A DNA stretch of 64,000 bases from an uncultured Pseudomonadota bacterium (lineage in GTDB: Bacteria > Pseudomonadota > Alphaproteobacteria > RF32 > CAG-239): contig CACWSG010000004.1 in assembly GCA_902763535.1 (NCBI GenBank), positions 7,568-71,567 on the forward strand. Direction: 5' to 3'. How positions within the stretch are numbered: the first letter of the stretch is position 1; each line of letters opens with the position of its first letter. The position numbers and the translations under genes were made by a program. The notes under the pieces are model-generated. The model saw only the letters and a program-made list of their open reading frames with translations. It did not search any database and had not been told where the DNA came from. Positions 1 through 64,000 of this stretch are shown here, piece by piece.

Positions 1-146
1 TTGATAAGAAAATAGTCAATGCCATGAAGCGCGGAAGCCGCATGATTATTGACGGTACATCTTCTAAAGGAACATTAACCAAAGATACATATTCTTTGGA
101 TGGTTTTTCTTCTGCATACAAAGCTATAAGCAACAAGTGTAAATAA
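1..146 (+). CDS. 3' end of an upstream gene (last ~47 codons), possibly IalB (invasion-associated locus B) family
   Basis: Frame open from window edge to TAA 144-146 (..DGTSSKGTLTKDTYSLDGFSSAYKAISNKCK*). The stop overlaps the rlmN ATG (TAATG). Family call rests only on the remembered SL.GF..A....C C-terminal pattern. Confidence 0.4.
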   Translation, partial: DKKIVNAMKRGSRMIIDGTSSKGTLTKDTYSLDGFSSAYKAISNKCK

Positions 147-1204
147 TGAAAGACTTAATAGGATTATCCAAAGAGGAATTGCAGAACGAGATTGCCGCTA
201 TCGGCGAAAAGCCTTTTCGTGCTAAGCAGCTGTGGCAATGGATTTATTTTCATGGTGAAACGGATTTCACCAAAATGAGTAATTTTTCAAAGCCTTTGCG
301 GGAAAAGCTGCAGCAAAATTATTTTATTTCGCGCCCAAAAATTGTTACCGAACAGCAATCTTCGGATGGAACACATAAGTGGCTTTTAGAGTTTTCGGAT
401 GGTGAGCGTATAGAAACGGTCTATATCCCCGAAGAAGATCGCGGAGCGGTTTGCATATCTACGCAGGTCGGTTGTGCGGTGGGATGCAAATTTTGCCACA
501 CCGGCAGCCAAAAAATTACCCGTAATCTCAATGCCTGTGAAATTGTTGCTCAGTTTATGGTCGCCCGAGATGCATACGGTGAATGGCCATCGCCCACCAA
601 TGAAACGCGTTACCTTTCCAATATTGTGGTAATGGGAATGGGCGAGCCTTTGCACAACAAGGCTGAGGTTTTTAAGGCTCTTAAAATATTATCCGATGGC
701 GATGGAATTGCTATTTCAAAACGCCGTATAACCTTATCAACTTCCGGTATTGTGCCGCATATTGAAGCCGTTGCTCAGGAATTAGGCGTAAAATTGGCCA
801 TAAGTTTACACGCGCCCACCAATGAAAAGCGTTCGGCTATTATGCCGATTAACAATAAATACTCGATAGAACAAGTTTTGGAGGCTTGCCAAAAATATCA
901 GGCTGTCATGGGAATGAGTCGCATGATAACTTTTGAATATTTAATGCTCAAAGATTTCAATGACACCCCTGAAGATGCTCGTCTGCTGATTTCTTTGATG
1001 AAAAAGTATAAATTGGGAGCAAAATTCAATCTTATTCCCTTTAATCCGTGGCCGGGATGCGATTTTCAGCCCAGTTCCAACAATAAAGTACACGCATTTT
1101 CTAAAATATTGGAGCAGGCCGGTTATGAGGCGCCTATTCGTGTAGCCAGAGGCCAAGATATCCTCGCCGCCTGCGGGCAGCTCAAAAGCAAAGTTAGTAG
1201 CTAA
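146..1204 (+). CDS. rlmN: 23S rRNA/tRNA adenine-C2 methyltransferase RlmN (radical SAM)
   Basis: 352-aa ORF with radical-SAM CxxxCxxC (CAVGCKFC), MGMGEPL, and the C-terminal GQDILAACGQL typical of RlmN/Cfr. Confidence 0.9.
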   Translation: MKDLIGLSKEELQNEIAAIGEKPFRAKQLWQWIYFHGETDFTKMSNFSKPLREKLQQNYFISRPKIVTEQQSSDGTHKWLLEFSDGERIETVYIPEEDRGAVCISTQVGCAVGCKFCHTGSQKITRNLNACEIVAQFMVARDAYGEWPSPTNETRYLSNIVVMGMGEPLHNKAEVFKALKILSDGDGIAISKRRITLSTSGIVPHIEAVAQELGVKLAISLHAPTNEKRSAIMPINNKYSIEQVLEACQKYQAVMGMSRMITFEYLMLKDFNDTPEDARLLISLMKKYKLGAKFNLIPFNPWPGCDFQPSSNNKVHAFSKILEQAGYEAPIRVARGQDILAACGQLKSKVSS

Positions 1205-1242
1205 CTCTTGCCATCAACTACATAAAAAAACAATATGGACAA

Positions 1243-2811
1243 CTAAAACAAACTTAATATAGAGTTACTTGATTCTGACGCTAAAGCTAAAGCGTTAACA
1301 GCAAGCTGTTGGCGTGTCTGTAAGGCTAGATAATTAGCACTTTCTTCATTTATTTCAGCCAAAACTAAATTATCAGCTCCGGTTTGCAAAACATCAATTA
1401 AGCCATCGGTAAAATTTTGTCTTGTTTTAATAATGGAAAAATCATTACCCAATTGCTCGCTAATATTGCGCAAAAGTTCTGTTGCATTCTGCAATTGCAA
1501 AATGGTATTTTGCATATCCTCTACATTATTCCATTTTGCTTTGGTTATCCCCAGTGACAACGCATCGGCATTTTTGCCCAAAATTACATATCCATTTGTA
1601 CGTGTCTCATTAAATATTACTGTAAGATTGTTACCATTGAGCAAATTAATACCTTGATAAGATGCATCGTTAATCATTTTGTTGAACGAATCATACATAT
1701 TGTTAAATTGCTGACATGCCCTACTAACTTTATCATCAACGACCCATGTTCCTTTATTGCCAGTGGTATATATTGCATTTAACTCAGTAGCCCTAATATC
1801 ATCAAGTCCTTCAACATTGTAAGTTCTAATATCCGATGTGCACCACTGCGCATAATTTGAACTACCGGTATAAGGAGTTCCTGGATTAAAATTATTAGGC
1901 TGATTATATGTACTAAACTTAAAATCCTTAAGATTGATAACTCTTGCTGATCCGCCATCATCAGACACCCATGTTACCACACCGACAAGAGTTTTAGAAA
2001 CATCACCAGGATTATAATCTCTTGCTGATCCATACGTCATATCGGAATACACAACATCGCCAATTATCGGAAAACCGTCATCACTAACAAATTTATTCTC
2101 CAATAATGTCAAGGCTCTTACATATAATCCGGTGCTTTTATTCGTTTCCGACACATTACCATTGCTCATTGATATAGTCAAAGCTGTATTATCACCGCTT
2201 TCTGATGATGACCAATACGTTCCCGTCCCTATGGTAGAGGATACACTTCTGTCTATATTATATAATTCTGTAAATGCTCTATTAATAGCAGTTTTATGAT
2301 TATAAATATCAACTAATTCACAAGCTGACGGCAAATACCATTTACCTTGCCCCCAATCACCATCATTAGAACTAACTCCAGGAGCATAAAATTGACTGGT
2401 AGCTCTTGCAGCTAAACCCTTCTCTTGTAATTGATCAATGATAATAGGTGAACTTACACGCCCATCAAACTCCGGATCCGCTTCAAAATATGAGGAAACA
2501 AAACTACTCATTGCCGTGGCACTAGCCATGGAATTCATTTGTTCAATCATTTTTAAACCGGCTTCAATTCCCTCGATAGATGCTTGAATAGTTTGAATAC
2601 TCTGTCCCATACTATCCAACAAAGCGTCTAAATCTTTGGAGCGATTCGACAATGCTCTTGACTGATAATAAGATGAGGCATTATCAATTGCATCATTTAC
2701 CTTTTTACCTGTTGACAACCTTGTCTGTGTCGTTCCCATTTTTTTATTAAGTGATTTCAACGACGACAAATTACTCCGCATACTGGCCGTTAATGTTATA
2801 TTGTTTGCCAT
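1243..2811 (-). CDS. Flagellin-family protein with a large non-flagellin central insert (DUF1566/Lcl-C-like)
   Basis: N-terminus ITLTASMRSNLSSLKSL..TQTRLSTGKKVNDAIDNASSYYQSRALSNRSKDLDALLDSMGQ and C-terminus NFTDGLIDVLQTGADNLVLAEINEESANYLALQTRQQLAVNALALA match flagellin D0/D1 helices. GGAGG lies 7 nt before the ATG. The centre carries W-Y-LPS..EL / YWSSSE / YVRAL motifs. Confidence 0.8.
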   Translation of the reverse strand: MANNITLTASMRSNLSSLKSLNKKMGTTQTRLSTGKKVNDAIDNASSYYQSRALSNRSKDLDALLDSMGQSIQTIQASIEGIEAGLKMIEQMNSMASATAMSSFVSSYFEADPEFDGRVSSPIIIDQLQEKGLAARATSQFYAPGVSSNDGDWGQGKWYLPSACELVDIYNHKTAINRAFTELYNIDRSVSSTIGTGTYWSSSESGDNTALTISMSNGNVSETNKSTGLYVRALTLLENKFVSDDGFPIIGDVVYSDMTYGSARDYNPGDVSKTLVGVVTWVSDDGGSARVINLKDFKFSTYNQPNNFNPGTPYTGSSNYAQWCTSDIRTYNVEGLDDIRATELNAIYTTGNKGTWVVDDKVSRACQQFNNMYDSFNKMINDASYQGINLLNGNNLTVIFNETRTNGYVILGKNADALSLGITKAKWNNVEDMQNTILQLQNATELLRNISEQLGNDFSIIKTRQNFTDGLIDVLQTGADNLVLAEINEESANYLALQTRQQLAVNALALASESSNSILSLF

Positions 2812-2940
2812 GATGTACCTCCGGCAATACCATTACATAGCCCAACCTCTGCAAAGCTCAATAAGTTAGCATTATCTTTTACAATTAAAAAATCATCATA
2901 ATGTAATAGCGTATTGATTTTAGGTAATATTATTCCTATC

Positions 2941-2950
2941 GGGGGGGGGG
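2941..2950. repeat. G10 (C10 on the coding strand) homopolymer about 130 nt upstream of the flagellin-like gene
   Basis: Directly visible run gggggggggg in an AT-rich intergenic region. On the minus strand it reads TTGTTG-C10-gatagga-(a)TAATAT. Confidence 0.9.
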
Positions 2951-3271
2951 CAACAAAACATCGCGCCCTCACACAAGTGCACAAAAGATGATATCCTCCT
3001 AAAAGACCTGCCTTTCATAGCATTTCCCCTAACTTTTCGTTGTTTTCACACCACTACGTTATTTATATTATACAATAAACAAAAATACTTGCAATCAAAA
3101 ATACTTCCACGACCACAAAAACATTCTAACATCAAGAAGTTAAATAAACATTAATGTTAATCTAATCTATTTGTGGGCAATTAAAGAGCAAAAATTTAAC
3201 AAAATTAACATAATTTTTACCATAAAATAGTGTTATAATAAAAAGTGTCACGATAGCAAAAGGAGGGGGCT

Positions 3272-4831
3272 ATGCGAAAAGTTGTTATTTTCGGAGCGGT
3301 GTGTAGTGCGTTGCTTGTTTCTTCATCAGCATCGGCTAAAATTACTCCTATTCAGCAATATAAGTTTGGAGAATTAAATCTTGAAAATGATTTCAGATGT
3401 GAGGATATGGACGGATATTATTCTTCCGAACCAGCAGGTCATCAATGTAGCAAAAAAAGCTTTAAAGGGCATGAATGTTACTATAATTGCACTCTAGTGT
3501 GCAACAGTAGTGATTATCCTTATACGGAAAGTAATTGTGTAACCGCCAAGCACGGAGCATTGGGCGGAAATTCTTGCACATTTGAAGGCATAACTCGTTA
3601 CAAAACTTGTTCATGTTCCGATGATTATACAACCTGCGCTTCGCCTAAAACTCACTCAGATGAAGTTTGTACAGCCGATGGTGAAGCCAAATATAAAAAT
3701 TGCGCTTGCCCTGCTGAATATCAATATGCTTGTGATGGAGCCAATCAAACCGGCAGCGGACAATCTTGTGACGGAAGATATACGGCTTGTAATACGACTT
3801 GCCCAGGATCTTATAACAAATTGTGTGATGGTGTCGGAGAAGTCGGTGTAGGTACGCAATGCGGCGGCAAATATCAAAGTTGTGCCTGTGCCAGCACCTA
3901 TCACACTTGCAGTGGTAACGGAGTTGTAGGGATAGGGCAGGCCTGCACAACAGATGGTGGTAACAAATATGCTTCCTGCGGTTGCTCAAGCAATTACAAC
4001 TATTGTGCAAGCAATCAAACCGGTGTCGGTACTCCCTGTACTGCTGATGGTGGAAATAAATACACCAGTTGTGAAACAGTTCCGGAATGTTCTGCAGGTA
4101 AAATTTTGGCCGATGATATGAATTGTTATTCACAATTACCTGTAGGCAGAACAGCTATAGGTGTTATGTTTACTGAGGATTTGGCGGTTGATATTGCGGC
4201 AGTTTCAAGAAACACTTCAACTTATACAGCCGAATTCAGTACCGAAGCTATGAGCTGCAATTATTCTTCTGATTATAGTTTTGGGGCAAACGGAAAGCCT
4301 TGTAACTTTTTGCAGGGGTATCATGTAGGAGTTTCCTCCAGCAGTAGACCTTATTCATGTTATTGCTATGAAAACGGGCAATACGAAACTTATAAGGCCA
4401 ATGCCGTGACTACTGCAAGTAATCCTAAAGGAAAGACCGATACGGCTACTTTTGTAACAAGATTTGGTAGTACCAGCTACGGAGGCAATACTTATTCTGG
4501 AACACCTTTCCATATATGTTACAATAAAACAACATCAGGGTTAGCAGCTCACAGTTGGTTTTTACCGGCTGTAGGTGATATTATTGCTCTAAAGAATAAT
4601 TTGTCTGCAGTTAACAATGGGCTGGAAGCGGTTGGAGGTTTAACTATTTCAAACGGCACCAGTAGCGGTTGTGGAGTAGATGCAATGAATTCATCAACTC
4701 CGCAATATGGTTATGTTTCGAGTAGTGGTAGCGCTTGGTCCTCAGCTTACTTTGCCAGAACCGGACAAGTTACATACGGACAAGGTAATACTCGTTGTAT
4801 TATATCTCGAGCATTAACCACTGCAAACTAA
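3272..4831 (+). CDS. Secreted cysteine-rich repeat protein with DUF1566-like C-terminal domain
   Basis: Signal peptide MRKVVIFGAVCSALLVSSSASA. About 6 degenerate Cys repeats (C..DG(G/E).KY..C.C...Y..C). C-terminus has HSWFLPAVGDIIAL ... SAWSSAYF ... RCIISRAL. Strong RBS AAGGAGGGGG. Confidence 0.7.
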   Translation: MRKVVIFGAVCSALLVSSSASAKITPIQQYKFGELNLENDFRCEDMDGYYSSEPAGHQCSKKSFKGHECYYNCTLVCNSSDYPYTESNCVTAKHGALGGNSCTFEGITRYKTCSCSDDYTTCASPKTHSDEVCTADGEAKYKNCACPAEYQYACDGANQTGSGQSCDGRYTACNTTCPGSYNKLCDGVGEVGVGTQCGGKYQSCACASTYHTCSGNGVVGIGQACTTDGGNKYASCGCSSNYNYCASNQTGVGTPCTADGGNKYTSCETVPECSAGKILADDMNCYSQLPVGRTAIGVMFTEDLAVDIAAVSRNTSTYTAEFSTEAMSCNYSSDYSFGANGKPCNFLQGYHVGVSSSSRPYSCYCYENGQYETYKANAVTTASNPKGKTDTATFVTRFGSTSYGGNTYSGTPFHICYNKTTSGLAAHSWFLPAVGDIIALKNNLSAVNNGLEAVGGLTISNGTSSGCGVDAMNSSTPQYGYVSSSGSAWSSAYFARTGQVTYGQGNTRCIISRALTTAN

Positions 4832-4845
4832 ATGCTGATTAAAAA

Positions 4846-4878
4846 AATAGCGGTTATCATGAGATAGCCGCTATTTTT
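4846..4878. terminator. Bidirectional intrinsic terminator between the Cys-rich gene and clpB
   Basis: 13-bp stem aatagcggttatc/gatagccgctatt with 4-nt loop, A-run before and T-run after. Confidence 0.7.
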
Positions 4879-4888
4879 AGTGAAATTA

Positions 4889-7480
4889 TTATTTCTTTTC
4901 TTTAGCTTTGGTTATTTCCAGCCCTCCGTTAAGGACAATTATCTCAGCTGTATCATTGTCTTTAATGTCGCCGTTGATAATTTTAACCGCCAGCTTATTT
5001 TCTATATTATTTTTGAGCAGGCGTTTAAGCGGACGCGCTCCATAAATCGGATCATAACCATTGTTGACAATCCATACAAAAGCGGTGTCGTGTACTTTGA
5101 GTTTTATATTACGCGAGCTCAAACGCTTTTCGATATTAGCAATTTGAATTTGGGCTATTTCTTTGATTGCACTCTTATCCAAGCGATGGAAAATGGTTAT
5201 TTCATCAATTCGGTTGATAAATTCAGGACGAAAAGCACCCTTTACAATATCCATTACTTGAGCACGAATTTTCTTGCCATCATCAGCACCACTGACATTG
5301 CTTAAAATTTCTGATCCGAGGTTTGAAGTCATTATAATCAAGGTATTTTTAAAATCTACCGTGCGTCCTTTACCATCGGTAAGTCTGCCATCATCAAGTA
5401 CTTGCAGCAAAATATTAAAGACATCGGGATGAGCCTTTTCCACTTCATCAAACAAAATTACCTGATAAGGGCGGCGTCGTACCGCTTCTGTCAAAAATCC
5501 TCCTTCTTCATAACCGACATATCCCGGAGGAGAGCCGATTAAACGAGCAACGGCGTGCTTTTCCATGTATTCTGACATATCAACTCGCAAAATCGCGCGT
5601 TCGTCATTGAATAAAAATTCAGCTACGGCTTTGCTGAGTTCGGTTTTGCCTACACCGGTCGGTCCAAGGAACAAAAACGATCCAATCGGTTGGTTGGCAT
5701 CAGAAATGCCGGCTCTTGAGCGTCGAATTGCATTGGCTATGGCCGAGATTGCCTCTTTTTGCCCGACTACACGACGGCTGAGATATTCTTCCATCTTCAG
5801 CAATTTTTCTTTTTCGCCGGTCAGCATTTTATCGACCGGAATACCGGTGCGTTTTGATACAACATGAGCTATATCTTCTTCGGTGACAGTTTCAGAGAAG
5901 GAGCTTTTTTTGTTGCCGTTAAGTTTTTCAGCTTCGGCAATTTTCTTTTCCAAATCAGGAATGATGCTGTATTGCAATTCTCCGGCACGTTCAAATTTGC
6001 CTTCTCTTTTGGCGATATCAACCTCAATTTTAGCTTTGTCAAGTTTGTCTTTTAAAATCGTAAAATCAGCCAAATCGCGCTTATTTTTTTGCCACTTATC
6101 TTCCATTGCCGAGGCTTTGCTTTGTAATGCGTTGATTTCATAATTAATACTCTGTAATCTTTCTTTCGATTGCGCATCGTTTTCTTTGCTCAAAGCGGCA
6201 GCTTCGATTTTGAGTTGAGTTATTTTTCTATCCAACTCGTCCAAATCTTCCGGTTTTGAATCAATAGCCATACGCAAAGCACTGGCTGCTTCATCCATCA
6301 AATCAATGGCCTTATCGGGTAAAAATCTGTCATTTATGTATCTGTCTGATAAAGTGGCTGCGGCTAATAGAGCATTATCAGAGATTTTTACTCCGTGATG
6401 CAGTTCAAATTTTTCCTTTATGCCGCGCAAAATTGAAACAGTGTCTTCAACAGTCGGTTCAGCTACATAAATTTCTTGAAAGCGTCGAGCCAGTGCCGCA
6501 TCTTTTTCGATGTACTTTTTATATTCATTTAAGGTAGTTGCTCCCATGCAGTGCAATTCGCCGCGTGCCAAAGCAGGTTTCAGCAGATTGGACGCATCCA
6601 TAGACCCTTCGGCCGCTCCGGCACCCACAAGAGTATGCATCTCATCAATAAAAAGTATTATTTCTCCTTGAGCTGCTTCAATATCTTTCAAAACAGCTTT
6701 CAACCGTTCTTCAAATTCACCTCTGAATTTTGCGCCGGCAATTAATGCGCCTAAATCCAAAGACAATAAACGCTTTCCCTGTAAGCTTTCCGGTACATCA
6801 TTATTAATTATACGATTGGCCAATCCTTCGACAATAGCGGTTTTGCCTACTCCGGGTTCACCGATTAATACAGGGTTGTTTTTCGTACGCCGTGATAAAA
6901 CCTGAACGGCACGCCTGATTTCTTGTTCGCGTCCGATAACCGGATCAAGCTTTCCTTCTTTGGCGCGTTGAGTTACATCAATGGTGAATTTTTTTAAGGC
7001 ATCAAATGTATCCTCAGCAGTTTGACTTTCGGCCAAGCGTCCTTGTCTGTATTCATTAATGGCGGCATTTAGTTTAGCCGCATCTAATCCGGCCTTGGAT
7101 AAAATGGTACAAGCATCGCTGCTGGGATTAATTGTCAAAGCTTGTAACAAACGTTCTACTGTTACAAATTTATCATTAGCTTTTTCTGCTAATTTTTCAG
7201 CCTCTTGCATGGTGTAGGTAAATTCTTGGCTCATTAATGTTTGTACGGATCCGCCGGCAACTTGAGGCAGCTTAGCAATTTCCGCATCAACACCTTCTTT
7301 GACCGAAGCAACAGAAGCTCCCGCTTTTGTAATCAAATCATTTATAACCGGATTTTTAGCATTCAAAAGAGCTTTCAATAAATGCAATGGTGTAACATAT
7401 TGATTTTTAGCCGCCACAGCCATATTAACGGTCTTTTCAATAATGTCTTTTGATTTATCAGTAAGTTTTTCAAAATCCAT
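4889..7480 (-). CDS. clpB: ATP-dependent chaperone/disaggregase ClpB
   Basis: 863 aa with two AAA+ modules (GEPGVGKT and GPTGVGKT Walker A), a long middle coiled-coil, and a Clp N-domain. Confidence 0.95.
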
Positions 7481-7513
7481 GACTTTTATCTCCCATACAT
7501 CTTCTAATATATA

Positions 7514-7543
7514 ATATAGGAAATACTATGGTTAAAAATCAAG
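7514..7543 (-). promoter_or_regulatory. Sigma-32 (RpoH)-type heat-shock promoter for clpB
   Basis: Minus strand reads CTTGAT-N17-CCTATAT about 35 nt upstream of the clpB ATG. This matches the remembered alphaproteobacterial sigma-32 consensus CTTG-N17/18-CYTATNT. Confidence 0.5.
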
Positions 7544-7557
7544 AGACTTTTTGTGAT

Positions 7558-8697
7558 TTATTGTTTAGGGTGCAAATTTACAACGGCAATGTCAGCAGGA
7601 GCCAATAAACGCATATTCGGTCCTAAGGTTCCGGCGCCGCGTGAAACAAACAAATCAATATCGTTAACTTTGTATGTTCCGGCCAAATAATGATTAAGTT
7701 TTTGCACAAACCAGTGAACAGGGAAAAATTGACCGCCATGGGTGCGTCCCGACAACACAATATCAAACAACTCTTTAGATAAAGCATCTACAATTAAAGG
7801 TGAGTGGGATAACAAAACTCTGTAATTTTCTTTTTTTGATTTATAGATGGTGCGCCACAAATTTATTCTTTCGGCCATTGTAGAATAGTCAGGAATTCCG
7901 GCTATAAATATATTGGCAATTTTAATTGTCGCCCCGCCGTTAAACAAAAAGGTTATTCCTCTCTGCTCAAAAGCTTTTTTTGCATCATAAACATTATTAT
8001 AAAATTCATGATCTCCCATTATTGCATAAATGCCATAGGGAGCACTCAACTCGCGCAACTCATCTAACAAACCGTTTATCTTATTTATATTATCTCCGAT
8101 TGTGTCACCGGTAAGTACAATGGCGTCCGGAGATAAGGCGTTTACTTGATCAACAATGCTCTTAACTCTCTCTTTAGAAGTAGTTCTTGATATGTGTAAA
8201 TCACTTACTTGCACAATCTTTACATTGTTTTTTATCTTGTCACTGTAAAAATTTAATTCTTCTACATAAGGCAGTTTATTGGCTTGCCATGCAGCATAAA
8301 AACAAACTACAAAACTCAGGATAATTACCGCAAAATTGGTTTTATTTAATTTATCGCTGTTATTAGGATCCCATTCCCAAGAAGCTTTATCAAACAATTT
8401 TAAGAGTCTGAATAAAATAAACCAAAAAATATCGCGCAGCATCAAGCAAACAAACAAAATAAACACAAATGCCAGCATACAGTAAAAAATTTGATGCAGT
8501 GAAGTATATGTCATGTCGGTGACAAGATCATATTTCCCGACAAAATATAATATTGGAGCTCCAAACCAGCCAATTATAACCAACGCAATCACAGAATTTT
8601 TAATAATTGGGCTGAAATCACTATAACCAACCAAGTTTCTTATGGTTATTATAGAACAAGCAGCTGCTATTATAACAAAAGCCAATATTACAGACAT
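7558..8697 (-). CDS. Membrane-anchored metallophosphoesterase (YaeI/YkuE-like)
   Basis: N-terminal TM helices followed by calcineurin-like motifs VQVSDLHIS, LTGDTI, GDHEF, LLSHSP, GRTHGGQ. Confidence 0.75.
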   Translation of the reverse strand: MSVILAFVIIAAACSIITIRNLVGYSDFSPIIKNSVIALVIIGWFGAPILYFVGKYDLVTDMTYTSLHQIFYCMLAFVFILFVCLMLRDIFWFILFRLLKLFDKASWEWDPNNSDKLNKTNFAVIILSFVVCFYAAWQANKLPYVEELNFYSDKIKNNVKIVQVSDLHISRTTSKERVKSIVDQVNALSPDAIVLTGDTIGDNINKINGLLDELRELSAPYGIYAIMGDHEFYNNVYDAKKAFEQRGITFLFNGGATIKIANIFIAGIPDYSTMAERINLWRTIYKSKKENYRVLLSHSPLIVDALSKELFDIVLSGRTHGGQFFPVHWFVQKLNHYLAGTYKVNDIDLFVSRGAGTLGPNMRLLAPADIAVVNLHPKQ

Positions 8698-8717
8698 AAT
8701 ATCCCTTTACCGTTCAC

Positions 8718-9224
8718 CTATTCGTTAGCAATATTTTCGTTATCTTCTTTTTTTTGTCTTGATTTATAAACGCGGCGAGTTTTAGGCTCGGCCTGCTTTT
8801 CTTCAGTTATCTCAATTACTTTGAAAGATTTTTTAGGTTTTGTTTCAACCAAAGTATTGCCGATATCACTATTTTGGGAAGTTGTATTTTCTTCTTCCGA
8901 TACAGCCTCTGCGACAGAAGCATCATTTATATCGGCAACCGTATTATTATCTATTGAAGGAGTTGTATCTTTGGGCTCAAAACGTTGTTTGCGCTCATTT
9001 ATTTCGGTTACAATTTTGCGATAATGTTCAGCATACTGACGAAAAACCTCAGCTTCCACATAATCTCCGTTGCCATGTGCCTCTTTAGCCAAGTCATTAT
9101 AGCGTTTGATAAGATCCAAAGCTGTGCCGCAGCATTTTCCTGCCGGAGAAACGCTGTCAAATTTGTAATTCAAAGAATATCCCTGATTATTATAGTTATT
9201 ATTGCGAAATTTATTTTTTTTCAT
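8718..9224 (-). CDS. DUF4167-domain protein
   Basis: GTALDLIKRYNDLAKEAHGNGDYVEAEVFRQYAEHYRKI matches the DUF4167 core (..Y..LA.DA...GD...AE...QHAEHY). Position next to prmC is typical of Alphaproteobacteria. Confidence 0.65.
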   Translation of the reverse strand: MKKNKFRNNNYNNQGYSLNYKFDSVSPAGKCCGTALDLIKRYNDLAKEAHGNGDYVEAEVFRQYAEHYRKIVTEINERKQRFEPKDTTPSIDNNTVADINDASVAEAVSEEENTTSQNSDIGNTLVETKPKKSFKVIEITEEKQAEPKTRRVYKSRQKKEDNENIANE

Positions 9225-9351
9225 AAAACACTACCACATAAGGCGCTCTACAATTAGCGCAGTTAAAAACATAAAAACAGAAAATTGCGTGGCACACCCG
9301 CTTAACGCCACATTTTAAGGGCATAATAATCAAAAATTTATTAAAAGCAAA

Positions 9352-10212
9352 TCATTTTTTTAAAATTATACAGCGGTCAATATTGTTTAAATCTTTTAAG
9401 ATTTTTAGGCATTGCATTTTATAGCCTTCTGCCATTTGTTTAATTTGTCTTAGTTGCTGTCCGTCTCCGGCTTCAAGTATAATTATGCCATTTGGCTTTA
9501 ATAACTTTTCGGATACTTGCAAAATTCGATTATAGTCTTTTAAGCCATTTGCTCCTCCGTCTAAGGCAATTAGCGGATCAAAGTCTTTTACTTCTATATC
9601 CAATTTATCAATTTCCGAAGTGGCAATGTATGGAGGATTGCTTACAACCATATCAAAAGGTGCATAATCGCTTAATTTTTCAATTATATCTTCATCAAAC
9701 CAACTGGCTTTAAGCAAATTTAGGCGTTCGGGTTCTATCTTAAGATTTTCCGCATTAAGATCTGTTATTGCCAGTGCGGCATCGGACACATCTATTCCTA
9801 CTCCGGAGACAAAGGGCAAATCGGCCAAAACAGACAAGATAATACAACCTGAACCGACACCAAGTTCTAAAATATTGGCATTTTGAGATGGTGCCAATAA
9901 TTCTATGGCTTTTTCTACCAAAATTTCCGTGTCATATCTTGGTGAAAGAACATCATCAGACACAGCAAAGTCATATTTATAAAATCCTTTTTTGCCGATA
10001 ATTTTATCAATCGGACGATGGTTGCATCTTTCTTTTAGCATATCATCCAAAAGAGCTGCCTGATGTTCAGTTATTTCCATATTGGGGGATATATTTTTGG
10101 GCTCAATTCCTAAAATATGAGCAAGAAGCAATTTTATCTCAAAAACAGACGAATCAATGCCGCTTTCCAGCAGCATTTTCAGTCTGTCGTTTATAAAATC
10201 ATTAATATTCAA
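9352..10212 (-). CDS. prmC: Release-factor glutamine N5-methyltransferase PrmC
   Basis: SAM motif LELGVGSGC and catalytic NPPY (VSNPPYI). 286 aa. Confidence 0.85.
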   Translation of the reverse strand: MNINDFINDRLKMLLESGIDSSVFEIKLLLAHILGIEPKNISPNMEITEHQAALLDDMLKERCNHRPIDKIIGKKGFYKYDFAVSDDVLSPRYDTEILVEKAIELLAPSQNANILELGVGSGCIILSVLADLPFVSGVGIDVSDAALAITDLNAENLKIEPERLNLLKASWFDEDIIEKLSDYAPFDMVVSNPPYIATSEIDKLDIEVKDFDPLIALDGGANGLKDYNRILQVSEKLLKPNGIIILEAGDGQQLRQIKQMAEGYKMQCLKILKDLNNIDRCIILKK

Positions 10213-10224
10213 ATTTTCCTCAAA

Positions 10225-10392
10225 TTAACCATTTTGGTTTTGTGCTTTTTGCAAAGGCTGTTTAGTTGTAGCGCCATTTTTGATTACTGCATTATGAACT
10301 TTATCTTTTAAGTGAGTTATAAAATCTTTAACACCACTCATAGTTCTTTCACTGTCTTGAGGATTTGGCTCTTTATAGTTGTAACTTGTCAT
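10225..10392 (-). CDS. Small hypothetical protein (about 55 aa from ATG 10392; track ORF extends to a TTG at 10413)
   Basis: Only an intergenic ORF between prmC and rpoH. No recognisable motif. Confidence 0.25.
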   Translation of the reverse strand: MTSYNYKEPNPQDSERTMSGVKDFITHLKDKVHNAVIKNGATTKQPLQKAQNQNG

Positions 10393-10437
10393 GACCTTAT
10401 TCCTATCGCTCAAATTTTGTCTATTTATGTCAGTGTA

Positions 10438-11337
10438 TCACTTTTTTACCGATATTGCAAGCAAAACTAATTCTTTTAATTTTTTCATCGCAGCATCTTC
10501 AATTTGACGCACTCTTTCGCGGCTGATGCCAAATTCCTCGCCGACCTCATTCAGTGTTTTCGGGGTGCTTGTCAACAGGCGATTCTTTATGATATATTGC
10601 TCGCGTTCACTGAGTTGAGCCAAACATTTTTTTATAATATCTTTTTTATAAGATGCTTCTTGAGCCAAAGCAATTCTTTCTTCTATATTCTGGCTCTTAT
10701 CGACCAGCAAATCGATTCGCTCTGCCCGCTCATCATCAGAATTAGCAATAGTTGCATTCAATGAAGTATCGCCGCCAAGTCTGCTGTTCATATCCTTGAC
10801 TTCTTGCTCATCAACCACCAATTCATGAGCAATCTGCTTAACTTCTTGAGGCGAAAGTTCCTTGTTTTCATAAATTCCCAAATGCGCTTTCAGTCTTTTA
10901 AGATTATAGAATAGCTTTTTTTGTGCTGCACTGGTACCCATCTTAACCAACGACCAAGACCTTAAAATATAGTCATTGATAGCAGCTTTTATCCACCAAA
11001 TGGCATAAGTTGCCAAGCGCACTTTTTTTGATAAATCAAACTTTTTGACAGCTTGTATCAGCCCAATGTTTGCCTCAGATATAATATCAGCCATGGGCAA
11101 TCCGTAATGGCGATAAGTCATAGCAATCTTGGCAGCCAAGCGCAGGTGTGAGGTTACCAAAGTTTGAGCAGCTTCCATATCGCCCTTTTGTTGTAATTTA
11201 TTTACTAATTCAACTTCCTGTTCTTCGCTCAAAACCGGAAATGTCTTTATTTTATCCAAATAAGCAACTAACGAGTTGTCGTTAATGACAACCGGCAGAT
11301 TGCTTTTTCTTACAACAAGACCATTGTGATCACTCAT
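10438..11337 (-). CDS. rpoH: RNA polymerase sigma-32 factor RpoH
   Basis: Sigma-70 regions 2-4 plus the RpoH box QKKLFYNLKRLK. Confidence 0.9.
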   Translation of the reverse strand: MSDHNGLVVRKSNLPVVINDNSLVAYLDKIKTFPVLSEEQEVELVNKLQQKGDMEAAQTLVTSHLRLAAKIAMTYRHYGLPMADIISEANIGLIQAVKKFDLSKKVRLATYAIWWIKAAINDYILRSWSLVKMGTSAAQKKLFYNLKRLKAHLGIYENKELSPQEVKQIAHELVVDEQEVKDMNSRLGGDTSLNATIANSDDERAERIDLLVDKSQNIEERIALAQEASYKKDIIKKCLAQLSEREQYIIKNRLLTSTPKTLNEVGEEFGISRERVRQIEDAAMKKLKELVLLAISVKK

Positions 11338-11417
11338 AAAACTACTTACGCTCCTTATCGCTGATTAACACAACAGCATATACTTTTTTCATTTTTTTGC
11401 AATATCTAATTTAGATT

Positions 11418-11975
11418 TTATTTTTCGAAAACAAACGACGGGCTTTTATTGTTAAAATTAATTAATTCAACCACTAACTTATCTTCAACATAGTACATAA
11501 TCGTGTAAAAATTTAAATCGACAGCATGATTAGACATTTTGCATATCTTTATATCTTCGTTATTTTTTCGCGAATTTATCTTAATTTCAATCAATCTGTT
11601 GGCTGCCGGTTTGTCATTTTTAGGATTGACTTCCGATGAGTTCAATTCGATAAAATTTTTAATATTTTTCAACAGGATGCGCATTTTTCGTTGATTACGG
11701 ATGGTTTTATCGCTTTCATCCATATAAGGCATCAAATTTGTTCGGAGTTGTTCAAGCAATTTGGAGTCGTTGCAATCCGGCATATTGGCACTTTCGCCCT
11801 TAAGAGAAGCCTTCTCATTTGATTCTATAACCGTAACCAACTCTTTATCGGGATAACCGAAAGCGTTAAGTTCTGCTTCATTTACATCATCTGTGCTATC
11901 CTCTTGTGCCGAAAGCGCAAAAGGATAACACAAAAGTCCCAATATAAAGCTTAATAACAACCCTCTTTTTAGCAT
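11418..11975 (-). CDS. Secreted hypothetical protein
   Basis: Signal peptide MLKRGLLLSFILGLLCYPFALSA. No recognised domain. Confidence 0.5.
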   Translation of the reverse strand: MLKRGLLLSFILGLLCYPFALSAQEDSTDDVNEAELNAFGYPDKELVTVIESNEKASLKGESANMPDCNDSKLLEQLRTNLMPYMDESDKTIRNQRKMRILLKNIKNFIELNSSEVNPKNDKPAANRLIEIKINSRKNNEDIKICKMSNHAVDLNFYTIMYYVEDKLVVELINFNNKSPSFVFEK

Positions 11976-11983
11976 TTTCTACC

Positions 11984-13381
11984 TTAAAAACTAATAGATT
12001 TAGGAGTTCTGGGGAAGGGAATTGTATCGCGGATATTGCCGATTCCTGTAATCAACATCATCATGCGCTCAAACCCAAGACCAAATCCTGCGTGCGGTAC
12101 CGAGCCATAACGCCGCGAGTCTAAATACCATTCATAATCGCTGAGTTCCATACCTAATTCTTTGATGCGCGCTTCCAAAACTTCCATGCGCTCCTCGCGT
12201 TGGGATCCGCCGATAAGCTCACCGATTCCCGGAACCAAAACATCCATTGCGGCAACCGTACGCCCATCATCGTTAAGTCTCATATAAAAAGCCTTAATCT
12301 CTTTGGGGTAATCGCGCACAATCACCGGACGCTTAAAGTGTTCTTCTGCCAAAAATCTCTCGTGTTCGGTTTGCATATCAATGCCGAATTCCGGTTTATA
12401 TTCAAATTTTTTGCCGGATTTCTGCATAATTTCAATGGCCTCGCTATATGTAATGCGTGCAAACTCGGTGTTCAAGATATGATTTAACTTGTTGAGCAAT
12501 CCCGGTTCAACAAATTTATCAAACAATTCCAAATCTTCTTTGCAAGTATCCATCACATATCTGATACAGAACTTGACCATATCTTCAGCCACATCCATAT
12601 CATCATGAATATCAGCAAAAGCCATTTCCGGCTCAATCATCCAAAACTCGGCAGCATGACGAGTGGTGTTGGAGTTTTCAGCACGAAAAGTCGGACCAAA
12701 GGTATAAATATCACCTAAAGCACAAGCATACATTTCGCCATTGAGCTGACCGGAAACCGTCAAATGAGCCTGTTTGCCGAAAAAGTCTTGGCTGTAATCA
12801 ACTTTGCCGTCGGCAGTCTTGGGTACATTGTTCAAGTCCAAAGTTGTAACTTGAAACATCTCTCCGGCGCCTTCACAGTCCGATCCGGTAATAATCGGGG
12901 TGTGAACATATCTAAAACCGCGCTCGTTGAAAAATTTGTGAATAGCATAAGACAATTCCGAACGAACTCTGAAAGCCGCGCCGTATTTATTGGAACGCGG
13001 GCGCAAATGAGCAATGGTGCGCAAATATTCGTCGGTATGTTTTTTCTTTTGCAAAGGATAATCTTCCGGAGCAATTGAATAAATTTCAATTTTTTCAGCA
13101 GCCAATTCAAACTTTTGATTACCGCCTTGTGATGGAACAAGCGCGCCTTCGATTGCCAAAGAAGATCCGGTAGAAAGTTTTTTGATTTCTTCATAGTTAT
13201 TCAAAGAGTTTTTGGCAATAACCTGCATATTTTTCAGGCAAGAACCGTCATTTACTTCAACGAACGAAAAATCTTTGGCATCGCGCCTTGTTCTCACCCA
13301 ACCTTTAATTAATACTTTTTCTATCGGCTGTTCTGATTTCAGCAATTCAGCAATCTTTGTTCTTTTCAACATAACTAACAC
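11984..13381 (-). CDS. asnS: Asparagine--tRNA ligase
   Basis: Class IIb aaRS with OB-fold N-terminus, motifs [21 protein letters not shown] and [11 protein letters not shown], and C-terminal FPRTP. Confidence 0.9.
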
Positions 13382-13510
13382 CTTCTTTATAAAATTTAAC
13401 TGTTTTTCGACACTCTATAACCTTTTTTATCAAAAGTCCAGCATTGACAAATCTTATTCTACGGTTTAAAAATAACACAGTGTTTAATTTATTTTTTTTG
13501 AGGTCAAATC

Positions 13511-13963
13511 ATGAAAAAAGAGCTTTTATCGCTTGGTGCATTGTCAATGTTGCTGACAGCTTGCGCTCCCAACATCAATTCTAATCACTATGCCACATCG
13601 GGTACCGGTGCGGTCGGTCAGGCCATGGGGTGCACTGTTGTTAGTGTCCGTCAGGTTAATGTTTCGTCATCCGATTCGTCTGCCGGTGCAGTTTTGGGAG
13701 CTATCGGCGGTGGTGTTGCCGGATCAACCGTTGGTCGCGGCCGCGGTTCATTGTTAGGTGCTTTAGGCGGTGCTGCTCTGGGTGGTTTGGCTGGTAATTA
13801 TGCCCAAGAGGGTTTGTCTTCGCAAAGTGGTGTTGAATATATCGTAAAACTTGACAATGGCAATTTGCGCACCATCACTCAAGGTACAGATGTGTATATG
13901 CAGCCCGGTCAAAGGTGCTATTTGCTTTACGGCGACCAGTCGCGTGTAATTCCTGCCAACTAG
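13511..13963 (+). CDS. Glycine-zipper outer-membrane lipoprotein (SlyB/17-kDa antigen-like)
   Basis: Lipobox LLTAC. Glycine zipper GAVLGAIGGGVAGSTVGRGRGSLLGALGGAALGGLAG. Confidence 0.65.
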   Translation: MKKELLSLGALSMLLTACAPNINSNHYATSGTGAVGQAMGCTVVSVRQVNVSSSDSSAGAVLGAIGGGVAGSTVGRGRGSLLGALGGAALGGLAGNYAQEGLSSQSGVEYIVKLDNGNLRTITQGTDVYMQPGQRCYLLYGDQSRVIPAN

Positions 13964-13984
13964 TAGAATTTCATCAAAACAACC

Positions 13985-14820
13985 GAGAAACCTAAAATTC
14001 TCGGTTGTTTTTTTATATATCCCCCTCGGACACTTTTTTATTGTCATCCTTGGGGACGCGTTTTTTTTATATGTCATCCTTGGGGACGCGTCAGCGTAAC
14101 CCGAGGATCCAAGCAAATTAGATTCAGAATAGATTCTCGGGTCATACACTCAGTGTATCGCCCGAGAATGACTTTTGGACACTTTTGGTCACTCAAAAGT
14201 GTCAATAATATAAAAAAATTCGAAGATGCCTAATTCGCTCATTTCACTCGCTCAGGCATGACAAAAAACTGTCACCCCTGAAGCCCCTCTACTGTCACCC
14301 TCGGACTTGGAGTCGATAGTTGGCGAGAACAAGGCGCTAGCCGCAGTTCAAGGCTTACGAGACGAAAGGGGCCCAGCTTCGTTGGGAATATCCATCCGAG
14401 GGTCAAACAAATTATCTTCGATTCTCGGGTCAAGCCCGAGAATGACATAAAAGAAAATAAGCCCAAGAATGACAGAAGAAAAATATCGCCCGAGAATGAC
14501 TTTTTATATAGGGTTTGGGATTGCGAGACAAGCGGAATAAGCAAACAGCGAAAAGGCTGGCAAAGATTTGCTTTATGCGGCTTTTGTCGGGCGCGTAAGT
14601 CGCCTGTAAATAAGCCGCAGCCTTATGCCTTTGAGCTGTTTGCCCGCTTGGCGAACAGCCCAATGACTTTTGGACACTTTTGGTCACTCAAAAGTGTCAA
14701 TAATATAATAAAATCGGAAGATGCCTAATTCGCTCATTTCACTCGCTCAGGCATGACAAAACCGGTAATGTCACCCCTGAGTGGTTTGCCAAAACCACGA
14801 ATTAGGGGTCTTCGATGTTT
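13985..14820. repeat. Repeat-dense non-coding region made of several hairpin-repeat families
   Basis: gtcatccttggggacgcg appears twice. (c)ccgagaatgac/attctcggg inverted copies appear at least 5 times. A unit of about 115 nt (approx 14167-14281 and 14662-14780) contains gacacttttg-gtcact-caaaagtgtc and atgcct-aattcgctcatttcactcgctc-aggcat hairpins. Confidence 0.85.
14511..14663. mobile_element. MITE-like 153-nt self-complementary element, copy 1
   Basis: Matches 16653-16805 with 2 mismatches, same orientation. Imperfect terminal inverted repeats (ttgggattgcgagacaagcgg / ccgcttggcgaacagcccaa). Nested internal pairings gcaaacagc/gctgtttgc, aaggctg/cagcctt, tgcggctt/aagccgca. Confidence 0.7.
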
Positions 14821-16526
14821 TAGAACAATTTCAACACTGCATTATTGGATTGTGCCGCTAAGGCAAGAGCATTGACTGCTAATGAATTTCTAGTTTGCAA
14901 AGCAAGATAATTTGCTGACTCTTCATTCATATCCGCCAATACCAAATCATCAGCACCAGTCTGTAATACATCAACCAAACCATCAGTGAAATTCATGCGT
15001 GTTTCAATGATACTTAAATTGTTGCCCAACCTTGCAACCTCATCACGAATAGAAATCATTGCATTTTGAATTTCTTTGATGCTTGCGGCAATATCGCCTT
15101 TGGTCTGCCACTCGCGAGTTGTAATGCCCAATCCGCTCAAGCTCATATCTTTGCCGTTAATAGTATAACTATGCGTGCGGTCTTCATTAAACATTGTGGT
15201 CAACTTGCCGCCTTTGAGCAGGTTGACACCTTGATAACTACTGTCTGATATCATCTCATCAAAAGCACTCATCGCCGTCAAATATTGCTCCGCGCTTTGC
15301 GCTAAAACTTTTTCATCAGCTCGCGGTTCGGCAGTCGGATAAACAAATTGCTCATCTTCAGCCATTCTCTGCACATTCAAAAGGCTTTGAATATTTGATG
15401 CTTGTATATTTTGATTTATTAAACTGGCATCTTCCATCACTTCATAACTTCGCCCACCAACCGTAACATGTGCTCCTTTAGCATAATTAATAACAACCAT
15501 ATTGCTTTCATAGGCCCCTCTTATAGCATTACCCAAAACATCAGCCGAAGCAGCTATATTAACAGTTCCACCTTCACAACCCCACCACCCGTTATTAAAC
15601 ATTTTTCCTTCTATATTTAATACACCATTACTGCAACACAAAACCCCAAAACCTTGAGTTTTGCAGGTTAATTTAGCTCCACTTTTTATCATCATATTTG
15701 CATTGTTTCTAATACCGCGGTTTTGGTTGTCTCCCATAGTTTTAAGATTAACATTTCCTTCAATGGATAAATTCCCCAGATTATAAACAGTGTATGACCA
15801 ATTTGAGCGAATTGGATTGTCTTGATTTATTTCTACATTCTTGATAGTCATCGTTCCATTGTTGCGCAAACAACTATTTGCTGATGAATTAGTGGTAGCA
15901 AAATTGATACTCAAATCCGATATCAAATTGTTTGCCGTGGTATTATTAGCTAACATAATAATGTTACGAGTGCAAGAGGCACTTATCGATGAGAATTTAT
16001 CTATCTCGCTGTCAAAATCGCCAAAATATCCGACACCGACCAGTTTTTGGTTATCATTTAAGGTTAAACCGGAAGTTATTTCGCCCATATCGATATGCCC
16101 ATAAACACAAATGGTTTCCTTGTTAGCATTGACCGCATCTTTGAGCTCTTGTGCTGTTGATACAACCGCGCCATTAGGGCCGACTTGAGCTTCAAACCAA
16201 GCCTTTTCCGGTATGATTGCTGCCTCGTATGCTTCTTTGGCAATCACCGCGGCATTTTCCAATATCTCGCCGCTGGCTTCTAAGCCTTTTACCGCCGTGG
16301 TAATAGTCTGGATACTTTGCCCCATGCTATCAAGGAGCATATCAAGGTCGCTTGCTCGGTTGGTCAAAGCTCGGCTTTGATAATAAGAGTTGGCATTATC
16401 AATCGCTGAGTTCACTTTTTTGCCGGTAGAAAGTCGTGTCTGGGTGGTGGACATCTGACTTGCCAACGACTTCAAGGAACTCAAGTTGCTGCGCATACTG
16501 GAGGTCAAAGTTATGTTAACAGACAT
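14820..16526 (-). CDS. Flagellin-family protein with beta-helix-like central insert
   Basis: True start is ATG 16526 (MSVNITLTSSMRSNLSSLKSL..), preceded by AAGGAGGGGG. The track ORF to 16808 is read-through of the repeat. Flagellin N- and C-terminal helices are present (..NFTDGLVDVLQTGADDLVLADMNEESANYLALQTRNSLAVNALALA). The centre has N.G.l.I-type repeats. Confidence 0.8.
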   Translation of the reverse strand: MSVNITLTSSMRSNLSSLKSLASQMSTTQTRLSTGKKVNSAIDNANSYYQSRALTNRASDLDMLLDSMGQSIQTITTAVKGLEASGEILENAAVIAKEAYEAAIIPEKAWFEAQVGPNGAVVSTAQELKDAVNANKETICVYGHIDMGEITSGLTLNDNQKLVGVGYFGDFDSEIDKFSSISASCTRNIIMLANNTTANNLISDLSINFATTNSSANSCLRNNGTMTIKNVEINQDNPIRSNWSYTVYNLGNLSIEGNVNLKTMGDNQNRGIRNNANMMIKSGAKLTCKTQGFGVLCCSNGVLNIEGKMFNNGWWGCEGGTVNIAASADVLGNAIRGAYESNMVVINYAKGAHVTVGGRSYEVMEDASLINQNIQASNIQSLLNVQRMAEDEQFVYPTAEPRADEKVLAQSAEQYLTAMSAFDEMISDSSYQGVNLLKGGKLTTMFNEDRTHSYTINGKDMSLSGLGITTREWQTKGDIAASIKEIQNAMISIRDEVARLGNNLSIIETRMNFTDGLVDVLQTGADDLVLADMNEESANYLALQTRNSLAVNALALAAQSNNAVLKLF

Positions 16527-16652
16527 AACCCCCTCCTTTTTATTATAACTAATTCGTAGACCCCTAATTCGCTCCTTACAGTCGCTCAGGGGTGACAGGT
16601 GGTGAAATAGACCCCTAATCTTGCTCAAGGGGTGACAGTTTAAAGATTCATC

Positions 16653-16805
16653 GGGTTTGGGATTGCGAGACAAGCGGAATAAGCAAACAGCGAAAAGGCT
16701 GGCAAAGATTTGCTTTGTGCGGCTTTTGTCGGGCGCGTAAGTCGCCTGTAAATAAGCCGCAGCCTTATGCCTTTGAGCTGTTTGCCCGCTTGGCGAACAT
16801 CCCAA
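16653..16805. mobile_element. MITE-like 153-nt element, copy 2 (in the 5' leader of the flagellin-like gene)
   Basis: See copy 1. Followed by the 12-bp perfect hairpin gttacttttggg-tg-cccaaaagtaac. Confidence 0.7.
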
Positions 16806-16894
16806 CACTTTTTGGTTACTTTTGGGTGCCCAAAAGTAACATAAACCGCTTGCAATTACATTGATTAACTGATTGATTTTATTAGATATTCCAT

Positions 16895-16902
16895 GGGGGG
16901 GG
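16895..16902. repeat. G8 (C8 on the coding strand) homopolymer upstream of flagellin-like gene 2
   Basis: Visible run. Minus strand reads TTGAGT-gtta-C8-atggaa-TATCTA (18-nt spacer). Confidence 0.9.
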
Positions 16903-17194
16903 TAACACTCAAACGGGTGGATTTTTGTGCTACTCGGGCGGACACACCAAAACCCATCGTATAATCATACGATGAGCGCTTTCGTCCCATAATTGTCCAC
17001 CCTAAAACCAACATTCTTGTCAGTCCTTCTTTTACTATAAGTTTCGCACGATACTACAATAATTATACCACATTTTTAAGCCCTATTCAACCCTAAAAAG
17101 CGATTCGTTTTTCAACGAGTTAGCTCAAGTCTGACTCGATTTTATTAAGATTCTCTGAACGTTTTCGATTCGAATTTTTTTTATTTTTTTTTCA

Positions 17195-17232
17195 TAAAAA
17201 AAGGAGCTTTAATTTCTCAAAGCTCCTTTTTT
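17195..17232 (-). terminator. Intrinsic terminator ending the AKR-flavodoxin-larBCE-transporter operon
   Basis: 9-bp stem aggagcttt/aaagctcct flanked by A-run and T-run, 3 nt after the stop of the 17235-17897 gene. Confidence 0.7.
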
Positions 17233-17234
17233 AG

Positions 17235-17897
17235 TTACAAGCCGCACAGTATTGCAACACCGCAAAGTATAATGGTCAATCCGGCCAACTCGTGCGTCCA
17301 GTTTTCCAATTTGTGCCAATGCAATTTTTGCAATCCCAGCAAGCCGATTGACACCATTGCCATCATCGCCGCAATTGTTGCAACCGAAAAAATAAAGGTT
17401 GAGCTGATGACGGCTTTGGTGCTCAAGACGCTTGCCGCGGTTAAAATCGGCAACAAAGCTTCACATGGGCCCAATACAAAAATAATAAAAATCACCCAGA
17501 CACTGATGTTTTTATCTTTGGGCAAATCATGGTGATGATGATTGTGCGGAGCGCGTAATTTGTGTTGCAACTTGTGTCGCAAGGCAAAAATTATATAAAC
17601 CACACCCAGTACAATCAAAGCCCAAGCCGCCACATCCGAGCGATGTTCTTCCAACCACGCAAACTGCTCTTGATTCAAAAAATGCGACAGATAGACAAAG
17701 CCCAAAGCAATCAACAAAGCACTGCCGATATGCCCGATACCGCATATAAAAGTCCACAGCAAAGTTTTTTTCAAACTGTAATTGCGAGCTTTGGCAATGG
17801 CGATAAACGGCAGATAGTGATCCGGTCCGGTAACTGTGTGAATGACGGCAGTCAAAAAAGCGGTCAACCACAATGAATAAATTGTAATATGTGTCAT
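17235..17897 (-). CDS. His-rich-loop membrane protein, probable Ni/Co transporter (NicO/RcnA-like)
   Basis: 6 TM helices, HTVTGPDH in TM1, GPCE in the second half, cytoplasmic loop APHNHHHHD. Sits at the end of the lar cluster. Confidence 0.5.
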   Translation of the reverse strand: MTHITIYSLWLTAFLTAVIHTVTGPDHYLPFIAIAKARNYSLKKTLLWTFICGIGHIGSALLIALGFVYLSHFLNQEQFAWLEEHRSDVAAWALIVLGVVYIIFALRHKLQHKLRAPHNHHHHDLPKDKNISVWVIFIIFVLGPCEALLPILTAASVLSTKAVISSTFIFSVATIAAMMAMVSIGLLGLQKLHWHKLENWTHELAGLTIILCGVAILCGL

Positions 17898-17917
17898 AAT
17901 CGTAAAAATAATTTAAG

Positions 17918-18748
17918 TTAAATTGTTCTTGTTTTTTTTAAGGTCTCATTCATGCTGCCGGTGCGATAACCTTTTAGGTCGAGAGTTGTATAAGCAAAAC
18001 CCATTTCGGTAAACTCATTATTGATTTTTTGGCGTACATTATCGACCATAATTTTAGCAAAGTCTTCCGGCAAAATTTCTATTCGAGCTAAATTGCCATG
18101 AATTCGCACCCTAAACTGTCTAAATCCCAAATTAAGCAAAAGCTGTTCAGCCTTATCAACCATCATCAGTTTTTCTTTGGTGATTGTTTCGCCATAAACA
18201 AAACGCGAGGCCAAACAGGCAAAAGATGGTTTATCCCAAGTCGGCAACCCCATTTCTTTTGAAATGTCGCGAATGTCTTGTTTGGAAAGATTACAATCCC
18301 GCAAAGGGCTTTTGATGTTTTGTTCACTCAATGCCTGCAATCCGGGACGATAATCTCCCATATCATCCAAATTGGAGCCTTCAACAATATGCTCAAATCC
18401 TTTATCCAAAGCAATTTTTTTGAGTTGCGTAAAAATAGCCGACTTGCAAAGATAACAACGATTAGCAGGATTTTTTACCACTGCATCATTATGCAGAATA
18501 TCTATCGGTACAATGATATGATTTATCTTTCGGTTGGCACAAAATTCTTTCGCTTCGTCCATTTCGCGCAGTGGGAAAAAATCTGATATTGCAGTCAAAA
18601 CCAGCAATTTATTGGAAGGCAAAACTTCTTTTGCTACCGCGACCAAAAAGGTTGAATCAACTCCGCCGGAGAAGGCTATTGCAACCGATTCCAAATTTTT
18701 AAGGTAGCACTTTAAATCCGCCAACTTTTGTTCTAAATCTTTATTCAT
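17918..18748 (-). CDS. larE: LarE, ATP-dependent sacrificial sulfur transferase (PP-loop)
   Basis: Likely start is MNKDLEQ at 18748, an 8-nt overlap with the larC stop. PP-loop SGGVDS. SFACLASRF contains the conserved Cys. Confidence 0.8.
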   Translation of the reverse strand: MNKDLEQKLADLKCYLKNLESVAIAFSGGVDSTFLVAVAKEVLPSNKLLVLTAISDFFPLREMDEAKEFCANRKINHIIVPIDILHNDAVVKNPANRCYLCKSAIFTQLKKIALDKGFEHIVEGSNLDDMGDYRPGLQALSEQNIKSPLRDCNLSKQDIRDISKEMGLPTWDKPSFACLASRFVYGETITKEKLMMVDKAEQLLLNLGFRQFRVRIHGNLARIEILPEDFAKIMVDNVRQKINNEFTEMGFAYTTLDLKGYRTGSMNETLKKTRTI

Positions 18749-20027
18749 AATACTCTTTGCTTTCAGCTTTTTGTTGCGCGGCGGTAAAAATTTCGTGAAA
18801 CGAAGCACCCGATTTCAGCGCCAATTCTTTAACACTTTCATATTCCGGCTGACAACGGATAATGTCTTTATAGGTGGAAATTTTGACCTTTACCTCGCCA
18901 TTTTGCAATTTTACTTTAACAATTTTACGCTCCATGCAAGAACGATCCACCATATATTTGCGCAAACCGATTGTCGATGTATGGCGAAAGACGGCATCTT
19001 CAACTTTTGCCAAAGCAGCGCCATTGGTAATTGCCCGCAACATATACGCCGGACGGCACTTTTTCATATAACAGGGCTCAAAATGCACATCAAAAGCACC
19101 GGCTGAAAAAATTTGTTCCATTGCAAAACCCAGTTCTTCAGGTGTTGAGTCGTCAATATTGCTTTCTACCACCCACATCTGGTCGTCATCCGAAACATCT
19201 TCAATCAGCATAATGCGCAAAAAATTAGCTTTGCCAAAGTCGCGTTTGCCTAATCCGATGCCTGATTTTAAGATTTTGTATTGTGCCGGCAATCTGTCAT
19301 GCGTTTTTATGGCTGCGGCAATAGCTATGCCGGTAGGGGTAACCATTTCTCCTTTTACGGCACTGGAGCGCAAAACAATACCTTCGGCTTGTGCAATATT
19401 AAACACGGCCGGAACCGGTACGGGAAGCTCACCATGCTGGCACATAATAGTGCCTTCACCCTCGGTCAAACCGCAGACAATGCAATTCTCTATTCTCAAA
19501 TCATCAATCAACACAGCTGCTGAAATAATATCGACTATTGAATCAATTGCGCCGACTTCGTGAAAATGCACTTCTTCTTTTTTCACTCCGTGAGCTTTGG
19601 CTTCGGCAACAGCCACGATGTCAAAAATTTTTTTAGCCAATGTTTTGGCTTTATCGCTCATATCAGCACTGTCAATAATAGCAATAACATCATTCAAGTG
19701 GCGATGCTGATGGTGATGGTGCTCATGTTCATGATGATGTTCATGTTCATGTTCATGTTCATGATCGTGATGATGGTGCTCATGTTCATGATGATGCTCA
19801 TGATAATGTTCTTCATGCGGTGCATCTTCATGATGGTGTACGGCAAAATCAAGTCCGGCAATGCTGTATGAATTTTTATGCTCAATGTGATAATGAAATT
19901 CATCGGAATTAAGACTGCGCAAAGCCTTTTCCATTTTTTCTTTTGCTGCTCCCATATTCAAAAGAGCGGCCACCGTCATATCGCCGGAAATTCCGCTTGC
20001 ACCTTCAATATAGAGATATTTAGTCAT
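18741..20027 (-). CDS. larC: LarC, nickel insertion (NPN cyclometallase), DUF111 family
   Basis: N-terminal GASGISGDM. Very long His/Glu tract (HHHEDAPHEEHYHEHHHEHEHHHHDHEHEHEHEHHHEHEHHHHQHRH). DUF111-type C-terminus. Confidence 0.85.
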   Translation of the reverse strand: MTKYLYIEGASGISGDMTVAALLNMGAAKEKMEKALRSLNSDEFHYHIEHKNSYSIAGLDFAVHHHEDAPHEEHYHEHHHEHEHHHHDHEHEHEHEHHHEHEHHHHQHRHLNDVIAIIDSADMSDKAKTLAKKIFDIVAVAEAKAHGVKKEEVHFHEVGAIDSIVDIISAAVLIDDLRIENCIVCGLTEGEGTIMCQHGELPVPVPAVFNIAQAEGIVLRSSAVKGEMVTPTGIAIAAAIKTHDRLPAQYKILKSGIGLGKRDFGKANFLRIMLIEDVSDDDQMWVVESNIDDSTPEELGFAMEQIFSAGAFDVHFEPCYMKKCRPAYMLRAITNGAALAKVEDAVFRHTSTIGLRKYMVDRSCMERKIVKVKLQNGEVKVKISTYKDIIRCQPEYESVKELALKSGASFHEIFTAAQQKAESKEYYE

Positions 20028-20700
20028 TATTTTTTCCTTTTAATTTGAGAATGCGAAACGCTTGCACCGCAGCCCCAAAACCATTGTCAATATTGACAAC
20101 CGATACCCCCTCAGCACAGGAATTTAACATTGCCAAAAGCGCAGACAGCCCGCCTAAAGAAGCACCATAGCCAACCGAAGTTGGTACGGCAATCACCGGC
20201 GAACTTACCAATCCTGCCACTACCGAGGCAAGCGCACCTTCCATGCCGGCAACCGCAATTATAACATCATTTTGGCGGATATCCTCGATTTTGCTCAACA
20301 AACGGTGCAGTCCGGCTATTCCGACATCATAATGGCGTGATACTTCGCTTCCGAAAAATTCCAAAGTTTTGGCAGCTTCTTCCGCCACCGGCAAATCAGC
20401 CGTTCCTGCACAGCAGACTGCGACTTTGCCGCCGACATTGGGTAAAGGCTCACCTAAAGTTAAAACTTTTGATGTTACATCATATTCAACAGCCAATCCG
20501 TTGGAGACCACAAAGTCAGCCTGTTCTTGGGAGCATCGCGTTCCCAAAACCGCACAATTTTTTTTCTGAAAAGTGCGCAAAATTTCTACTAACTGCTCCT
20601 TAGTTTTGCCGGCACAAAAAATTGTTTCCGGCAATCCGGTGCGCTCTTTTCTACTCAAATCGAGTTTGGCAAAACCTATGTCTGTATATGTATCGGCCAT
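20020..20700 (-). CDS. larB: LarB, NaAD carboxylase/hydrolase (PurE-like)
   Basis: AIR-carboxylase-like core VAVCCAGTADLPVAEEA ... AVAGMEGALASVVAGL ... PVIAVPTSVGYG. Start shares one base with the flavodoxin stop (TAATG). Confidence 0.85.
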   Translation of the reverse strand: MADTYTDIGFAKLDLSRKERTGLPETIFCAGKTKEQLVEILRTFQKKNCAVLGTRCSQEQADFVVSNGLAVEYDVTSKVLTLGEPLPNVGGKVAVCCAGTADLPVAEEAAKTLEFFGSEVSRHYDVGIAGLHRLLSKIEDIRQNDVIIAVAGMEGALASVVAGLVSSPVIAVPTSVGYGASLGGLSALLAMLNSCAEGVSVVNIDNGFGAAVQAFRILKLKGKNND

Positions 20701-21278
20701 TATTTTACATCAAATCCCAAACCTTTAAGCCAATCGGCAATTCCCATTGTGCGGTCGTTATAACCGACCCAAGGTGCATCGCTTACTTTGCAGCCTTTGC
20801 ATTGAGCAGTCAAATCGCTGACTGTATTTTGAACACCGCCGCCACCGTGAGTGATGAACGGAATAACAGTTTTACCGCTCAGGTCATAAGCTTGAAGAAA
20901 ACTGGACAATTGCGGAGTGATAGTGCTCCACCAATTGGGAGTACCGATAAATACTACATCATATTGCGCCAAATTCTCAAGTTTTGTTGTCAAGGCCGGA
21001 CGATAATTGTTGGTAATTTCTTCTTTGGCTTGTTGAACCATTTCATTATAATTTTCCGGATAAGTTCCCTCAGTTTTGATTTCAAACATATCGCCGCCGA
21101 TTTTGTCTTGAATGGCTTGAGCAACTTTTTTGGTATTGCCGCTGTACGAATAATAAACAATTAAGACTTTTCCCTCAGCGGATACTTTCTCGCTCGGGGT
21201 TTTTTGCGCCAAGGCTTTATATGTGCCAAACGATGCTGCCGCCATAATTAAAATTGCAATAATCAAATATTTATACAT
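20700..21278 (-). CDS. Flavodoxin-family protein with N-terminal signal peptide
   Basis: Signal MYKYLIIAILIMAAASFGTYKALA. Flavodoxin motifs VLIVYYSYSGNTKKVA, VFIGTPNWWSTI, PFITHGGGG. Confidence 0.75.
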   Translation of the reverse strand: MYKYLIIAILIMAAASFGTYKALAQKTPSEKVSAEGKVLIVYYSYSGNTKKVAQAIQDKIGGDMFEIKTEGTYPENYNEMVQQAKEEITNNYRPALTTKLENLAQYDVVFIGTPNWWSTITPQLSSFLQAYDLSGKTVIPFITHGGGGVQNTVSDLTAQCKGCKVSDAPWVGYNDRTMGIADWLKGLGFDVK

Positions 21279-21303
21279 ATCAATTCTCCTTAATGTTTAT
21301 CAA

Positions 21304-22542
21304 TTAAGCTTCAAAAACTTTTGCAACCTCTTTCATCCAGTCGCTGATTTTTATGTGTTGCGGACAATGTTTTTCACAAGCATGACAATGCAAGCAAGCT
21401 GATGATTTGGTTGAGTTTTTAATAAGGTTACTATAATAAACTTTTTGCACGGTAAAGGGCTTATCACTGCGTTCTTGTTTTTCGGCATTATAGAGGGCAA
21501 ACATCGCCGGAATATCAATCTTCATCGGGCAATATTCAACACAATAACGGCAAGCCGTACAAGGAATAGCAATTGCCGAATGCAGTTCTTTTACTGCATT
21601 TTCAACCACTTTGTATTCATCGCTGGTCAAAGGCTTAAAGTTTTGCATATAAGAGGTATTGTCCTCCAATTGTTCCATGGTGGTCATGCCGGATAGTACC
21701 ATCATCACTCCATCTAATGAGGCAGCATAACGAATTGCCCAAGAAGCCGGAGACATATCAGGTTCGGCATCCTTAAATACTTTTTCAACTGCCGGAGGAA
21801 CTTGGGCCAATGATCCGCCTTTAACCGGTTCCATGACCACAACCGGCAAATTGTATTTTTGCGCTATTTCATAGCACTTGCGCGATTGAATGGAGGTGTT
21901 GTCCCAATCAATATAGTTGATTTGCAACTGCACAAAATCAAGGTCAGGATTCTCTTTAATAACCTCTTCCAACAATTCAGGTGAATCATGGAATGAAAAT
22001 CCGATATTTTTAATCAAACCTTGCTTTTTCTTTTCTTTAATAAAGTTAAAGCTGTTGTGTTTGCGAATTTTATCAATTGTTCCGGCATTAACATTGTGAA
22101 TCATATAATAGTCAAAATATTTTAAACCGGTCTTTTCCAGTTGTTTATTGAAAACTTCTTCTTGTTCGGCTTCAGATTTTAAGTACCCTGCCGGCAGTTT
22201 GCTGGCTACGGTGAAACTATCGCGCGGGTGGCGTTCTACCACGGATTTACGAATAGCAACTTCACTTTCATAGCCCATATACATCCATGCTGTATCAAAA
22301 TAGGTGAAGCCGCGTTCCATAAATTTATCAACCATCTGATTGAGCAATTCATAATCAATTGAAGTCTGATCATCGGGATTTTTCAATGGTAAACGCATAA
22401 ATCCAAATCCCAATTTGTTCTTTGGATTCACAACAGCTTTTACCTTATCGGATACGGCAATTGTTTCACCGAATGTTAATTTGGGCAAAGCAGCACAGGC
22501 AAAAAAGGCTAAAGTACTCATTAAAAACTCGCGACGATTCAT
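21304..22542 (-). CDS. Aldo/keto reductase with C-terminal 2x[4Fe-4S] ferredoxin domain and twin-arginine signal
   Basis: MNRREFLMSTLAFFACAALP matches RRxFL plus an h-region. AKR TIM-barrel motifs (FDTAWMY, GFSFHD). CTACRYCVEYCP and CLHCHACEKHCP. Confidence 0.8.
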   Translation of the reverse strand: MNRREFLMSTLAFFACAALPKLTFGETIAVSDKVKAVVNPKNKLGFGFMRLPLKNPDDQTSIDYELLNQMVDKFMERGFTYFDTAWMYMGYESEVAIRKSVVERHPRDSFTVASKLPAGYLKSEAEQEEVFNKQLEKTGLKYFDYYMIHNVNAGTIDKIRKHNSFNFIKEKKKQGLIKNIGFSFHDSPELLEEVIKENPDLDFVQLQINYIDWDNTSIQSRKCYEIAQKYNLPVVVMEPVKGGSLAQVPPAVEKVFKDAEPDMSPASWAIRYAASLDGVMMVLSGMTTMEQLEDNTSYMQNFKPLTSDEYKVVENAVKELHSAIAIPCTACRYCVEYCPMKIDIPAMFALYNAEKQERSDKPFTVQKVYYSNLIKNSTKSSACLHCHACEKHCPQHIKISDWMKEVAKVFEA

Positions 22543-22577
22543 TTTATCATATCTCCTTATAATTATAAAAACGACTG

Positions 22578-22608
22578 ATTGTAAAATTTAGAGCTTACTC
22601 TAAGTCAA
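22578..22608 (-). promoter_or_regulatory. MerR-type promoter/operator, site A (upstream of the AKR-lar operon)
   Basis: Minus strand: TTGACT-TAGAGTAAGCTCTAAATTT-TACAAT. The spacer is 19 nt and the dyad is TTAGAGT-AA-GCTCTAA (one arm mismatch). The -35 overlaps the tatC stop codon. Confidence 0.6.
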
Positions 22609-23321
22609 GATTTTTTTTGTTGTTTTTTTAATTTTCCAAAATACAGTCCTAATTCAAATAGAGCATAAGTCGGTAAAGTTAACATCAGTTGACTCACAAC
22701 ATCCGGAGGTGTCAAAACTCCCGCCAAAATCAGAATGCCCACAAAAACATAAGTTCTTTTGTTTTTAATCGCTTCATAAGCGACAATATCATTGGTAATC
22801 AGCGCATAGGTTATCAGCGGAAATTGAAAACATATCCCGAAAATCAGTGCCAGCCACAAAGCCAAACTTATCACATTCGATATTCCAAACACTGCCGTTA
22901 TATTGTCGGTAGCAAAACTAAGTCCGAATTTTATAATCATCGGCAAAATAAAAAACAGACAAAACATCACCCCGATTATAAACAATGTGCTGGAAATTAA
23001 AACAATTGACCGAATAAACCGACGCTCATTATCATATAATGCCGGCAAAACAAAATTCCAAATTTGTTTTGCAATATAAGGAAAGCAAACCAATATATCC
23101 AGCACTAAAGCTGTTTTAATTTGCAAAATAAAAACTTCCATCGGTGAAAAATAGTTCAGGCTGACACTTTGTCCGTCAATCATAACCTTAATCAGCCAAT
23201 TAATTACCTGTGGCGCAACAAAAAACAACGGCACAATGCCGATGGCCAAAGAAAGCAAACACTTTATCAGTGTTGAGCGCAATGCCTCCAAATGTGCTAT
23301 AAGACTTTTGTCTTCATCCAT
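22605..23321 (-). CDS. tatC: Twin-arginine translocase subunit TatC
   Basis: 238 aa, 6 TM, N-terminus LIAHLEALRSTLIK typical of TatC. Directly abuts the tatA stop. Confidence 0.85.
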   Translation of the reverse strand: MDEDKSLIAHLEALRSTLIKCLLSLAIGIVPLFFVAPQVINWLIKVMIDGQSVSLNYFSPMEVFILQIKTALVLDILVCFPYIAKQIWNFVLPALYDNERRFIRSIVLISSTLFIIGVMFCLFFILPMIIKFGLSFATDNITAVFGISNVISLALWLALIFGICFQFPLITYALITNDIVAYEAIKNKRTYVFVGILILAGVLTPPDVVSQLMLTLPTYALFELGLYFGKLKKQQKKS

Positions 23322-23528
23322 TTATTTTGACTTTTTTTCTTCTTCGTTTGCTGCTTCCTCAACGCTTTCTTTCAGCTCATTAACTTCGTTTTCAATAGCT
23401 GTCTTGGCTTTTTTGTATTCTGCTTGGGCTTTACCCAAAGCGCGGGCTAATTCAGGAATTTTCTTACCGCCGAACAGTACCAAGACTACGACTAAAATAA
23501 GAGCTATTTCGGTAACACCTAATGACAT
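23322..23528 (-). CDS. tatA: Twin-arginine translocase subunit TatA/E
   Basis: 68 aa. TM plus hinge [16 protein letters not shown], acidic C-terminal tail. Confidence 0.8.
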
Positions 23529-23540
23529 ATTTAATCTCCT

Positions 23541-24839
23541 TTACAAATTTCGATGTTGTTCCACCGGATAGATTGTGATGGCTTCAACCGGACAAGCACT
23601 GTGGCAAGCACCGCAACCGATACATTCTGAAGCATCAATAATCGGTTTTTCGCCTTCCTGTTTGGCTATAATACCTTTGGGACAAGTATGAACACACAAA
23701 CCGCATTCAATGCATTTTTCTTCATCAATCACAGCCATCGCGATTTGGGTATTCTGCTTTTGTTTCAGGCTTATATGCTCAATTGCACCGGAAGGACAAA
23801 CTCTTGCACATTTATTGCAATCATATTTACAGAAATTTTTGCCATAGTCAAGATGAACGACCGGATATTCGTTGTTGGCTTTTTTGATGATTTTCATCGG
23901 ACAGTTGTTTACGCACAAATTACAGTTTAAGCAGCGATTGGCAAAATCATGATAATTTTTGGCTCCGGCCGGAACAATGACTCTTTTAACTTTTTTCGCT
24001 ATATCCTGACTTATTTTAAGACCGGATTTATAAGCTCCTGCCAATGCTCCCAGAACCACAGCGCCAATTAACAGTTTTCGCCGCGTCGGGCTGAAATCCG
24101 GTTGGGGTTTGGGAGCGGCTTTTTGTCTGATAATATGACCTTTAGGGCAGGGAGCCAAGCAACGCAGACATTTCACACAGGTCTCATTATTGATGACTTG
24201 ATTTTGATAATCTATGCTGTTTGAAGGACATCCTCTTGCACACATTCCGCATTTGACGCAACCGGATTCGGCAAATTTTATTTTAAATAACGCAAAACGC
24301 GACAAAAAGCCTAAGATTGCGCCCACCGGACAGATGTTGGTGCAGAAAAAGCGCTTTTTTATAAATGTCAAAATTGCCAATAAAACAAAAAATGTTATCC
24401 CGTAAACCGCAAGAGAAGACAAATTGCCGCTGACGGAATAGGGATCAATATAGCGTATTATTACCGCACTTCCGCCCATCAACAAACCAAACGCAATTAC
24501 CGCAATCAGGTAATGAATAGCATAATGCTTCTGGTAAAAGTTACCTCTTTTCTTTTTCATGCGATGAAAAATCGGTTTATACAACCATAACAACAATTCC
24601 TGTAACAAACCTAAAGGACACAAGGTTGAACAATAAATTCGCCCGAATAATAATGTGATTAGTATTAAAAAAGTCAGTAATACCAAGGCGGTTATTGAGG
24701 GATATATAATGACTCTTTGCACAAGCGGGGCAACTTGCAAATCAAAAAAGGAAATCGGGTAGAAATACCCCAAAAATCCCAACAACATAAAAACACCAAA
24801 ACATATCGCAACTATTCTGCGCAGATAAAAATAAAGCAT
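23541..24839 (-). CDS. Membrane-bound polyferredoxin (NapH/MauN-like, multiple 4Fe-4S motifs)
   Basis: N-terminal TMs with GRIYCSTLCPLG. At least four CxxCxxCxxxCP motifs (CVKCGMCARGCP, CLNCNLCVNNCP, CIECGLCVHTCP, CIGCGACHSACP). Confidence 0.7.
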   Translation of the reverse strand: MLYFYLRRIVAICFGVFMLLGFLGYFYPISFFDLQVAPLVQRVIIYPSITALVLLTFLILITLLFGRIYCSTLCPLGLLQELLLWLYKPIFHRMKKKRGNFYQKHYAIHYLIAVIAFGLLMGGSAVIIRYIDPYSVSGNLSSLAVYGITFFVLLAILTFIKKRFFCTNICPVGAILGFLSRFALFKIKFAESGCVKCGMCARGCPSNSIDYQNQVINNETCVKCLRCLAPCPKGHIIRQKAAPKPQPDFSPTRRKLLIGAVVLGALAGAYKSGLKISQDIAKKVKRVIVPAGAKNYHDFANRCLNCNLCVNNCPMKIIKKANNEYPVVHLDYGKNFCKYDCNKCARVCPSGAIEHISLKQKQNTQIAMAVIDEEKCIECGLCVHTCPKGIIAKQEGEKPIIDASECIGCGACHSACPVEAITIYPVEQHRNL

Positions 24840-24869
24840 ACAACACTCCTTTATTGTGAAATATTCACA

Positions 24870-24900
24870 ACTATAAATTTTAGAGTTTACTCTAAGTCAA
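24870..24900 (-). promoter_or_regulatory. MerR-type promoter/operator, site B (upstream of polyferredoxin-tatA-tatC)
   Basis: Minus strand: TTGACT-TAGAGTAAACTCTAAAATT-TATAGT. 19-nt spacer, perfect dyad TTAGAGT-AA-ACTCTAA. Confidence 0.6.
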
Positions 24901-24901
24901 G

Positions 24902-25807
24902 TTATTTTTTGTTAATGGGAAATACTTGCACGGAAGCATTCGCACCTTTAGCCTGAGTACCGGAATTTACAGAACTGCTGATTCCTGCCGCAGCACTTGC
25001 CGAAGATTTGGCGGCATTTTTAGGTGCTTGCAAAGCCGGAGCTAACGGATAAGCATTTTTCGCCAAGCGCAAAATCATATAGCCGTTGCCTCCGCCATAA
25101 GCCGGTCCGGAAATACCGATTGAATAATATCCACCGATATAACCATAATCCAAATCTATGTAATCGACCACAAAAACAGTCTTTACGCTGGATGAACCGA
25201 TTGTTGTCATGTTGCAGGTATATTGACTATCTTCCAATAAAATGTGATCAATATCACGGATAAATAAAATAGATTGGGACGGAGTGCACGAGGCAACCTG
25301 ACCGCCATAAGTCAAGTTGTAATTTAGAATTAATTTCATGCTGTCATTTTTCTTGCCCAATATAACATCAGTAATTTTTACGCTGTCGATATAAGCATAA
25401 GTGGGCACAATACCAACCTTAACAGGTAAAGCGATATAATTTTCCAAGCAAGTATGGGCGGTGTCGCTGGCTTTACAAATAAGGGCGGTGGAATAATTGT
25501 TGTTATCTAATAACTGCAATAAAGAATTATGAATGTATTCTTTGGTCATTGACAGCTTAGCCGGAGCACATTGTTGCGAACGACATACAACAACCGGAGC
25601 ACGACCGGGAACTGAGGGCTGAAAATCAGTATTGGCTTCCGGATTATCAGAACAATCTTCACAAACTTTCTCAACAAACCTGTTTGAATCATCAATAAGA
25701 TCGCCAGATAAAATCTGTTTAGGTGTATGCGTGCGCAAATAATTACACCCAACCAATGTCTGAGATACAGCCAAAACCATCGCAATAAAAAATGTTTTTC
25801 GTAACAT
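24902..25807 (-). CDS. Hypothetical lipoprotein
   Basis: Likely start MLRKTFFIAMVLAVSQTLVGC (lipobox). Ala/Ser-rich low-complexity tail. No recognised domain. Confidence 0.5.
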   Translation of the reverse strand: MLRKTFFIAMVLAVSQTLVGCNYLRTHTPKQILSGDLIDDSNRFVEKVCEDCSDNPEANTDFQPSVPGRAPVVVCRSQQCAPAKLSMTKEYIHNSLLQLLDNNNYSTALICKASDTAHTCLENYIALPVKVGIVPTYAYIDSVKITDVILGKKNDSMKLILNYNLTYGGQVASCTPSQSILFIRDIDHILLEDSQYTCNMTTIGSSSVKTVFVVDYIDLDYGYIGGYYSIGISGPAYGGGNGYMILRLAKNAYPLAPALQAPKNAAKSSASAAAGISSSVNSGTQAKGANASVQVFPINKK

Positions 25808-25965
25808 ATCGCACCAAGCCCGATTCATCCAAAATATATTCTATAATATGCATGCTTCATATAAATACAAAGTTTTTTTTTAGGTTATTCTATGAATTTT
25901 TATTTTTTTGCTTGATAATTTTTTTTAATCGGAGCAAATTACTGAGCAAACAGCAGGTAAATGAA

Positions 25966-26457
25966 ATGAAAAAGATTTTGCTTTTTATTGTGTTTGCAAC
26001 ATTGGTTGCATTTTCTGTCTCGGGCAAATATACTGATTATCGGGTTGTCGATGGAGATAGTTTGGAATCCGGTGAAGAAAGAATTCGGCTGCAAGGAATT
26101 GATGCACCGGAGTATTTACAGTATTGTTTTGATAAAAATGGCGACAAATATCATTGCGGTGCCAAGTCAAGTGAGTATTTGCAATCTTTGGTGAACGGTG
26201 AAATAAAATGCAATCACCAAAGCAAAGATCGTTATGGCCGTTATTTGAGTGAGTGTTTCAACTCAGGCGGGATTAATATCAATCGCCAGATGGTAATATC
26301 GGGTTGGGCAGTTGCCTATGGTGATGAATATACCGAAGAAGAAAAAATTGCTAAAAAGTCTAAAATAGGCGTTTGGCAGGGCAAGTTTATGCGGCCGGAA
26401 TTGTTTCGTGCGCTTAATCGCTCCAAAGATAAACGCAATAAAAATGAAAAAAGATAG
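25966..26457 (+). CDS. Secreted thermonuclease (staphylococcal nuclease-like)
   Basis: Start MKKILLFIVFATLVAFSVSG at 25966. SNase motifs VVDGDS, IRLQGIDAPE, DRYGRYL, GWAVAY. Confidence 0.75.
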   Translation: MKKILLFIVFATLVAFSVSGKYTDYRVVDGDSLESGEERIRLQGIDAPEYLQYCFDKNGDKYHCGAKSSEYLQSLVNGEIKCNHQSKDRYGRYLSECFNSGGININRQMVISGWAVAYGDEYTEEEKIAKKSKIGVWQGKFMRPELFRALNRSKDKRNKNEKR

Positions 26458-26466
26458 AGATTCTTG

Positions 26467-26494
26467 TTGACACCGCCGAAAAGTTATGTATATT
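26467..26494 (+). promoter_or_regulatory. Sigma-70-like promoter for rplU-rpmA
   Basis: TTGACA-N16-TATATT about 30 nt upstream of the rplU ATG. Confidence 0.45.
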
Positions 26495-26523
26495 GCAAAG
26501 CAACATTTTATTTTATATAAAGG

Positions 26524-26835
26524 GTGAAAAATATGTATGCAGTAATTAAAACCGGCGGAAAACAGTACCGCGTTGCTTCTGGCGATGTACTGAAGATCGA
26601 AAAAATCGCTGGAGAAGAAGGAAAAGAAGTCGTTTTTAACGAAGTTTTGGCTATGGGCGATGTAATTGGCAATCCTTTGGTTGCTAATGCATGCGTTAAG
26701 GCTTTGGTATTGAAACAAGCTAAAGATAAAAAGGTTGTTGTTTTCAAGAAAAAGAGAAGACAAAACTATCGTCGTAAAAACGGTCACAGACAAAACATTA
26801 CATTGGTAAAAATTACCGATGTATGTGGTAAGTAA
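26524..26835 (+). CDS. rplU: 50S ribosomal protein L21
   Basis: MYAVIKTGGKQYRV.. is the canonical L21 N-terminus. Confidence 0.95.
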   Translation: MKNMYAVIKTGGKQYRVASGDVLKIEKIAGEEGKEVVFNEVLAMGDVIGNPLVANACVKALVLKQAKDKKVVVFKKKRRQNYRRKNGHRQNITLVKITDVCGK

Positions 26836-26847
26836 AGGAGATAAACA

Positions 26848-27102
26848 ATGGCACATAAGAAATCAGGCGGTAGCTCGAATAACGGACGCGATTCTATCGG
26901 ACGCCGTTTAGGTCTGAAAAAATCTGGTGGTCAGACTGTTATTCCCGGAAACATCATTGTTCGTCAACGCGGAACACAGTATCATCCCGGTGCCAATGTG
27001 GGCATGGGTAAAGATCACACAATCTTTGCTATTGCTGAAGGCAAAGTTGCTTTCACTAAGAAAGCTGGCAATAAGACCTTTGTTTCAGTTGTAACCGAAT
27101 AG
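26848..27102 (+). CDS. rpmA: 50S ribosomal protein L27
   Basis: [26 protein letters not shown] is canonical L27. Confidence 0.95.
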
Positions 27103-27139
27103 TTTTATCGCGAAAAGTTGCAATAAATCAAGGTAACAT

Positions 27140-27178
27140 AAAGGGGATGTGCTTTTTGTAGGCGTCCCCTTTGTTTTT
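27140..27178 (+). terminator. Intrinsic terminator after rpmA
   Basis: Stem aaagggga/tccccttt followed by gttttt. Confidence 0.55.
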
Positions 27179-27207
27179 CCTAAATATCAAGAGGGTTATA
27201 TCTCAAG

Positions 27208-28269
27208 ATGAAGTTTTTGGATCAAGCTAAAATATATGTTCAATCGGGTAATGGCGGCGCAGGTTGCGTTTCATTCCGCCATGAAAAGTATATTGAGTTT
27301 GGCGGACCTAACGGTGGAGACGGCGGCAAAGGCGGCAGTGTTTATGTTGAAGCAGTGCCTAATTTGAACACTTTAATCGATTTTCGTTACCATCAACATT
27401 TTAAGGCTCAAAAAGGTCGCAACGGTATGGGTTCGGAAAAAAATGGACCCAAAGGCGAAGATTTGATAATAAAAGTTCCGGTTGGTACCGAAATTTTGGC
27501 TGATGATCAAGAAACGGTTATTGTTGATATGGTTGAAGACGGACAGCGATTCTTGTTGGCCAAGGGCGGCGATGGTGGTCGCGGCAATACCCAATTCAAA
27601 ACTTCAACCAATCAAGCTCCGCGTTATGCTGAGCCGGGATGGCCCGGTGAAGAAAAATGGGTTTGGTTGCGCCTGAAAGTTATTGCTGATGTCGGATTGC
27701 TGGGTTTGCCGAATGCCGGTAAGTCAACTTTTCTATCGGTAGTATCCAAAGCGCGTCCCAAGATTGCCGATTATCCTTTTACCACGATTCATCCCAATTT
27801 GGGTGTAGCTTGGGTTAACAACTACGAAATGGTCATAGCTGATATTCCGGGGTTGATTGAGGGTGCTCATGACGGAGTCGGTTTGGGTGATAGATTCCTA
27901 AAGCACGTTGAACGTTGCTATGCTTTGTTGCATTTGGTAGACGGAACTTCGGAAGATGTTGCCAAATCCTATCTTGATATTCGCAACGAATTAGCTTTAT
28001 ATGATCAAAAATTGGCTGACAAGCCTGAAGTGGTTGCTTTGAGCAAAATAGATGCTCTTGATGAAAAAGAGATTGCCCGAAAAAAGAAAGAACTGGAAAA
28101 AGTTTCTCACAAAAAAGTTTTTGTTATTTCATCTGTTGCCAAACAAGGTGTTTATGAGTGCCTAAACGAGGTTAATCAATTTATTACCCGCGATCGTAAA
28201 CAAAAAGATGAAATTCAACTTCAAACTACCGAAACCCAAGAAAACAATACGGCATGGTCGCCGATTTAA
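27208..28269 (+). CDS. obg: GTPase Obg/CgtA
   Basis: [28 protein letters not shown] Obg fold. G motifs [22 protein letters not shown]. Confidence 0.9.
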
Positions 28270-28652
28270 ATTTTAAGGAGTACAGCAAATTGGTTAGAGC
28301 AAAAAAACAAACATCTGATGAAACCGCCCAAAAAATATTAGATATAGTAAAAAAATCTTTGGACGATGGCAAAGCTGAAGATATTTCTGTGATTGATTTG
28401 GAAGGCAAATCATCTATTGCCAATTATATGGTGGTTGCCAGCGGAACATCTAATCGCCATGTTGCTTCATTGGCCGAGAATTTGCAGCTCAAACTGAAAG
28501 AACAAGGTTTTAAATCAATATCGGAAGGAGAAGAAAAGGCCGATTGGATTCTCATCGATGCCTATGATGTGATTATTCATATCTTCAAACCTGAAGTGCG
28601 CTCTTTTTACAGTCTTGAAAAAATGTGGTCGATTGCCCGCAAAGATATCTAA
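28254..28652 (+). CDS. rsfS: Ribosomal silencing factor RsfS
   Basis: [33 protein letters not shown] ... [15 protein letters not shown] is typical RsfS/IojAP. Confidence 0.8.
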
Positions 28653-28667
28653 AAAAGCAGATTCTGA

Positions 28668-29054
28668 TTAAAACATTTCAATCATCGCTTTGGCATCATC
28701 GCTCATCATGCTGATGTCCCAAGCCGGTTCCCACACTACTTTAACCTCGACACATCCAACCCCTTCGAGTGCTGCCACAACTTCAGCTGCTTGGTTGGGC
28801 AATACTTCGGCCACCGGACACATTGGCGAAGTTACCGTCATTTCAATATAAACATCGCCATTATCTTTTTGTTCCAGCTTGTAAACCAACCCCATATCCC
28901 ATATATTGATTGTAATTTCAGGATCAGAAACGGTTTTTAGTGCATCAATAATTGCCTCACGCGAAGCAGAATTTTGGCCTTGTAAAGGTGTTCCTGCTTT
29001 GGCTACATAGTTTTTTTTATATTGTTCCAAATCTATATCTTCAATTTCTTCCAT
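28668..29054 (-). CDS. sufT: Fe-S assembly protein SufT (DUF59/MIP18 family)
   Basis: DPEITINIWDMGLVY ... MTVTSPMCP motif. Last gene of the suf operon. Confidence 0.7.
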   Translation of the reverse strand: MEEIEDIDLEQYKKNYVAKAGTPLQGQNSASREAIIDALKTVSDPEITINIWDMGLVYKLEQKDNGDVYIEMTVTSPMCPVAEVLPNQAAEVVAALEGVGCVEVKVVWEPAWDISMMSDDAKAMIEMF

Positions 29055-29066
29055 AACTTTGACCTG

Positions 29067-30281
29067 TTAAAAAAATGTTTTAGCTTTTTGCAAGGCATTG
29101 CATAAAATATCAATATCTTCTTTGGTGTTATACATTCCCAAAGATGCTCTCAAAACCGACTCATAACCCATGCGGCGCACCAAAGGAGCGGCACAATGGT
29201 GTCCGACTCGCAAAGCCAGCCCTTCTTTATCCAGTATAAAGGCCAAATCTTGCGGATGAATTCCCTCAATCACAAAAGAATAAATTCCGCTTCGGCTTTT
29301 GTGAGTGCCGAGCATTTTAAGCCCCTCAATTTTATGCAGTTTATCAAAAGCATATTCGGCCAAATCGTCTTCATAGGCTTTAATATTATCCATGCCCAAA
29401 TTCATCATATATTGCAAAGCCTCACCCATACCGATTGCCTGTACAATCGCCGGTGTTCCGGCCTCAAATCTTGCCGGAGGCTCATCAAATGTGGTTGAAG
29501 TATAGGTAACAACATTAACCATATCGCCGCCATATTGATAGGGAGGCATTGCCGATAATATATCATATTTGGCATAAAGTACGCCGATTCCGGTCGGACC
29601 ATAGGTTTTATGTCCGGAAAAGGCTAAAAAATCACAGTCTAAATCTTGTACATCAATCTTTTGGTGTACTGCATATTGGCAGGCATCAATCAAAACTTTA
29701 GCTCCGATTCGGTGTGCTGAAGCAATAATATCTTTAATCGGGAAAATCGTACCCAATACATTGGACATTCCCGTAATCGCCACCAATTTGGTTTTTCCGC
29801 TCAGTTTGGAACAAAAATCATCCCAATCAAATGAACCGTCATCATTGACACGGCATATTTTCAGCTCAAAACCTATTTCGTCGCGCAGGACCTGCCATGG
29901 CACAAGGTTGGCATGATGTTCGGCTTCTGAAATAATAACCTCATCAATTTTGGTTAAAAATTTTCTGCCCCAAGTAAAAGCCGTTAAATTAATAGCTTCG
30001 GTTGCATTGCGGGTAAAAACGATATCTTCTTTTTGTTTGGCATTAATAAATTTTTGCACAATCTGCCGTGCATTTTCATAAGCGGAAGTAATTTCTTCGG
30101 ACAGCAGATAAGATCCGCGATGTACATTGGCATATTCCGAACCATAAGTTTTCACAATTCGGTCAATCACGCATTGAGGTTTTTGCGCTGAGGCTGCCGT
30201 ATCTAAAAAAGTGTTAGGTTTACCGTTGACAGCAACCTTAAAAATAGGAAAATCTTGGCGAACTTTTTCTACATCAAACAT
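29067..30281 (-). CDS. sufS: Cysteine desulfurase SufS
   Basis: Class V aminotransferase. FSGHKTYGPTGIGVL carries the PLP Lys and RVGHHCAAPL the catalytic Cys. Confidence 0.9.
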   Translation of the reverse strand: MFDVEKVRQDFPIFKVAVNGKPNTFLDTAASAQKPQCVIDRIVKTYGSEYANVHRGSYLLSEEITSAYENARQIVQKFINAKQKEDIVFTRNATEAINLTAFTWGRKFLTKIDEVIISEAEHHANLVPWQVLRDEIGFELKICRVNDDGSFDWDDFCSKLSGKTKLVAITGMSNVLGTIFPIKDIIASAHRIGAKVLIDACQYAVHQKIDVQDLDCDFLAFSGHKTYGPTGIGVLYAKYDILSAMPPYQYGGDMVNVVTYTSTTFDEPPARFEAGTPAIVQAIGMGEALQYMMNLGMDNIKAYEDDLAEYAFDKLHKIEGLKMLGTHKSRSGIYSFVIEGIHPQDLAFILDKEGLALRVGHHCAAPLVRRMGYESVLRASLGMYNTKEDIDILCNALQKAKTFF

Positions 30282-30311
30282 TGTTATCTATATCCTCTAT
30301 ATTGCTCTTTA

Positions 30312-31559
30312 CTATGATTGCAGCAATAATTTAATCCAGTCAGCAATTTTTTCATTATCAACTTTAGCAATAACTTCCTGCAAGTATGCATCAACCAACA
30401 TTGCTTTGGCCTCTTCTTCACCCAGTCCTCTCGAGCGCAGATAGAAAAGTTGTTCAGCATCAAGTTGCCCGCAAGCTGAGCCATGGGAGCATTGGACATC
30501 ATCAGCAAAAATCTCCAACTCCGGTTTTACATCAACTTCGGCTTCATCGGTTAAAAGAAGTGCGCGGTGTTGTTGATAACCTTTAGTTTTGATTGCGTTT
30601 GGTTCAATGTGGATGCAACCCTGAAAAACGCCTTTGGCCTGTCCTCCGACCACACCTTTAACCAGCTGATCAGAAAAAGTTTCAGCCACCAAATGTTCAA
30701 TATCGGTAGTGGTATCAATCGTAGCCCATCCGTTCATCATATAAGCTGCATTAACTTCGGCTTTTGCTAAAGTATCGGCAAGCCGAACTTTTGATTCATT
30801 GCGTGCCAAATCCGCACCTTTTTGCAGACAAAAGCTTTTGTAATAACCTGATTTTTTAACTTCAACGCAGCTTAGGGCCAAATGAATGGCTTTGAAAGCC
30901 TCCATCTGAGCTTTATAATGCTTTAGAACAGCATTTTCTCCGATATGAATTTCATTCACCACATTGTTAAAATAGACCGATTTTTGATCGCCGGTATAGT
31001 TAAAATATTCGATTAACTCTGCTCTGGCACCTTTCTCCAGTACAACTAAATTGCGTATATTAGACATCGGGCGTGCATTTTGACAACTTGAATGATATAC
31101 CAAAGCTAAAGGCTTTTCCAATTGGCAATCATTGGGAATTTTGATATAAATTCCTTCATTAAGATAAGCTGTATTCAATGCGGCAAAAGGGTGTTTTGTG
31201 TTATCGACTAATTTACCAACCATATTTTTGGCTTGAGCGTCAAACATCACAAACTCTGCCAACGGCATTATCTCAATTTCCGACGGAAGATTGGATATAT
31301 TAGGAGCAAAAACGCCGTCAATAAAAGTTACCTGATATGTTGCAAACGGAAATTCATAACGATAGTTTGCAGAACATCCGGCGCTGTAAACCTCAAATTC
31401 ATCGGTTAAAAACATATTGGGTTTGGTATATTTCCAAGCTTCAGTCTTAGCATTCGGAATACCCAAAGCAGTAAAAGTGTCGCGCCCGCTTTGACGCAAC
31501 TCTTTCAGCCAAGGAATGTTTTCTCCCAACAGTTTTACCTGATGCAGCAACTTGGTCAT
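30312..31559 (-). CDS. sufD: Fe-S cluster assembly protein SufD
   Basis: 415 aa beta-helix protein, C-terminus DVQCSHGSACGQLDAEQLFYLRSRGL, overlaps the sufC stop. Confidence 0.85.
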   Translation of the reverse strand: MTKLLHQVKLLGENIPWLKELRQSGRDTFTALGIPNAKTEAWKYTKPNMFLTDEFEVYSAGCSANYRYEFPFATYQVTFIDGVFAPNISNLPSEIEIMPLAEFVMFDAQAKNMVGKLVDNTKHPFAALNTAYLNEGIYIKIPNDCQLEKPLALVYHSSCQNARPMSNIRNLVVLEKGARAELIEYFNYTGDQKSVYFNNVVNEIHIGENAVLKHYKAQMEAFKAIHLALSCVEVKKSGYYKSFCLQKGADLARNESKVRLADTLAKAEVNAAYMMNGWATIDTTTDIEHLVAETFSDQLVKGVVGGQAKGVFQGCIHIEPNAIKTKGYQQHRALLLTDEAEVDVKPELEIFADDVQCSHGSACGQLDAEQLFYLRSRGLGEEEAKAMLVDAYLQEVIAKVDNEKIADWIKLLLQS

Positions 31560-32332
31560 GCTTGTTCCTTTACAAATTCGGAATATCCGGTGCGTTCCAG
31601 CTCTTCTGCTAAATCTTTGTTGCCGGTTTTAACAATTTTGCCGCCGGTATATACATGCACAAAATCAGGCACAATATAGTTTAACAGTCTTTGGTAGTGA
31701 GTAATAACCAACAATCCGCTTTGCGGGGTGCGGCAGGCATTAACCCCTTCGCCGATAATACGCATGGCATCAATATCAACACCGGAGTCCGCTTCATCCA
31801 AAATTGCCAAGCAGGGGCGCAAAATTGCCATTTGCAAAGTTTCCAATCTTTTAGCCTCACCGCCGGAAAAACCGACATTTATTGAGCGTTTCAACATATC
31901 AGCATTAAGATTCAGCTTACGGCCTTCTTCACGCAGCAGTTTCATAAATTCCACGGTGTCCATTTCTTTTTCGCCGCGATAAGCTCGCAGACTGTTTAGG
32001 GCGTGTTTCAAAAACGGAGTGATGGATACTCCCGGAATTTCAACCGGTTTTTGCATCGATAAGAACAAACCTTCACGAGCTCTTTCTTCGACCGACATTT
32101 GCAATAAGTCTTTTCCCTTAAACAAGACTCTGCCGGAAGTTACTTCATAACCCGGCTTGCCGCATAACACATAGGATAATGTCGATTTTCCGGCACCGTT
32201 CGGGCCCATGATGGCATGAACTTCACCTTCATTAATGGTCAAATTAAAACCTTTGATAATTTCTTTATTTTCAACTTTGGCATGCAAGTCTTCAATTTCG
32301 AGTAGAGGTTTGCTCATTTTTGTGCACTCCAA
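31556..32332 (-). CDS. sufC: Fe-S cluster assembly ATPase SufC
   Basis: Walker A GPNGAGKST, signature FSGGEAKR, Walker B AILDEADSG. Start may be the internal MSKPLLEIEDL (32317). Confidence 0.95.
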   Translation of the reverse strand: MECTKMSKPLLEIEDLHAKVENKEIIKGFNLTINEGEVHAIMGPNGAGKSTLSYVLCGKPGYEVTSGRVLFKGKDLLQMSVEERAREGLFLSMQKPVEIPGVSITPFLKHALNSLRAYRGEKEMDTVEFMKLLREEGRKLNLNADMLKRSINVGFSGGEAKRLETLQMAILRPCLAILDEADSGVDIDAMRIIGEGVNACRTPQSGLLVITHYQRLLNYIVPDFVHVYTGGKIVKTGNKDLAEELERTGYSEFVKEQA

Positions 32333-32589
32333 TCATCCAATCTTTGCTCAATTTTTTGCAGTTTTTGTTCTTTGTAATCAGCCACTTGTTTATGGATATT
32401 ATAGCAATATTTTAATTGTTCCAACATAATTTCGACATCGGCAGTTTCTTCAATAATCTCATCCACATTATCTTTGTGCCGATTAATGTTTTTAAGTATT
32501 TCTTTAATCAGTTCGCTCATTTCTTCAATAACTTGCAGCATTTGCGGCTCTTTGCCCCAAGTTTTTAAGGCTCTTTCATAAGTGTTCAT
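32314..32589 (-). CDS. Small MazG-like (all-alpha NTP pyrophosphohydrolase-type) protein inserted between sufB and sufC
   Basis: 91 aa. The start abuts the sufB stop and the end overlaps sufC. EEMSELIKEI ... IIEETADVEIMLEQL resembles the EExxE...ExxD metal motif of MazG-type domains. Confidence 0.45.
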   Translation of the reverse strand: MNTYERALKTWGKEPQMLQVIEEMSELIKEILKNINRHKDNVDEIIEETADVEIMLEQLKYCYNIHKQVADYKEQKLQKIEQRLDDWSAQK

Positions 32590-34044
32590 CTATCCGACAC
32601 TCCCTTCTAAACTTATGTTGATTAATTTGGCTGCTTCAATTGCAAATTCCATCGGCAGTTTTTGCATAACTTCTTTGCAAAATCCGTTTACGATAAGACT
32701 GATAGCCTCTTCTTCGGATATACCGCGTTGACGGCAATAAAAAAGTTGTTCATCCGATATTTTGGAGGTTGTAGCTTCATGTTCCAGTTGAGCAGTTTTA
32801 CAGCGGCTTTCTATATATGGCACAGTATGAGATCCGCAAGTTGCTCCAATCAAAAGACTGTCGCAACGCGTATAATTGCGGGCATTAGCGGCACTGGCAG
32901 CGGCTTTGACCAATCCGCGGTAGGTTTGGTTAGAAAATCCGGCGGAAATACCTTTTGATATAATACGAGAAGAAGTGTTTTTACCGATATGAATCATTTT
33001 GGTGCCGGTATCAGCTTGTTGACGATTATTGGTCAGGGCAACCGAATAAAACTCACCACATGAGTTGTCGCCCTGTAACACACAAGACGGATATTTCCAA
33101 GTAACGGCCGAACCTGTTTCGACCTGAGTCCATGAAACTTTGGAATTTACGCCGCGACAAGCGGCTCGTTTGGTTACAAAGTTATATACACCGCCTTTGC
33201 CTTCTTTGTCACCGGGATACCAGTTTTGCACGGTAGAATATTTTACTTCGGCATTATTCAACACCACTATTTCGACTATTGCCGCGTGCAGCTGATTCTC
33301 ATCGCGTTGCGGTGCCGTGCAACCTTCAAGATAAGAAACATAACTATCATCATCGGCTACAATCAATGTGCGCTCAAACTGACCGGTATTGCGGCTGTTG
33401 ATGCGAAAATAGGTCGATAATTCCATCGGACAGCGCACGCCTTTGGGAATATACACAAAAGTACCGTCGGTAAACACTGCTGAGTTAAGACAAGCAAAAA
33501 AATTGTCGGTGTAAGGTACGACAGAGCCAAGATATTTTTGCACCAAATCAGGATATTCTTTGATTGCTTCGGAAATTGAGCAGAAAATAATGCCTTTTTC
33601 TTTGAGTTGTGCTTGATAAGTCGTCGCTACCGAAACACTGTCAAAAACAGCATCAACCGCAACGACTCCGGCCAAAGCCTCTTGCTCTTTTAAGGGAATT
33701 CCAAGCTTTTCATAGGTCTTGAGAAGTTCTTTATCAACCTCATCCAAACTTTTAGGTGCAGTTTTTTGTTTGGGCGCCGAGTAATAGGCCAAAGCTTGAT
33801 AATCTATTGCATCATACTTTAGTTTTGCCCAATGCGGTTCCTTCATGGTCTGCCAAAATTCAAAAGCTTGCAATCGCTTTTGCAGCAGCCATTCCGGTTC
33901 ACCTTTTTTGTGCGAGATTATGCGGATAATATCGGCATTCAAGCCCGTTGGTACCGTATCGGCTTCAATATCTGTAACGAAGCCGTACTTATATTTATCT
34001 CCGCTTTCATCTGCGATTTGAATTTCATTTTTTGTATCAGTCAT
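32590..34044 (-). CDS. sufB: Fe-S cluster assembly scaffold SufB
   Basis: 484 aa with [19 protein letters not shown] and [21 protein letters not shown], typical of SufB. Confidence 0.95.
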
Positions 34045-34143
34045 GACACAAGGAAATTAGTTTCTTTTTTTGATAAAATCAACCGATATTTGCTTTAAAA
34101 TCAGCTTTATTTAGAAAATATTAAGTCTTAAAGGCATATCATA

Positions 34144-35070
34144 ATGCAGGTTTATGATAAGTTGAGAGTATTTATGCGCGCCAGAATATGGACTATTTTA
34201 ACCATTCTTTTGCTCGTCGGTGCCTGTTCGAACGGAGCCCGCATCGGCAATTATACTTTGTGGGGAGGTTATAGTAATTATACAAGCGGCGCGTCAAAGG
34301 TAGTAGTTCGCAAAGGTGATACATTATACAGTATAGCCAATCGCAATAATGTACCGTTACGCAGTCTTATTGAAACCAATAATCTTTATCCGCCATATAC
34401 CTTAAAAGTCGGGCAAACTTTAAGATTGCCGGCAGCTAAATACCATATTGTTGCCAAAGGCGATACATTGTATAACATATCCAAACGCTACAATGTCGAT
34501 ATGCCGAAACTCAGTGCTGAAAATAACTTGAGCGCGCCTTTTACCTTAAAATTAGGACAAAAGCTCACTATTCCTGATAGTCTCTATACCAAAAGTTCGA
34601 CTAAGTCTGTCTCTTCAACTAAAAAGACAACTAAAAGCTCAACCCCTTCCCAAAGTGTGACCAAATATTCCTATGTCCAACCTTCAACCAACCGCAAGCA
34701 AAAATTTGACTGGCCGGTAAAAGGGCAGGTAGTCTCCGGTTATGGTCCGATTGCTAAAGGGCGCAATAATGATGGTATCAACATCAAAGCGCCTGCCGGT
34801 ACTGCAGTAAAAGCAGCAGACTCGGGCACGGTTGCTTATGCCGGTAATGAGCTGAAAGGATTCGGCAATTTGGTTTTGATAAAACATGATGATGGTTGGG
34901 TAACTGCCTATGCCCACAACCAGACCCTTAAAGTGAAAAAAGGTCAGAAAGTTAAGCGTGGTGAACAAATAGCCACAGTCGGTTCTACCGGCGGGGTAGG
35001 GACACCGCAACTGCATTTTGAAACTCGTGCCGGCAAAAAAGCCCTTAATCCGCAAAATTATCTGCGTTAA
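34144..35070 (+). CDS. nlpD: LysM-repeat M23 peptidase lipoprotein (NlpD-like)
   Basis: Lipobox LLLVGAC (start possibly 34174). Three LysM repeats (V..GDTLY.I..R....). M23 core GINIKAPAGTAV.. GNLVLIKHDDGWVTAYAH .. GSTGGVGTPQLHFE. Confidence 0.8.
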   Translation: MQVYDKLRVFMRARIWTILTILLLVGACSNGARIGNYTLWGGYSNYTSGASKVVVRKGDTLYSIANRNNVPLRSLIETNNLYPPYTLKVGQTLRLPAAKYHIVAKGDTLYNISKRYNVDMPKLSAENNLSAPFTLKLGQKLTIPDSLYTKSSTKSVSSTKKTTKSSTPSQSVTKYSYVQPSTNRKQKFDWPVKGQVVSGYGPIAKGRNNDGINIKAPAGTAVKAADSGTVAYAGNELKGFGNLVLIKHDDGWVTAYAHNQTLKVKKGQKVKRGEQIATVGSTGGVGTPQLHFETRAGKKALNPQNYLR

Positions 35071-35106
35071 AGCATAAATAAATCTCATCTATGTGACAAA
35101 AAAACC

Positions 35107-35135
35107 TTGACTTTTGTCTACGGGGGGGGTATAAT
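35107..35135 (+). promoter_or_regulatory. Near-consensus sigma-70 promoter with a G8 tract in the spacer
   Basis: TTGACT (35107-35112), 17-nt spacer tttgtctacGGGGGGGG, TATAAT (35130-35135). Confidence 0.65.
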
Positions 35136-35161
35136 GAGATTAACATTATAACCAAACATAG

Positions 35162-36223
35162 ATGAGGATAAAGGAAATGAACTTAGACTTTACATTTTTG
35201 AAGGAAGATCAGATATGGGGCGATGATGCCCTGGAAGTAATGAAGAAGTATGGCACGAAGGTTGCGCCAACGGATCTGACCGTTATATTGGGTGTCTGTA
35301 TGAGCGGTATGAGCGGTTGGGGTGAGCTTTATTATAATTATAAAGGTTATTTAGCTTGTACTACCCCTGAAGGCGATTTAACTTGTGGCTCTTGGTCCGC
35401 GTCTTCGGGTGAGGATGGGAGCGTGCGTTGCGTCGGCTATAATGGTTATAATTACTGTTATCTACCGAATGTACGTATAAGCTCGGCGCACCCCGCTTTG
35501 CCGCAAAAGGAGGCATCTAAAATCAGCCCGAGCGAAGCGAAGGTTATCGATGGAATCCGCGTAGCGGAATATGGGGAATACCCGCAAACGGTCGCCGATG
35601 AGCGCACTAGCGAGAAATTAGAAAGATTACATGGCTCAAACTCTCTTCGTTCGACCGGAAAAAATTACACATTTGATTCAGTTGAATTAGAAAATTATGA
35701 TACCCCTTTTAAGGCTATATCCTACCCCGAATATGAAATGGATGGCAAAAGGTATATTCGTGTCCCCGGACGGCCTGCTGACGACGATAGTAAGTTATCT
35801 ACCGGGGAACAAGTAGAGGAAGGGAAACCATACTGGGTTGAGGTTCAACCGATAGAATGGTTGATGGACAGAAGTGGCACCATGGTGGCCAGGAAATGTT
35901 TGTTCGCCGGTATTCAGTTTGATACAAAAAGCTCGTATGATGGTGATTTTAAGGGAACGTTCATGAAACATTATTTGGATACCTATTTTGCCAAAGAAAT
36001 GCAACCTTTAGAACGCACAAATGTAAAAGAAAATTCAACGAAAAAGACAGATGATGATCCCGCGACAAAAAGAATTAAAAAAATAAAAGAGCAAATGTTG
36101 CGCACTATTGCCGCCGAAAATGTATCACCCCAAAAAGGTGTGGTAAAACGCAAACGCTCTGATGCTGAGAAACAAATCATTAAAGCAGCGTTAGATAGTG
36201 CATCTAAAGGTATCGGAAGATAA
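35162..36223 (+). CDS. DUF6273-like protein with basic C-terminal tail
   Basis: APTDLTVILG ... VRISSAHPAL ... EYGEYPQTV ... VQPIEWLMD resemble the TDYA / RPAL / YPQ / IEW.VL motifs of DUF6273 proteins. No signal peptide seen. Alternative SD-preceded start at 35177 (MNLDFTF). Confidence 0.55.
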   Translation: MRIKEMNLDFTFLKEDQIWGDDALEVMKKYGTKVAPTDLTVILGVCMSGMSGWGELYYNYKGYLACTTPEGDLTCGSWSASSGEDGSVRCVGYNGYNYCYLPNVRISSAHPALPQKEASKISPSEAKVIDGIRVAEYGEYPQTVADERTSEKLERLHGSNSLRSTGKNYTFDSVELENYDTPFKAISYPEYEMDGKRYIRVPGRPADDDSKLSTGEQVEEGKPYWVEVQPIEWLMDRSGTMVARKCLFAGIQFDTKSSYDGDFKGTFMKHYLDTYFAKEMQPLERTNVKENSTKKTDDDPATKRIKKIKEQMLRTIAAENVSPQKGVVKRKRSDAEKQIIKAALDSASKGIGR

Positions 36224-36253
36224 TTTTATTTTCAGTTAGCTAAATTTTATTCC

Positions 36254-36290
36254 AGAGGTGACAATACTGTTTATTGTTACCTCTTTTTTT
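36254..36290 (+). terminator. Intrinsic terminator of the DUF6273-like gene
   Basis: 13-bp stem agaggtgacaata/tattgttacctct (one G.U) followed by T6. Confidence 0.65.
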
Positions 36291-36422
36291 GGATTCTCAA
36301 TTTATCCCATTAATATTTCCCCTCTTATACAAAAAATAACTTGTGAAATAATAAAAATTTCCCTATATATGCTTTAGAATATGTTATATAGTGTAGAAAA
36401 ATTTTAAAACGGAGTTGAGAAT

Positions 36423-36785
36423 ATGTTTATCAGTTCAGCTTTGGCGGCCGATATGGCAGCCTCATCTGCGGGCGGAGTGTCCAGCATGATTATTCAGTTG
36501 TTGCTTATATTTGCAATTTTCTATTTGTTGTTGATTCGTCCCCAACAAAAACGCATTAAAGAGCATGAGGCTAAAATCAATGCTCTCAAAAAAGGCGATG
36601 AAATTATTACCGGTGGCGGTATTGTTGCCAAAGTCGTTGAGATTAACGAAGCTGACGATGAACTGAAGGTTGAAATTGCCTCCGGCGTTGTAATCAGAAT
36701 TGCTCGTCCTACTGTGCGCGAGGTTTTAACGGAAGAGCTTAAGTCGGCTGATAACAACAATAAAAAAACTAAAAACAAGAAATAA
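36423..36785 (+). CDS. yajC: Preprotein translocase subunit YajC
   Basis: Single TM plus FYLLLIRPQQKR motif. Precedes secD. Confidence 0.85.
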   Translation: MFISSALAADMAASSAGGVSSMIIQLLLIFAIFYLLLIRPQQKRIKEHEAKINALKKGDEIITGGGIVAKVVEINEADDELKVEIASGVVIRIARPTVREVLTEELKSADNNNKKTKNKK

Positions 36786-36794
36786 GGTGTAGAA

Positions 36795-38339
36795 ATGTAC
36801 AAATTGTCAAAATCACGAATTATAATCATCTTGGCTATATGTTTGGTCGGGTTTTTCTTTGCTTTGCCTAATGTTATGCCAAATAAAGATGCACTTCCCA
36901 AATGGTGGCAGCCTGTTAGTTTGGGACTCGATTTGCAGGGCGGATCCAACCTTTTGTTGGAAGTAAAATTAGATGAAGTCTTAAAGGAGCGTATGTCATC
37001 AATTGAGGATTCGGCTCGTCAGATTTTGCGTGAAAACAAGATTCGTTACAAGAGCATTACCTCAAATGAGAATGGGGTTAAGGTTATAATTGACAATGCC
37101 GGATCGCGCACCAAAGCGGCCGGATTGTTCCGCAAAATTGATGAAGGTATCATTGCAAACGAAACAGAAGATGGCGGGTTGCTTATCAATTATAGTGAAG
37201 TGGCAATTAATCAGTTGAAAGCTAAAGTTGTTGAACAGTCAATTGAGATTGTTCGTCGTCGTATTGATGAACTTGGCACCAAAGAACCTTTGATTCAATC
37301 GCAGGGCACCAGCCGAATTGTTGTTCAACTTCCCGGATTGCAAAATCCTGAACAAGTCAAAGCTTTGCTAGGCAAAACCGCTAAAATGTCGTTCCACCTG
37401 GTTGACAGCAATGCCAAAATGTCAGATGCCAAACGCGGTATGGTCGGCGGAAAATACAAACTGGTTTATGGTGAAATGGGCGAGCCTTATTTCGTAACTC
37501 GCAAGCCGGTTGTCGGCGGCGAAAATTTGGTTGATGCACAAGCCACATTCCAAAACGGTGAGGCAGTGGTCTCTTTCCGTTTTAATTCATTGGGTGGTAA
37601 AAAATTTGGCGAAGCAACCAAAAACAATATTGGTGAAAGATTGGCCATCGTTTTGGATAACGAGGTAATTTCTGCTCCCACTATTCAGGGGGCAATTATG
37701 GGTGGATCCGGTGTCATTACCGGCAACTTTACTATTCAGTCGGCCAATGATTTGGCTTTGTTGTTGCGCTCCGGTGCTTTGCCTGCTCCGTTGGAGGTTT
37801 TGGAAGAACGCACGGTCGGGGCCGGATTGGGCGCCGATTCGATTAAGGCTGGTGTTATCGCTTCCATTATCGGACTTATAGCTGTTGTTGCTTTTATGCT
37901 TGCGGCCTATGGACTGTTCGGTGTGTTCACTACCATTGCCGTATTTACCAACCTGATTTTGATGATGGCCGCCTTGAGTGTGTTGGGTGCTACTTTGACT
38001 TTGCCCGGTATTGCCGGTATGATTTTGAGTATCGGCATGGCGGTTGATGCTAATGTTTTGATTTTTGAACGTATGCGTGAAGAGGTAAAAGGCGGTCGCT
38101 CGACTCGTGATGCTGCCGATGCCGGATTTAACGAGGCTTGGGCAACTATTGTCGATTCTAACTTAACGACCTTGGTTGCGGCTTTGGTTTTGTTCTATTT
38201 TGGTACCGGACCGGTCAGAGGCTTTGCCGTTACTTTGGCAATCGGTATTGCGACCTCGATGTTTACATCTGTAACAATTACCCGCGTGATTATTACAACA
38301 TGGCTTAACAAATATAAGCCTACCAAGTTGCCTATATAG
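36795..38339 (+). CDS. secD: Protein translocase subunit SecD
   Basis: 514 aa, LGLDLQGG motif, C-terminal 6-TM RND-like domain. Confidence 0.9.
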   Translation: MYKLSKSRIIIILAICLVGFFFALPNVMPNKDALPKWWQPVSLGLDLQGGSNLLLEVKLDEVLKERMSSIEDSARQILRENKIRYKSITSNENGVKVIIDNAGSRTKAAGLFRKIDEGIIANETEDGGLLINYSEVAINQLKAKVVEQSIEIVRRRIDELGTKEPLIQSQGTSRIVVQLPGLQNPEQVKALLGKTAKMSFHLVDSNAKMSDAKRGMVGGKYKLVYGEMGEPYFVTRKPVVGGENLVDAQATFQNGEAVVSFRFNSLGGKKFGEATKNNIGERLAIVLDNEVISAPTIQGAIMGGSGVITGNFTIQSANDLALLLRSGALPAPLEVLEERTVGAGLGADSIKAGVIASIIGLIAVVAFMLAAYGLFGVFTTIAVFTNLILMMAALSVLGATLTLPGIAGMILSIGMAVDANVLIFERMREEVKGGRSTRDAADAGFNEAWATIVDSNLTTLVAALVLFYFGTGPVRGFAVTLAIGIATSMFTSVTITRVIITTWLNKYKPTKLPI

Positions 38340-38361
38340 ATAATGAAAAGGATTTAAGACT

Positions 38362-39297
38362 ATGATGAAAATGTTTAAGTGGGTTACACTTGATACCAAT
38401 TTCAATTTTATGAAAGCCAAAAAGCTGACCTATATATTGTCGTCTTCGTTGGTAGTATTGTCATTGGTATGTATTATGGTTAAGGGGTTTAATTTCGGTA
38501 TTGATTTTTCCGGCGGTATTTTGATGGAAATAAAGTCTGAAAACAAAATCAATGTTGATGAACTTCGCAATACATTAAACAAACTCAATGTTGACGATTT
38601 GAACTTGCAATCCATGGGCGATGACGGTACCGAAATGGTTATTCGTGCGCAGGCCAAAACCTTGGATGAAAAGGCACAAATGGCCGTTGTCAACGAAATA
38701 AAATCGACCTTGGGTAATGATTATGAGTATCGCCGCGTAGAGTTGGTCGGTCCGCAAGTCGGCGGTGAACTTAAAAAAGATGGGTTAATTGCATCTGTTA
38801 TTGCCATTTTAGCGATTACTGCTTATGTTTGGTTCAGATTCGAATGGCAGTTTGCTTTGGGTGCTATTCTTGGTTTGACCCATGATGTCATTGTTACTGC
38901 CGGATTGCTTTCATTGTTTGGTTTGGATTTCAGCCTGACTACGGTTGCCGCAATTTTAACCTTAGCCGGTTATTCGGTTAATGACACTGTGGTAACTTAT
39001 GATCGTATTCGAGAAAATTTGCGTAAATATAAAAAGATGAAACAAACCGATTTGCTCAATAAGAGCATCAACGATATTTTATCGCGTACATTTTTGACCG
39101 GTTTGACCACATTGTTTGCAGCCTTGGCTTTGTTGATTTGGGGCGGTGATGCATTGCGTTCGTTTGCTTTTACCATTTTCTTTGGTATTGTAATCGGTAC
39201 CTATTCATCTATTTATGTTTGCACCACATTACTGGAGTTGTTTGATTTGCGTGCTCATCAGGATGAAGCAACAATTAATCCGTTTGGTAATGCTTAA
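38362..39297 (+). CDS. secF: Protein translocase subunit SecF
   Basis: GIDFSGG motif, 6 TM, follows secD. Confidence 0.9.
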   Translation: MMKMFKWVTLDTNFNFMKAKKLTYILSSSLVVLSLVCIMVKGFNFGIDFSGGILMEIKSENKINVDELRNTLNKLNVDDLNLQSMGDDGTEMVIRAQAKTLDEKAQMAVVNEIKSTLGNDYEYRRVELVGPQVGGELKKDGLIASVIAILAITAYVWFRFEWQFALGAILGLTHDVIVTAGLLSLFGLDFSLTTVAAILTLAGYSVNDTVVTYDRIRENLRKYKKMKQTDLLNKSINDILSRTFLTGLTTLFAALALLIWGGDALRSFAFTIFFGIVIGTYSSIYVCTTLLELFDLRAHQDEATINPFGNA

Positions 39298-39312
39298 AAT
39301 TGGCGAGGTGAG

Positions 39313-40119
39313 ATGAGTAAAATATCTTGGAAACCTGGAACAATGCTTTTTCCGTTGCCGCCGGTAATGGTTACCTGCGGCACTATGGAAAAACCTAATG
39401 TGCTGACTATTGCTTGGACCGGAATAGTCAATTCAGAGCCGCCCTTGACTTATATATCAGTGCGTCCTTCCAGATATTCTCACGACATTATCGCTGAAAA
39501 CAAAGAATTTTGTATCAATTTGGTAAACCTTCCTCTGGCAAAAGCCTGCGATTATTGCGGTGTGAAGAGCGGAGCCAAAACCGATAAATTTAAGGATATG
39601 AATCTTGAGCTGGAAGCTTGCTCACAAATAAAAGCTCCTCAGCTCAAAGCTTCACCGGTAACTTTGGAATGTAAGGTTTTGGATAGTGATAAACTTGACA
39701 CTCATGAAATGTTTTTGGCTGAGATTGTCAATGTGAACATTGATGACAAATATATTGAAGAAGACAATCGCTTGGCGGTTGAAAAAATGGGTTTGGTTGC
39801 TTTTGCTCATGGCAGATATTATACTTTGGGGCGCGATTTAGGAGGATTTGGTTTTTCAGTTGATAAAACCAAAGAAAATAAAACTAAACCGCGTAAGTCC
39901 AAATTTATGGAAATCCTGAAGATTGAGGAGCAACTTAAAGAAGGCACTTTAAAAATAAAAGACAAAAAGCCATCGCTAAAGAAGGCTTTGGCCGAGAAAA
40001 AAGCTGCCGCTAAACATAACAAGCGTTCGCGCAATCATAATTTTTTGCAAATTGATCGCCGCCGACGCGCAAAAAAGCACAGACCGCAAGTCTCATCTCC
40101 TCAAAATGATAATAAGTGA
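39313..40119 (+). CDS. Flavin reductase-like (FMN-binding split-barrel) protein with an ~80-aa Lys/Arg-rich tail
   Basis: PLPPVMVTCGT..NVLTIAWTGIVNSEPPLTYISVRPSRYSH is typical of the Flavin_Reduct domain. The tail KENKTKPRKSK...RRRRAKKHR is low complexity. Confidence 0.7.
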   Translation: MSKISWKPGTMLFPLPPVMVTCGTMEKPNVLTIAWTGIVNSEPPLTYISVRPSRYSHDIIAENKEFCINLVNLPLAKACDYCGVKSGAKTDKFKDMNLELEACSQIKAPQLKASPVTLECKVLDSDKLDTHEMFLAEIVNVNIDDKYIEEDNRLAVEKMGLVAFAHGRYYTLGRDLGGFGFSVDKTKENKTKPRKSKFMEILKIEEQLKEGTLKIKDKKPSLKKALAEKKAAAKHNKRSRNHNFLQIDRRRRAKKHRPQVSSPQNDNK

Positions 40120-40215
40120 TTAAAAAAATTGTGGATTAAAGCTTGCTATTTTTGGGAAGATAATGTAGATTCCTGAGTGAATTTTGGGTATTAATTTTAA
40201 CAGTAAGGATATGAT

Positions 40216-40521
40216 ATGAGCACAATTACTCGTTCTGATGTTGTCGATGCGATATACAGTGAAATAGGTTTATCAAGAAAAGATTCCGGCGATATATTGG
40301 ATATGGTTATTGATGAAATTGTAAAAGAGTTGAGCTCAGGTAATGATGTTAAGTTATCAACTTTCGGTACTTTTTCGTTACATGATAAAAATGCTCGTAT
40401 TGGTCGCAATCCTAAAACCGGTGTTTCTGCGACAATTTCTCCTCGTCGGGTAATTTCTTTCAAAGCATCGCAGACATTGCGTAACCGCATAAATCGTCGC
40501 GGCAAGTATAAAGCAGCTTAA
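40216..40521 (+). CDS. ihfA: Integration host factor subunit alpha
   Basis: HU/IHF fold. GFGTF-like [22 protein letters not shown], 101 aa. Confidence 0.85.
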
Positions 40522-40522
40522 T

Positions 40523-40918
40523 ATGACAGTAAACAAAAGTAAATCTGCATTTCGCACCATTGCTGAACTGGCTGAAGAGCTGGGAGTTGCGACGCATGTT
40601 TTACGTTTTTGGGAAACCAAATTTGAACAAATCAAGCCGATGAAACGCGCCGGTGGACGCCGTTACTATCGTCCTGATGATGTCGAGCTTATCAAAGCTA
40701 TTAAGACTTATCTTTATGACAAAAGGTACACTATTGAGGGTGTGCAGAAGCTTTTTAAGGAAAAAGGCTTAAAAGCTATTTTGGGTGAAGAGATTCAAAA
40801 AGACTTTTTTGCGGAAGCCCCACAAGAAGTCGAATTAAACGAAAATTCCCGTGAGATATTGACACGCATTAAATCATCGCTTGAAGATATAAAAAGCAAA
40901 CTTTTGGAAGCTGTATAG
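40523..40918 (+). CDS. MerR-family transcriptional regulator (ihfA-linked type)
   Basis: [32 protein letters not shown]. Starts 1 nt after the ihfA stop, the conserved alphaproteobacterial arrangement. Confidence 0.8.
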
Positions 40919-41025
40919 TTTTTATTGCATAAAATTTATTTTGTATAACTGTTAGAAAGTGTTTGTATTAAAGCGCACTCTAACAGTTATTTTATATTTG
41001 CTTATAATATTAAGGAGTAATTATC

Positions 41026-42035
41026 ATGATGAGATTTTTGCTGACTTTGTTTTTAACCGTAATAATAGGGAAAAATGTAATGGCTGAAGATATACTAACC
41101 GCAAAAGAACAAGCTATCGCTTATGTGTCATCTTATGCAGCACGCGGCGATCAAATGGGCTTGAAAAAAGCAATTATACAAGGATTGGATAAAGGTGTTA
41201 CTATTAACGAACTTAAAGAAGTTTTGGTGCAGAGCTATGCCTATTGCGGTTTTCCGCGCAGTCTTAACGCATTGTCAACTTTGATGCAGACAGTGGAAGA
41301 ACGCGGCAATAAAGATGAAAAAGGTGCTGAGCCCGGTGCCAAACCGCAAGGAAGCAGCTTGGTATATGGCACGGAAAATCAGACCAAATTAACCGGAGCC
41401 GAGGTAAAAGGTAAACTGTTTGAATTTGCTCCGGCAATTGATGAATACTTAAAAGCCCACTTATTTGGTGATATTTTTGCTCGTGATAATTTGGATTGGA
41501 AAACTCGCGAACTGGCTACTATTGCTATGTTGGCTTCGCGTCAAGGAGTTGAAAGTCAATTGCAGGCGCACATAAATATCGGCAAACATAATGGGTTAAG
41601 TGATGAGCAAATCTCTGAAATCTTGAAAATTGCCTCTAAAACCGGAGCTGAGGCTGTGTTGTTTGGTTTTGGCGAAGAAAATACAGCTTATGCTCAATAT
41701 TTTATCGGTAAAAGCTATTTGCAGCCATTGACATCTGATGGAGTGGGAATGGCAAATGTCACATTTGAGCCCAAGTGCCGCAACAATTGGCATATTCATC
41801 ATAAAGGCGGTCAGATATTATTGGTTGTTGCCGGACAGGGATGGTATCAGGAATGGGGCAAACCGGCACAAAGCTTAAAGCCGGTGATGTAGTGAATATC
41901 CCTGCTGAGACAAAGCATTGGCACGGTGCCGCGGCTGATAGTTGGTTTACCCATATTGCAGTAGCCGTTCCGGCCGAAGGTGCAACAACCGAATGGCTGG
42001 AGCCGGTCAGCGATGAGGAATATAACAAATTGTAG
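41026..42035 (+). pseudogene. Exported carboxymuconolactone-decarboxylase (AhpD-like)/cupin fusion, interrupted by a 1-nt frameshift
   Basis: ORF 41026-41892 ends inside a cupin motif (HIHHKGGQILLVVAGQGWYQEWGKPAQSLK|PVM*). Frame +1 continues it (..LKAGDVVNIPAETKHWHGAA). The shift maps to ttaaag at 41875-41880, and one extra A would restore the frame. Signal peptide MMRFLLTLFLTVIIGKNVMA. Confidence 0.6.
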
Positions 42036-42128
42036 ATTAATCATTTGATATAAATAGCAATACCGCTTGCATCGTAAAACTTTTAGTTTTAATATACAGG
42101 CGGTTTTTGTTTTTATCAGAGGTCTAGT

Positions 42129-43601
42129 ATGTTGTCTTTATCTATTATTTTTATCGGTTATATGATTTTTGCCACAGCGAATTGGATTATTCATAAATTT
42201 GGTCCGGTAACTTATGAACAAATTATGTTTCATCTTAATATGCCGTTTGATTCTGAAACCAGATTGATGATGAGTTATTTCAAAAACTCAATTATGACTG
42301 CAACTATTGTTGTTTTGGTTTTGGTATTGCTCTTTTGCCGCAAATATAAATTTCATATAAAAGCAATCGATAAAATCAGAGACTACATTTACAACAAAAG
42401 GTTGATGATAAGTTTAGGCTGGTTGGCATTTTGTTGCTTGTGGTTTTTTGTGCGTATGAATGTTTGGACAATGATAAATTATCGCAATATCAAAAGCGAA
42501 ACCTCTAATTTTTATGAACAAAACTATGTTATTCCGCAACATACCAAAATAACTTTTCCCAAACACAAACGCAATTTAGTCTTGTTATTCATGGAAAGCA
42601 TGGAAGCGACCTATGCCAAAACTCCCAAACATGACTATTTTGACGCTGATTTAATACCTGAATTGCACCATTTGGCAAAACAAAACATCAATTTCAGCGA
42701 TAATGAATATATCGGAGGATCTTATCCGATTGATGGCACTCAGTGGACACAGGCAGGATTATTTGCACAAACTTGCGGAGCTCCAATTCAGCTTCCTATA
42801 GGTGACGCCAACTTATTTCACCCGAAAGAAAGTTTTTATCCCAATGCTTGGTGTCTGTACGACATTCTAAAGCAAAAAGGCTATGCGGAAAGTTTTCTCA
42901 TCGGTTCTAATGGTGAGTTTGCCGGTATGAACAGATTTGTCGAAACTCACGGCAAGCAAAAATTATTAGATATAATGTATTATGCCAAACGCGACAATAT
43001 TAAAGTATCATTTGAAAAAACCACCAAGTTGCCGGATAAACAACTTTTTGAATATGCTAAAGAAGAATTGTCTGATTTGGCAAAGCAAAATAAACCTTTT
43101 GTTTTTACTTTTATGACTTTGGATACTCATTATGGGACTGCCAAATTTGCTGATGATATTTGCGAGCGCAAATATGGAGCTGATAATAATATCAAAAATG
43201 TAATTTCTTGCTCCAGTTATCAAATCGGAGAATTTATCAATTGGTTGAAAGCACAAGACTTTTATCATGACACGGTGGTTGTTATGTTAGGCGACCATTT
43301 GACAATGAATGAGTGGTTCAGCTCGGATATGAATCGCAAAGTGCTTAATATATTTATCAATACTCCGATTGGTGCCGATAGAACTAAAAATCGTATTTTT
43401 ACTTCTTTTGATATTTATCCCACTATTGTCGAAAGCTTGGGGGCAAAAATTTCCGGACATCGCTTAGGTTTGGGCACATCTTTGTTTTCAGATATTCCGA
43501 CTTTAACTGAAAGTAAGATGAGTGTTGAAGAAATGGATACCGAAGTGCGTAAATCTTCCAAACTTTATGATTGGTTGCTTTACGGTAAAAATGTCAGATG
43601 A
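42129..43601 (+). CDS. Sulfatase-superfamily membrane transferase (LTA-synthase / phosphoglycerol-transferase OpgB-like)
   Basis: N-terminal TMs. MESMEATY, TLDTHYG and MLGDHL motifs of alkaline-phosphatase-superfamily transferases. Confidence 0.65.
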   Translation: MLSLSIIFIGYMIFATANWIIHKFGPVTYEQIMFHLNMPFDSETRLMMSYFKNSIMTATIVVLVLVLLFCRKYKFHIKAIDKIRDYIYNKRLMISLGWLAFCCLWFFVRMNVWTMINYRNIKSETSNFYEQNYVIPQHTKITFPKHKRNLVLLFMESMEATYAKTPKHDYFDADLIPELHHLAKQNINFSDNEYIGGSYPIDGTQWTQAGLFAQTCGAPIQLPIGDANLFHPKESFYPNAWCLYDILKQKGYAESFLIGSNGEFAGMNRFVETHGKQKLLDIMYYAKRDNIKVSFEKTTKLPDKQLFEYAKEELSDLAKQNKPFVFTFMTLDTHYGTAKFADDICERKYGADNNIKNVISCSSYQIGEFINWLKAQDFYHDTVVVMLGDHLTMNEWFSSDMNRKVLNIFINTPIGADRTKNRIFTSFDIYPTIVESLGAKISGHRLGLGTSLFSDIPTLTESKMSVEEMDTEVRKSSKLYDWLLYGKNVR

Positions 43602-43726
43602 GTGAAATTTGGGACTTATATAATGAACAACGCCAAATTATCGGAGAGCACACCCGAGGTGAGGAATTGCTGGATAACAACTTTATGATGAACATAAATT
43701 GGTGCAAACTCTGCAATATTTTCTGA
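43598..43726 (+). pseudogene. 42-codon remnant resembling the N-terminus of a NUDIX hydrolase
   Basis: MSEIWDLYNEQRQIIGEHTRGEELLDNNF.. resembles the EIWD.YDE.R..TG..H.RG N-termini of NUDIX proteins but stops before the NUDIX box. The ATG overlaps the upstream stop. Confidence 0.25.
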
Positions 43727-43740
43727 AATAACTTATCCTG

Positions 43741-45042
43741 TTATTCAGCCTCATCACTTTCTTTGATGCGTTCAATATCAGCACCGACACCACGCAATTT
43801 TTCTTCCAGTTTTTCATAACCGCGATCAAGGTGATAAACACGATTAACAATTGTCTCGCCTTCGGCAACCAGTCCGGCCAAAACCAGAGCAAAAGAAGCC
43901 CTTAAATCGGTTGCCATTACCGGAGCACCGGAGAGTTTTTCAACTCCGCGCACAATTGCCGAAGCGTGTCCGTGAACATTGATATTAGCTCCCATACGCA
44001 TCAATTCTGGCACATGCATAAAACGATTTTCCCAAATGGTTTCGGTAACCATTGATGCACCTTCGGCTGTCAGCATCAATGCCAAAAACTGTGCTTGCAA
44101 ATCGGTTGGAAAGCCGGGGTAAAAATCGGTCATAATATCTTGTCCGACCAGTTTTTTGCCTCTGGCATCAACAATGAGCGAGTTATCTTTTTCGGTTATC
44201 TCAACACCCATCGAGCGCAAAATACTCAAAGGAGTTTGCAAGGTTGAGCTTTGGGCATTTACCAATTCAATGCACCCGCGAGTAATAGCTGCTGCCACGG
44301 CATAGGATCCGGCTTCAATACGATCAGGGATAACTTTGTGAATAGCCTTGTGCAGACTCTCAACTCCTTCAATGGTTAAGGTTGAGGTATCGCGACCGGA
44401 TATTTTGGCACCCATGTCATTCAATAAATCAATCAAATCACCGATTTCCGGTTCCTTAGCCGCATTTTCGATTCTGGTTGTACCATCAGCCAAAGTTGCC
44501 GCCATTAAAATATTGCAGGTTGCCCCAACCGAGGCCACTTTAAATATAATGTCGGCACCATGTAAACGACCATTAATATCAGCATGAACATAACCGTTTT
44601 TAATTTCAATGGTTGCGCCCATTTGTTCCAAGGCACTTAAGTGTATGTCCATAGGTCTGGCACCGATAGCGCATCCCCCCGGCAAGGATAGTTCAACATG
44701 GCCATAACGCGCCAACAATGGTCCCAGAACATAATATGAAGCTCGCATTTTGCGCACATAATCATAAGGCGCAATCAAGCTGGTGGCTTCAAGGGTGGTA
44801 TAAGAATAAGTCTTAGTCGGGTGACCATCTACAAAATCATCAAACTCATCAATTTTGGTACCCATTTGCAAAAGTAGAGAGTTGAGCGACTTAATGTCCG
44901 ACAGCATTGGCATATTGGTCAAAGTAACCGTATCTTTGGTCAAGAGCGAAGCGCAAATCAAGGGCAGTGCGGCATTTTTAGCTCCGCTTATAAAAATTTT
45001 ACCGTTTAATTGATTACCGCCATGAATTTTGAGTTTATCCAT
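43741..45042 (-). CDS. murA: UDP-N-acetylglucosamine 1-carboxyvinyltransferase MurA
   Basis: 433 aa. ISGAKNAALP and active-site loop LPGGCAIGARPMD. Confidence 0.95.
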   Translation of the reverse strand: MDKLKIHGGNQLNGKIFISGAKNAALPLICASLLTKDTVTLTNMPMLSDIKSLNSLLLQMGTKIDEFDDFVDGHPTKTYSYTTLEATSLIAPYDYVRKMRASYYVLGPLLARYGHVELSLPGGCAIGARPMDIHLSALEQMGATIEIKNGYVHADINGRLHGADIIFKVASVGATCNILMAATLADGTTRIENAAKEPEIGDLIDLLNDMGAKISGRDTSTLTIEGVESLHKAIHKVIPDRIEAGSYAVAAAITRGCIELVNAQSSTLQTPLSILRSMGVEITEKDNSLIVDARGKKLVGQDIMTDFYPGFPTDLQAQFLALMLTAEGASMVTETIWENRFMHVPELMRMGANINVHGHASAIVRGVEKLSGAPVMATDLRASFALVLAGLVAEGETIVNRVYHLDRGYEKLEEKLRGVGADIERIKESDEAE

Positions 45043-45181
45043 TATTTGTCTCTTTCTTAAGTTCTGATCGTTTTGATTGTTGCAGTTTGCGTTTGGCTAT
45101 ATTTTTACGCAAAGCTTCCGCCTCACGAGAAATGCGAGCCTTAGAGCGAGGCTGATTGTTTTTTTTCTGATTTGCAACCAT
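45035..45181 (-). CDS. Small basic protein (48 aa), possibly DUF4169-like
   Basis: Start MVANQKK at 45181, end overlaps the murA start. Lys/Arg-rich SKARISREAEALRKNIAKRK. Weak family guess. Confidence 0.35.
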   Translation of the reverse strand: MVANQKKNNQPRSKARISREAEALRKNIAKRKLQQSKRSELKKETNNG

Positions 45182-45310
45182 AGCAAAGTCCTTATTTTTA
45201 TTTGAATATGGGGCATCATAACATAAAAGATGTAAAAAACAATTAAGATAATTAAAAAAATTACTTGATTTTTGTAATTTATGCTGTATGTTTGGCACAT
45301 ATTCAATGCC

Positions 45311-45362
45311 GGGCTCTACGAAAAAAAGATTTTATTATTATGCCGCTATAGCTCAGTGGTAG
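45311..45362 (+). repeat. Duplicate of the tRNA-Thr leader plus tRNA positions 1-21 (pseudo-tRNA fragment)
   Basis: 52 nt match 45488-45539 with 1 mismatch. After gccgctatagctcagtggtag the copy diverges. Confidence 0.85.
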
Positions 45363-45518
45363 TGCTAAGTAAAATTGATACAGTGTATCAATTTTGTCTG
45401 CAAACTCTTTGGAACATCTTAGCGAGAGAGGGCAGCTTAATAGCAACCGAAGCGAGCTTAGATGCCAAAGGCACACCCTTTAAGGGTGGGCTCTACGAAA
45501 AGAAGATTTTATTATTAT

Positions 45519-45593
45519 GCCGCTATAGCTCAGTGGTAGAGCACACCCTTGGTAAGGGTGGGGTCGCAAGTCCGATTCTTGCTAGCGGCACCA
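45519..45593 (+). tRNA. tRNA-Thr (anticodon GGT)
   Basis: Hand-folded cloverleaf: acceptor GCCGCTA/TAGCGGC, D-arm GCTC-AGTGGTA-GAGC, anticodon arm CACCC-TTGGTAA-GGGTG, T-arm GCAAG-TCCGATT-CTTGC, encoded CCA. The T-loop reads TCC rather than the usual TTC. Confidence 0.8.
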
Positions 45594-45755
45594 TTAAAAA
45601 AGCCACCTTTATGGTGGTTTTTTTAATGGTAACATAAGCCAAGAACAGACTTGCGGGGGTAACGCAAAGTCCGAACCGATTTCGCCAAAGCGTGAAATGC
45701 TTTGGCGGCAGAGGACGACAGCGAGCAAATGAGGATTTGCGAGCTGTCATTCGCA

Positions 45756-45786
45756 GCTAGCGGCACCATTAAAAAAACCACCTTTA
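45756..45786 (+). repeat. Duplicate of the tRNA-Thr 3' end plus terminator start (att-like)
   Basis: gctagcggcaccattaaaaaaaccaccttta matches 45581-45611 with 1 mismatch. Confidence 0.85.
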
Positions 45787-45810
45787 GAAGGTGGTTTTTT
45801 AATAAGCAAT

Positions 45811-46848
45811 TTACTTTAAATTTTCCTTGAAAAATTGTTCAATTTTATCAAACGGAATTTTGCTCATATTGTCATACAAATCAACATGGTTGGCATCGGG
45901 CACAATATACAATTCTTTGTTATCGCCTTTAAGTTTCTTAAAAGCATCTTCGCTGAAATAGCGGCTATGTGCTTTTTCGCCATGTACTACCAACACCGCA
46001 TTTTTAATAGTGTCGCTATATGCCAAAATCGGTTGAGTAATTAAAGACAATGCCGAAGTGGTATTCCAGTTGCCGTTCGAGTTAATTGAGCGGGGATGAA
46101 AACCGCGCGGTGTTTTATAATATTCAAAATATTCTTTGACAAACAACGGCTCTTCACCGGTCAATTTTTCCGGCAGCCCCGGAGCTTTGGCAAAAGTTCC
46201 TGCTTTATAATCTTTTGTGCGTTGGTTGTTTAGATCCTCACGCAATTTGTATAAATCCTCTTCGCTCATAACATCATTATAGCCTTTGGACGATACTCTG
46301 GTCATGTCATACATCGTTGAGGCTACGGTTGCTTTGATGCGGGTATCTTGTGCCGCGGCATTGAGCCCGAAACCGCCAAATCCGCAAATGCCGATAATAC
46401 CGATTTTGTTTTTATCAACTTGCGGCAAAGTCAGCAAATAATCTACCGCTGCACTAAAATCATCGGTATTGACATCAGGTGAAGCTACATTGCGCGCCTT
46501 ACCACCGGATTCACCGGTAAAAGACGGATCAAAAGCCAAAGTGATAAATCCGCGCTCAGCCAAGGTTTGGGCATATAATCCCGAGGCTTGTTCTTTAACT
46601 GCACCAAACGGACCTGATATGGCAATTGCCGAGCCGTTAATGGCATTTTTGTCTTTAGGCTCATACAAATCACCGGCTAAATCAATGCCAAAGCGATTGG
46701 TAAAACTAACCTTTTTTACTTCAACTTTGTCAGATTTTGCAAACACCTTATCCCAAGACTCGCCATCAGCCGCTATTGCCTTGCCGTTGGGAGCAAATGC
46801 CACACCCAAAGCGGCGATAGAACAAGCGCAAAGATTCTTCAAATTCAT
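45811..46848 (-). CDS. Secreted alpha/beta hydrolase (dienelactone-hydrolase-like, Cys nucleophile elbow)
   Basis: Signal peptide MNLKNLCACSIAALGVAFAPNGKAIA. Nucleophile elbow GICGFGG. C-terminal HVDLY His motif. Confidence 0.7.
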   Translation of the reverse strand: MNLKNLCACSIAALGVAFAPNGKAIAADGESWDKVFAKSDKVEVKKVSFTNRFGIDLAGDLYEPKDKNAINGSAIAISGPFGAVKEQASGLYAQTLAERGFITLAFDPSFTGESGGKARNVASPDVNTDDFSAAVDYLLTLPQVDKNKIGIIGICGFGGFGLNAAAQDTRIKATVASTMYDMTRVSSKGYNDVMSEEDLYKLREDLNNQRTKDYKAGTFAKAPGLPEKLTGEEPLFVKEYFEYYKTPRGFHPRSINSNGNWNTTSALSLITQPILAYSDTIKNAVLVVHGEKAHSRYFSEDAFKKLKGDNKELYIVPDANHVDLYDNMSKIPFDKIEQFFKENLK

Positions 46849-46878
46849 TTTTCACCTCACAAAATTAAAACTATAAGC

Positions 46879-46909
46879 AATATAATTATTAGAGTAAACT
46901 CTAAGTCAA
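46879..46909 (-). promoter_or_regulatory. MerR-type promoter/operator, site C (upstream of the alpha/beta hydrolase)
   Basis: Minus strand: TTGACT-TAGAGTTTACTCTAATAAT-TATATT. 19-nt spacer, perfect dyad TTAGAGT-TT-ACTCTAA. Confidence 0.6.
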
Positions 46910-46980
46910 GTACTTTTAATCATTTGTTAAAAAAACTCTGTTACAAATTGAACTAATTTAAGATTGTAAATGGGCAGATT

Positions 46981-47271
46981 ATGCAAGAATTTATCGGATT
47001 AATCGGATCACTTTGTTTTGCTTTCAGCTCTTGGCCGCAAGCGTGGTATTCATGGCGCCACCAAACAGCCAAAGGGGTTAAATGGTCGTTTATATTTTTG
47101 TGGCTTTCGGGGTCATTTTTCAGCACCATTTATGCAATTTATTATCAAAAATATATGTTGCTGCCCAATTATTTGTGCGGTGGTGCAGGGACTTTGGTAA
47201 TTTTGTATGTGCGAATTGTTGAATTTCGAAAACGTCATGATAAAGTTGATCAAAGGAGAAAAAATGCTTGA
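46981..47271 (+). CDS. PQ-loop (SemiSWEET-like) 3-TM protein
   Basis: 96 aa, SSWPQAWYSWR PQ motif in TM1, 3 predicted TMs. Confidence 0.55.
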   Translation: MQEFIGLIGSLCFAFSSWPQAWYSWRHQTAKGVKWSFIFLWLSGSFFSTIYAIYYQKYMLLPNYLCGGAGTLVILYVRIVEFRKRHDKVDQRRKNA

Positions 47272-47530
47272 GTTTATAATTGATATTTGCGGTTGGATTG
47301 GTGCTTTATCCTATTCAATTTATTCTATTCCTCAAGCGACATCAGCAATTCACTTAGGGCGCACTCAAGGGTTGAGCTCCGGCATGGTGATATTGTTGTT
47401 TGGCGGAGCGTTGTGCAGTTTGATTTATATCTTGCCCGATACTTCGTCACCATTGTTTTATAACTTTGGACTTTCGCTGATATCAGCAACTACTATTTTT
47501 CGTTATCACTTTTGGCCGCGAAAAAAATAG
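47264..47530 (+). CDS. PQ-loop (SemiSWEET-like) 3-TM protein, overlapping the previous gene by 8 nt
   Basis: Start MLEFIID at 47264 after AAAGGAGAA. YSIPQATSAIHLGRTQGLS PQ motif. Confidence 0.55.
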   Translation: MLEFIIDICGWIGALSYSIYSIPQATSAIHLGRTQGLSSGMVILLFGGALCSLIYILPDTSSPLFYNFGLSLISATTIFRYHFWPRKK

Positions 47531-47535
47531 CCGGT

Positions 47536-47796
47536 CTATCGCTTGTTTTGAATAATTATCCATAAAATGGGCAAAGCAAACGCTAAAGAAATACCGTTGC
47601 AAATCATCATTTGCCATGAACTTAAATATACGCCATAAGCAGTCCATAACAGCATGGTTATACAATATATTATATAAGAACTTAGTGATAACCCTGTAGT
47701 GTCGCGTGTTGAAATGGTCTTAATCGCTTGTGGTAAAAATACTACTGCCGAACCGATGCCGGCCAATATGCCCAAACTCTCGCCGATTATACTCAT
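47536..47796 (-). CDS. SemiSWEET/PQ-loop 3-TM protein
   Basis: 86 aa. VFLPQAIKTISTRDTTGLSL is the canonical bacterial SemiSWEET motif. Confidence 0.6.
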   Translation of the reverse strand: MSIIGESLGILAGIGSAVVFLPQAIKTISTRDTTGLSLSSYIIYCITMLLWTAYGVYLSSWQMMICNGISLAFALPILWIIIQNKR

Positions 47797-47872
47797 TTTA
47801 TTAATACCTTTGTAATAATGTTTAGGCTATGATACAGACAAATAAGTTAAATTTTAGTTTAGGTCAAAATAA

Positions 47873-48397
47873 ATGCAGCTTTATCACTACGCTAAAAAAG
47901 GTAATACGGTTTTAAGCAAGGGAATATTATCTTTTGCCGCTAACCCCAAAGCCGACTTGCATTATTATCAAAAACGCTCATGTGCTACCACTCATCAAGG
48001 AATAGTTGCTTGGATGGAAAGCTGCTTTGCGGGACGCTCAAGAGGTATCCGCTGTTTTTCCGAGCCGATAGCTTGGACGAACAAAAGCCTTCATTGCTTG
48101 AAAGATTTTGTTGATGAGTGTGATATGTTCGCCATTGATATTGATGCGCTCAAAAAAGATGGTCTGATAGAGGCGGTTTATGTATCCCCGCCGATTAGTG
48201 ATTTCCCTGAAATAAAAGAAAAACCCGGCATGGATGAAATTTTGTTAAAATTAAATTCGGTTAATGATATTGATTTTTCAGCCGTTGATTGGAGCGTTTG
48301 TGATGATGCAACCGGCAAACGCTTTGCCTTTGTCCGTTATTATTTATTGATAATCAAAGACGGGATAATTCCACCGAAATACATTAAAAAAGTATAA
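47873..48397 (+). CDS. Hypothetical cytoplasmic protein
   Basis: 174-aa ORF in an otherwise empty interval. No motif recognised. Confidence 0.4.
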   Translation: MQLYHYAKKGNTVLSKGILSFAANPKADLHYYQKRSCATTHQGIVAWMESCFAGRSRGIRCFSEPIAWTNKSLHCLKDFVDECDMFAIDIDALKKDGLIEAVYVSPPISDFPEIKEKPGMDEILLKLNSVNDIDFSAVDWSVCDDATGKRFAFVRYYLLIIKDGIIPPKYIKKV

Positions 48398-48398
48398 T

Positions 48399-48920
48399 CT
48401 ATTTCACCACTCCGCAAGCAATTCTTGCGCCTCCTCCGCCCAAAGGGGCAGGGGTGTCTTGATAGTTATCGCCGCCCTCGTGAATCATCAGCGAGCGGCC
48501 TTTAATTTCACTCAATTTAAGGTGCGGAGCATAAACTGTTTGTTTAACTTTTTGCTCTTTATCAGCACTCAAATAGGGCAAATCCCCTTTATGCCCGTTC
48601 TTATCCGGTCCTAAATGTTGTGCTGTTTTGTCCGGATCATAATGCCCTTTGGCTTTTAACCCGGCAGTCATTTTGCCGGTGCTGTCAGTATCTGCGCCGC
48701 AATCTCCCATCTCATGAACATGAAAACCATGCTCTCCTTGGGGCAAACCTTGCAGGTCAACTGCCAGTTGCAGTCCTTGAGGTGTATCCTGCATTTCTAT
48801 AGTTCCGATTTTTTTGCTTAAACCCTCAGCATTTATCAAATAAATTTCGGTTATGCTTTTATCTCTGCCATAACAAGCCGCTAATACTAACAAAGACAAC
48901 AACGCAAAATATTTTTTCAT
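48399..48920 (-). CDS. sodC: Periplasmic Cu/Zn superoxide dismutase lipoprotein
   Basis: Start MKKYFALLSLLVLAAC at 48920. GEHGFHVHEMGDCG and GGGGARIACGVV motifs. Confidence 0.85.
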   Translation of the reverse strand: MKKYFALLSLLVLAACYGRDKSITEIYLINAEGLSKKIGTIEMQDTPQGLQLAVDLQGLPQGEHGFHVHEMGDCGADTDSTGKMTAGLKAKGHYDPDKTAQHLGPDKNGHKGDLPYLSADKEQKVKQTVYAPHLKLSEIKGRSLMIHEGGDNYQDTPAPLGGGGARIACGVVK

Positions 48921-49003
48921 TCTATTTCTCCTCTTATAAGCTAAATATAATTTGCCTTTTGTTATTTTCCAAGTTATATCTTGCCGCATAAGGAGAAAAA
49001 ACA

Positions 49004-49528
49004 ATGCCGACCTATCTCATTATCGGTAACATATTTTCATTGCTTTCGGCAATATGTATTGCCATATCGGTGGCACAAAAAAGCAAAAAGAAGTTTATGC
49101 TGTGGCAGATTGGTGATACGGCTTTCGGAATAGGCGTTAATATCGCTTTGGTAACTTATGCGGCCTTAGTTATAAGCATAATCTGCCTTATTCGCAACAT
49201 CTTGTCTTATTGCGGCAAACTCACCAAAAGCATCACGGTTATCTTTACTGTTTTGGGGGTGATAATCGGTTTTTTAGTCAACAATCTGGGATTTATCGGG
49301 TGGTTTCCCATAGTCGCTTCTGCCAGTTATACCATTTTTATCTATACCACCAAAAATGAGCAACAAATGCGCTATGCCTCAATTTTGAATATGGTTTTGT
49401 GGTTGGTGCACAATGCTTATGTCGGGGCTTATCCTTCGGCAATAGCCAATGTCATCTTGTGCGGTTGGACAATCTGGCAGATATGGCAATACCATAAAAA
49501 CATTGACAAAAAATCAAAAGACATCTAA
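49004..49528 (+). CDS. YgjV-like inner membrane protein
   Basis: 174 aa with two 3-TM halves. N-terminal IGNIFSLLSAICIAISVAQKSKKK resembles the Imp-YgjV family. Confidence 0.5.
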   Translation: MPTYLIIGNIFSLLSAICIAISVAQKSKKKFMLWQIGDTAFGIGVNIALVTYAALVISIICLIRNILSYCGKLTKSITVIFTVLGVIIGFLVNNLGFIGWFPIVASASYTIFIYTTKNEQQMRYASILNMVLWLVHNAYVGAYPSAIANVILCGWTIWQIWQYHKNIDKKSKDI

Positions 49529-49582
49529 ACTGAGCCAAATTTTACTATTATGCAAATTATGTTTAACCTAAAAAAATAGATT

Positions 49583-49828
49583 ATGTATATAAAAGAGATA
49601 AAAAGAGCGCCCTACATTTGTATAGTGCCAAGCAGCGGGCCTCATGCCATCAAGTGTTATCCGGATGCTAAGACATGGGTCATAAACGGTCAAAAATTCG
49701 GATATTCCAAAAGAGAACAAACCATGATTGCCCCAATGGCTGTTAGTAAGGCTGAAATAGAAAATGCAAAAAAGTTCTTTGAGGAAATTTCTCTCTCCGA
49801 ATGGAAAGGATTATTTCCCTCTGATTGA
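49583..49828 (+). CDS. Small soluble protein, family A copy 1 (unknown function)
   Basis: 81 aa. Paralogous to 51240-51473 (IKRAPYIC.VP..G..A.KCYPDA.T.VING.KFGYS..EQT.I.P). No SD; A-rich leader. Confidence 0.5.
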   Translation: MYIKEIKRAPYICIVPSSGPHAIKCYPDAKTWVINGQKFGYSKREQTMIAPMAVSKAEIENAKKFFEEISLSEWKGLFPSD

Positions 49829-49905
49829 AAGCAGCAAAAGAGATGTTGGCGATGCTCTAGCTTCTCATTTATGCCAATTAAATGTCTAATTAAAAATAAA
49901 AAATT

Positions 49906-50205
49906 ATGACGGTATTATTGATTACAGGCATTAAGGTGGTCTTAATGGTGATGGCAATAATCCTGACGATTATCGCACTTGTTACCATCATAAGGTATGA
50001 TGATTCAGAGTTTTGCGCTCTTGTTGAAGTTTTGGTGCTGTTGGGTGCAATAGTGCTTTTAGTTTTGAAAATATTCCTTCTGATGGAATGGTTCAATCCG
50101 GAGGCAATATCAGCACTCTTGTATGTGATCAAAGTTATCTGGATCGTGCTGGCAATTATCGCTCTTATCGCTAACGGCGTAAGATTATTAACCATTTACT
50201 ATTAA
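49906..50205 (+). CDS. Small 3-TM membrane protein, family B copy 1
   Basis: 99 aa with three hydrophobic spans. Leader taaaaataaaaaattATG. Confidence 0.5.
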   Translation: MTVLLITGIKVVLMVMAIILTIIALVTIIRYDDSEFCALVEVLVLLGAIVLLVLKIFLLMEWFNPEAISALLYVIKVIWIVLAIIALIANGVRLLTIYY

Positions 50206-50224
50206 CCAATAAAAACAAAATATT

Positions 50225-50485
50225 ATGTTTGCAACCGTTTTTACAATCTTACTGGCTGCTATTATAGCAACTTGTGTCGTCGGCATCTGCATTATAGCCA
50301 AGGCAATTAAAGAATTGGGTGCAGGTGTGTTTTCCATTAGCGGCATAATAGCATTACTACTTGTTGTCGCCATTACAGCCTTAGGTATATGTCTATTACA
50401 AGGCTGGGGTGATGCTCGCATCATTGAGCAGTGGATGGCAGGTTTGGGAATTGCCGCCATTGTCATCGGTTTTGCTATTGCCTAA
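50225..50485 (+). CDS. Small 3-TM membrane protein, family B copy 2
   Basis: 86 aa with three hydrophobic spans. Leader aataaaaacaaaatattATG. Confidence 0.5.
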   Translation: MFATVFTILLAAIIATCVVGICIIAKAIKELGAGVFSISGIIALLLVVAITALGICLLQGWGDARIIEQWMAGLGIAAIVIGFAIA

Positions 50486-50534
50486 ATTGTGGGAATAGGA
50501 ATAATACTGATGATAAAAAACAAATAATCAATTT

Positions 50535-50559
50535 GCTCGCTTGAAAAAGCGAGCTTTTT
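50535..50559 (+). terminator. Intrinsic terminator inside the small-gene cluster
   Basis: gctcgctt-gaaa-aagcgagc followed by ttttt. Confidence 0.65.
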
Positions 50560-50642
50560 GTCGTTTAAAAACATTGACAAAAAACAAAAAAACTAATAAC
50601 TTGAGAACAATTCACATTATTTATAAATTAAATTTTAACAAT

Positions 50643-50921
50643 ATGGAAAAAGTAGTTGTAACTATTGTTTTCGCAGTGGTCATCACTGTCATTGCCGCAG
50701 TTTTCGTATTTTTATGGAGACTGATGGAAAATCACAAAGATTTTTCTGTTCTGTCAGGCTTAGCACTTCTGGAGCTGGTGCTCGGTTTCGCCTTTCTGTC
50801 CTATTGGGGATTGGCTTGGGCGACAACCGCGCTGAAAATTGTAACAGTTGTGTTGTATGCAGTGATTCTATTTCCGGCGGTGTTTCGCTGGTGCAAACGA
50901 CCGAAAGAAAGTAATGTTTAA
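50643..50921 (+). CDS. Small 3-TM membrane protein, family B copy 3
   Basis: Start MEKVVVTIVF at 50643. The track ORF from 50541 spans the terminator and is unlikely. 92 aa. Confidence 0.45.
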   Translation: MEKVVVTIVFAVVITVIAAVFVFLWRLMENHKDFSVLSGLALLELVLGFAFLSYWGLAWATTALKIVTVVLYAVILFPAVFRWCKRPKESNV

Positions 50922-50936
50922 CTAAAAACAAAAATT

Positions 50937-51227
50937 ATGAATGCTTTAATTATTATCGGGGCGATAGTTATCATCGCTTTCTTTATTTGGTGCATTTGCA
51001 CCCTCGCTCCATTCTACAAAGATGAGGGCTGGAACTTCTTCAATGTCGGCACAATTGCCAGCTTTGTGATGCTGATAGCCATTGTTATATTGACAGCGGC
51101 TTATTTCATCGGCTGTTGGCAATGGCTGACTCCAAATGTTATGTCGACAGTTTTTCTGTGTGCGTTGGTTTGGTTGGGTGTATACCTCGTAGCCATCGCC
51201 TTTAGTATGCGAGATAAAAAACAATAA
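50937..51227 (+). CDS. Small 3-TM membrane protein, family B copy 4
   Basis: 96 aa with three hydrophobic spans. Leader taactaaaaacaaaaattATG. Confidence 0.5.
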   Translation: MNALIIIGAIVIIAFFIWCICTLAPFYKDEGWNFFNVGTIASFVMLIAIVILTAAYFIGCWQWLTPNVMSTVFLCALVWLGVYLVAIAFSMRDKKQ

Positions 51228-51239
51228 AAAATAAAAATT

Positions 51240-51473
51240 ATGGTTATCATCAATGAAATAAAGCGGGCGCCCTACATCTGCACGGTTCCCGGCGGTGGTG
51301 TCAGAGCAACCAAATGTTATCCGGATGCGCAAACTTATGTCATAAATGGCAAAAAGTTTGGGTATTCTCAAAAAGAGCAAACTCTGATAACACCAATTGA
51401 TGCATCGGGAAGCGACATAAGTGCCGCTGAAGTTGCAATAAAGGCGATAAAAAATTTGAGCCTCTCAAGTTAA
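51240..51473 (+). CDS. Small soluble protein, family A copy 2
   Basis: 77 aa, paralogue of 49583-49828. Leader aataaaaaataaaaattATG. Confidence 0.5.
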   Translation: MVIINEIKRAPYICTVPGGGVRATKCYPDAQTYVINGKKFGYSQKEQTLITPIDASGSDISAAEVAIKAIKNLSLSS

Positions 51474-51546
51474 AAAAAGTATTAGTAGTTTTCTTGATAC
51501 TTTTTGGGGTGTCATTTTTTAAAATCGGTAAAGAGTAACTCCTCTC

Positions 51547-51577
51547 AGCTCGCTTGTTAAAAGCGAGCTTTTTTTTA
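51547..51577 (+). terminator. Intrinsic terminator ending the small-gene cluster
   Basis: agctcgctt-gttaa-aagcgagct followed by T8. The stem sequence is the same as in the 50535 terminator. Confidence 0.65.
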
Positions 51578-51588
51578 TTAAAATAACA

Positions 51589-51607
51589 TTGAAAATTTCA
51601 AAGCTCT
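51589..51607. repeat. 19-nt direct repeat, left copy (ttgaaaatttcaaagctct)
   Basis: Exact match to 53321-53339. Brackets the two-gene effector module. Confidence 0.9.
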
Positions 51608-51672
51608 CGGGGTTAAATATAAACAAGAACTCTTAACTCTTATTTATGAAATGTTACAATTTGTGATTGTTA

Positions 51673-52308
51673 CTAAAATTCCGATAAACCGACGCAGTTG
51701 TGATAATCGCTATCAGCATTTTCAAAATTACGCCAAGTTTCATAACCATAATAAGTAAAGCAACGTGCTTTATTTTCCTCTTTTTTGCAAGCCATGCTAT
51801 ATTCACCGATTGCTTTTTTCACTTCCCCATCATACCAATACATTTTGCAGTGACATTCATCACAATATTTTAAATTAAAACGCAAAGTTTTTTGTTTATC
51901 GTCTAAACAGTAGTTTACAACATAATTCCCATTACCAGTACTATGAAATACCACCTCTTCTCCTAACCCCACATGACAAGTTACTTCTGTATAATCATTA
52001 TTATGTTGTTCACAAAAAAAATTTAAGTCTTCTTTTCTTCCTGTATTTTTTTCCATGATTGTTCCCATACATCCAGCATTACCGCAATTCGCAAATGATG
52101 TCGGAAATTTGGAAGAACCTGAAAGGTTAATATTTAAACTATATCCTTTTGTATCTCCTTTATAAGCATATTCAAAAACACCATCATTATCGCTGATTGT
52201 TTCGTATTTTTCAACCTTCAGAGCAAAACACGGCCAATCTTGCGGTAAAGCATAAGCTCTGCCGCAAGAAAGGACCATAAACAACATTAAAATAATTTTA
52301 TTTTTCAA
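51673..52308 (-). CDS. Cys-rich secreted protein (candidate immunity/partner protein)
   Basis: TTG start at 52308 preceded by TAAGGGA. Signal peptide MKNKIILMLFMVLSCGRAYA. More than 12 Cys. Overlaps the upstream gene by 11 nt. Confidence 0.55.
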   Translation of the reverse strand: MKNKIILMLFMVLSCGRAYALPQDWPCFALKVEKYETISDNDGVFEYAYKGDTKGYSLNINLSGSSKFPTSFANCGNAGCMGTIMEKNTGRKEDLNFFCEQHNNDYTEVTCHVGLGEEVVFHSTGNGNYVVNYCLDDKQKTLRFNLKYCDECHCKMYWYDGEVKKAIGEYSMACKKEENKARCFTYYGYETWRNFENADSDYHNCVGLSEF

Positions 52309-53290
52309 ATTCCCTTAACCTTGTTTCAATCCATAAAAATTTCGTTTTCAAGTCTGGATCATTTATTTTACCATAATCCATATAATACATACCATTTTTA
52401 TCCTTTTCAATATGCTTGAAAAATTTATTCATATAATCAATTCCTGTTCTGTGAATTGCTGCTAATAATCCGGTATCTGTTATGGTAAAATTAAATTTTA
52501 ATCCTTTATATTTGGAACCTACATATTTTGTTTCTCCAAAGTGAGACAAATATCTATATTGAACTTTCATATATTCGTCTAATATTTGTTCCTGTATAGA
52601 TGGATTATTTAAAAAATCTTCAACAGAATATATACCATTTTTTCCGGTCCATTTATTGTCTTTTGTTAAATATCCTGTATCAATTAGTCCATCTCTGCGT
52701 ATCTGGTACATTCCTAAAGCACCAATTCCCCCACCTGAAGTATTAGTTTTATTATAATTGTTCTTACTTTCCTTATATCCTAATAAGTTACGCATTTTCT
52801 TTGAAAAAATGTAATGTTCATCTTTATGATTTTTATTTCGTATTTCCGATTCATTATTTTTAGCATATTGGGGCAAGCCGGATAAATCAACTTTCGTCAC
52901 ATCAGATTGTTTTACTCTATCCGATTGATATGGCTCTGCCCAGCAACGACAATTATAATCTTCACCGGGATTTCCGCCTTCAGGCGGAATATATTTGTTA
53001 AATATTTTCCCCTCACGTTCAGCGTGTGCGCCGCGAACTTTATCATCTCCTTTCGTGCGCCAAATATAATAATTTTCCGGATTTTCTTTTATATCATAAG
53101 CCAATATCTCTTTGAGTTTCGGATTGGGCGTATTTTCACTTTCAACATCTATTTGTTGCATATCCGAAACGGTTTCGGCATCTCTTGGATCAAGATAATA
53201 CCAATCTGTTTCTCCTTTTCTCTTAGAATCACGTCTAATCGGCTTAAATCCATTCATTCTTTGATATAAATCATTATATAATTCGTTCAT
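52298..53290 (-). CDS. MuF-domain (Phage_Mu_F/SPP1 gp7-like) protein fused to a lysozyme-like/lytic-transglycosylase-like C-terminal domain
   Basis: IWRTKGDDKVRGAHAEREGKIF....PGEDYNCRCWAEPY matches the MuF core (W.T..D.rVR..H..l.G......P....nCRC). The C-terminus has KES-(18 aa)-GALGMYQI, resembling the SLT E-S...GA.GLMQ motif. Preferred start is MNELYN at 53290 after GGAAAGGA; the track start is 53308. Confidence 0.6.
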   Translation of the reverse strand: MNELYNDLYQRMNGFKPIRRDSKRKGETDWYYLDPRDAETVSDMQQIDVESENTPNPKLKEILAYDIKENPENYYIWRTKGDDKVRGAHAEREGKIFNKYIPPEGGNPGEDYNCRCWAEPYQSDRVKQSDVTKVDLSGLPQYAKNNESEIRNKNHKDEHYIFSKKMRNLLGYKESKNNYNKTNTSGGGIGALGMYQIRRDGLIDTGYLTKDNKWTGKNGIYSVEDFLNNPSIQEQILDEYMKVQYRYLSHFGETKYVGSKYKGLKFNFTITDTGLLAAIHRTGIDYMNKFFKHIEKDKNGMYYMDYGKINDPDLKTKFLWIETRLREFEK

Positions 53291-53320
53291 TTTTACTGTC
53301 CTTTCCATAAAAAAAGAGCT

Positions 53321-53339
53321 TTGAAAATTTCAAAGCTCT
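53321..53339. repeat. 19-nt direct repeat, right copy, embedded in a perfect 12-bp-arm palindrome
   Basis: agagctttgaaa-a-tttcaaagctct (53315-53339) flanked by an A7 run. The right arm plus centre equals the left-copy repeat. Confidence 0.9.
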
Positions 53340-53580
53340 TTGGATTAAAAAATATGGCGGAAAAACGGGTACAAAAAAATCCCGCCATTTTTTATGACAG
53401 GATTTTCACCCACTCATCCACCATACTGATTTTTATATCATCAGCCGACGGCTTAAGTCAAGGTGCTGACCTCTATTATCCACAAAAAGTTGATGTTTGT
53501 AACATTATTCGCTTTTTTGCTATGAAAAATAAAATTTCCTTAAAATAAAATCATTTATCGTATAAGTTGTAACCAATAAC

Positions 53581-54249
53581 TTAAGAATTTAAGTCATCAT
53601 TGGGTTTATATTGCGTTTTGTAACCATGATTTTCTTTCGGGCGCAAATCGTTAGGATACATTGTATCAGCAAAAATATCGGTTTGCAATTTTTTTACCAG
53701 CTGGTAAACTTGTGCATAATCGGCAATATCGCAGATAGTGGTGCCGCGATATAAGTTATGTCGGGAATTATAGCCATCGTGATTGCTTGTCATTACCACA
53801 TCACCCACCCCAAGCATCTGATCAAAAATTCCTCGATGCAGGTTGACATTTGACATCTCACTAAAAGGCTTGCGCTCCAAATTTTGAGTAAATATTCCTC
53901 CTGAAGTATATACTCCCTGATCGGTAACAATAAAACTGGTATGTTTATAGCGCAAAAATGAAAATATTACTCCCGCCAGATAAATCCATACCGGCATTAA
54001 ATGCAAAGCAAAAAATCCGCCCATTATAAGCCCCATGGGTGCTGTTACTTGATTCGTTTGCATATTTCCGCTCATTGCCGCATACATAAACCCGCAATCA
54101 ATTGCACCCCAAATAAGAGCAATCGGCAACAGCGGATTAAAAATAGATTCCAAAATAAAACATCTTTTATTCGGTCGGCCTTGCCAAAGAATGTTTTCTC
54201 CCTCACTTACCAAGCTTAAAAGTTCATAAAGAGCCGGATGGTTTGACAT
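53581..54249 (-). CDS. Membrane bPH_2 (YdbS/YdbT-like, DUF304) domain protein
   Basis: ILWQGRPN, two TMs, then FIVTDQGVYTSGGIF...NVNLHRGIFDQMLGVGDVVM, typical of bacterial PH domains. Confidence 0.65.
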   Translation of the reverse strand: MSNHPALYELLSLVSEGENILWQGRPNKRCFILESIFNPLLPIALIWGAIDCGFMYAAMSGNMQTNQVTAPMGLIMGGFFALHLMPVWIYLAGVIFSFLRYKHTSFIVTDQGVYTSGGIFTQNLERKPFSEMSNVNLHRGIFDQMLGVGDVVMTSNHDGYNSRHNLYRGTTICDIADYAQVYQLVKKLQTDIFADTMYPNDLRPKENHGYKTQYKPNDDLNS

Positions 54250-54331
54250 GATTTTAGTCCTCTTGCCAATTATTGAATATTGACATTATAGCATAACTAT
54301 ATAAAATTTTAGTTAACTGTAATAAGGAGAT

Positions 54332-54880
54332 ATGATCATGCGCGACTATATCGAAAACAACCTCCAGCTCGACGAGGGAATAGTAATAGCCCCCAAACTT
54401 CATTGGGCTATCTACCTTGACACCTATTTGCAGTTGTCAGTGTTATACATTGTTTTTTGCCACTTTATGGCGCCCTTTATTAATTATGATCGCGATGTTA
54501 TGAATTTTTTTGAAATGTCGGAAAGAGTAATAGGCTTCATAATACTTTTGCGCATCATCTTTGTGTTTTTCCGCAATTATTCGGTGGAAATGGCCGTAAC
54601 TAATTATCGTGTGGTCTATAAAATCGGTATTCTTAATATCCATACGGACGAATTGGTTAACAGTCGTATTGAGGCTTTGAGCGTGCGCCAGTCAATTATG
54701 GGGAAAATTTTGAACTATGGCAACATTATGTTTTCCGGAACCGGAACTTCCAAAGTTGTGTTTAAAAAAGTTTATGCTCCTTGGTGGATAAAAACTCAGG
54801 CAGAAGAAATTATTCATCAAAGCATCGAAAACGATAACTCAATGGCATATAATCGCAACATTTATAATCGTCATCTATAA
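54332..54880 (+). CDS. Membrane bPH_2 (YdbS-like) domain protein
   Basis: Two TMs then VTNYRVVYKIGILNIHTDELVNSRIEALSVRQSIMGKILNYGNIMFSG. Confidence 0.65.
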   Translation: MIMRDYIENNLQLDEGIVIAPKLHWAIYLDTYLQLSVLYIVFCHFMAPFINYDRDVMNFFEMSERVIGFIILLRIIFVFFRNYSVEMAVTNYRVVYKIGILNIHTDELVNSRIEALSVRQSIMGKILNYGNIMFSGTGTSKVVFKKVYAPWWIKTQAEEIIHQSIENDNSMAYNRNIYNRHL

Positions 54881-54920
54881 AAAAACAGCCCTGTTGATGA
54901 GGGCTGTTTTTTATTGTAGG

Positions 54921-57098
54921 CTATGCAGCCTGTTTAGACAATTCTGCCAAAACTTCCTTTTTCAATGTTACATTGTCAACCTTACCGGTGCCGGAAGTCG
55001 GAATTTTATCTTTGTACAAGATGACCCTAGGCATATACAATTCCGGATAACCGTTTTTACGAATAAAGTCATGCAACATATCAGAGGTCAGTGTCGGTTC
55101 ATTAGTCACAACCACAATTTGTTCACCTTTGTTTTCGTGGGGAATTGCTACAACACCGCAGCAAAATTCATCTTTACCCTCAAAGGCTTTGCAAATCATG
55201 TTTTCAACCGCTTTCAACGATACCATCTCACCACCGATTTTGGCAAAGCGTTTAATGCGATCTTTAATTTTGATAAATCCGATATCATCAATTTCAACCA
55301 CATCTCCGGTGTGATACCAACCATTATGCGGTTCGACCAATACCCCCGGATTATCCGCCATAATATATCCGGCCATGACATTCGGACCTTTAACTACCAA
55401 TTCACCGCCCTCATCAATACCATCGACTTTTTCCAAACGGCACTCCATTCCCGGACAAAGCTTGCCGATAGTGCCGAATTTGTTAAATACCATATTGTTT
55501 CCGGCAACTGCAGGTGAGCATTCGGTAGTACCATAAGCTTCCATCAACCGAGCTCCTAATCTTTCATTCAGCAGGTTGCGGGTATCCAGTTTTACGCCTT
55601 CTGCACCGGCATAGCACAAGCGCAACGATCCAAAGTCCAAAGGATGAGCAATTTTGGCATAACTGCGGAAAAATGTATCGGTGCCAATCATTACCGTGGC
55701 GTTCAACTCATAAAGCAAGTCGCTGATAACGCGGAAATGCAAAGGTGAGGGATACAAGAAAACTTTTGCTCCTTGATACAGGGCGTACAATGTTCCCAGC
55801 ACCAAACCAAAGCTGTGGAACAGCGGCATTGAGTTTAAAACAACATCAGTGCGGTTCAATGTTTCAAACGAAGCAATTTGCCATACATTAGATATCACAT
55901 TGCGGTTGGATAATACAACGGCTTTTGGGGCACCCTCAGAGCCGGAAGTAAATAAAATTACGGCTCTGTCATCAGGAGTTGCTTTGTAAGGAACATATCT
56001 GATTTTATATTGCAACAAAGCCAACAATTTAGCCGGCAATGATATTTTCTTGGCAACTTCTTCCAAATAAATAACTTCGGTTCCGTTTTCTTCAATGGCT
56101 TTAACCACTTCTTCCAATCCGGCCTTTTTTACAAACAATTTTGAGGTTATAACTTTTTTGACCAAAGTTGTATTAATGCCGCTTACAATATTTTGCGCTC
56201 CGGCTGAAAAATTCAGCATAACCGGAACTTGTCCGTAGGCATTAAGTCCGAAAAATGTGCAAACCGCTGCAACCGAATTGGGGAGCATAACACCGATTGA
56301 TTCCTGATAGACCGAAGTTTTGTTAAAATATCTTCCCAAAACATAAGATCCCAGCATAATATCTTTAAAACTTTTTGGTTTGCGTCCGATATCTTCCAAA
56401 ACTTTCGGTCTTATCAAACCGAAACATTTTTTGGCATGAATTTTAGCAGCTTTAATGAGTTGAGTGAATACGGTCATTTTGGGATTATACATCGACTCAA
56501 ACATCATCTGGCGCATAATCATATAGATTTCATTTGAAATATGATTACGCACATGACGCAAATTATCTTTTAGTTTCAAAGGTCTGGGTTTTTCAACAAC
56601 AATTTTTACTTTAGGAAAATACCAGTGTGGCAATCTGCCTCCGGTTTTTGAGAAAAAGCGGCAATATTGCAGTCCGTTAATCCAAATCGGAATAATGGGC
56701 GAATTGGTTTTATCGGCAATCAAGCCGGCTGATTCATATATCTTCATAATATTGCCGTTGGTGGTCATGCGTCCTTCGGGAAAAATTACACACAATCTGC
56801 CGGCATCAACTTTGGCAATTAAATTCTTCAAATCTGGCACATCTAAGTTGCCATATTCCATAACATCGGCTTTGCGCATAAAAAATCTGACCCATATATT
56901 GCGATAAAGCTGTCCGTGCAGAGCAAAAATCGGATTTCCCGGCAGAAAAGCAAACAAAATTATCGGATCAACATAGGATACATGGTTTGATATATAAACA
57001 CCTTTATTGGGTAAATCCCTGAGATCAAAACGCATTTCAAAACGCACTTTGAACAACCTGAACATACATCTTAAACAAAAACGCACAAAATTTCGCAT
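54921..57098 (-). CDS. aas: Bifunctional lysophospholipid acyltransferase / acyl-ACP synthetase (Aas-like)
   Basis: Start MRNFVRF at 57098 after GAGGAA. N-terminal PlsC motif NHVSYVDP and FPEGR. C-terminal AMP-binding motifs LFTSGSEGAPKAV, YGTTE, GWYHTGD. Confidence 0.8.
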   Translation of the reverse strand: MRNFVRFCLRCMFRLFKVRFEMRFDLRDLPNKGVYISNHVSYVDPIILFAFLPGNPIFALHGQLYRNIWVRFFMRKADVMEYGNLDVPDLKNLIAKVDAGRLCVIFPEGRMTTNGNIMKIYESAGLIADKTNSPIIPIWINGLQYCRFFSKTGGRLPHWYFPKVKIVVEKPRPLKLKDNLRHVRNHISNEIYMIMRQMMFESMYNPKMTVFTQLIKAAKIHAKKCFGLIRPKVLEDIGRKPKSFKDIMLGSYVLGRYFNKTSVYQESIGVMLPNSVAAVCTFFGLNAYGQVPVMLNFSAGAQNIVSGINTTLVKKVITSKLFVKKAGLEEVVKAIEENGTEVIYLEEVAKKISLPAKLLALLQYKIRYVPYKATPDDRAVILFTSGSEGAPKAVVLSNRNVISNVWQIASFETLNRTDVVLNSMPLFHSFGLVLGTLYALYQGAKVFLYPSPLHFRVISDLLYELNATVMIGTDTFFRSYAKIAHPLDFGSLRLCYAGAEGVKLDTRNLLNERLGARLMEAYGTTECSPAVAGNNMVFNKFGTIGKLCPGMECRLEKVDGIDEGGELVVKGPNVMAGYIMADNPGVLVEPHNGWYHTGDVVEIDDIGFIKIKDRIKRFAKIGGEMVSLKAVENMICKAFEGKDEFCCGVVAIPHENKGEQIVVVTNEPTLTSDMLHDFIRKNGYPELYMPRVILYKDKIPTSGTGKVDNVTLKKEVLAELSKQAA

Positions 57099-57349
57099 GG
57101 TTTTATTCCTCAAATTTAACATAATTGCCCAAAAAATACTTCTTTTACACAAGGATGTAAAGTAGGCACTTTAGGGAAACTATTAAAATATTTCGGTAAT
57201 CGTCAGCCGGTTGTAATAATCAGTCATATTAAGTTATTTATTCCAGTCAAAGATATGCTTGCAACTGCCGGTAAAACCTATAAAATACCCCTCAAACTGA
57301 TAGCCAGTTCAGTTTTATTTTTTTTTGTGAACTATAATGAGATTGAACT

Positions 57350-58555
57350 ATGAATAAAACAAATTTATATGCTTTACTGCTTGGTGCAGCTTTGATTCCG
57401 GCCAATGCTTATGCCGGAGGTTTTCAATTATCCGAATATTCAGCATCAGCAATTGGTCGTGCTTTTGCCGGAATTGGGGTTGCCGGTGATGATTATTCGG
57501 CCGTGGCTTATAATCCGGCAGCAATGACTTTAAAAGAAACCGGTATGCAAGGTGTGGCCACTTATTTCAAATTGCGTGGACATGCCTATAATTTAGATAA
57601 TCCCGGTCAGAATGAAGGTTTGTTATCAACTAAGGTAACTGTTCCGGCCTTTTTTGCTCAATATAAACTCAACGATAAATGGCATATTGGTGCCGGCGTT
57701 TATGTGCCTTTCGGTTTGGGTACCAACTGGAAAGGTCGTTGGTTTGGTGACACTGAAGCCACCGATTCGGTTATCGAAGATGTAAACTACAATCTTTCAG
57801 TTGCCTATAAAGCCACCGATAAACTATCTTTGGGAGTATCAGTTATCGCTGATGCAATGCACGCTGAATTAACCAACTATTCAGCGGCTATTCCCAATGC
57901 ATATTCTATGATGGAAGCCGATGGCTTTAATGTTATTTGGCAGGCTGGTTTAATGTATGAGTTGTCCAAAGATACTCGTTTTGGTTTGTCTTATCGTCCG
58001 AAATCAGCGCAAGAATTGCATGGTGATCACGATGTAACAGTTGCAAATTTGCAAGGACGTGTTCACACTCGTTTAACTTTACCTGAATACATTAATGCTT
58101 CGGTATATCACAAATTGAATGATAGTTTTGCGGTTATGGCCGGTGCTCGTTGGACACGTTGGAGTAGATTTAAAGCCTTGGATATTTGGTCAACAGCCAG
58201 ACCGGGAGGAGCTGATCAATCTACCGGTAAAGTTGATGAATGCTGGAAAGATGTTTGGATGTTGTCTGCCGGTGCCGATTGGTATGTTAACGATCAGTGG
58301 ACTTTGCGTGGTGGTATTGCTTGGGATGAAAGTCCGGTTAAAGATTCTAATCATCGTACTGCTCGTATTCCCGATAGCAGTCGTGTAATCTTGTCTGTGG
58401 GCGCAACCTATAAAACAGGTAATTGGACATGGGATGCCGCTTTTTCGCATCTGATTATGCAAAAACATGATGGATATCGTCAGTCTCATAACTTTAACTA
58501 TCGTCGTGAACTTAATACTGATATGTTAAGTTTGGGAGTTCAATACAACTTCTAA
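57350..58555 (+). CDS. fadL: Outer-membrane long-chain fatty acid/hydrophobic compound channel (FadL/OmpP1/TodX family)
   Basis: Signal peptide, GGFQLSEYSASAIGRAFAG hatch motif, C-terminal beta-strand ending in F. Confidence 0.8.
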   Translation: MNKTNLYALLLGAALIPANAYAGGFQLSEYSASAIGRAFAGIGVAGDDYSAVAYNPAAMTLKETGMQGVATYFKLRGHAYNLDNPGQNEGLLSTKVTVPAFFAQYKLNDKWHIGAGVYVPFGLGTNWKGRWFGDTEATDSVIEDVNYNLSVAYKATDKLSLGVSVIADAMHAELTNYSAAIPNAYSMMEADGFNVIWQAGLMYELSKDTRFGLSYRPKSAQELHGDHDVTVANLQGRVHTRLTLPEYINASVYHKLNDSFAVMAGARWTRWSRFKALDIWSTARPGGADQSTGKVDECWKDVWMLSAGADWYVNDQWTLRGGIAWDESPVKDSNHRTARIPDSSRVILSVGATYKTGNWTWDAAFSHLIMQKHDGYRQSHNFNYRRELNTDMLSLGVQYNF

Positions 58556-58576
58556 TCATAATTGATTAAATTAAAA

Positions 58577-58609
58577 ACCGTCGCGATAATTTGTTGCGGC
58601 GGTTTTTTT
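58577..58609 (+). terminator. Intrinsic terminator after fadL
   Basis: accgtcgc/gcggcggt stem (one G.U) followed by T7. Confidence 0.55.
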
Positions 58610-58629
58610 CAGGAGCTGTGATGAAAGGT

Positions 58630-58833
58630 TTATAATATTTTTATATTGCCGGCGGCAATCCTTCCGCGATCGTCATAAAGTTCATAACCGACGCGTTGCC
58701 CGTCATTCAAACGATGTAATCCGATTTTTTCCAGTTGGGTAATGTGAAGAAAAACATCTTTTTTATCTGCTTCCGGTTCAATAAAACCATAGCCTTTTTT
58801 ATAGTTAAACCATTTAATCGTCCCTGTTAACAT
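58630..58833 (-). CDS. cspA: Cold-shock domain protein
   Basis: Start MLTGTIKWFNYKKGYGFI at 58833 after AAGGAAGGA. RNP1 KGYGFI and RNP2 VFLHI motifs. Confidence 0.85.
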   Translation of the reverse strand: MLTGTIKWFNYKKGYGFIEPEADKKDVFLHITQLEKIGLHRLNDGQRVGYELYDDRGRIAAGNIKIL

Positions 58834-58953
58834 AACATACAATCCTTCCTTTAGTTTTTTAATTGTAAACAATCTTTATTTAAACCAAAGGTTGATAATT
58901 GTATATATAACATTTTTCGAATTTAGACTTCTAAAAATTAGCAGTTATCGATA

Positions 58954-59718
58954 TTAGCTTATTTTACGGATGAAATAGTCTAAATGCTCTTGTGAGGCAG
59001 CGGCAATAATTGAGGATGATTGAAAATAGTTTTCAAATTTTTGATTGTTGAAGTTTCTGATTTCACCACCGGCCTCGGTAACTATCAGGCTGCCGGCAGC
59101 ATAGTCCCAAGGTAATGTTTCCAGTTCCCAATAAACTCCAAACCTCCCAACAGCAACTCCGGTCAAATCTAAAACTGCCGCTCCGTTGCGCCGCACATCC
59201 AAAGCCATATTAAAACTTTTTTCCGCTAAATTCCACGTCTTGCCATGTAGAGACTTGTTGTATGGTGAGGTTCCAAAAACGATTAACGAGTTTTGTAAAG
59301 GGATATTTGTCGTATGGATAACATTTTCGTTTAGAAAAGCACCTTTTCCCTTTTCTGCCCAAAACATCTCATCAAGGTAAGGATCATAAATTACGCCGAT
59401 AATCGGTTGTCCATCATATAGCAATGCAACCGAAACAGCACTATGCTTTAACCCTTTAATAAAATTGGTTGTTCCGTCAATAGGATCACAGATAAAGCAA
59501 TAACCTTTATCCTTAAAATTTTTTTCTTGTTCCTCGCCTAAAAATCCGGCTTCAGGTACAATATCCAACAATTCTTGCTTTAGGATTTTTTCAATTTTAC
59601 CATCATATTCGGTTACCAAATTGCGCATATCATCATTTTTAGATTCAATGTGGTTAATATGTGCATCTTTGATGATGCCGCCGCACTTTCGTACGACATC
59701 TTTAATTTGCTTCAACAT
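58954..59718 (-). CDS. suhB: Inositol monophosphatase family protein (SuhB-like)
   Basis: GEE, CDPIDGTTNF, WDYAAG motifs. Confidence 0.8.
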   Translation of the reverse strand: MLKQIKDVVRKCGGIIKDAHINHIESKNDDMRNLVTEYDGKIEKILKQELLDIVPEAGFLGEEQEKNFKDKGYCFICDPIDGTTNFIKGLKHSAVSVALLYDGQPIIGVIYDPYLDEMFWAEKGKGAFLNENVIHTTNIPLQNSLIVFGTSPYNKSLHGKTWNLAEKSFNMALDVRRNGAAVLDLTGVAVGRFGVYWELETLPWDYAAGSLIVTEAGGEIRNFNNQKFENYFQSSSIIAAASQEHLDYFIRKIS

Positions 59719-59720
59719 AA

Positions 59721-61553
59721 TTACTTTTTCCTGCTAACTGATTTATCTAATTTTTCCAGCTCATCAATATAGCTTGAAATCAGGCTTAAGCCAAAATCCC
59801 AAAACTTGGCATCTTTTGCATCAAGTCCGAAAGGCTTTAAGATTTCATCATAGCGTTTAACACCGGTCAGAGACAGCATATTCAGGTATTTGTCAGCAAA
59901 ATCCTTTACTTTTCCCTGTTGATATACTTGATACAGTGAGTTAACCAAGCAATCCGCAAAGGAATAAGCATAAACATAAAATGGTTTCCAGAAAAAGTGT
60001 CCGACCTGAACCCAGTTATTTTCGGTTACTTCATCAATATTAACATATTTTCCAAGTGAAGCAGCCATCTCTTCTTTCCAAATTTGTGCCAAACGCGCTT
60101 GGCTGACTTCGCCTTGACGGCGTTCATCATGAACACGCGTTTCAAAAAAGTGAAAAGCAATCTGGCGAACGGCAGTGTTAATCATGTCATTAACTTTACC
60201 GGCAATCAGACACAGTTTTTCTTTGTCGCTTTTTGCCTGACGCAATAATGATTGGAAAGTCAACATCTCGGCAAAAACCGAGGCAACCTCAGCCAAAGTT
60301 AACGGAGTTGCATCATTCAGATCACCTTGTTTGGAGCTCAAGCGCATATGACAACCATGTCCCAACTCATGAGCAAGTGTCAAAACATCATTTTGGCGTC
60401 CGGTAAAGTTTAAAAATAAATAAGGGTGATAAGCTTCCGGCAAAGGCATGGCAAAAGCCCCGCTTCGTTTGCCGTCACGAGGCGGAACATCAATCCATGA
60501 ACTTTTCTTATTGAAAAAGTCTTTGGCTAAATCATAGAGTTTCGGCGAAAATTCTTTATAAGCTTTTAATACAATTTCAACCGCTTCATCCCAAGCATAT
60601 TTTTTATCATTTTCAAAAGGTAACGGCGCATTTCTATCCCAATACTCCAACTTTTTAACATTGAGCCATTTGGCTTTAAGTTTGTAGAAACGGTGAGCAA
60701 TGTTGGCATAATTGGCACGAACTTCTTTGGCCAAAGCTTCAACCGCTTTGTCATCAACACGATTGGCCAAATTTTGTGATGCTACCGGAGATTTAAAACC
60801 GCGTTTCATGTCTTCTATGGCTTTGTCTTTTATAATCATGTTATAGTTGAGGGTAAAAAGCGGTGCATTTTCGGTGCAAACTCGAGCAATCTCTTTTCCG
60901 GCCTTTGCTCTTGTTTTGGCGTTTTTATCCAAAGTCAATTTAGCAATTTCGGCATCATTATATTCTTTTTTATCTACGATATATTTCAGCCGTGCGGAAG
61001 TTTCTTCGTACAATCTTTCCCAACCCTCGCCGGAAGTAACCGATTTTTCATGTAAAATTTCTTCAACTTCTTCACTCAGTTCATACTTTTTGAACATTCG
61101 TATTCTGCTCAACCAAGGCTTGAAATAAGCGGCGTTTTTATCTTTCATCCATTCATCTATTTTTGTATCGGGCAATTTGTTTATTTCCAAAGACAAAAAG
61201 ATTATCGGTTTGCTGTATTCATTGAGTTTCTCTGAAGTATTTTGATAAAAAGTCATCGCTTCAGCATTTTTCATTTGTGTTACCATTGACAGATAGGCGA
61301 ATACACCGATTTTATTGCTCAAAACTGAGCGAGCTTCACAATCTTTTGCCATTTCGGTAAAAGCTTTAGCTGACAATTTAGCTATTTTTCCCTTATACTT
61401 TTTAGCAAAATCTGCCGCCGATTTTTTATAGGTATTCAAATCCTTGGTTATTTGCGGATCGTTGATGCTTTTATATAAATCTCCCAAATCCCATGCCGGA
61501 AGTGTGGATTTAGGGGATGAATTTTTCGATGGAGCTATCTTTGTCTTGGGCAT
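59721..61553 (-). CDS. pepF: Oligoendopeptidase F (M3B family)
   Basis: 610 aa, zinc motif HELGHGCH, length and layout typical of PepF. Confidence 0.8.
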   Translation of the reverse strand: MPKTKIAPSKNSSPKSTLPAWDLGDLYKSINDPQITKDLNTYKKSAADFAKKYKGKIAKLSAKAFTEMAKDCEARSVLSNKIGVFAYLSMVTQMKNAEAMTFYQNTSEKLNEYSKPIIFLSLEINKLPDTKIDEWMKDKNAAYFKPWLSRIRMFKKYELSEEVEEILHEKSVTSGEGWERLYEETSARLKYIVDKKEYNDAEIAKLTLDKNAKTRAKAGKEIARVCTENAPLFTLNYNMIIKDKAIEDMKRGFKSPVASQNLANRVDDKAVEALAKEVRANYANIAHRFYKLKAKWLNVKKLEYWDRNAPLPFENDKKYAWDEAVEIVLKAYKEFSPKLYDLAKDFFNKKSSWIDVPPRDGKRSGAFAMPLPEAYHPYLFLNFTGRQNDVLTLAHELGHGCHMRLSSKQGDLNDATPLTLAEVASVFAEMLTFQSLLRQAKSDKEKLCLIAGKVNDMINTAVRQIAFHFFETRVHDERRQGEVSQARLAQIWKEEMAASLGKYVNIDEVTENNWVQVGHFFWKPFYVYAYSFADCLVNSLYQVYQQGKVKDFADKYLNMLSLTGVKRYDEILKPFGLDAKDAKFWDFGLSLISSYIDELEKLDKSVSRKK

Positions 61554-61965
61554 TTTCCATATCCTTTCTCAAATTTTTTAATCTTTCCATTTCATCTAAA
61601 GTATCGGGGTATTCTTTTAAATAAGCTTTAATTTCTTCATCATCAAAATAAGATGGGCGAGGCTGTTCGGGCTCAAATATATAGCCGCTCCACGGATAGG
61701 GATTTTTTCCGTCAATCCAGTCAGTAAAACTTTTAGCGATAATTTTTATATCACACCAAGTATTATTCAAAACGGCCTGCATGGAACACAACGATTCTCT
61801 TTCACAATCCGCCAGATTATCGGCCAAATTTTGAGTGCAAAAAGCAAACCCGCGATTTTGTGCATCATAATGAGGAGCCGCCAGCACAATTCCAACCAAT
61901 CCTATGAATAAAACCATCCATAATCCCAGCAAAGCTCCAAACCAATGATGTTTTATAAAATTCAT
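61510..61965 (-). CDS. Hypothetical single-TM protein
   Basis: Start MNFIKHHWFGALLGLWMVLFIGLVGIVLAA at 61965. No recognised domain. Confidence 0.4.
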   Translation of the reverse strand: MNFIKHHWFGALLGLWMVLFIGLVGIVLAAPHYDAQNRGFAFCTQNLADNLADCERESLCSMQAVLNNTWCDIKIIAKSFTDWIDGKNPYPWSGYIFEPEQPRPSYFDDEEIKAYLKEYPDTLDEMERLKNLRKDMENAQDKDSSIEKFIP

Positions 61966-61970
61966 TGATA

Positions 61971-62717
61971 TTAAGCCTCGTTTTCGGCACAACGCTTTTT
62001 ATAAAGTTCTTCCAATAAAGCCAGTTCTTCCAAGGTGTTTGCCGCCGATGCTTCCTCAACCGAACATTCAACGGCAGAACATTTTAAGCCTTTGCGCAGT
62101 GCAATTTCGACAGCATCGGTCAAATAGTATTCTTGAGCGGCATTGGCATTAGTTATAGCACCTAAAATTTCAAACAATTTAGTGCCATCAAAACACATAA
62201 TTCCCGAATTGCAAAATGTTATGGCTTTTTCTTCATCAGTAGCATCTTTAAATTCGACAATACGTTTTAAATCATCACCATCCATAACCAATCTTCCGTA
62301 ACGAGCCGGATCGGCAGGGCGAAAGCCCATGCATACAACCGAGTATCCTTGAGCGCGGCGTTTTAGCAGTTTACGAATACTGGCTTTGGTATATAAAGGC
62401 TGATCACCGAATATGACCAAAATATCACCCTTAAATCCGACAAACTCTGAACTTGCCGCCAACACGGCATGACCGGTACCGAGCTGTTTTTCTTGTACAC
62501 AAGTGGTATGAGGGGCAACAACTTGTTTAACGGCAGCACCATCCGGCGAAATCACGGTAACGATTTTGTTTATTTTCAAATCTTCCAAGGTGTCGATGAT
62601 ATGACGGATCATAGGTTTGCCGCCAACCGGCATCAAAACCTTCGGCAGATCAGATTTCATGCGAGTTCCTTTACCGGCACCTAAAATAATTGCACCTATT
62701 TCATCTGAATTGACCAT
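61971..62717 (-). CDS. GlmU-like N-terminal nucleotidyltransferase (uridyltransferase domain only)
   Basis: ILGAGKGTRMKSDLPKVL, QLGTGHAV, GDQPL, EYYLTD motifs of the GlmU pyrophosphorylase domain. The ORF ends at 248 aa with no left-handed beta-helix acetyltransferase domain. Confidence 0.7.
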   Translation of the reverse strand: MVNSDEIGAIILGAGKGTRMKSDLPKVLMPVGGKPMIRHIIDTLEDLKINKIVTVISPDGAAVKQVVAPHTTCVQEKQLGTGHAVLAASSEFVGFKGDILVIFGDQPLYTKASIRKLLKRRAQGYSVVCMGFRPADPARYGRLVMDGDDLKRIVEFKDATDEEKAITFCNSGIMCFDGTKLFEILGAITNANAAQEYYLTDAVEIALRKGLKCSAVECSVEEASAANTLEELALLEELYKKRCAENEA

Positions 62718-62802
62718 ATTTATGTATCTCCTTTATAACTTTTTAATAACTTAATGTTATACTATCATATATAATAAAACAGTTAATAGTGAGTTTAAAG
62801 TT

Positions 62803-64000
62803 ATGAATAAATTTTTTATTGCAATATGTTTCAGTTTATTTTTGGCGACATCCGGTTATGCCGGAATAACTCCGATTAATAACTATAAAGGTACTTTGCA
62901 ACCATCGCAGCGCAATGCCACGCCTACTGTTAAGGTTGTGGACTATAACGATTTTGCATCTTTTGTTCATGAAGCAATTAAAAAAGCCAAATTTGCCACT
63001 AAGGAAGATATGGCAGGAAAAACCACAAGCTATGTGCCAAGTCTTAAGCGGCAGAAACAAGAGAGTGAAAGCAAAAAGAGCATATTCGAAAAAATTTATG
63101 ATCAAGCCATGCATAGAGCATCAGCCGGCACTAATATCACAAGATCTGATGTTGCAGTTAACAACTTGCAAAAATTACAACCGACTAAGGTTCAGCAACA
63201 ACAGTGGCAAAATCCCAAAATCCCGACTATCACCGTTAAAATGCTTCCCGATAATGTGGCAACAGCTATTCCTGCAGTTGAGCACATTCCCTATTGCATG
63301 AGCTCAATAGAGGTTCTCAATGACGGATTGGTTAAGATAGTAGAAACGGTTATGGTGGTAGCAAACGGCGAAAAGTTAAAATACGGATTAACCAAAATTC
63401 TACCGGCTAAAGTTTACAACGGTAAAAGCAAAATGCAAACATTGGATTATTCCATAGTCAGTGTCTTGCGCAATGACCAACCTGAAGATTATCGTTTGGT
63501 TGCTCAAGGCAATAATGTATTTTTAGTTCCGCAAGATGATTCGCCTTTAGCCCCAGGAGTATATACTTATCGATTCGAATATTTGGTCGATAATTTGCTG
63601 ATTGATAAAGGCGATTCGTATATGTTATATTGGGATGTCGGCGGCCATGGTTGGAATTTGGTAATCGATCGTTTAGGAGCCATACTAAACCTTCCGGAAA
63701 GAAAAGGATTGTTACAGCATAATGTTTTGTTCGGCAATGAAAATAATCTCTATTCCGGCGGTGTTTTGGTCGGACAACATGGTCCGGCAAGTATGGCTTA
63801 TGTTGCACAAAATCCTCTGTTTGTAGGGGAGGGAATGTATCTGCTGGCCTTAATTGACAAGTCTGTTATGATGCCGGTAGGATTATTGCAAAAATTTATG
63901 CGTTCTTTTTATGATTTTGGAGACATATACTTATCAGTTATAGGTTGTCTGTTTATAGCTGTTTCGTTGATTATATCTTGGCGTTACATTAAATCAGGGA
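62803..64000 (+). CDS. DUF2207-like membrane protein, 5' part (runs off the window)
   Basis: ATG at 62803 (frame 1) is open to the window end and is absent from the ORF track because it has no stop. Signal peptide MNKFFIAICFSLFLATSGYA. YTYRFEYLVDN..YWDVGGHGW resembles the DUF2207 N-domain. A TM helix lies at the end. Confidence 0.6.
   Translation, partial: MNKFFIAICFSLFLATSGYAGITPINNYKGTLQPSQRNATPTVKVVDYNDFASFVHEAIKKAKFATKEDMAGKTTSYVPSLKRQKQESESKKSIFEKIYDQAMHRASAGTNITRSDVAVNNLQKLQPTKVQQQQWQNPKIPTITVKMLPDNVATAIPAVEHIPYCMSSIEVLNDGLVKIVETVMVVANGEKLKYGLTKILPAKVYNGKSKMQTLDYSIVSVLRNDQPEDYRLVAQGNNVFLVPQDDSPLAPGVYTYRFEYLVDNLLIDKGDSYMLYWDVGGHGWNLVIDRLGAILNLPERKGLLQHNVLFGNENNLYSGGVLVGQHGPASMAYVAQNPLFVGEGMYLLALIDKSVMMPVGLLQKFMRSFYDFGDIYLSVIGCLFIAVSLIISWRYIKSG

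Follow-up and report, generated by a model that had tools for sequence, protein, structure and literature searches.

The window, by which we mean the whole stretch of 64,000 nucleotides that was analysed, encodes two flagellins on its minus strand, and the first of these carries a lectin-like insert between its conserved flagellin ends. The features relevant to this analysis are the following, with amino acid positions referring to the first flagellin unless stated otherwise:

1243 to 2811, minus strand: flagellin gene, an ATG-to-stop open reading frame of 522 aa plus stop codon
2503 to 2811, minus strand: N-terminal D0/D1 helices, aa 1-103 (AlphaFold2 helices 9-35 and 45-103; Flagellin_N)
1738 to 2502, minus strand: insert in the D2/D3 position, aa 104-358, with a lectin-like and a beta-rich subdomain (models, homologues)
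2092 to 2469, minus strand: DUF1566/Lcl_C-type (C-type-lectin-like) subdomain, aa ~115-240 (Pfam, profile, Foldseek)
2122 to 2199, minus strand: segment homologous to the variable region of a diversity-generating retroelement (DGR), aa 205-230, SGDNTALTISMSNGNVSETNKSTGLY (by alignment; appears fixed)
1777 to 2079, minus strand: beta-rich second subdomain, aa ~245-345, which contains GVVTWVSDDGGSARVINLKD and has no family assignment
1246 to 1737, minus strand: C-terminal D1/D0, aa 359-522 (AlphaFold2 helices 360-382, 430-485 and 489-521; beta-hairpin 396-410; NCBIfam)
2812 to 3094, minus strand: upstream region with GGAGG, a C10 homopolymer and a sigma-70-like promoter match
14820 to 16526, minus strand: second flagellin paralogue, 568 aa long, whose insert is unrelated (37.6 bits for Flagellin_N and 24.1 bits for Flagellin_C, each exceeding its cut-off)

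The open reading frame that a first-pass annotation had proposed at 1243-2811 was recovered exactly, as an ATG-to-stop frame of 522 aa on the minus strand, and all three peptides quoted there are found in the translation (GKWYLPSACELVDIY at aa 156-170, TYWSSSES...VRALTLL at aa 198-237 and GVVTWVSDDGGSARVINLKD at aa 277-296). Both ends of the protein had been read as flagellin D0/D1 helices, and this reading is borne out by domain models and structure alike. On the N-terminal side, Pfam Flagellin_N (PF00669) matches aa 12-100 with 39.6 bits, the cut-off being 26.6, and on the C-terminal side NCBIfam flagellin subfamily models align over aa 365-521. Flagellin_C (PF00700) gave no Pfam match in the window protein at E<=1; it was matched in most homologues and in the second window flagellin, and a family-specific C-terminal HMM scored 220 bits on the window protein. 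A full-protein AlphaFold2 model, which was given 120 homologues as input and reached a mean pLDDT of 82.9, displays the four-helix D0/D1 architecture with the insert placed between ND1 and CD1. The best PDB matches of this model are Caulobacter flagellin filaments, with a Foldseek probability of 1.00. Furthermore, the family-invariant D0/D1 positions are retained in the window protein. Decay of the gene is not indicated either, as its nucleotide sequence is 100% identical across four independent assemblies. The gene at 1243-2811 is a real and intact flagellin gene.

Upstream of the start codon, a ribosome-binding site (GGAGG) is located at 2818-2822 and a C10 homopolymer lies on the coding strand at 2941-2950; a further poly-C tract is located at 16895-16902. 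A sigma-70-like TTGCAA-16-TATAAT at 3094-3067 is a consensus match only. Neither a sigma-28 nor a sigma-54 consensus was found upstream of the window flagellins or of 43 homologues.

The window has a GC content of ~39% and is matched by rumen metagenome scaffolds at 99.9-100% identity, the nearest species-level genome being the rumen MAG RUG10672. The neighbours of the flagellin gene are housekeeping genes, and the families present include IalB, Rick_17kDa_Anti and DUF4167, which we take to be typical of Alphaproteobacteria. The first-pass annotation had stated that no other flagellar gene lies within the 64 kb. This holds for the flagellar apparatus, of which no gene was found in the window and the 10 kb beyond each of its ends (~84 kb in total), but not for flagellin itself, given the second paralogue at 14820-16526. 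The two window flagellins share 59% identity in the N-terminal and 55% in the C-terminal D0/D1 region, and their inserts do not align. A repeat search over the whole window returned no partner for the insert; one pair, 2753-2802 against 16468-16517 (74%), corresponds to the N-terminus of the second flagellin.

With respect to the centre of the protein, the annotation had assumed a foreign region of ~330 aa. The model reduces this to ~255 aa, because the flagellin helices bound a confidently folded insert at aa 104-358, with pLDDT values of 94-98 over aa 120-340 in the full model. When modelled alone, the insert reached a pLDDT of 93.5 and a pTM of 0.91. The proposed DUF1566 signature was compared with Pfam. 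Pfam Lcl_C (PF07603, formerly DUF1566) matches aa 154-233 of the whole protein with E 3e-7 and 31.2 bits, which is significant but below the curated gathering cut-off of 34.9, and the alignment covers profile positions 40-115 of 117 only. The insert alone reached 32.5 bits, again below 34.9, and E-values for the whole protein and the insert range from 1e-7 to 3e-7. With 38.0 bits, the insert of P0096, which is homologous, exceeds the cut-off, and a precomputed PF07603 match exists for 55 of the 120 best homologues. A profile built from 24 inserts matches the C-terminal domain of Lcl (8q4e) with E 1.6e-4 and is aligned exactly on YWSS...VR. The same structure is the top PDB match of the insert-only model, although this Foldseek match is weak (E 0.16, probability 0.75, TM 0.44). 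In a viral structure library, several phage proteins described as 'DUF1566 domain-containing' and a tail fibre were matched with probabilities of 0.99-1.00 and an rmsd of 2.1-5.3 over 117-185 columns. The DUF1566/Lcl_C reading is therefore supported by the profile and fold matches to 8q4e, by the phage DUF1566 proteins and by the homologue above the cut-off. The model places this lectin-like insert in the D2/D3 position between the D1 helices, as had been suspected. Thus, the evidence supports a flagellin scaffold with a DUF1566/Lcl_C-like lectin-type domain at the D2/D3 position.

The second, beta-rich subdomain has no Pfam match, neither alone nor permuted. Its GVVTWVS segment had been likened to the N-terminal portion of DUF1566 domains. 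We rejected this idea, since placing the segment ahead of the lectin part gained nothing: the circular permutation scored 32.8 instead of 32.5 bits and covered the same profile range of 40-115, and the segment alone matches nothing. The beta-rich subdomain follows the lectin subdomain in almost every scored module copy of the relatives, be it in a flagellin or not.

A search for flagellins with similar inserts showed that all of the 120 best homologues share this two-part module, and many of them bear an additional beta-helix-like domain ahead of it. In a locus scan that took one genome per species, 78 loci were found in 29 MAGs, all of them from uncultured Alphaproteobacteria of the human, ruminant, deer or mouse gut. 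One MAG alone comprises 12 loci with at least 13 genes for flagellins of the lectin-insert type. The complete architecture (flaN-lectin-sub2-flaC) was found in 51 genes. The module occurs as a single copy per flagellin and in 1-4 tandem copies in large non-flagellin proteins of related genomes. As far as sampled, the family is confined to uncultured Alphaproteobacteria of the gut and rumen. When 1.84 billion representative proteins were searched exhaustively, only 330 matched the insert at E<=1e-3. None of them exceeded 48% identity, which makes the window copy the most divergent member of the family known.

Such divergence could point to a relic, that is, to a decaying paralogue, or to a protein that is merely exported by the flagellar secretion system and does not form filaments. 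The missing Pfam match for Flagellin_C and the ~84 kb free of flagellar apparatus genes fit this reading as well. However, we consider it very improbable, since the reading frame is intact and preceded by a strong ribosome-binding site, the invariant D0/D1 positions are kept, the sequence is identical across assemblies, and a second intact flagellin is encoded 12 kb away. In the relatives, too, flagellin genes of the lectin-insert type are scattered among housekeeping genes, with flagellar genes elsewhere in those genomes. The flanks of some relatives' loci contain FlgG/FlgH, FlgI/FlgK, FlgE, FlgB/FlgC and a match resembling the C-terminal part of FlhB. With FlgB/C/E/G/H/I/K genes beside such flagellins, the relatives therefore possess flagellar hardware.

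Entropy in the alignment of the family is by far the highest between YWSSSE and VRCF, a stretch that corresponds to aa 205-230 of the window protein. Near-identical proteins from different samples differ mainly inside this segment of 26 residues. In the cluster of P0096, for example, 18 of 26 columns are variable inside the segment compared to 10 of 752 outside, and the clusters of P0049 and P0107 follow a similar pattern. Some alleles contain a stop codon inside the variable stretch. The genomic context of P0096 (locus L011) comprises, directly upstream of the flagellin gene, an RVT_1 reverse transcriptase (RT) with IGNLTSQ and YVDD motifs together with bAvd. Just before the RT lies a template repeat (TR) of 115 nt that matches this stretch of the flagellin; the two differ at 11 positions, each of them a template adenine. 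The same cassette is present in two further species-level genomes (L069 and L086), where 16 of 16 and 18 of 18 mismatches fall on TR adenines. Over the three loci, 45 of 45 mismatches between the TR and the variable region (VR) thus concern template adenines, for which the probability by chance is ~3e-21. The order of the cassette is TR-RT-Avd-target in each case, and the templates translate to Asn-rich sequence of the form WSSSE-N-rich-YVRCFQ. Such a pattern is the hallmark of a DGR. These data demonstrate that the 26-residue lectin segment of these relatives is a DGR variable region, which is rewritten by adenine-specific mutagenesis.

An RT homologue also adjoins a complete lectin-insert flagellin gene in three more species-level genomes (L053, L040 and L062), accompanied by Avd at L053 and L062. 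At L053 the template search returned none, and the DGR there may have decayed. As RT and Avd are present at this locus and no template is detectable, the family may include members that have lost DGR function. With regard to the closest relatives of the window protein, P0002 and P0003, the contigs end just upstream of the gene. Between P0002 and its RUG10672 orthologue, 3 of 26 positions differ in the segment compared to 10 of 583 outside, which is a mild enrichment.

The first-pass annotation thus proved correct in describing a flagellin with a DUF1566-like insert, but it missed the DGR variable region that this insert contains in the relatives. The homologous segment of the window protein aligns position by position with the TR and VR of L011, L069 and L086. 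One might suspect that the window copy is an active DGR target as well, which would be served in trans by a TR and an RT located elsewhere in the genome. Its homologues are proven DGR targets, and only ~84 kb of the window genome are covered. In addition, the segment varies in the P0049 cluster with no RT within 10 kb downstream, the gene being located at a contig end, which is consistent with remote targets. Within the window and its 10-kb flanks (~84 kb), neither an RVT_1 or bAvd gene nor a tblastn match to the RT or Avd of L011 was found, and an adenine-tolerant template scan of both window strands returned solely the segment itself. The sequence of the segment argues against rewriting in trans. 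Compared to the known TRs, it contains 38-41 non-adenine mismatches, and at its 3' end it does not resemble the relatives, whose TR and VR are conserved there. The fraction of NNY (AAY-derived) codons is 0.54, the second lowest of 67, with a family median of 0.75 and a value of 0.85 for proven pairs; the NNY imprint is thus absent. Furthermore, the scaffold residues W211, R220 and C233 of the family, which are TR-encoded by non-adenine bases, are replaced by L, V and A in the window protein.

The comparison between assemblies points in the same direction. P0001, P0121 and P0122, which come from 11 contigs, all have the same segment, although these proteins differ elsewhere (no variable column inside the segment and three outside). 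Likewise, the four assemblies with a nucleotide-identical gene carry SNPs in its flanks. As the sampled contigs are nearly clonal, this invariance carries less weight than the same finding from a diverse population would, and assemblies collapse within-sample variants, which bears on it too. A pattern search of JGI metagenome contigs gave no match to alleles or templates of the window segment, the organism apparently being absent from this collection. Within the ~84 kb and the sampled contigs, the window copy is free of any mark of ongoing or recent DGR rewriting by every test applied, and we regard an active target served in trans as improbable.

We consider it probable that the window gene encodes a filament flagellin with a lectin-like outer module and belongs to a DGR-targeted flagellin family as a member of fixed specificity. 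The protein would polymerise via D0/D1, so that each filament subunit would display the lectin-like domain outward. This module may use the face diversified in the relatives to bind a ligand on a glycan, host or particle; most DUF1566 domains have no known ligand either. The window organism would then possess a single fixed specificity and no programmed variation; in its lineage, DGR targeting of this copy would either have been lost or never have existed.

In many flagellins the role of the outer domain is structural or antigenic, and the insert might be such a domain only. It would then shield or stabilise the filament, or act as an immune or phage decoy, and have no specific ligand; the hypervariation in the relatives would serve escape from antibodies or flagellotropic phages and not binding. 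Many paralogues with differing segments within one genome fit antigenic variation just as well. However, the diversified segment coincides with the region of the lectin fold in which the Lcl adhesin domain aligns, and the module is also found in the tandem arrays of large non-flagellin proteins, which are typical of adhesins. Furthermore, DGR variable proteins have been described as typically ligand-binding (PMC11661182), and DUF1566-type DGR targets have been placed among surface and adhesion proteins (PMC5758913). A purely structural or antigenic insert is thus unlikely in our view, though less so than a target served in trans.

The binding-module reading can be set against several known systems. 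The insert has the W-LP / YWSS / VR signature in common with the C-terminal domain of Lcl from Legionella pneumophila (PF07603, 8Q4E), which is its best match of solved structure by both profile and fold. The Lcl domain, however, is located at the C-terminus of a collagen-like adhesin, whereas the insert lies between flagellin D1 helices and is followed by the beta-rich subdomain. DUF1566/CLec2 variable proteins of DGRs constitute category 'd' of Wu et al. 2018, with Legionella LdtA as an example (PMC5758913). The lectin segment at L011, L069 and L086 resembles this class, being a genuine variable region that is accompanied by TR, RT and Avd and whose changes are confined to adenines. It differs from the class in that a flagellin is targeted and in that the variable region lies inside the protein, ahead of ~300 further codons, while DGR variable regions are usually found near the C-terminus. 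The window copy departs further from such targets, as none of the DGR-target tests gave a positive result for it.

Flagellins with unusual functional outer domains exist, for example the enzymatic flagellins of the flagellinolysin type. They share with the window flagellin the conserved D0/D1 core and a foreign domain at the hypervariable position, but the domain displayed here is lectin-like and not enzymatic. The Caulobacter flagellins FljK/L/M/N (PDB 9cef, 8uxj) provide the best structural match to the core and also occur as several paralogues per genome; unlike the window flagellin, they have no outer domain at all. Finally, the adhesive tips of Bacteroides type V pili are diversified by a DGR (bioRxiv 10.1101/2024.11.15.621889). 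These pili also present a DGR-diversified, exposed binding domain on a surface appendage of gut bacteria and are thus a functional analogue of the window gene's relatives, yet they are pili and not flagella, and belong to another phylum and another protein family.

A description of a DGR-targeted flagellin family was not found in the literature searched, with most subscription journals lying outside this search. Flagella are unmentioned in the DGR surveys and in the gut DGR study consulted, including bioRxiv 10.1101/2024.11.15.621889. The word 'flagellin' is given once among DGR target annotations (PMC6642488), and no matching entry was found in the supplement. We lean towards the view that gut and rumen Alphaproteobacteria possess a hitherto undescribed class of flagella with a DGR-rewritten lectin-like domain, the window gene being a divergent and fixed representative of this flagellin class.

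If this is true, flagella exist whose binding or antigenic specificity can be programmed. The outer domains of flagellins are usually viewed as passive regions of variable antigenicity; the lectin-insert family would put a lectin-type binding domain on every subunit of the filament. It would also add the flagellum to the appendages that are diversified by DGRs, beside phage tail fibres, pili and lipoproteins. The window copy represents a natural fixed control, which shares the fold and the place in the filament but lacks hypermutation, and is thus useful for comparing specificity as well as gain and loss of DGR targeting. Beyond this single gene, the family would make it possible to approach, at the level of sequence, what it is that uncultured Alphaproteobacteria of the gut attach to or evade.

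A second flagellin paralogue is encoded in the window, 12 kb from the flagellin whose D0/D1 helices enclose a lectin-like and beta-rich insert:

14820-16526, minus strand: second flagellin paralogue, 568 aa, with Flagellin_N and Flagellin_C both above the cut-off

Its insert is beta-rich as well, yet unrelated to that of the first flagellin, and a BLASTP comparison with P0096, a family flagellin that is a proven DGR target, revealed no similarity beyond D0/D1. On both sides the gene is flanked by non-coding repeated elements (14167-14761 and 16551-16837). These flanks comprise a 188-nt repeat pair (14508-14695 and 16650-16837, 93% identity), a further repeat of 100 nt with 97% identity and three copies of a 47-nt element. 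In another sample, an 81-nt insertion is found at 16538/16539, just upstream of the start of the second flagellin.

Only three homopolymer tracts of at least 8 nt were detected in the whole 64-kb window, among them two upstream of the flagellin genes:

2941-2950: C10 (coding strand), 131-140 nt upstream of the start codon of the first flagellin
16895-16902: C8 (coding strand), about 370 nt upstream of the start codon of the second flagellin

Among the relatives, 1.32 Mb contained 8 such tracts, of which 2 precede a flagellin gene by no more than 400 nt. The tracts upstream of the window flagellins may point to slipped-strand phase variation; their length was unchanged across four assemblies. 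Besides, the motif TTTCTGTGGAAAAGTTT is common to about 16 of the 45 regions upstream of family flagellin genes at related loci, and a looser form occurs near -245 of the first window flagellin. Neither a sigma-28 nor a sigma-54 consensus was found upstream of flagellin genes, both in the window and at related loci.

In one relative (locus L053, 6767-8363) RT and Avd adjoin a family flagellin and no template repeat is detectable; this locus may represent a decaying DGR. In some family members a stop codon within the hypervariable segment splits the flagellin into two ORFs:

L025, about 10307-10417: stop in the hypervariable segment
Proteins P0147/P0140: stop in the hypervariable segment

Contigs frequently end a short way upstream of the flagellin genes of this family, as seen for P0049, P0002 and P0003.

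Several other features of the window were recorded:

3272-4831, plus strand: 519-aa ORF, transcribed divergently from the first flagellin, cysteine-rich, with a hydrophobic N-terminus resembling a signal peptide by eye
19692-19835: run of 12-nt repeats within ORF 18741-20027 (minus strand)
45302-45365 and 45479-45542: 64-nt partial duplicate of the region with the 5' end of tRNA-Thr
49589-49742 and 51249-51402: diverged duplicated segments, 70-73% identity
52298-53308: Phage_Mu_F-like ORF

The divergently transcribed ORF has no match in Pfam or NCBIfam. With hhalign, its C-terminal part at aa 386-455 (...HSWFLPAVGDIIALKNNLSAVNNGL...) gives a weak alignment (E 1.2e-3, probability 19.5%) to the N-terminal half of the insert in the flagellin, and the ORF product may be another lectin-type surface protein. 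ORF 18741-20027 has no family match, and judged from their nucleotide sequence its 12-nt repeats appear to encode a histidine-rich tract. The last three features may together be remnants of an integrated element.

Finally, the lectin-plus-beta module occurs in related MAGs in one to four tandem copies within large proteins lacking flagellin ends, the longest of about 1,700 aa:

L085, 6223-10852: tandem-module protein
L073, L047 and L041: further such proteins

Since it is found in non-flagellin proteins, the module is in these bacteria a mobile building block in its own right.

Follow-up and report, generated by a model that had tools for sequence, protein, structure and literature searches.

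The 64,000-nt window, i.e., the whole stretch of DNA that was analyzed, carries on its minus strand a gene for a 522-aa protein (flagellin-like gene 1, 1243–2811), in which the N- and C-terminal helical domains of a flagellin are arranged around a middle part that resembles Lcl_C/DUF1566. The N-terminal part is recognized by the Pfam model Flagellin_N (39.6 bits against a cutoff of 26.6), while the Lcl_C match reaches 31.2 bits, below its cutoff of 34.9. The Pfam model Flagellin_C stays below threshold for this paralogue; the C-terminal 155 residues match the NCBIfam flagellin models, and residues 367–522 match the solved Caulobacter flagellins FljK/L/M/N with E values of about 1e-18, the range being 1e-15 to 1e-18 when the C-terminus is compared with these four and Sinorhizobium FlaA. 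Judged by these matches, gene 1 is a true flagellin-family paralogue, with a helical domain of the family at both ends. The genome also encodes flgB, flgC, and a canonical flagellin of 280 aa, the latter preceded by a putative sigma-70-type promoter, TTGGCA-17-TATAAT. The nearest protein relatives of gene 1 share at most 52% identity with it, and the flagellin family with variable middle domains has over 3,800 relatives in public data; a single genome can contain as many as about 45 matching segments.

Gene 1 belongs to an accessory segment of ∼1.98 kb (1193–3171), which comprises the gene and 360 nt upstream of it. The segment is flanked by a diverged copy of the final ∼21 nt of rlmN and does not occur in the sister species; in the MAG RUG14511 (locus L013), rlmN is followed directly by a 519-aa gene. 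When the 360-nt upstream region was compared by BLAST with 201 genomes of the family, only short AT-rich chance matches were returned; this region is private to the species. Near the closest paralogues of gene 1 in 11 other species, no G/C run of at least 7 lies within 1.5 kb.

Within this upstream region, the minus strand reads TTGTTG (2956–2951), ten cytosines (2950–2941; G10 on the plus strand), GATAGGAA (2940–2933), and TAATAT (2932–2927). TTGTTG, a −35-like hexamer that adjoins the tract, matches TTGACA at three of six positions, and on the other side two −10-like hexamers overlap (2927–2934), namely AATAAT at 2934–2929 (5/6) and TAATAT at 2932–2927 (4/6). The original prediction had described this C10 tract, and rereading of the sequence found its coordinates and wording exact; the distance to the ATG at 2811, given as about 115 nt, is 116 nt from the end of the −10-like hexamer.

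The tract is not a chance feature. A survey of the genome (1,516,081 bp, 39.5% G+C) found that it otherwise avoids long G/C runs: between lengths 3 and 6, the counts drop by a factor of 0.13 per added base (about 8-fold), and length-6 runs number 27 where 115 are expected under independence. Only 14 runs have a length of at least 7, and for lengths 7, 8, 9, and 10 the counts level off at 5, 3, 3, and 3. Extrapolation of the decay predicts 0.5 runs of at least 8 and 0.07 of at least 9. The C10 run is one of nine that reach at least 8, above the length of about 7–8 from which slippage can be expected, and all nine sit just upstream of genes.

The length of the tract differs among strains. Alleles were collected by exact-protein look-ups in ENA/Logan assemblies, and the 13 assemblies carry C8 (four), C9 (three), or C10 (six), uninterrupted in every case; in JGI metagenome contigs and in species-representative genomes, pattern scans with the exact flanks gave no match. 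The tract is the only variable site of the 460-nt intergenic region (2812–3271) and the sole indel across 2–3.5 kb at 99.1–100% identity, so that the length variation proposed as a check on the original prediction is present among near-identical strains with unchanged flanks, as in a contingency locus. C9 is found on at least three SNP backgrounds, and C8 co-segregates with two SNPs (4993A and 5126T) in three assemblies. Because the length differs between otherwise identical strains, the C-run very probably works as an expression switch driven by slippage, of a kind that is well known. It is best explained as a “contingency” tract prone to slippage, situated in the 5′ control region of this accessory gene. 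We infer that the length of the tract probably alters the amount of flagellin-like protein that is made.

Related modules precede other flagellin-like genes. The motif TAAAATCAAT, which lies at 2913–2922 (minus strand) before gene 1, also occurs in the poly-C modules of genes 2 and 3 and in the equivalent modules of the sister species. A search of 56 genomes of the genus for the pattern C7-N8-24-AAAATCAA returned 14 sites, and none for the reversed control. In each of the five flagellin modules, it is the sense strand that carries the C-run, and three of the four full-length flagellin-like genes have such a run upstream, for which the chance expectation is of the order of 1e-6. The modules of genes 2 and 3 and of the sister species are placed 110–280 nt downstream of a near-consensus candidate promoter, TTGAAT-17-TGnTATAAT, and of an AAGGA-ATG start from which an ORF reads across the tract. 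The same candidate promoter also precedes a homologue without poly-C in another species.

Regarding the transcription of gene 1, the sigma factors of the genome are RpoD, two RpoH, and RpoN. A search for fliA gave no match above the FliA cutoff, the two candidate genes being RpoH paralogues, and neither the sigma-28 consensus (TAAA-N15-GCCGATAA) nor the sigma-54 consensus occurs in 2812–3290. A FliA-type promoter within 2812–3270, which the original prediction had named as evidence that would go against it, is therefore absent from a genome that has no fliA. A sigma-28 reading of CCCGATAGG was rejected on the same ground and because there is no TAAA at −35, and no sigma-54 site was found upstream of gene 1. 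The two RpoH genes led to a sigma-32 reading, with the poly-C as part of a CCCCATnT −10 element; it suits gene 3 only, where CCCCATAT has TTGTTT 13 nt upstream, and does not fit gene 1 (CCCCGATA, 6-nt spacing). A G-strand promoter directed toward the 519-aa gene was also discarded: no −10 follows the tract on that strand, and in the sister species, where the insert is missing, this gene still has an upstream region of its own.

The best sigma-70-like site of the intergenic region is TTGCAA-16-TATAAT at 3094–3067 on the minus strand, with 10 of 12 matches, 117 nt upstream of the tract. No terminator was found between this site and the tract, which lies on the same strand, and so the tract may be transcribed from it. 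When the 360-nt region is shuffled by dinucleotides, 15% of the shuffles also score at least 10, and thus this promoter candidate is plausible but not proven. The tract could act inside a promoter or inside a translated leader, and both placements are possible.

The leader contains a short ORF that reads through the tract (2796–2984, minus strand) and whose stop ends 16 nt inside gene 1. It is led by an AGGAGG Shine-Dalgarno-like element (3000–2995), located 10 nt before a TTG at 2984 and 12 nt before a GTG at 2982. At C10 the ORF has 62 codons from the TTG, and at C9 it has 61 codons from the GTG. At C8, the sole start of the through-frame is a TTG at 2956 behind a weak GAGG, and both AGGAGG-led frames stop about 20 nt past the tract. 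Public gene calls follow the same division, with ORFs of 62, 61, or 73 aa in the C10 and C9 assemblies and no ORF in the C8 assemblies. The last 29 codons of the ORF (2796–2884) were inherited from the 3′ end of a 191-aa ORF, which is present in full on ERZ919319 scaffold_15531, where it precedes and overlaps the same flagellin-like gene and has the same stop, so that overlap-coupled translation appears to be the other observed configuration of gene 1. When the flanks were shuffled, an AGGAGG-led ORF crossing the tract into the inherited frame arose in 0.1% of cases for C10 and 0.3% for any length from C8 to C10, or in 0.7–2.5% under looser definitions of the ribosome site. This ORF (0.1–3%) is statistically more surprising than the promoter hexamers around the tract (3.6–6%).

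The mechanism that we tentatively favor, as one possibility among several, is a frame switch in this leader, and we infer every one of its steps beyond the existence of the upstream ORF. Transcription would cross the tract from TTGCAA-16-TATAAT, and the tract would lie inside the upstream ORF, with its AGGAGG, its TTG or GTG start, and a tail that would be the remnant of the 191-aa gene overlapping the flagellin start in another strain. The frame in which the leader is read would then depend on the length of the tract: from the TTG at C10, and from the GTG at C9, ribosomes would continue to the stop inside gene 1, and at C8 the AGGAGG-led ribosomes would halt shortly beyond the tract. Ribosomes arriving at the flagellin start would melt a small predicted hairpin (−6.2 kcal/mol) that holds the AUG and the GGAGG ribosome-binding site of gene 1 (2818–2822, minus strand), and could reinitiate there, i.e., by translational coupling; while translating, they would also shield about 110 nt of the leader from polarity. 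The expected outcome is “on” for C9 and C10 and “off or low” for C8.

Several observations touch on such a frame switch from both sides. The polymorphism and the nonrandom distribution of the tracts, the upstream promoter candidate with no intervening terminator, the upstream ORF with its low chance rates and its division among the public gene calls, the overlapping 191-aa ORF of ERZ919319, the hairpin over GGAGG and AUG, and the similar arrangement of the modules of genes 2 and 3 and of the sister species are in its favor. Against it, the score of the upstream promoter is the one met by chance in 15% of shuffles, and the peptide of the upstream ORF, which has no homologue among 5.8 billion proteins, resembles noncoding sequence. 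The ORF begins at a TTG with a long spacing of 10 nt, the flagellin gene owns a good GGAGG site, and some start codon is in frame at every tract length. Open frames are weak evidence in this gene family because the leaders of relatives without poly-C also carry long ones. The hypothesis was formed after the data were seen, and the three alleles suit a promoter spacer of 16, 17, or 18 nt equally well.

This last point is the basis of a second explanation, which the original prediction had proposed and which we regard as rather doubtful, namely that the tract fills most of the spacer between TTGTTG, read by RpoD holoenzyme as −35, and TAATAT (or AATAAT), read as −10. It is doubtful to the same degree that slippage among 16, 17, and 18 nt tunes or switches transcription from a start near 2920. 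The layout is as predicted, and C8, C9, and C10 give TTGTTG-to-TAATAT spacers of exactly 16, 17, and 18 nt, all within the working range; with AATAAT as −10, the same spacers belong to C10–C12. An equally good pair spanning the tract occurs in just 3.6% of random flanks of the same composition for C10 and in 6% for any length from C8 to C10, and the conserved TAAAATCAAT would sit at the predicted start of the transcript. The genome also has five near-identical putative promoters of the form TTGACT-N9/10-G8-10-TATAAT (TTGACT-N17-20-TATAAT) and two further tract promoters, has neither FliA nor sigma-28 or sigma-54 sites to offer, and appears to transcribe its canonical flagellin from a sigma-70-type promoter. 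However, the hexamers match at only 7 (TTGTTG/TAATAT) or 8 (TTGTTG/AATAAT) of 12 positions, which falls short of the promoter-scan threshold, and are no better than the best match in any shuffle of this AT-rich region. The prediction had itself called them weaker here, which agrees with these counts. The layout and the spacers of its promoter-like element thus stand, and the hexamers and the rival features upstream leave the promoter itself in doubt. The comparison with the G8 promoter at 35107, described as the same design, holds in layout only, because the hexamers are far weaker than those of the five TTGACT promoters; an exact-protein look-up for the protein downstream of that promoter returned no record. 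Further points also speak against action in the spacer: the 10/12 candidate would read through from upstream, no usable hexamers span the tract in the homologous poly-C modules of the other flagellin-like genes at the lengths found there, and all seven clear tract promoters have a G-run on the sense strand, whereas all flagellin modules have a C-run. In addition, two overlapping −10 candidates would leave the output rather insensitive to length across C8–C12.

It is unlikely that the tract is simply hypermutable, has no regulatory role, and drifts neutrally in length. A version in which it is a relic, brought in with a recombined upstream segment, e.g., as half of a former G-strand promoter TTGC-G9-TAAAATTGTGGTATACT, is equally unlikely. 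The AT-rich flank (..TTATTCAATAAAATCAA) does occur in the modules of other species and at C5:48072 of the same genome, with the promoter facing the opposite way, and the tract lies at homology breakpoints between paralogous leaders. One copy without a gene has decayed to CCCCTCCCC, and therefore such tracts can lose their function; lengths of 8–10 are also what drift around 9 would be expected to give. Yet G/C runs are strongly avoided genome-wide and nine of the nine runs of at least 8 stand just upstream of genes, the sense-strand C-run before three of four flagellin-like genes is hardly due to chance (of the order of 1e-6), and the tract is unbroken in 13 of 13 assemblies, whereas the gene-less copy is interrupted.

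Action at the RNA level with no translation of the upstream ORF, in which the C-run would serve as the target of a G-rich small RNA, as an anti-ribosome-site partner for GGAGG(GGG), or as a C-rich loading site for Rho, is quite improbable. Such a role would suit the sense-strand C-run of all five flagellin modules, the ribosome sites of genes 2 and 3 (GGAGGGGG, complementary to poly-C), a conserved stem with one compensatory pair in the leader of these two genes, and the upstream promoter candidate. At gene 1, however, neither a known RNA family nor a stable leader structure was found: there is no Rfam match, the leader folds no better than shuffles (z = +0.3), and the minimum-energy fold leaves the tract unpaired with the ribosome site. 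The strength of such pairing would also vary little between lengths 8 and 10. Finally, it is barely credible that the length differences are assembly or sequencing artifacts, even though homopolymers raise the Illumina indel error and three contigs (L164, L176, and L177) break at or near the tract, since every length recurs in at least three independent assemblies from different assemblers, C8 is linked with the SNPs 4993A and 5126T, consensus calls at C8–C10 are normally reliable, and mixed lengths within a sample would themselves yield contig breaks at the tract.

Returning to the favored frame switch, it is conceivable, if still doubtful, that the poly-C leader modules (C-run with ..TAAAATCAAT) are a family restricted to this lineage, i.e., to this species and its sister species, which would gate accessory flagellin paralogues with swapped middle domains through the frame of a short, translated leader ORF reaching into the start of the flagellin gene and not through a promoter spacer. 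If this is true, slippage would toggle individual flagellins by translational coupling or polarity, and a gut commensal would gain combinatorial variation of its filament surface. To our knowledge, nearly all known cases of phase variation driven by repeats come from pathogens that are cultured and adapted to a host, such as Neisseria, Haemophilus, Campylobacter, Helicobacter, Bordetella, and Treponema. The present organism, an uncultured alphaproteobacterium of the rumen/gut (RF32-like, among the CAG-495 relatives), bears the same signature in its genome: long G/C runs have been purged throughout, apart from a handful retained just upstream of orphan and flagellin-like genes, and at this locus the length varies among near-clonal strains from different animals. 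The expanded flagellin family of the target points to variable filament surfaces in a commensal, for which phage, protozoan grazing, and host immunity are plausible pressures. The three natural alleles provide a clean test case for distinguishing a promoter-spacer dial from an upstream-ORF frame switch.

The probable switch is of a known kind, in a new organism and with a new target. In Neisseria meningitidis, porA (poly-G) and opc and fetA (poly-C) undergo phase variation through the promoter spacer. As there, a G/C homopolymer stands here between −35-like and −10-like hexamers, slippage would shift the spacer by single bases, close strains differ in their allele, and the target is a surface structure; unlike there, the hexamers are weak (7/12), a stronger candidate promoter lies upstream, and the target is a flagellin paralogue of an uncultured gut alphaproteobacterium. 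The fim2 and fim3 genes of Bordetella pertussis are similar in that a sense-strand poly-C precedes the gene for a filament subunit, each of several paralogous subunit genes has a tract of its own, and the tract extends over the −35 region of a promoter (a putative one here) whose −35 is poor, but the Bordetella tracts are longer (about 13–15 C) and align the site of the activator BvgA with the −10. In Treponema pallidum, the length of a poly-G upstream of the start site modulates promoter activity of tpr genes. The subfamily II tpr genes share with our locus a homopolymer of about 7–12 upstream of paralogous surface-protein genes and differences among strains; they differ in having G and not C on the sense strand, and in a mechanism that was tested with reporters, where the one proposed here is drawn from sequence.

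Other systems act after transcription or by other means. In Helicobacter pylori, the length of a G-repeat in the tlpB leader sets post-transcriptional output via the small RNA RepG. The likeness lies in a variable homopolymer in the 5′ leader of a motility/chemotaxis gene, transcription across the tract being only predicted here, and the difference in the need of tlpB for the complementary RepG. The lic1 operon of Haemophilus influenzae and flgR, flgS, flhA, and maf of Campylobacter have repeats in coding regions, with polar or coupled effects downstream, and the Campylobacter homopolymers result in a flagellar phenotype. In these cases, as proposed here, a frameshift in the upstream frame decides the expression of what follows; the repeat there is in a real gene for a conserved protein, whereas here it would be in a 62-codon chimera with no conserved peptide. 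Lastly, Salmonella fliC/fljB offers a parallel to the outcome that is proposed here, i.e., a heritable, reversible choice among alternative flagellins, reached there by Hin site-specific DNA inversion together with a repressor, where slippage of a repeat would bring it about here.

The poly-C tract ahead of flagellin-like gene 1 (minus strand, 2811-1243, 522 aa) lies exactly where the original prediction placed it, with the minus strand reading TTGTTG at 2956-2951, C10 at 2950-2941, GATAGGAA, and then TAATAT at 2932-2927, a -10-like hexamer whose end is 116 nt ahead of ATG 2811. The expected length variation among strains was also confirmed. Alleles were collected by exact-protein look-up in ENA/Logan assemblies, i.e., as same-species contigs from other samples, and each is an assembly consensus sequence. 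Across 13 assemblies, the tract is C10 in six (the window, ERZ1029111, ERZ1038122, ERZ27279995, ERZ28613096, and ERZ28614710), C9 in three (ERZ28613015, ERZ919350, and ERZ1029116), and C8 in four (ERZ1029115, ERZ28613745, ERZ27280503, and Logan ERR3211447), which refutes a tract of constant length. Compared with the window over 2-3.5 kb, these contigs show 99.1-100% identity, their sole indel is the tract, and no second difference was found among them in 2812-3271. C9 occurs on three or more SNP backgrounds, including the window's own, and C8 co-segregates with two clpB SNPs. As the only variant amid near-identical flanks, the tract is hypermutable relative to its surroundings; moreover, three contigs end at the tract or at most 43 nt from it, as expected for mixed lengths inside samples. 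That the length differences are artefacts is hardly credible.

The window corresponds to C4:7568-71567 (contig:position) of a genome of 1,516,081 bp in 14 contigs with 39.5% G+C, which holds only 14 G/C runs of at least 7 nt. The number of runs drops about 8-fold per extra base from length 3 to 6, where 27 are observed versus 115 expected under base independence, and then reaches a plateau of 5, 3, 3, and 3 runs at lengths 7, 8, 9, and 10. Nine runs of at least 8 are thus observed versus 0.5 from the extrapolated decay, and six of at least 9 versus 0.07. All nine are just 5′ of the most plausible gene start, three of them within the upstream extension of a mechanical ORF. Taken together, counts and placement indicate that long G/C runs are generally avoided and retained in a few 5′ regions, the typical signature of contingency loci. 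It is nearly certain that the tract exists, is no product of chance, and is hypermutable among near-clonal strains, and it probably affects expression of the flagellin-like gene; a tract with no regulatory role is improbable.

As for how it would act, a tentative first choice is a frame switch in the leader, the tract length deciding which upstream ORF is open. An AGGAGG on the minus strand (3000-2995) lies 10 nt before TTG 2984 and 12 nt before GTG 2982. With C10, the frame from the TTG is open across the tract for 62 codons; with C9, that from the GTG is open for 61 codons, and both end at the same TAA, 16 nt within the flagellin gene. With C8, both AGGAGG-led frames stop about 20 nt past the tract, and the only in-frame start is TTG 2956, behind a weak GAGG. 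Public gene calls follow this pattern, with an upstream ORF in the C10 and C9 contigs and none in the C8 contigs. In ERZ919319 scaffold_15531 (L175/L178), a 99% identical flagellin gene stands behind unrelated DNA with a Lys-rich 191-aa ORF, which extends past the flagellin start to the same TAA. Since homology to the window starts at 2884, the final 29 codons of the short ORF would be what is left of this 191-aa gene in the window. The scaffold may either show an alternative upstream arrangement of the cassette or be chimeric; its unrelated DNA also carries a C-terminal-processing-peptidase-like gene. When the 29 codons were held fixed in shuffles, a tract-crossing AGGAGG-led ORF joined the remnant in 0.1% (C10) or 0.3% (any of C8-C10), and in 0.7-2.5% under looser ribosome-site definitions, figures computed post hoc with the features already seen. 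The flagellin GGAGG and AUG are predicted to lie within a small hairpin (-6.2 kcal/mol). Against the frame switch, however, the peptide has no homologue, the whole leader is not unusually structured (z = 0.3), and long open frames also occur in leaders of poly-C-less relatives.

Related modules precede flagellin-like genes 2 and 3, which have sense-strand runs of C8 and C7 followed by ..ATAAAATCAA; the homologous sites of the sister species have C10 and C9 within flanks 91-92% identical. The pattern C7-N8-24-AAAATCAA was found at 14 sites in 56 genus genomes, versus 0 for the reversed control. In modules of the gene 2/3 type, the tract is 110-280 nt downstream of TTGAAT-17-TGnTATAAT and AAGGA-ATG, the ORF from this ATG crosses the tract (in two of four copies, in frame as far as the flagellin start), and hexamers spanning the tract are poor at the actual lengths. 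Another species has this promoter in front of a homologue that lacks poly-C. These modules argue for a tract within a transcribed leader in this gene family, although, being related to each other, they amount to one or two independent observations. Following the near-consensus promoter is a conserved leader of about 150 nt (gene 2, window 16905-17075, minus strand; also C5:26299-26429 and C4:148182-148320), for which Rfam gave no match and which may serve flagellin-like genes as a leader RNA switch. It has a long stem, GGGTGGACA/TGTCCGCCC, with one compensatory change in the diverged copy (four sequences, three nearly identical), and an alternative stem partner, TCCACCC (CTGCCC in the diverged copy), co-varies too. 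Outside the window, C4:148140-148160 holds a further copy of this promoter-leader-poly-C module, with no flagellin gene after it and with an interrupted tract, CCCCTCCCC; it looks like a decayed, locked switch.

A promoter-spacer dial, building on the original prediction of a TTGTTG/TAATAT promoter with the tract in its spacer, is only slightly less likely than the frame switch. In its favor, C8, C9, and C10 give spacers of 16, 17, and 18 nt, and an overlapping AATAAT would suit C10-C12. On the other hand, the hexamers have only 7/12 matches and were not listed in a sigma-70-type scan of 2600-3400, whose best minus-strand site is TTGCAA-16-TATAAT (3094-3067, 10/12), which precedes the tract by 117 nt, no terminator-like site being found in between; 15% of the region's shuffles reach its score. 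A hexamer pair equally good across C10 occurs in 3.6% of random same-composition flanks (6% for any of C8-C10), again as post hoc figures. The competing FliA-type promoter is absent, as no FliA is encoded in the genome and neither sigma-28 nor sigma-54 sites were found upstream of the gene. The sigma factors are RpoD, RpoN, and two RpoH (sigma-32) paralogues (window 10438-11337 and C4:132153-133028, both past the curated cut-off). Given the sigma-70-type promoter of the canonical flagellin (TTGGCA-17-TATAAT) and the lack of FliA, the housekeeping sigma factor seems to read the flagellin genes.

Judging from its sequence, the organism clearly uses tract-in-spacer promoters elsewhere. Five tracts share a nearly identical portable module, TTGACT-TTTGTCTAC(C/T)-G8-10-TATAAT, i.e., (A)nCTTGACTTTTGTCTAC(C/T)-G8-10-TATAAT, whose spacers measure 17, 19, 19, 20, and 20 nt (window 35107-35135, with G8 at 35122-35129; C2:46271-46280; C2:153048-153056; C6:135922-135930; C9:65062-65071), and two further tracts are variants of it. 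The exact module is confined to this species plus one occurrence in the sister species. One orthologous site in the sister species has a G9 of the same length. These tract promoters match the consensus at 11-12/12, lie 25-40 nt before the start codon, have a sense-strand G-run, and precede genes with no Pfam family, orphans in the case of the five. A second family, ..TTGATTTTATTGAATAAAAAAACACTTGC-G9-TAAAATTGTGGTATACT and TTGC-G9-...TGGTATACT, is found at C5:48072-48080 and at six loci of two other species (L124, L128, L130, L138, L139, and L144); it has the AT-rich upstream flank of the flagellin poly-C modules, but its promoter points the opposite way.

Frame switch and spacer effect could coexist, and some other RNA-level action of the tract is quite unlikely. 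The spacer model would give a single expression optimum near C9, and the upstream-ORF model a 3-base periodicity of expression over tract lengths. The closest known systems are the spacer tracts of Neisseria porA/opc/fetA, the C-stretches of Bordetella fim, the poly-G tracts of Treponema pallidum tpr, the leader G-repeat of H. pylori tlpB read by RepG, and the coding-repeat switches with polar effects of H. influenzae lic1 and Campylobacter flagellar regulators. The class of switch is known, and an upstream-ORF mechanism would be a variation on it. Full-text literature on homopolymer, promoter, and flagellin phase variation covered Campylobacter, Neisseria, Vibrio-phage, and general gene regulation, with no repeat-driven control of a flagellin gene 5′ region found; for RF32 and flagellin, nothing relevant appeared, nor any phase variation in this group.

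The 522-aa product is, by its sequence, a flagellin paralogue: Pfam assigns it a Flagellin_N domain, its middle is Lcl_C/DUF1566-like, it matches NCBIfam flagellin models, and its C-terminal 155 residues match the solved Caulobacter flagellins FljK/L/M/N. Besides flgB/flgC, the genome has a canonical flagellin of 280 aa plus three flagellin-like genes of greater length, and flagellin-like segments number from 4 to about 45 per genome across the genus. More than 3,800 relatives exist in public data, all at 52% identity or less. The neighboring rlmN has its nearest relatives in uncultured rumen/gut Alphaproteobacteria (RUG14511, 97%, followed by numerous MAGs, CAG:495, and 'Candidatus Scatocola'). 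In the sister species (RUG14511, L013), a 519-aa gene directly follows rlmN and window 1193-3171 is missing, i.e., the flagellin-like gene and 360 nt upstream of it including the tract; no DNA homologue of these 360 nt was found in 201 family genomes. The segment is flanked by a second, diverged rlmN 3′ end, which suggests cassette gain or loss via recombination there. The two diverged copies of its last ~21 nt, at 1172-1192 and 3172-3192, each encode CGQLKSK.

In the next relative, L014, the 519-aa gene is likewise missing, and at locus L173 window 3290-3335, close to where that gene begins, is absent. The flagellin-like gene of the ERZ28613015 locus (L162) has an in-frame deletion of 54 nt (window 2590-2643) within its N-terminal helical region. 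A 1,584-aa ORF at C3:154776-159530, with its own G7 run, has 44% identity to residues 120-343 of the flagellin-like protein, the DUF1566-like middle; flagellins and a giant surface protein seem to swap this domain.

Follow-up and report, generated by a model that had tools for sequence, protein, structure and literature searches.

A lineage-restricted family of structured intergenic repeats at a flagellin locus of uncultured rumen alphaproteobacteria

The ERIC elements of enterobacteria, also named IRU (RU-1), are imperfect palindromes of 124-127 bp in transcribed intergenic regions (Delihas 2011, PMC3184786; PMC2759123). The BIMEs and REPs of E. coli and the REPINs of Pseudomonas are built as mosaics from short palindromic units, which RAYT (Y1) transposases mobilise (PMC3116915, PMC3733652). 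The Correia/NEMIS elements of Neisseria and other bacterial MITEs carry terminal inverted repeats, measure 100-160 bp, adjoin genes and can become part of mRNAs (Delihas 2011, PMC3184786). Some loci for surface structures are excisable: the wzy locus of Salmonella Typhimurium has perfect direct repeats on both sides (PMC12074656), and the flnA flagellin region of E. coli is excised by an integrase (PMC3378880). Here, we analyse a 64,000-nt stretch of DNA from an uncultured alphaproteobacterium (the window), in which two copies of a 153-nt hairpin repeat (named E) bracket a flagellin gene. E belongs to the known kind of palindromic intergenic repeats and forms a new, previously undescribed family within it, restricted to a lineage of uncultured rumen alphaproteobacteria.

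E is closest in form to ERIC, with a similar size class and with the whole element forming one long imperfect hairpin. Both are intergenic and non-coding, occur in low to moderate copy number and in either orientation to genes, have no known dedicated transposase and vary in presence between strains and species. In contrast to ERIC, E always has a further hairpin module behind it and is embedded in mosaics with other units; its copy number is much lower, its host lineage is different and no sequence relationship between the two was seen. We know of no description of strand asymmetry in the folding of ERIC. The mosaics around E recall BIMEs and REPs in that they combine several motif types, are strictly intergenic and vary between strains, and their S arrays are tandem palindromic units of alternating orientation with a period of ~110 nt. 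However, E measures 153 nt against 20-40 nt, copies number in the tens rather than the hundreds, no GTAG or CGTC head was noted, and the E-bearing genomes have no RAYT gene. With Correia/NEMIS, E shares terminal inverted repeats, size class and a gene-adjacent position, but neither TA or another target duplication nor, among multicopy repeats, an IS with matching ends was found for it, and its pairing is conserved along the whole length instead of at the ends only. The wzy and flnA loci resemble the E locus in that a gene for a surface structure, carried by some lineages but missing from close relatives, is placed between direct repeats or on an excisable segment; for the E-bracketed flagellin, however, no excision product, circle or dedicated integrase was found, and its repeats are a dispersed family rather than locus-specific att sites.

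The two copies at the flagellin locus (named E_A and E_B) occupy 14511..14663 and 16653..16805 of the plus strand. Each is 153 nt long, and the two lie in direct orientation with 98.7% identity, differing at 2 positions (65, A/G; 148, G/T). This confirms the arrangement given in the initial annotation, and the GC content of 52.3% in each copy, compared with 36-45% in the flanking spacers and 39.5% in the whole window, agrees with its by-eye impression that the element is more GC-rich than its surroundings. The terminal 16-mer of E occurs 2 times in the window against 0.04 expected. The flagellin gene between the copies (flagellin gene 2, 14820..16526, minus strand) encodes 568 aa with Pfam Flagellin_N and Flagellin_C domains; the N- and C-terminal helical regions of the protein are conserved, and the middle is large and divergent. 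E_A lies within a convergent spacer, downstream of the stop codon of the flagellin gene. E_B, antisense to flagellin, is located between the flagellin start and a promoter/leader module (16930..17200, minus strand) that is conserved upstream of flagellin genes. This module holds a predicted promoter (TTGAAT-N17-TGgTATAAT, 17090..17062), a Shine-Dalgarno sequence with a short ORF and a terminator-like hairpin (16977..16952). As read from these signals, it probably drives flagellin transcription through the hairpin module beside E_B and E_B itself, so that E_B would be transcribed within the flagellin 5' UTR. Mosaic, E_A, flagellin, E_B, its hairpin module and the leader together make up a 3.26-kb block (13966..17226).

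The similarity between the two copies reaches beyond their ends (14508-14695 and 16650-16837, at 93%) because each of them is followed by another short hairpin (named H), a module of its own. H_A (GACACTTTTG..CAAAAGTGTC) lies at 14673..14698 and H_B (GTTACTTTTGGG..CCCAAAAGTAAC) at 16815..16840, both on the plus strand. H stands a few bases after every full E copy and also occurs solo, and its stem covaries among copies (GACAC/GTGTC, GTTAC/GTAAC, GCTAC/GTGGC). A small palindromic unit (named S; GAAGATGCCTAATTCG..CTCAGGCATGACA) is found at 14712..14758 of the plus strand, with further copies at 14217-14263, 16551-16597 and 16610-16637 and one in the opposite orientation at 14770-14817. H and an S module form a 100-nt direct repeat (14167..14266, plus strand; second copy at 14662-14761), the copies of which are 97% identical, 495 nt apart and bracket E_A. 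Alignment of the flanks of all E copies revealed that E borders on the ends of other modules at its left and always on H at its right. E, H, S and a further small palindromic unit (named T) combine into BIME-like mosaics, which occupy about 15-18 intergenic sites and vary from strain to strain.

The initial annotation had listed terminal inverted repeats and several nested helices in the element; this self-complementarity is real, and all of the listed parts belong to one long imperfect hairpin. The minimum free energy is -69.8 kcal/mol on the plus strand (z = -4.95) and -60.2 on the minus strand (z = -4.38), and 0 of 200 shuffles fold as well as E. Pairing is retained among copies, with 93.4% of cells paired against 78% in shuffles and 33-46% when the partners are slid. 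Double changes occur at 13 of 25 pairs, 0 of 500 shuffles reached the observed score, and 9 of 42 pairs covary in a close set of copies. The 5' terminal repeat GGGTTTGGGATTGCGAG pairs with the 3' repeat GGCGAACATCCCAA; this terminal helix is paired in 98% of cells and covaries between subfamilies, changing from TTGGGA/TCCCAA to TCGGGC/GCCCGA in the E2 and G012 types, which keep the same architecture. Three copies (C4d, C4e and G16_b) have internal arm deletions. E is thus a whole-length imperfect palindrome in the range of ~120-170 nt, intergenic and multicopy, with compensatory changes and without coding potential.

The 1.52-Mb genome to which the window belongs (G000) holds 8-9 copies of E plus fragments at contig ends, and only 5 of 56 genomes of the genus carry E (G000, G016, G013, G012 and G077), with 3-9 copies each. 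The genome-wide count and the covariation test suggested in the initial annotation therefore gave a multicopy element, dispersed beyond the flagellin locus and strongly covarying among its copies, the opposite of the locus-unique sequence free of covariation that would have spoken against that reading. No match was found in the plasmid and phage collections searched; 13 exact 16-mer matches in IMG/VR are chance hits, because the covariance model calls none of them an E. A general association of E with flagellins was considered and rejected, as flagellin genes do not lie near the copies in G013 or near one of those in G016. Another pair of E copies encloses two tRNA genes together with a small gene, with no obvious cassette. 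Informative contigs were too few to judge replication-strand bias by GC skew. E repeats also break metagenome assemblies: several contigs end inside them, and chimeric joins may arise there.

Comparison of strains and species revealed fast turnover of these mosaics. In four strain contigs of the same species (L062, L064, L065 and L073), E_A is absent and other modules stand in its place, and an S-module indel of 81 nt separates strains in the flagellin 5' UTR. The spacer downstream of era holds, depending on the strain, E2, an E2 fragment together with E, or eight tandem S units of ~110 nt in alternating orientation (L112), though the Era protein is identical. In the closest species, G016, a 50-nt bidirectional terminator replaces the 3.26-kb block, and this empty site has no E. 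Reciprocally, G016 has its own E-bracketed flagellin where G000 keeps one E copy and a promoter/leader module, and one boundary of the block common to the window and the G016 cassette is the outer end of E_A. The E_B position is filled in the G016 cassette too, with only the 3' 51 nt left, and likewise in a JGI rumen contig. Three lineages keep the order leader, H, E, flagellin. Ends or fragments of E are also found at other junctions where a gene is present or absent, including that of a 340-aa gene in G016, which is preceded by GGGTTTGGGAT. Copy C2 is 5'-truncated; its junction lies at an ACAAGCG microhomology, and a duplication of ~165 nt accompanies it. A clean empty site or target duplication for it in G016 was rejected, the locus being rearranged with a microhomology junction. 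For another copy (C13), G016 has an empty site, but not a clean one: the two loci differ by a replacement of 733 nt against 45 nt. No flagellin-deleted allele of the window locus was found in strain contigs with exact neighbouring proteins. Contig L063/L130 shows an alternative Gly-zipper-E-C13 junction, which could be a chimera made in assembly. Among the outgroups consulted to polarise flagellin gain versus loss at the ymdB-rpoZ locus, the nearest have ~70% protein identity and lack synteny.

These comparisons bear on the suggestion in the initial annotation that recombination between the direct repeats could excise or duplicate the flagellin cassette. Its indirect support is the reciprocal presence and absence of the flagellin block at two loci of sister species, together with the absence of E_A from some strains. 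Against it, the breakpoints are not simple E-by-E crossovers, and the strain contigs that span the locus contain no deletion junction; no circle was seen either.

The fold of E is strand-specific. In 19 of 20 copies, E(+) folds more stably than E(-), the mean difference being 7.0 kcal/mol, and the covariance model gives 187 bits on the plus strand compared with 26 on the minus strand. Such strand-specific structural conservation over diverged subfamilies exceeds the needs of a purely selfish or neutral repeat, and it may indicate that E functions as RNA or single-stranded DNA. If the function lies in RNA, E could be a cis-acting UTR element, transcribed with neighbouring mRNAs (in the flagellin 5' UTR for E_B, in 3' UTRs for other copies), whose hairpin would alter mRNA stability or processing, for instance as an RNase III substrate or as a 3' stabiliser, with selection keeping the pairing. 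The strong covariation agrees with this, as do one-sided changes that stay G-U on one strand, which are typical of RNA-level selection, and the conserved order of leader, H, E and flagellin; moreover, the sole plausible flagellin promoter in G016 lies upstream of the E remnant, which must therefore be transcribed. However, the better-folding strand is antisense to the flagellin mRNA in all three lineages, the orientation of E to neighbouring genes is inconsistent, and same-species strains dispense with E_A. Paralogous flagellin leaders, in addition, have E2 or no element at the position equivalent to E_B. We consider a cis-acting role unlikely, and the earlier proposal of a structured RNA in the flagellin leader and trailer is weakened by the antisense placement of the better-folding strand (19 of 20 copies) and by the paralogous leaders with a different element or none. 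The strand asymmetry, the covariation and the lack of coding potential would also fit a set of small RNA genes that are independent of one another and read from the E(+) strand. Yet no conserved promoter or terminator accompanies the copies, the modules on their left differ from copy to copy, truncations and internal deletions are frequent among them, and no Rfam family matched; a scan of 13500-17500 at E <= 1 returned only a chance STnc240 match outside E. We judge small RNA genes to be extremely improbable.

The shape of E, small and non-coding with terminal inverted repeats and in several copies in intergenic DNA, is that of a MITE, as the initial annotation had called it, and a true MITE would be moved in trans by a transposase recognising these ends. 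Isolated 17-21-nt 5' termini of E at several junctions, and the block boundary at the outer end of E_A, are in line with such mobility. The resemblance stops at shape. No target-site duplication is visible at any copy with all flanks aligned, and no precise pair of filled and empty sites was found for E, the polymorphic sites being multi-module or whole-spacer replacements instead of clean insertions. RAYT/Y1 transposase (PF01797) gave 0 matches in the five E-bearing genomes; RAYT is present in 11 other genomes of the genus. Self-BLAST found no repeat >0.8 kb and therefore no multicopy IS. No extra tyrosine recombinase tracks E, G013 and G077 having only two, both of XerC/D type. The enzyme search covered Y1/RAYT, tyrosine recombinases and multicopy IS. 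As the copy number is also very low and the pairing constraint extends over the whole element and not the termini alone, we judge a true MITE to be quite improbable.

E with H could instead be an att-like site, comparable to the attC sites of integrons or to XerCD-dependent dif modules, at which a site- or structure-specific recombinase acting on folded E(+) would cut out self-contained cassettes (promoter and flagellin, for example) and insert them again. Direct E copies bracket flagellin at different loci in two species while the partner locus keeps one E, E termini or fragments lie at other presence/absence junctions such as that of the 340-aa gene, and the strand-specific fold resembles single-strand recombination substrates. 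Several observations oppose it: the breakpoints fall at no fixed position in E, the G016 empty site is without any E, G013 and G077 offer only XerC/D-type recombinases, the other E pair brackets tRNA genes, and no flagellin lies near the G013 copies. Reading of the sequence showed integron core sites to be absent. An attC identity was rejected by eye, as the ends of E (GTTTGGGA...TCCCAA) have the opposite arrangement to the core sites RYYYAAC ... GTTRRRY, and E copies are dispersed rather than arrayed as in an integron cassette array. An att-like site is thus very unlikely in our judgement. We give equally little credence to the related idea that E and H are sites of integrase-less cassette shuffling, in which a host enzyme (XerCD or a structure-specific nuclease or recombinase) would excise self-contained cassettes and put them back between E sites through the folded E(+) single strand. 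If it were true, such shuffling would allow surface-antigen genes to be exchanged among the loci and strains of these streamlined rumen bacteria.

Collectively, we think it probable, with some reserve, that E, H, S and T are structured non-coding intergenic repeats forming fast-remodelled mosaics, whose portable homology and fragility lead to the cassette differences between sister species. E would be one of a small set of such families, in which pairing rather than sequence is conserved in a ~150-nt hairpin on one particular strand. The mosaics are remodelled quickly, with modules gained, lost, truncated and swapped between strains. E_B seems to be part of a conserved unit that comprises the promoter/leader, H, E, S modules and flagellin, and E_A to have been placed in a variable mosaic downstream of flagellin; the bracket would therefore reflect two independent placements and no dedicated device. 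Homology would be portable because the same modules occupy many sites, and the modules would be fragile because they are palindromic. These two properties are the likeliest reason that flagellin-type blocks differ in presence and location between sister species, with E presumably spread through recombination or through template switching at hairpins and not through a transposase, and with the flagellin cassette presumably relocated through its repeats. As far as sequence comparison can tell, E is recombinogenic and marks sites of gain, loss or movement of gene blocks, the flagellin cassette among them, and a cassette role for E is plausible.

In conclusion, we describe a long-hairpin repeat family that is new and lineage-restricted and has companion modules, in hosts whose genomes are small and have no obvious transposases. 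Only the strand-specific conservation of the fold is left unexplained by simple "junk repeat" models. The module mosaics are the fast-changing parts of otherwise syntenic genomes, and they coincide with gain, loss and relocation of a flagellin cassette, which encodes a surface antigen and possible phage receptor.

Two copies of E, a 153-nt hairpin element, lie in direct orientation at 14511-14663 (copy A, C4:22078 in contig coordinates) and 16653-16805 (copy B, C4:24220). Between them is a gene for a 568-aa flagellin (16526..14820, minus strand; Pfam Flagellin_N and Flagellin_C). The copies differ at two positions (65, A/G; 148, G/T), and the GC content of each is 52.3%, against 36-45% in the flanking spacers and 39.5% in the window. 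E folds as a single long imperfect hairpin, with a minimum free energy (MFE) of -69.8 kcal/mol (z = -4.95) on the plus strand and -60.2 kcal/mol (z = -4.38) on the minus strand. Alignment, GC content and folding thus bear out the initial annotation, which had described paired self-complementary direct repeats of this length. The similarity runs about 30 nt further 3' (14508-14695 vs 16650-16837, 93%) because a second short hairpin, H, follows each copy.

The genome under study (G000; 1.52 Mb, 14 contigs, 39-40% GC) includes the window as C4:7568-71567; its flagellin-based relatives are the rumen MAGs 'uncultured proteobacterium RUG14511' and 'RUG10672'. Besides A and B, full copies of E were located at C13:20292, C2:108143, C4:147841 and C8:262, six in total, and two internally deleted copies at C4:170786 and C4:172236. 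Fragments of E lie at contig ends (C7, C5, C8), and several contigs therefore break within the repeat. Copies A and B share 98.7% identity, the C13 copy is 96.7% identical to each, and the remaining copies show 82-92%. Ten copies were used to build a covariance model, which, run on 56 genomes of the genus, identified E in only five, with 3-9 copies apiece. The genome-wide count proposed in the initial annotation hence reveals an element that is multicopy and also carried by four further genomes. E has no match in Rfam or in plasmid and phage collections, and no genuine match in IMG/VR.

Compensatory double changes occur in 9 of the 42 pairs predicted from ten close copies. The covariance model also finds diverged subfamilies, E2 in G000, G077 and the closest species RUG14511 (G016), and a separate type in G012, in which the architecture is unchanged, the sequence has diverged and the terminal helix TTGGGA/TCCCAA is replaced by TCGGGC/GCCCGA. 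When 18 copies are aligned by MAFFT without regard to structure, 93.4% of cells pair; shuffling the partners lowers this to 78%, and sliding them by 1-3 columns to 33-46%. Double changes are found at 13 of 25 pairs. The observed covariation score was reached by none of 500 shuffles, a result in which independence is overstated since the copies are few and related. Covariation, the absence of which the initial annotation would have counted against the element, is therefore present, and the E hairpin is under constraint. Of 20 copies, drawn from all subfamilies, 19 fold more stably on the plus strand of E than on its complement (mean difference 7.0 kcal/mol), a tally from few, related copies that likewise overstates independence. 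G-U pairs are more numerous on the plus strand, and one-sided changes stay G-U pairs on it. Strand-specific constraint is suggested by these observations, not conclusively, because the copies share descent. A family of sRNA genes, which a constrained hairpin of this kind brings to mind, seems very improbable to us.

E is accompanied by other modules. H lies a few bases 3' of every full E, and also of E2; its consensus is ACTTTTGG..CAAAAGT, and its stem covaries between copies (GACAC/GTGTC, GTTAC/GTAAC, GCTAC/GTGGC). The small palindromic unit S (GAAGAyssCCTAATTCG-variable hairpin-CTCAGGssTGACA) is seen in both orientations, and a further unit, T, reads CCCGAGAATGAC. Module clusters occupy 18 intergenic sites in G000. 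Downstream of era on one strain contig (L112:4940-5990), eight tandem S units, their S modules alternating in orientation, repeat with a period of about 110 nt and end in a terminator. The module mosaics, including this array, resemble BIMEs, the array itself looking like the BIME-2 type. At 14287-14420, a unique 134-nt segment rich in GC (MFE -44 kcal/mol, arms GTCACCCTCGG...CCGAGGGTCA) shares with S and T the layout of an outer stem around a variable insert, and is confined to strains that also have copy A.

The flagellin gene is preceded by a conserved ~270-nt module (16930-17200, minus strand). Its parts are a promoter of the extended -10 type (TTGAAT-N17-TGgTATAAT), a short ORF (first residues MLVxGWT.MG) with a conserved Shine-Dalgarno sequence, and an invariant hairpin resembling a terminator, CATCGTATGATTATACGATG with a T-run after it. 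The module has no match in Rfam and may function as a leader peptide or attenuator, or else as a small RNA. Further copies were retrieved at C5:26159-26429 and C4:148182-148443 of G000 and in L042, L044, L043 and L128. The module precedes flagellins on C5 of G000, at two loci of G016, in RUG10672 and on a JGI rumen contig; the copy at C4:148182 has no flagellin downstream. The middle of the RUG10672 copy (L043, CACWKS010000003.1) is a run of N starting just after ...TATGGGAAC. The order leader, H, E, S, flagellin is found in the window, in G016 (truncated) and on the JGI contig. At the position of E, one G016 paralogue carries E2, and the C5 paralogue carries neither E nor E2. Because the E remnant of G016 sits right against the ribosome-binding site, no promoter other than that of the leader is a candidate there, and transcription through E is implied by this arrangement. 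That E acts in cis as an RNA structure in untranslated regions is the alternative that this layout and the covariation bring forward; the flagellin mRNA would bear the weaker-folding strand of E in every case, and we consider the explanation unlikely.

The block as a whole differs in location between G000 and G016 (about 90% nucleotide identity in flanking genes). G016 is collinear with the window to 13965 and again from 17227; where the window has 3.26 kb in between (mosaic, E_A, flagellin, E_B, H and promoter/leader), G016 has a bidirectional terminator of 50 nt. Its own flagellin lies between a ymdB-like gene and rpoZ, flanked on one side by a full E and on the other by a remnant consisting of the 3' 51 nt of E plus H, then the same promoter/leader. 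The ymdB-rpoZ locus of G000 holds one E with H, an S module and the leader, without flagellin. Each of the two sister species thus has the flagellin block at one of these loci and lacks it at the other, in reciprocal fashion. The part common to both cassettes starts at the outer end of copy A (14509) and stops at the upstream end of the leader (~17202). The endpoints of the ymdB-rpoZ deletion lie outside E, and recombination between S modules or illegitimate events fit them better than a simple E-by-E crossover. Outgroup polarisation gave no direction of gain or loss, the next relatives being non-syntenic here. Further along the window, collinearity with G016 (L047, G016:C2:112000-124000) skips from ~18880 to ~24320. 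A stretch of some 5.4 kb with larC and neighbouring genes seems to be missing from G016 or to lie elsewhere in it, and the G016 version of a 220-aa gene, split over two HSPs, looks frameshifted.

Other loci display similar remodelling. The site of the C13 copy is empty in G016 (45 nt vs 733 nt). The C2 copy (C2:107928-108300; L004:1273-1642) lacks its 5' part and meets native sequence downstream of tRNA-Arg(CCG) at a microhomology, ACAAGCG; about 165 nt of the post-tRNA spacer are duplicated. At this position G016 (L126:824-2256) has a 340-aa gene missing from G000 (ORF MAILERLKKMQNDSGKN..., preceded by GGGTTTGGGAT), and E2 with H further along. A second direct E pair (C4:170786-172390) surrounds tRNA-Ser(TGA), tRNA-Thr(TGT) and a 125-aa gene, its copies having lost most of the 3' hairpin arm from slightly different points; flagellin is therefore not the only thing that E brackets. 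The G013 copies of E all lie more than 1.5 kb from any flagellin.

Variation within the species was followed on contigs encoding exactly identical neighbouring proteins. In four of them (L062, L064, L065, L073), with flanks 97-99% identical to the window, 432 nt including copy A are missing and 102 nt of other modules are in place. In two others (L059, L072), the flagellin 5' UTR has one more S module, of 81 nt, at 16539 between TTATAATAAAA and the ribosome-binding site; the same module occurs upstream of the paralogous flagellin on C5. Downstream of era, with Era protein identical, the spacer contains a full E2 (L119), E preceded by a 30-nt stub of E2 (L113; G000 has this form too), or the S array in place of either (L112). 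The initial annotation had looked to contigs supporting deletion of the interval, and none of the retrieved strain contigs has a flagellin-deleted allele at the window locus. In L063 (= L130; ENA ERZ1038122 scaffold_48375), the Gly-zipper gene (13511-13963) is joined via an E copy to genes right of the C13 copy. The junction stems either from a large-scale rearrangement in a different strain or from an assembly chimera made across the repeat, E-family repeats being places where contigs from metagenomes end and may be wrongly joined.

No target-site duplication was detected at any E copy, and self-BLAST revealed no multicopy IS (no repeat >0.8 kb), which leaves room for single-copy DDE or serine transposases. 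A Y1/RAYT transposase is found in none of the five E-bearing genomes and in 11 other members of the genus. We therefore give a true MITE, whose transposase went unfound, little credence. Tyrosine recombinases do not follow E carriage, G013 and G077 having just two, the XerC/D complement, and an att-like site of a cassette-shuffling system appears slightly less credible still. The ends of E do not fit integron core sites.

Taken together, E is probably a new family of intergenic repeats, each a long palindrome, with ERIC/IRU elements as its nearest counterparts in kind; it resides in BIME-like mosaics that would be remodelled by recombination without a dedicated transposase. Strand-specific conservation is the feature that this model explains least. 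Remodelling would proceed through homologous, microhomology-mediated and palindrome-stimulated recombination. Copy B would be part of the conserved flagellin promoter unit and copy A part of the variable downstream mosaic, which would be why the gene is bracketed. The dispersed modules may serve as a source of homology and as fragile sites, plausibly explaining the presence of the flagellin block at different loci in sister species.

Follow-up and report, generated by a model that had tools for sequence, protein, structure and literature searches.

Nickel-pincer cofactor genes beside a predicted Tat-exported aldo/keto reductase with iron-sulfur clusters: a probable quinone-linked redox module in a gut alphaproteobacterium

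The window, the whole 64 kb stretch of DNA that was analysed, carries a gene cluster of a gut alphaproteobacterium in which larB, larC and larE adjoin the gene of AKR-FeS, an aldo/keto reductase (AKR) whose C-terminal part is a 2x[4Fe-4S] domain. This protein is probably a periplasmic, quinone-linked nickel-pincer AKR and, judged from sequence, the best candidate for using the nickel-pincer mononucleotide (NPMN) expected from the adjoining larBCE. Our preferred reading, held with somewhat better than even confidence, is that the locus is a self-contained periplasmic redox module, in which NPMN is made, loaded into AKR-FeS, exported with it via Tat and wired to quinone. The original prediction of the AKR as a user of the pincer cofactor is supported by the recurrent, rearranged linkage to larBCE and nickel transporters and by the precedent of NphT (PMC13524815). 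Its further claims, that LarA-family enzymes are the only established users of this cofactor and that AKR-FeS would found a new enzyme class, no longer hold: an NPMN-using AKR, NphT, has been on record since June 2026 (PDB 9YEB; Semersky et al., Nat Chem 2026, PMC13524815).

Table 1. Features of the gene cluster, with positions in the window.
Feature	Position	Strand	Evidence
NapH-NapG fusion polyferredoxin, 432 aa	23541..24839	-	NapH/NapG/NapF NCBIfam matches, Fer4_5 x2
TatA, 68 aa	23322..23528	-	PF02416 2.1e-15, TIGR01411
TatC, 238 aa	22605..23321	-	PF00902 3.3e-56, TIGR00945
Possible sigma-70-like promoter, TTGACT-19 nt-TACAAT	22578..22608	-	read from sequence; overlaps tatC stop
AKR fused to C-terminal 2x[4Fe-4S] domain, Tat-led, 412 aa	21304..22542	-	PF00248 1.1e-45 and Fer4 models
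Twin-arginine leader of AKR-FeS (MNRREFLMSTLAFFACAALPKLTFG)	22468..22542	-	N-R-R-x-F-L invariant in alignment
Flavodoxin_4 protein, 192 aa	20700..21278	-	PF12682 2.2e-28
LarB (NaAD carboxylase/hydrolase)	20020..20700	-	NF033503 1.4e-86
LarC (CTP-dependent nickel insertase)	18741..20027	-	PF01969 6.7e-125, TIGR00299, NF052512
LarE, [4Fe-4S]-type sulfur insertase, 276 aa	17918..18748	-	TIGR00268 3.4e-98
Membrane protein, six- or seven-TM, 220 aa, unannotated	17235..17897	-	conserved motifs, position after LarE
Intrinsic terminator: A-tract, 16-bp stem, U-tract	17196..17232	-	RNA fold

As originally predicted, six tightly packed ORFs (AKR-FeS, flavodoxin, LarB, LarC, LarE and a membrane protein) lie on the minus strand, and the junctions agree with those first described: gaps of 25 nt (AKR-FeS/flavodoxin) and 20 nt (LarE/membrane protein), an overlap of 1 nt (flavodoxin/LarB, TAATG) and overlaps of 8 nt each at LarB/LarC and LarC/LarE. 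The hairpin after the last gene was likewise recovered, with a folding energy of -19.6 kcal/mol and a z-score of -5.8 (0/200 shuffles equally stable). The proposed six-gene unit thus stands in its genes, junctions and terminator but not in its start, as the functional cluster reaches upstream to tatC, tatA and a NapH-NapG fusion polyferredoxin. The two promoter boxes are present, but the 19-nt spacer and the overlap with the tatC stop make them weak evidence, and the site was not called by a consensus scan using spacers of 16-18 nt; co-transcription of the six genes with tatAC and the polyferredoxin is as likely as an own promoter.

The cofactor genes are readily recognised. LarB was judged against the NF033503 cutoff of 175, and LarC unites LarC1 and LarC2 in a single chain, of which residues 56-115 include 28 His as a His-rich insert. 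The LarE ORF extends to a GTG at 18808, while the ATG at 18748 agrees with the gene call of an identical public contig; it carries an SGGVDS PP-loop and C98xxC101...C178, the CXXC-C motif being the hallmark of cluster-dependent LarE (PMC9283937). Profile searches with the 220-aa membrane protein gave no match to a Pfam or NCBIfam family, and those of its 1847 homologues that are named at source are all ‘hypothetical’. It contains the motifs HTxxGPDHYLPF, CGxGH and VLGPCEALLP and a His-rich loop, and its gene also follows LarE at eight related loci (L005, L006, L091, L092, L101, L103, L104, L108) and in the AKR-less Akkermansiaceae locus L090. The earlier nickel-transporter label keeps the backing of context and motifs, though not of any family match, and the protein is here regarded as a putative nickel permease. 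Among the window ORFs of at least 250 aa none matched LarA (PF09861), in agreement with the original prediction for the 64 kb, nor was LarA found in any lar-containing related locus examined.

The domain structure first proposed for AKR-FeS is borne out by PF00248, by matches of the C-terminal domain to Fer4 dicluster models, by the RR motif and by eight Cys in two CxxCxxCxxxCP motifs (Cys 328/331/334/338 and 383/386/389/393). Residue conservation was scored in 21 close and 150 distant relatives: all eight cluster Cys are conserved family-wide in about 135/150, and the catalytic tetrad (D83/Y88/K115/H149) is kept across the family. The end of beta-5 reads GFS183-F-H185, and S183 and H185 are found in 149/150 representatives, whereas canonical AKRs in the PDB have G-x-S-N-F at this site and no equivalent of His185. 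Throughout the family the Asn that binds the nicotinamide carboxamide is lost, with F/Y in its place, and an invariant Met replaces the aromatic stacking residue of canonical AKRs. After beta-7 comes the stretch M237-E238-P239-V240-K241, in which K241 is replaced by R in 39/150 relatives and by L in the L089 protein, itself encoded beside lar. Structure comparison returned AKRs as the top PDB folds, and in the AlphaFold2 model (pLDDT 90.5; beta-5, 177-184; beta-7, 234-237) H185 and residues 238-241 are placed where beta-5 and beta-7 end C-terminally, in the AKR cofactor-binding region.

These features invite comparison with NphT, an NPMN-dependent hydride transferase of Alicyclobacillus cellulosilyticus that has been characterised and crystallised, and with which it was shown experimentally that AKRs beside larBCE without larA bind NPMN; 427 AKR-lar co-occurrences were reported, the signature being a His that ligates Ni, in some cases joined by a Lys (PMC13524815). 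Both proteins share the AKR TIM-barrel, the D-Y-K-H tetrad and adjoining larB/larC/larE with no larA nearby, and the T142-x-H144 spacing of NphT equals S183-x-H185 of AKR-FeS. The NphT chain (9yeb_A) matches the AKR-FeS family profile with an E-value of 3.9e-13, mostly in the N-terminal half, and the counterpart of K200, the covalent Lys of NphT, may be E238 instead of K241. AKR-FeS differs in its 2x[4Fe-4S] domain and twin-arginine leader (412 aa against 291 aa) and in its partners, the polyferredoxin, tatAC and an exported flavodoxin; the NphT paper makes no mention of ferredoxin, iron-sulfur, flavodoxin or export (PMC13524815). AKR-FeS would share its cofactor, and the LarB/LarC/LarE pathway behind it, with the LarA lactate racemase superfamily, but the LarA enzymes have an unrelated fold and are cytoplasmic racemases/epimerases without Fe-S domains.

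Export via Tat and a link to the adjoining polyferredoxin, both part of the original prediction, are well supported by sequence features. RRxF[LI] occurs in 120/120 close AKR-FeS homologues, followed by a hydrophobic stretch of 13-15 residues, and tatAC lie in the cluster, TatA also in most related loci. The polyferredoxin, in which NapH and NapG are fused, belongs to the known dual Sec/Tat family: four NapH-type TM helices come with two CxxxCP motifs and, on the cytoplasmic side, two [4Fe-4S] motifs, and after an internal RRKLLIG motif there follow TM helix five and four [4Fe-4S] motifs predicted to be periplasmic, the TM segments and RR motif being kept in orthologues. It adjoins AKR-FeS at nine related loci (L005, L006, L085, L087, L089, L091, L092, L094, L095) and is a predicted quinol-dehydrogenase-type module. 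The architecture is that of NapGH and of the dual Sec/Tat fusions, a family whose dependence on Tat has experimental proof (Tooke et al. 2017, bioRxiv 10.1101/111781); the partner is AKR-FeS instead of nitrate reductase, and the quinone role and electron direction are putative. The flavodoxin has the Sec-type signal peptide first noted (PF12682 match; h-region 4-18, ALA|Q), conserved in the L006, L087 and L095 orthologues. As it is missing from otherwise complete clusters (L005, L091/L092), the proposed electron link through this exported protein cannot be obligatory.

At least five lineages show the association with larBCE, in varying gene orders and with two unrelated nickel-transporter types. 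In the exported clade the module includes the lar genes in at least four arrangements: PolyFd-TatAC-AKR-Fld-LarBCE-NiT in the window, an arrangement without Fld in L005, AKR-Fld-LarBCE-NiT-PolyFd-TatAC (L006/L095) and AKR-LarBCE-NiT-PolyFd (L091/L092). Six of 12 further informative metagenome loci of this clade have lar genes, and equal-sized contigs pair AKR with LarC matches in 17 cases among the best 120 of each. Cytoplasmic AKR-FeS proteins lie beside lar genes in Robinsoniella (L061, MerR-LarE-LarB-LarC-AKR), in the L122 group (18 loci), in L157 and in L118, where a leaderless Flavodoxin_4 is the first gene (Flavodoxin_4-LarB-LarC-LarE-CbiM-CbiQ-CbiO-AKR-FeS), and a Planctomycetia locus (L089) reads Tat-AKR-FeS-PolyFd-LarC; such independent loci indicate that two unrelated nickel-uptake systems accompany the same AKR-FeS/lar pair. 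The proposed cross-genome synteny is only partial, as about half of the exported-type loci (L087/L093, L094, L098, L100, L102, L105-L107) have no lar genes nearby. None occur within 10 kb at 77/80 species-representative loci of the wider family or at most cytoplasmic loci, nor near the AKR-FeS/PolyFd/TatA/TatC cassette of a distant lineage (L085; AKR 42% identity). The wider, uncharacterised cytoplasmic AKR-Fer4 family of anaerobes, to which L061, L118, L122 and L157 belong, shares the two domains, S-x-H, M-E-P and the eight Cys but, unlike the window protein, has no leader and no tatAC.

According to the preferred reading, cytoplasmic LarB, LarC and [4Fe-4S]-type LarE would produce NPMN, with nickel probably coming from the His-rich 220-aa membrane protein. 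We infer that the AKR domain takes up NPMN, with His185 as likely nickel ligand, and that the holo-protein, folded and carrying both [4Fe-4S] clusters, would be exported by the TatA/TatC of the cluster; the non-exchangeable loading first proposed, which may be covalent, is so far a proposal. In the periplasm the tetrad would move hydride between bound NPMN and a carbonyl/alcohol substrate, for which an aldose or aldehyde is the most plausible choice. Electrons would pass from the Fe-S domain to the polyferredoxin, entering at its NapG-like periplasmic domain, and on to the quinone pool, joined by the exported flavodoxin where present; recycling of the cofactor via the Fe-S clusters is conjecture. 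Standard potentials make the oxidative direction, from substrate to quinone, the likelier one. We know of no NPMN precedent for one-by-one passage of electrons from Fe-S clusters to the hydride carrier. Flavodoxin could bridge this gap, yet some complete clusters lack it.

It is possible, though unlikely, that larBCE supply a different NPMN enzyme encoded elsewhere in the genome, whether a LarA homologue or not, that they adjoin AKR-FeS by chance or through a shared nickel/Fe-S regulon, and that AKR-FeS holds a different fixed cofactor, such as tightly bound NAD(P). Glucose-fructose oxidoreductase of Zymomonas mobilis, a periplasmic sugar enzyme, is Tat-exported with tightly bound NADP, a bound nicotinamide cofactor which solves the lack of periplasmic NAD(P)H and a precedent that the original prediction left aside; unlike AKR-FeS, it has a GFO/IDH/MocA Rossmann fold and NADP instead of a nickel pincer, catalyses a ping-pong redox-neutral reaction, and has no Fe-S domain or membrane partner. 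The many AKR-FeS loci without lar genes within 10 kb fit such a separation, as do close relatives that retain PolyFd-TatAC-AKR-Fld without lar, the Akkermansiaceae lar-NiT block, and a beta-8 region (VLSGMTTMEQLEDN) similar to that of NADPH-binding AKR11/AKR14 enzymes; the larA search covered the window and related loci. Against it stand the linkage in varied orders, with lar genes even between AKR and PolyFd, the absence of LarA from all linked loci, the loss of both nicotinamide-binding residues together with the nearly invariant non-canonical His, and the experimental precedent of NPMN-binding AKRs (PMC13524815).

A quite unlikely alternative accepts NPMN in AKR-FeS but has it shuttle hydride redox-neutrally, as NphT does, so that periplasmic carbonyls undergo disproportionation or transhydrogenation, while flavodoxin, polyferredoxin and the Fe-S domain would serve only occasional reductive repair/activation or sensing. 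The sole characterised NPMN-AKR indeed performs redox-neutral intermolecular hydride transfer, whereas AKR-FeS implies net electron transfer, and domains or partners of this kind are lacking in NphT (PMC13524815). The dispensable flavodoxin and the lack of known one-electron NPMN chemistry favour this alternative, but the conserved cluster Cys and a quinol-dehydrogenase-type polyferredoxin kept across phyla argue for a stoichiometric electron-transfer role. It is very improbable that the RR leader is no working Tat signal, leaving AKR-FeS in the cytoplasm or at the cytoplasmic face of the membrane with tatAC as general Tat genes there by chance. Most family members are leaderless, cytoplasmic relatives beginning near residue 42, but the leader is uniform in the exported homologues, recurs with tatAC in the 42%-identical relative of another lineage, and is matched by the internal RR-TM5 of a polyferredoxin whose family is experimentally Tat-dependent, while the flavodoxin signal peptide is conserved only in the exported clade and missing from the L118 homologue.

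Nickel-pincer genes beside an exported AKR-FeS and a membrane protein for electron transfer point to a nickel-pincer enzyme with a connection to the respiratory chain, which would be a variant so far undescribed.

Six minus-strand genes, recovered by the ORF listing and profile searches, encode in order an aldo-keto reductase with a C-terminal 2x[4Fe-4S] domain (AKR-FeS), a flavodoxin, LarB, LarC, LarE and a membrane protein of 220 aa. The junctions of the original prediction are borne out, with a 25-nt gap, a TAATG overlap, two overlaps of 8 nt and a 20-nt gap, and the LarE start is most likely the ATG at 18748, giving 276 aa as called on the identical public contig, a 370-kb ENA metagenome scaffold. 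The terminator is real, a 16-bp hairpin flanked by an A-tract and a U-tract (dG -19.6 kcal/mol, z -5.8). The proposed promoter sequence is present, but its 19-nt spacer and its overlap with the tatC stop leave it a possible promoter only. The genes for TatC, TatA and a 432-aa NapH-NapG polyferredoxin lie directly upstream of AKR-FeS and belong to the same unit as the six-gene lar/AKR-FeS cluster. The Rfam scan found no riboswitch or other RNA within the cluster, the sole match in the window being a single tRNA gene. LarA is absent as claimed, with no DUF2088/PF09861 match among the ORFs of at least 250 aa in the 64 kb, and no LarA domain is present in the Pfam lists of the related loci. Close homologues are named by their sources 'MAG: Alphaproteobacteria bacterium', and the relatives among the species representatives come from rumen and gut MAGs. 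The G+C content is about 40%.

Features of the window and of related loci (L-numbers), with positions, strands and profile matches.
Locus	Feature	Position	Strand	Length; profile match (E-value)
Window	AKR-FeS	21304-22542	minus	412 aa; PF00248 (1.1e-45), C-terminal 4Fe-4S dicluster models
Window	Flavodoxin		minus	Flavodoxin_4 (2.2e-28)
Window	LarB		minus	NF033503 (1.4e-86)
Window	LarC	18741-20027	minus	PF01969 (6.7e-125); LarC1 and LarC2 models both matched
Window	LarE		minus	TIGR00268 (3.4e-98)
Window	220-aa membrane protein	17235-17897	minus	220 aa
Window	Terminator	17196-17232		
Window	Polyferredoxin, tatA, tatC	22605-24839	minus	
Window	Predicted lipoprotein	24902-25828		308 aa
Window	SUF operon	29067-34044		
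Window	Atypical flagellin-like gene	14820-16808		662 aa
Window	Atypical flagellin-like gene	1243-2811		522 aa
Window	CMD gene	41026-41892		
Window	tRNA gene	45519-45590		Rfam
Window	Phage Mu F-like protein gene	52298-53308		
L005	DUF362 gene	190-1179		
L085	Tandem AKR-FeS, polyferredoxin, tatA, tatC	8688-13529		
L089	TetR, small AKR	11682-13168		
L089	AKR paralogues around LarC	12317-16622		
L090	220-aa-type membrane protein	12098-12763		
L094	Integrase, restriction-modification system	13066-21239		
L095	TetR, small AKR	17821-19297		
L122	DUF362 gene	8994-9860		

One explanation for the presence of AKR-FeS among lar genes is chance juxtaposition in a single genome. Among the species-representative loci, lar genes occur within 10 kb at 3 of 80, namely in two alphaproteobacterial MAGs that are 75% identical (L005 and L006) and in Robinsoniella (L061), where the order is MerR-LarE-LarB-LarC-AKR. 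For the exported clade, whose AKR-FeS carries a twin-arginine leader, AKR-anchored look-ups placed lar genes beside the AKR in the window, L005, L006, L092 and L095 and found them absent at L087/L093 and L094; the metagenome scan gave six exported-type loci with lar genes and six without, the latter with enough flank. LarE/LarB/LarC accompany the leaderless, cytoplasmic type at 20 of 66 metagenome loci, in three lineages: the L122 group (18 loci), L118, with the order Flavodoxin_4-LarB-LarC-LarE-CbiM-CbiQ-CbiO-AKR-FeS, and L157. A Planctomycetia MAG (L089) shows the order Tat-AKR-FeS-PolyFd-LarC. With PolyFd for the polyferredoxin, Fld for the flavodoxin and NiT for the 220-aa membrane protein, four further gene orders were PolyFd-TatAC-AKR-Fld-LarBCE-NiT, the same minus Fld, AKR-Fld-LarBCE-NiT-PolyFd-TatAC and AKR-LarBCE-NiT-PolyFd, the lar block lying between AKR and polyferredoxin in the last two. 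When the best 120 AKR clusters were compared by eye with the best 120 LarC clusters, 17 exact coincidences of longest-contig size were seen (8 contigs shorter than 10 kb). No LarA was seen at any lar-containing AKR-FeS locus compared. The proposed synteny of AKR-FeS with larBCE is therefore repeated and rearranged in several lineages, which rules out chance in one genome, but it is not universal, being missing at about half of the exported-type loci and at most cytoplasmic ones. Linkage that recurs in different arrangements, together with two unrelated nickel-uptake systems, is hard to explain unless AKR-FeS uses the cofactor.

Several neighbouring genes were observed at these loci. At L094, a phage-type integrase and a type III restriction-modification system lie directly downstream of the AKR and flavodoxin genes, an insertion that may have displaced or replaced the lar genes found there in other relatives. 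In L089, six AKR paralogues flank LarC, and two of the canonical ones (370 and 382 aa, without the His motif) bear RR leaders, MDRRNFMKSAAIL... and SRKDFLRTTLFLG...; judging by these leaders, ordinary AKRs seem to be Tat-exported at this locus too. Both L089 and L095 have, beside lar/AKR-FeS, a TetR regulator and after it a small AKR (281-283 aa), the one of L089 having the canonical G-V-S-N motif. A DUF362 gene adjoins AKR-FeS both in the alphaproteobacterial L005 and in the unrelated, cytoplasmic-type L122. Genes of the MBL fold (Lactamase_B_2) and of the CMD family are found repeatedly around the clusters of the alphaproteobacterial L005, L006 and L095, and the window too has a CMD gene.

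The original prediction regarded LarA-family proteins as the only established users of the nickel-pincer nucleotide (NPN), and proposed the window AKR as a new class of NPN enzyme. The core of this interpretation is right, but its claims of exclusivity and novelty have been outdated by NphT, a published AKR that binds nickel-pincer mononucleotide, NPMN (PMC13524815). Semersky et al. (Nat Chem, June 2026) mined LarC neighbourhoods without LarA and reported 427 AKR-lar co-occurrences (PMC13524815). NphT binds NPMN covalently (+450 Da; structure 9YEB), with nickel coordinated by H144 and the thioamide formed by K200, and it catalyzes a redox-neutral intermolecular hydride transfer on sugars, aldoses being its substrates (PMC13524815). 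Lar-adjacent AKRs have His and Lys in 34% and His only in 40%, the Lys thus being optional, and the text of the same paper contains no 4Fe-4S, ferredoxin, iron-sulfur, periplasm, twin-arginine or flavodoxin (PMC13524815). A search of the literature on COG1453 and on Tat-dependent or periplasmic AKRs with Fe-S returned nothing relevant. What remains new here is the exported, Fe-S-fused, polyferredoxin-partnered form.

The window AKR resembles NphT in that both have the AKR fold and tetrad and both stand beside larB, larC and larE without larA nearby. The (alpha/beta)8 fold is supported by an AF2 model (pLDDT 90.5) and by the top Foldseek matches, which are all AKRs in a PDB library up to 2026-04-08, that is, one without 9YEB. 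The AKR-FeS family comprises 7508 50%-identity cluster representatives at E<=1e-3 and 1065 at E<=1e-30. A typical member has about 370 aa and begins at query residue 42, so that most relatives are leaderless and cytoplasmic. Among the best 150 representatives, the catalytic tetrad D83/Y88/K115/H149 is kept in 136-146, S183 and H185 in 149 each, M237 in all 150, E238 in 141 and P239 in 146, while position 241 is K in 104 and R in 39. The claimed C-terminal 2x[4Fe-4S] domain is confirmed by two CxxCxxCxxxCP motifs (residues 328-338 and 383-393), each of the eight cluster Cys being kept in about 135 of the 150. Position 184 is F or Y in 134 of 150, whereas canonical AKRs use an Asn at this point to bind the carboxamide of nicotinamide; the sequence of canonical PDB AKRs in this region is G-x-S-N-F, and the family profile aligns with them only as far as the Ser. 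In the AF2 model, H185 lies at the end of beta-5 (177-184) and residues 238-241 just past beta-7 (234-237), which are AKR cofactor-binding positions as modelled.

The NphT chain 9yeb_A matches the AKR-FeS family profile with an E-value of 3.9e-13 (rank 32; profile 22-278 on chain 27-280). It was not among the matches listed for the sub-profiles 172-250, 230-322, 139-187 and 43-187 or for a reconstructed 1ynp query. The NphT-type criteria used also include a shortened cofactor cavity that shuts out the AMP half of NAD(P). The T142-x-H144 spacing of NphT equals that of S183-x-H185, and H144 fits H185 by profile coordinates, a positional inference rather than a residue-level alignment. K241 is 56 residues past H185, as K200 is past H144, and the profile offsets fit E238, which adjoins the stacking position, equally. 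Since a quarter of the family has Arg at position 241, and the lar-adjacent L089 protein has Leu there, a covalent Lys link is unproven, and the window AKR-FeS may, from its residues, belong to the His-only group. AKRs without Fe-S domains beside LarC at L089 and L095 were also considered as NphT-like stepping stones; those of L089, when aligned, carry canonical S-N, S-E or S-Q motifs.

Export of the enzyme is predicted from its leader, MNRREFLMSTLAFFACAALP, which combines a (S/T)RRxFLK-like motif with a moderately hydrophobic h-region on an Fe-S protein whose gene adjoins tatA/tatC. The predicted twin-arginine signal is upheld by homology, MNRREFL and the hydrophobic stretch being invariant in 120 of 120 close homologues. 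In the polyferredoxin, NCBIfam alignments place NapH at residues 52-234 and NapG at 249-424, with TM segments at 9-27, 43-61, 110-128, 142-160 and 256-274. It has CxxxCP motifs in the four-TM part, two cytoplasmic cluster motifs and four further ones after TM5, and an RRKLLIG preceding the fifth helix is conserved in orthologues. By these features it belongs to the dual Sec/Tat NapH-NapG five-TM family, in which TM5 requires Tat and NapGH is a quinol dehydrogenase (Tooke et al., bioRxiv 10.1101/111781). A 42%-identical relative in another diderm lineage (L085) stands at a locus with a tandem pair of Tat-led AKR-FeS genes, behind which come polyferredoxin, tatA and tatC; lar genes are absent within 10 kb. 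The set of AKR-FeS, polyferredoxin, TatA and TatC in the window and L085 forms a cassette and looks like a redox module with its own Tat translocase. The Sec-type signal peptide claimed for the flavodoxin also holds, as a predicted feature conserved in the exported clade, unlike the flavodoxin homologue of the cytoplasmic-type operon L118, which has none; the gene is absent from the L005 and L091/L092 clusters. The conserved leader, the Tat-type polyferredoxin and the flavodoxin signal together predict a periplasmic location for AKR-FeS and its electron partner, and usually for a flavodoxin as well. Directly upstream of the polyferredoxin is a gene for a predicted lipoprotein that has an LVGC lipobox and matches no family; it is probably outside the module, as it was not found in the related loci L005/L006.

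The remaining genes of the operon are related to synthesis of the cofactor and putatively to nickel supply. LarE has an AFSGGVDS PP-loop and the triad C98, C101 and C178, and the CXXC...C motif defines the [4Fe-4S]-dependent LarE (PMC9283937), the non-sacrificial type to which the window protein is assigned by sequence. LarC contains a His-rich insert at residues 56-115 (28 His in 60 residues, with HEHEHEHH repeats), and the size variation among related LarC proteins (400-462 aa) probably arises there. The 220-aa membrane protein has 1847 homologues, every source-named one being 'hypothetical', and shows the invariant motifs HTxxGPDHYLPF, CGxGH and VLGPCEALLP besides a His-rich loop. Its HxxxGxDH motif we take to be HupE/UreJ-like. 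The earlier description of this protein as Ni-transporter-like fits its strict lar linkage and position after LarE, but no transporter model matched: for the window protein and 31 relatives, no model of Pfam or NCBIfam passed its threshold, those of NiCoT, HupE/UreJ, NicO and CbiMNQO included. That it follows LarE even without an AKR fits a nickel permease for the lar pathway, and the family is a candidate new nickel permease family. At an Akkermansiaceae locus (L090), such a protein follows LarE with no AKR at the locus, and many family members have an extra N-terminal signal-peptide-like extension.

Elsewhere in the window, at about 5 kb upstream of the cluster, there is a complete SUF operon (sufB, sufC, sufD, sufS), to which the public contig adds a FeS_assembly_P gene; the operon is convenient for a locus with three Fe-S proteins, but probably housekeeping. 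Of two atypical flagellin-like genes, one (GTG start as listed) has a large central region between Flagellin_N and Flagellin_C, and the other combines Flagellin_N with a Lcl_C-like domain. The phage Mu F-like gene is a possible prophage remnant.

The composite explanation, an exported, quinone-linked AKR-FeS using NPMN, appears reasonably probable to us; NPMN use by the window AKR alone is rated somewhat more probable, and the periplasmic AKR-FeS/NapGH-like wiring more probable still. In the proposed mechanism, synthesis and insertion of NPMN would take place in the cytoplasm, after which Tat would export the folded Ni/Fe-S holo-enzyme. The AKR tetrad would move hydride between the substrate and NPMN, and the two [4Fe-4S] clusters would exchange electrons with the NapG-like domain and the quinone pool, the flavodoxin FMN possibly acting as a two-electron/one-electron adaptor. 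The weakest step is the exchange of single electrons between a hydride carrier and Fe-S clusters. An oxidative, quinone-reducing direction would be favoured, as the aldose/lactone and aldehyde/acid couples have potentials far below that of menaquinone, and those of aldehyde/alcohol couples are below it too. Possible hints at the substrate are two GFO/IDH/MocA genes downstream at L118 and, by likeness, the action of NphT on aldoses.

To our knowledge, nickel-pincer enzymes have been thought cytoplasmic and redox-neutral, comprising the LarA racemases and, since 2026, also the hydride-shuttling AKR NphT. The present locus suggests a Tat-exported nickel-pincer form that is linked to Fe-S clusters, to a flavodoxin and to a membrane protein of the quinol-dehydrogenase type. 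It also draws attention to an unannotated lar-linked membrane protein family, the candidate nickel permease. If the suggested exported form is real, the cofactor would be able to support net oxidation or reduction tied to the respiratory chain, and nicotinamide-like hydride chemistry would be possible in the periplasm, where NAD(P)H is absent; the very large, uncharacterised AKR-FeS family, common among gut anaerobes, would also receive a cofactor assignment open to testing. As implied by the window form, the very large AKR-FeS family may consist of nickel-pincer enzymes. The wider proposal, that the whole family, thousands of proteins of gut and other anaerobes, does so with bound NPMN re-oxidised or re-reduced via Fe-S as a flavin-like hydride-to-electron converter, and that the window form, a holo-enzyme shipped by the Tat system of its own cluster, is the first periplasmic, quinone-linked (respiratory) nickel-pincer dehydrogenase or reductase, is tentative and in our judgement rather doubtful.
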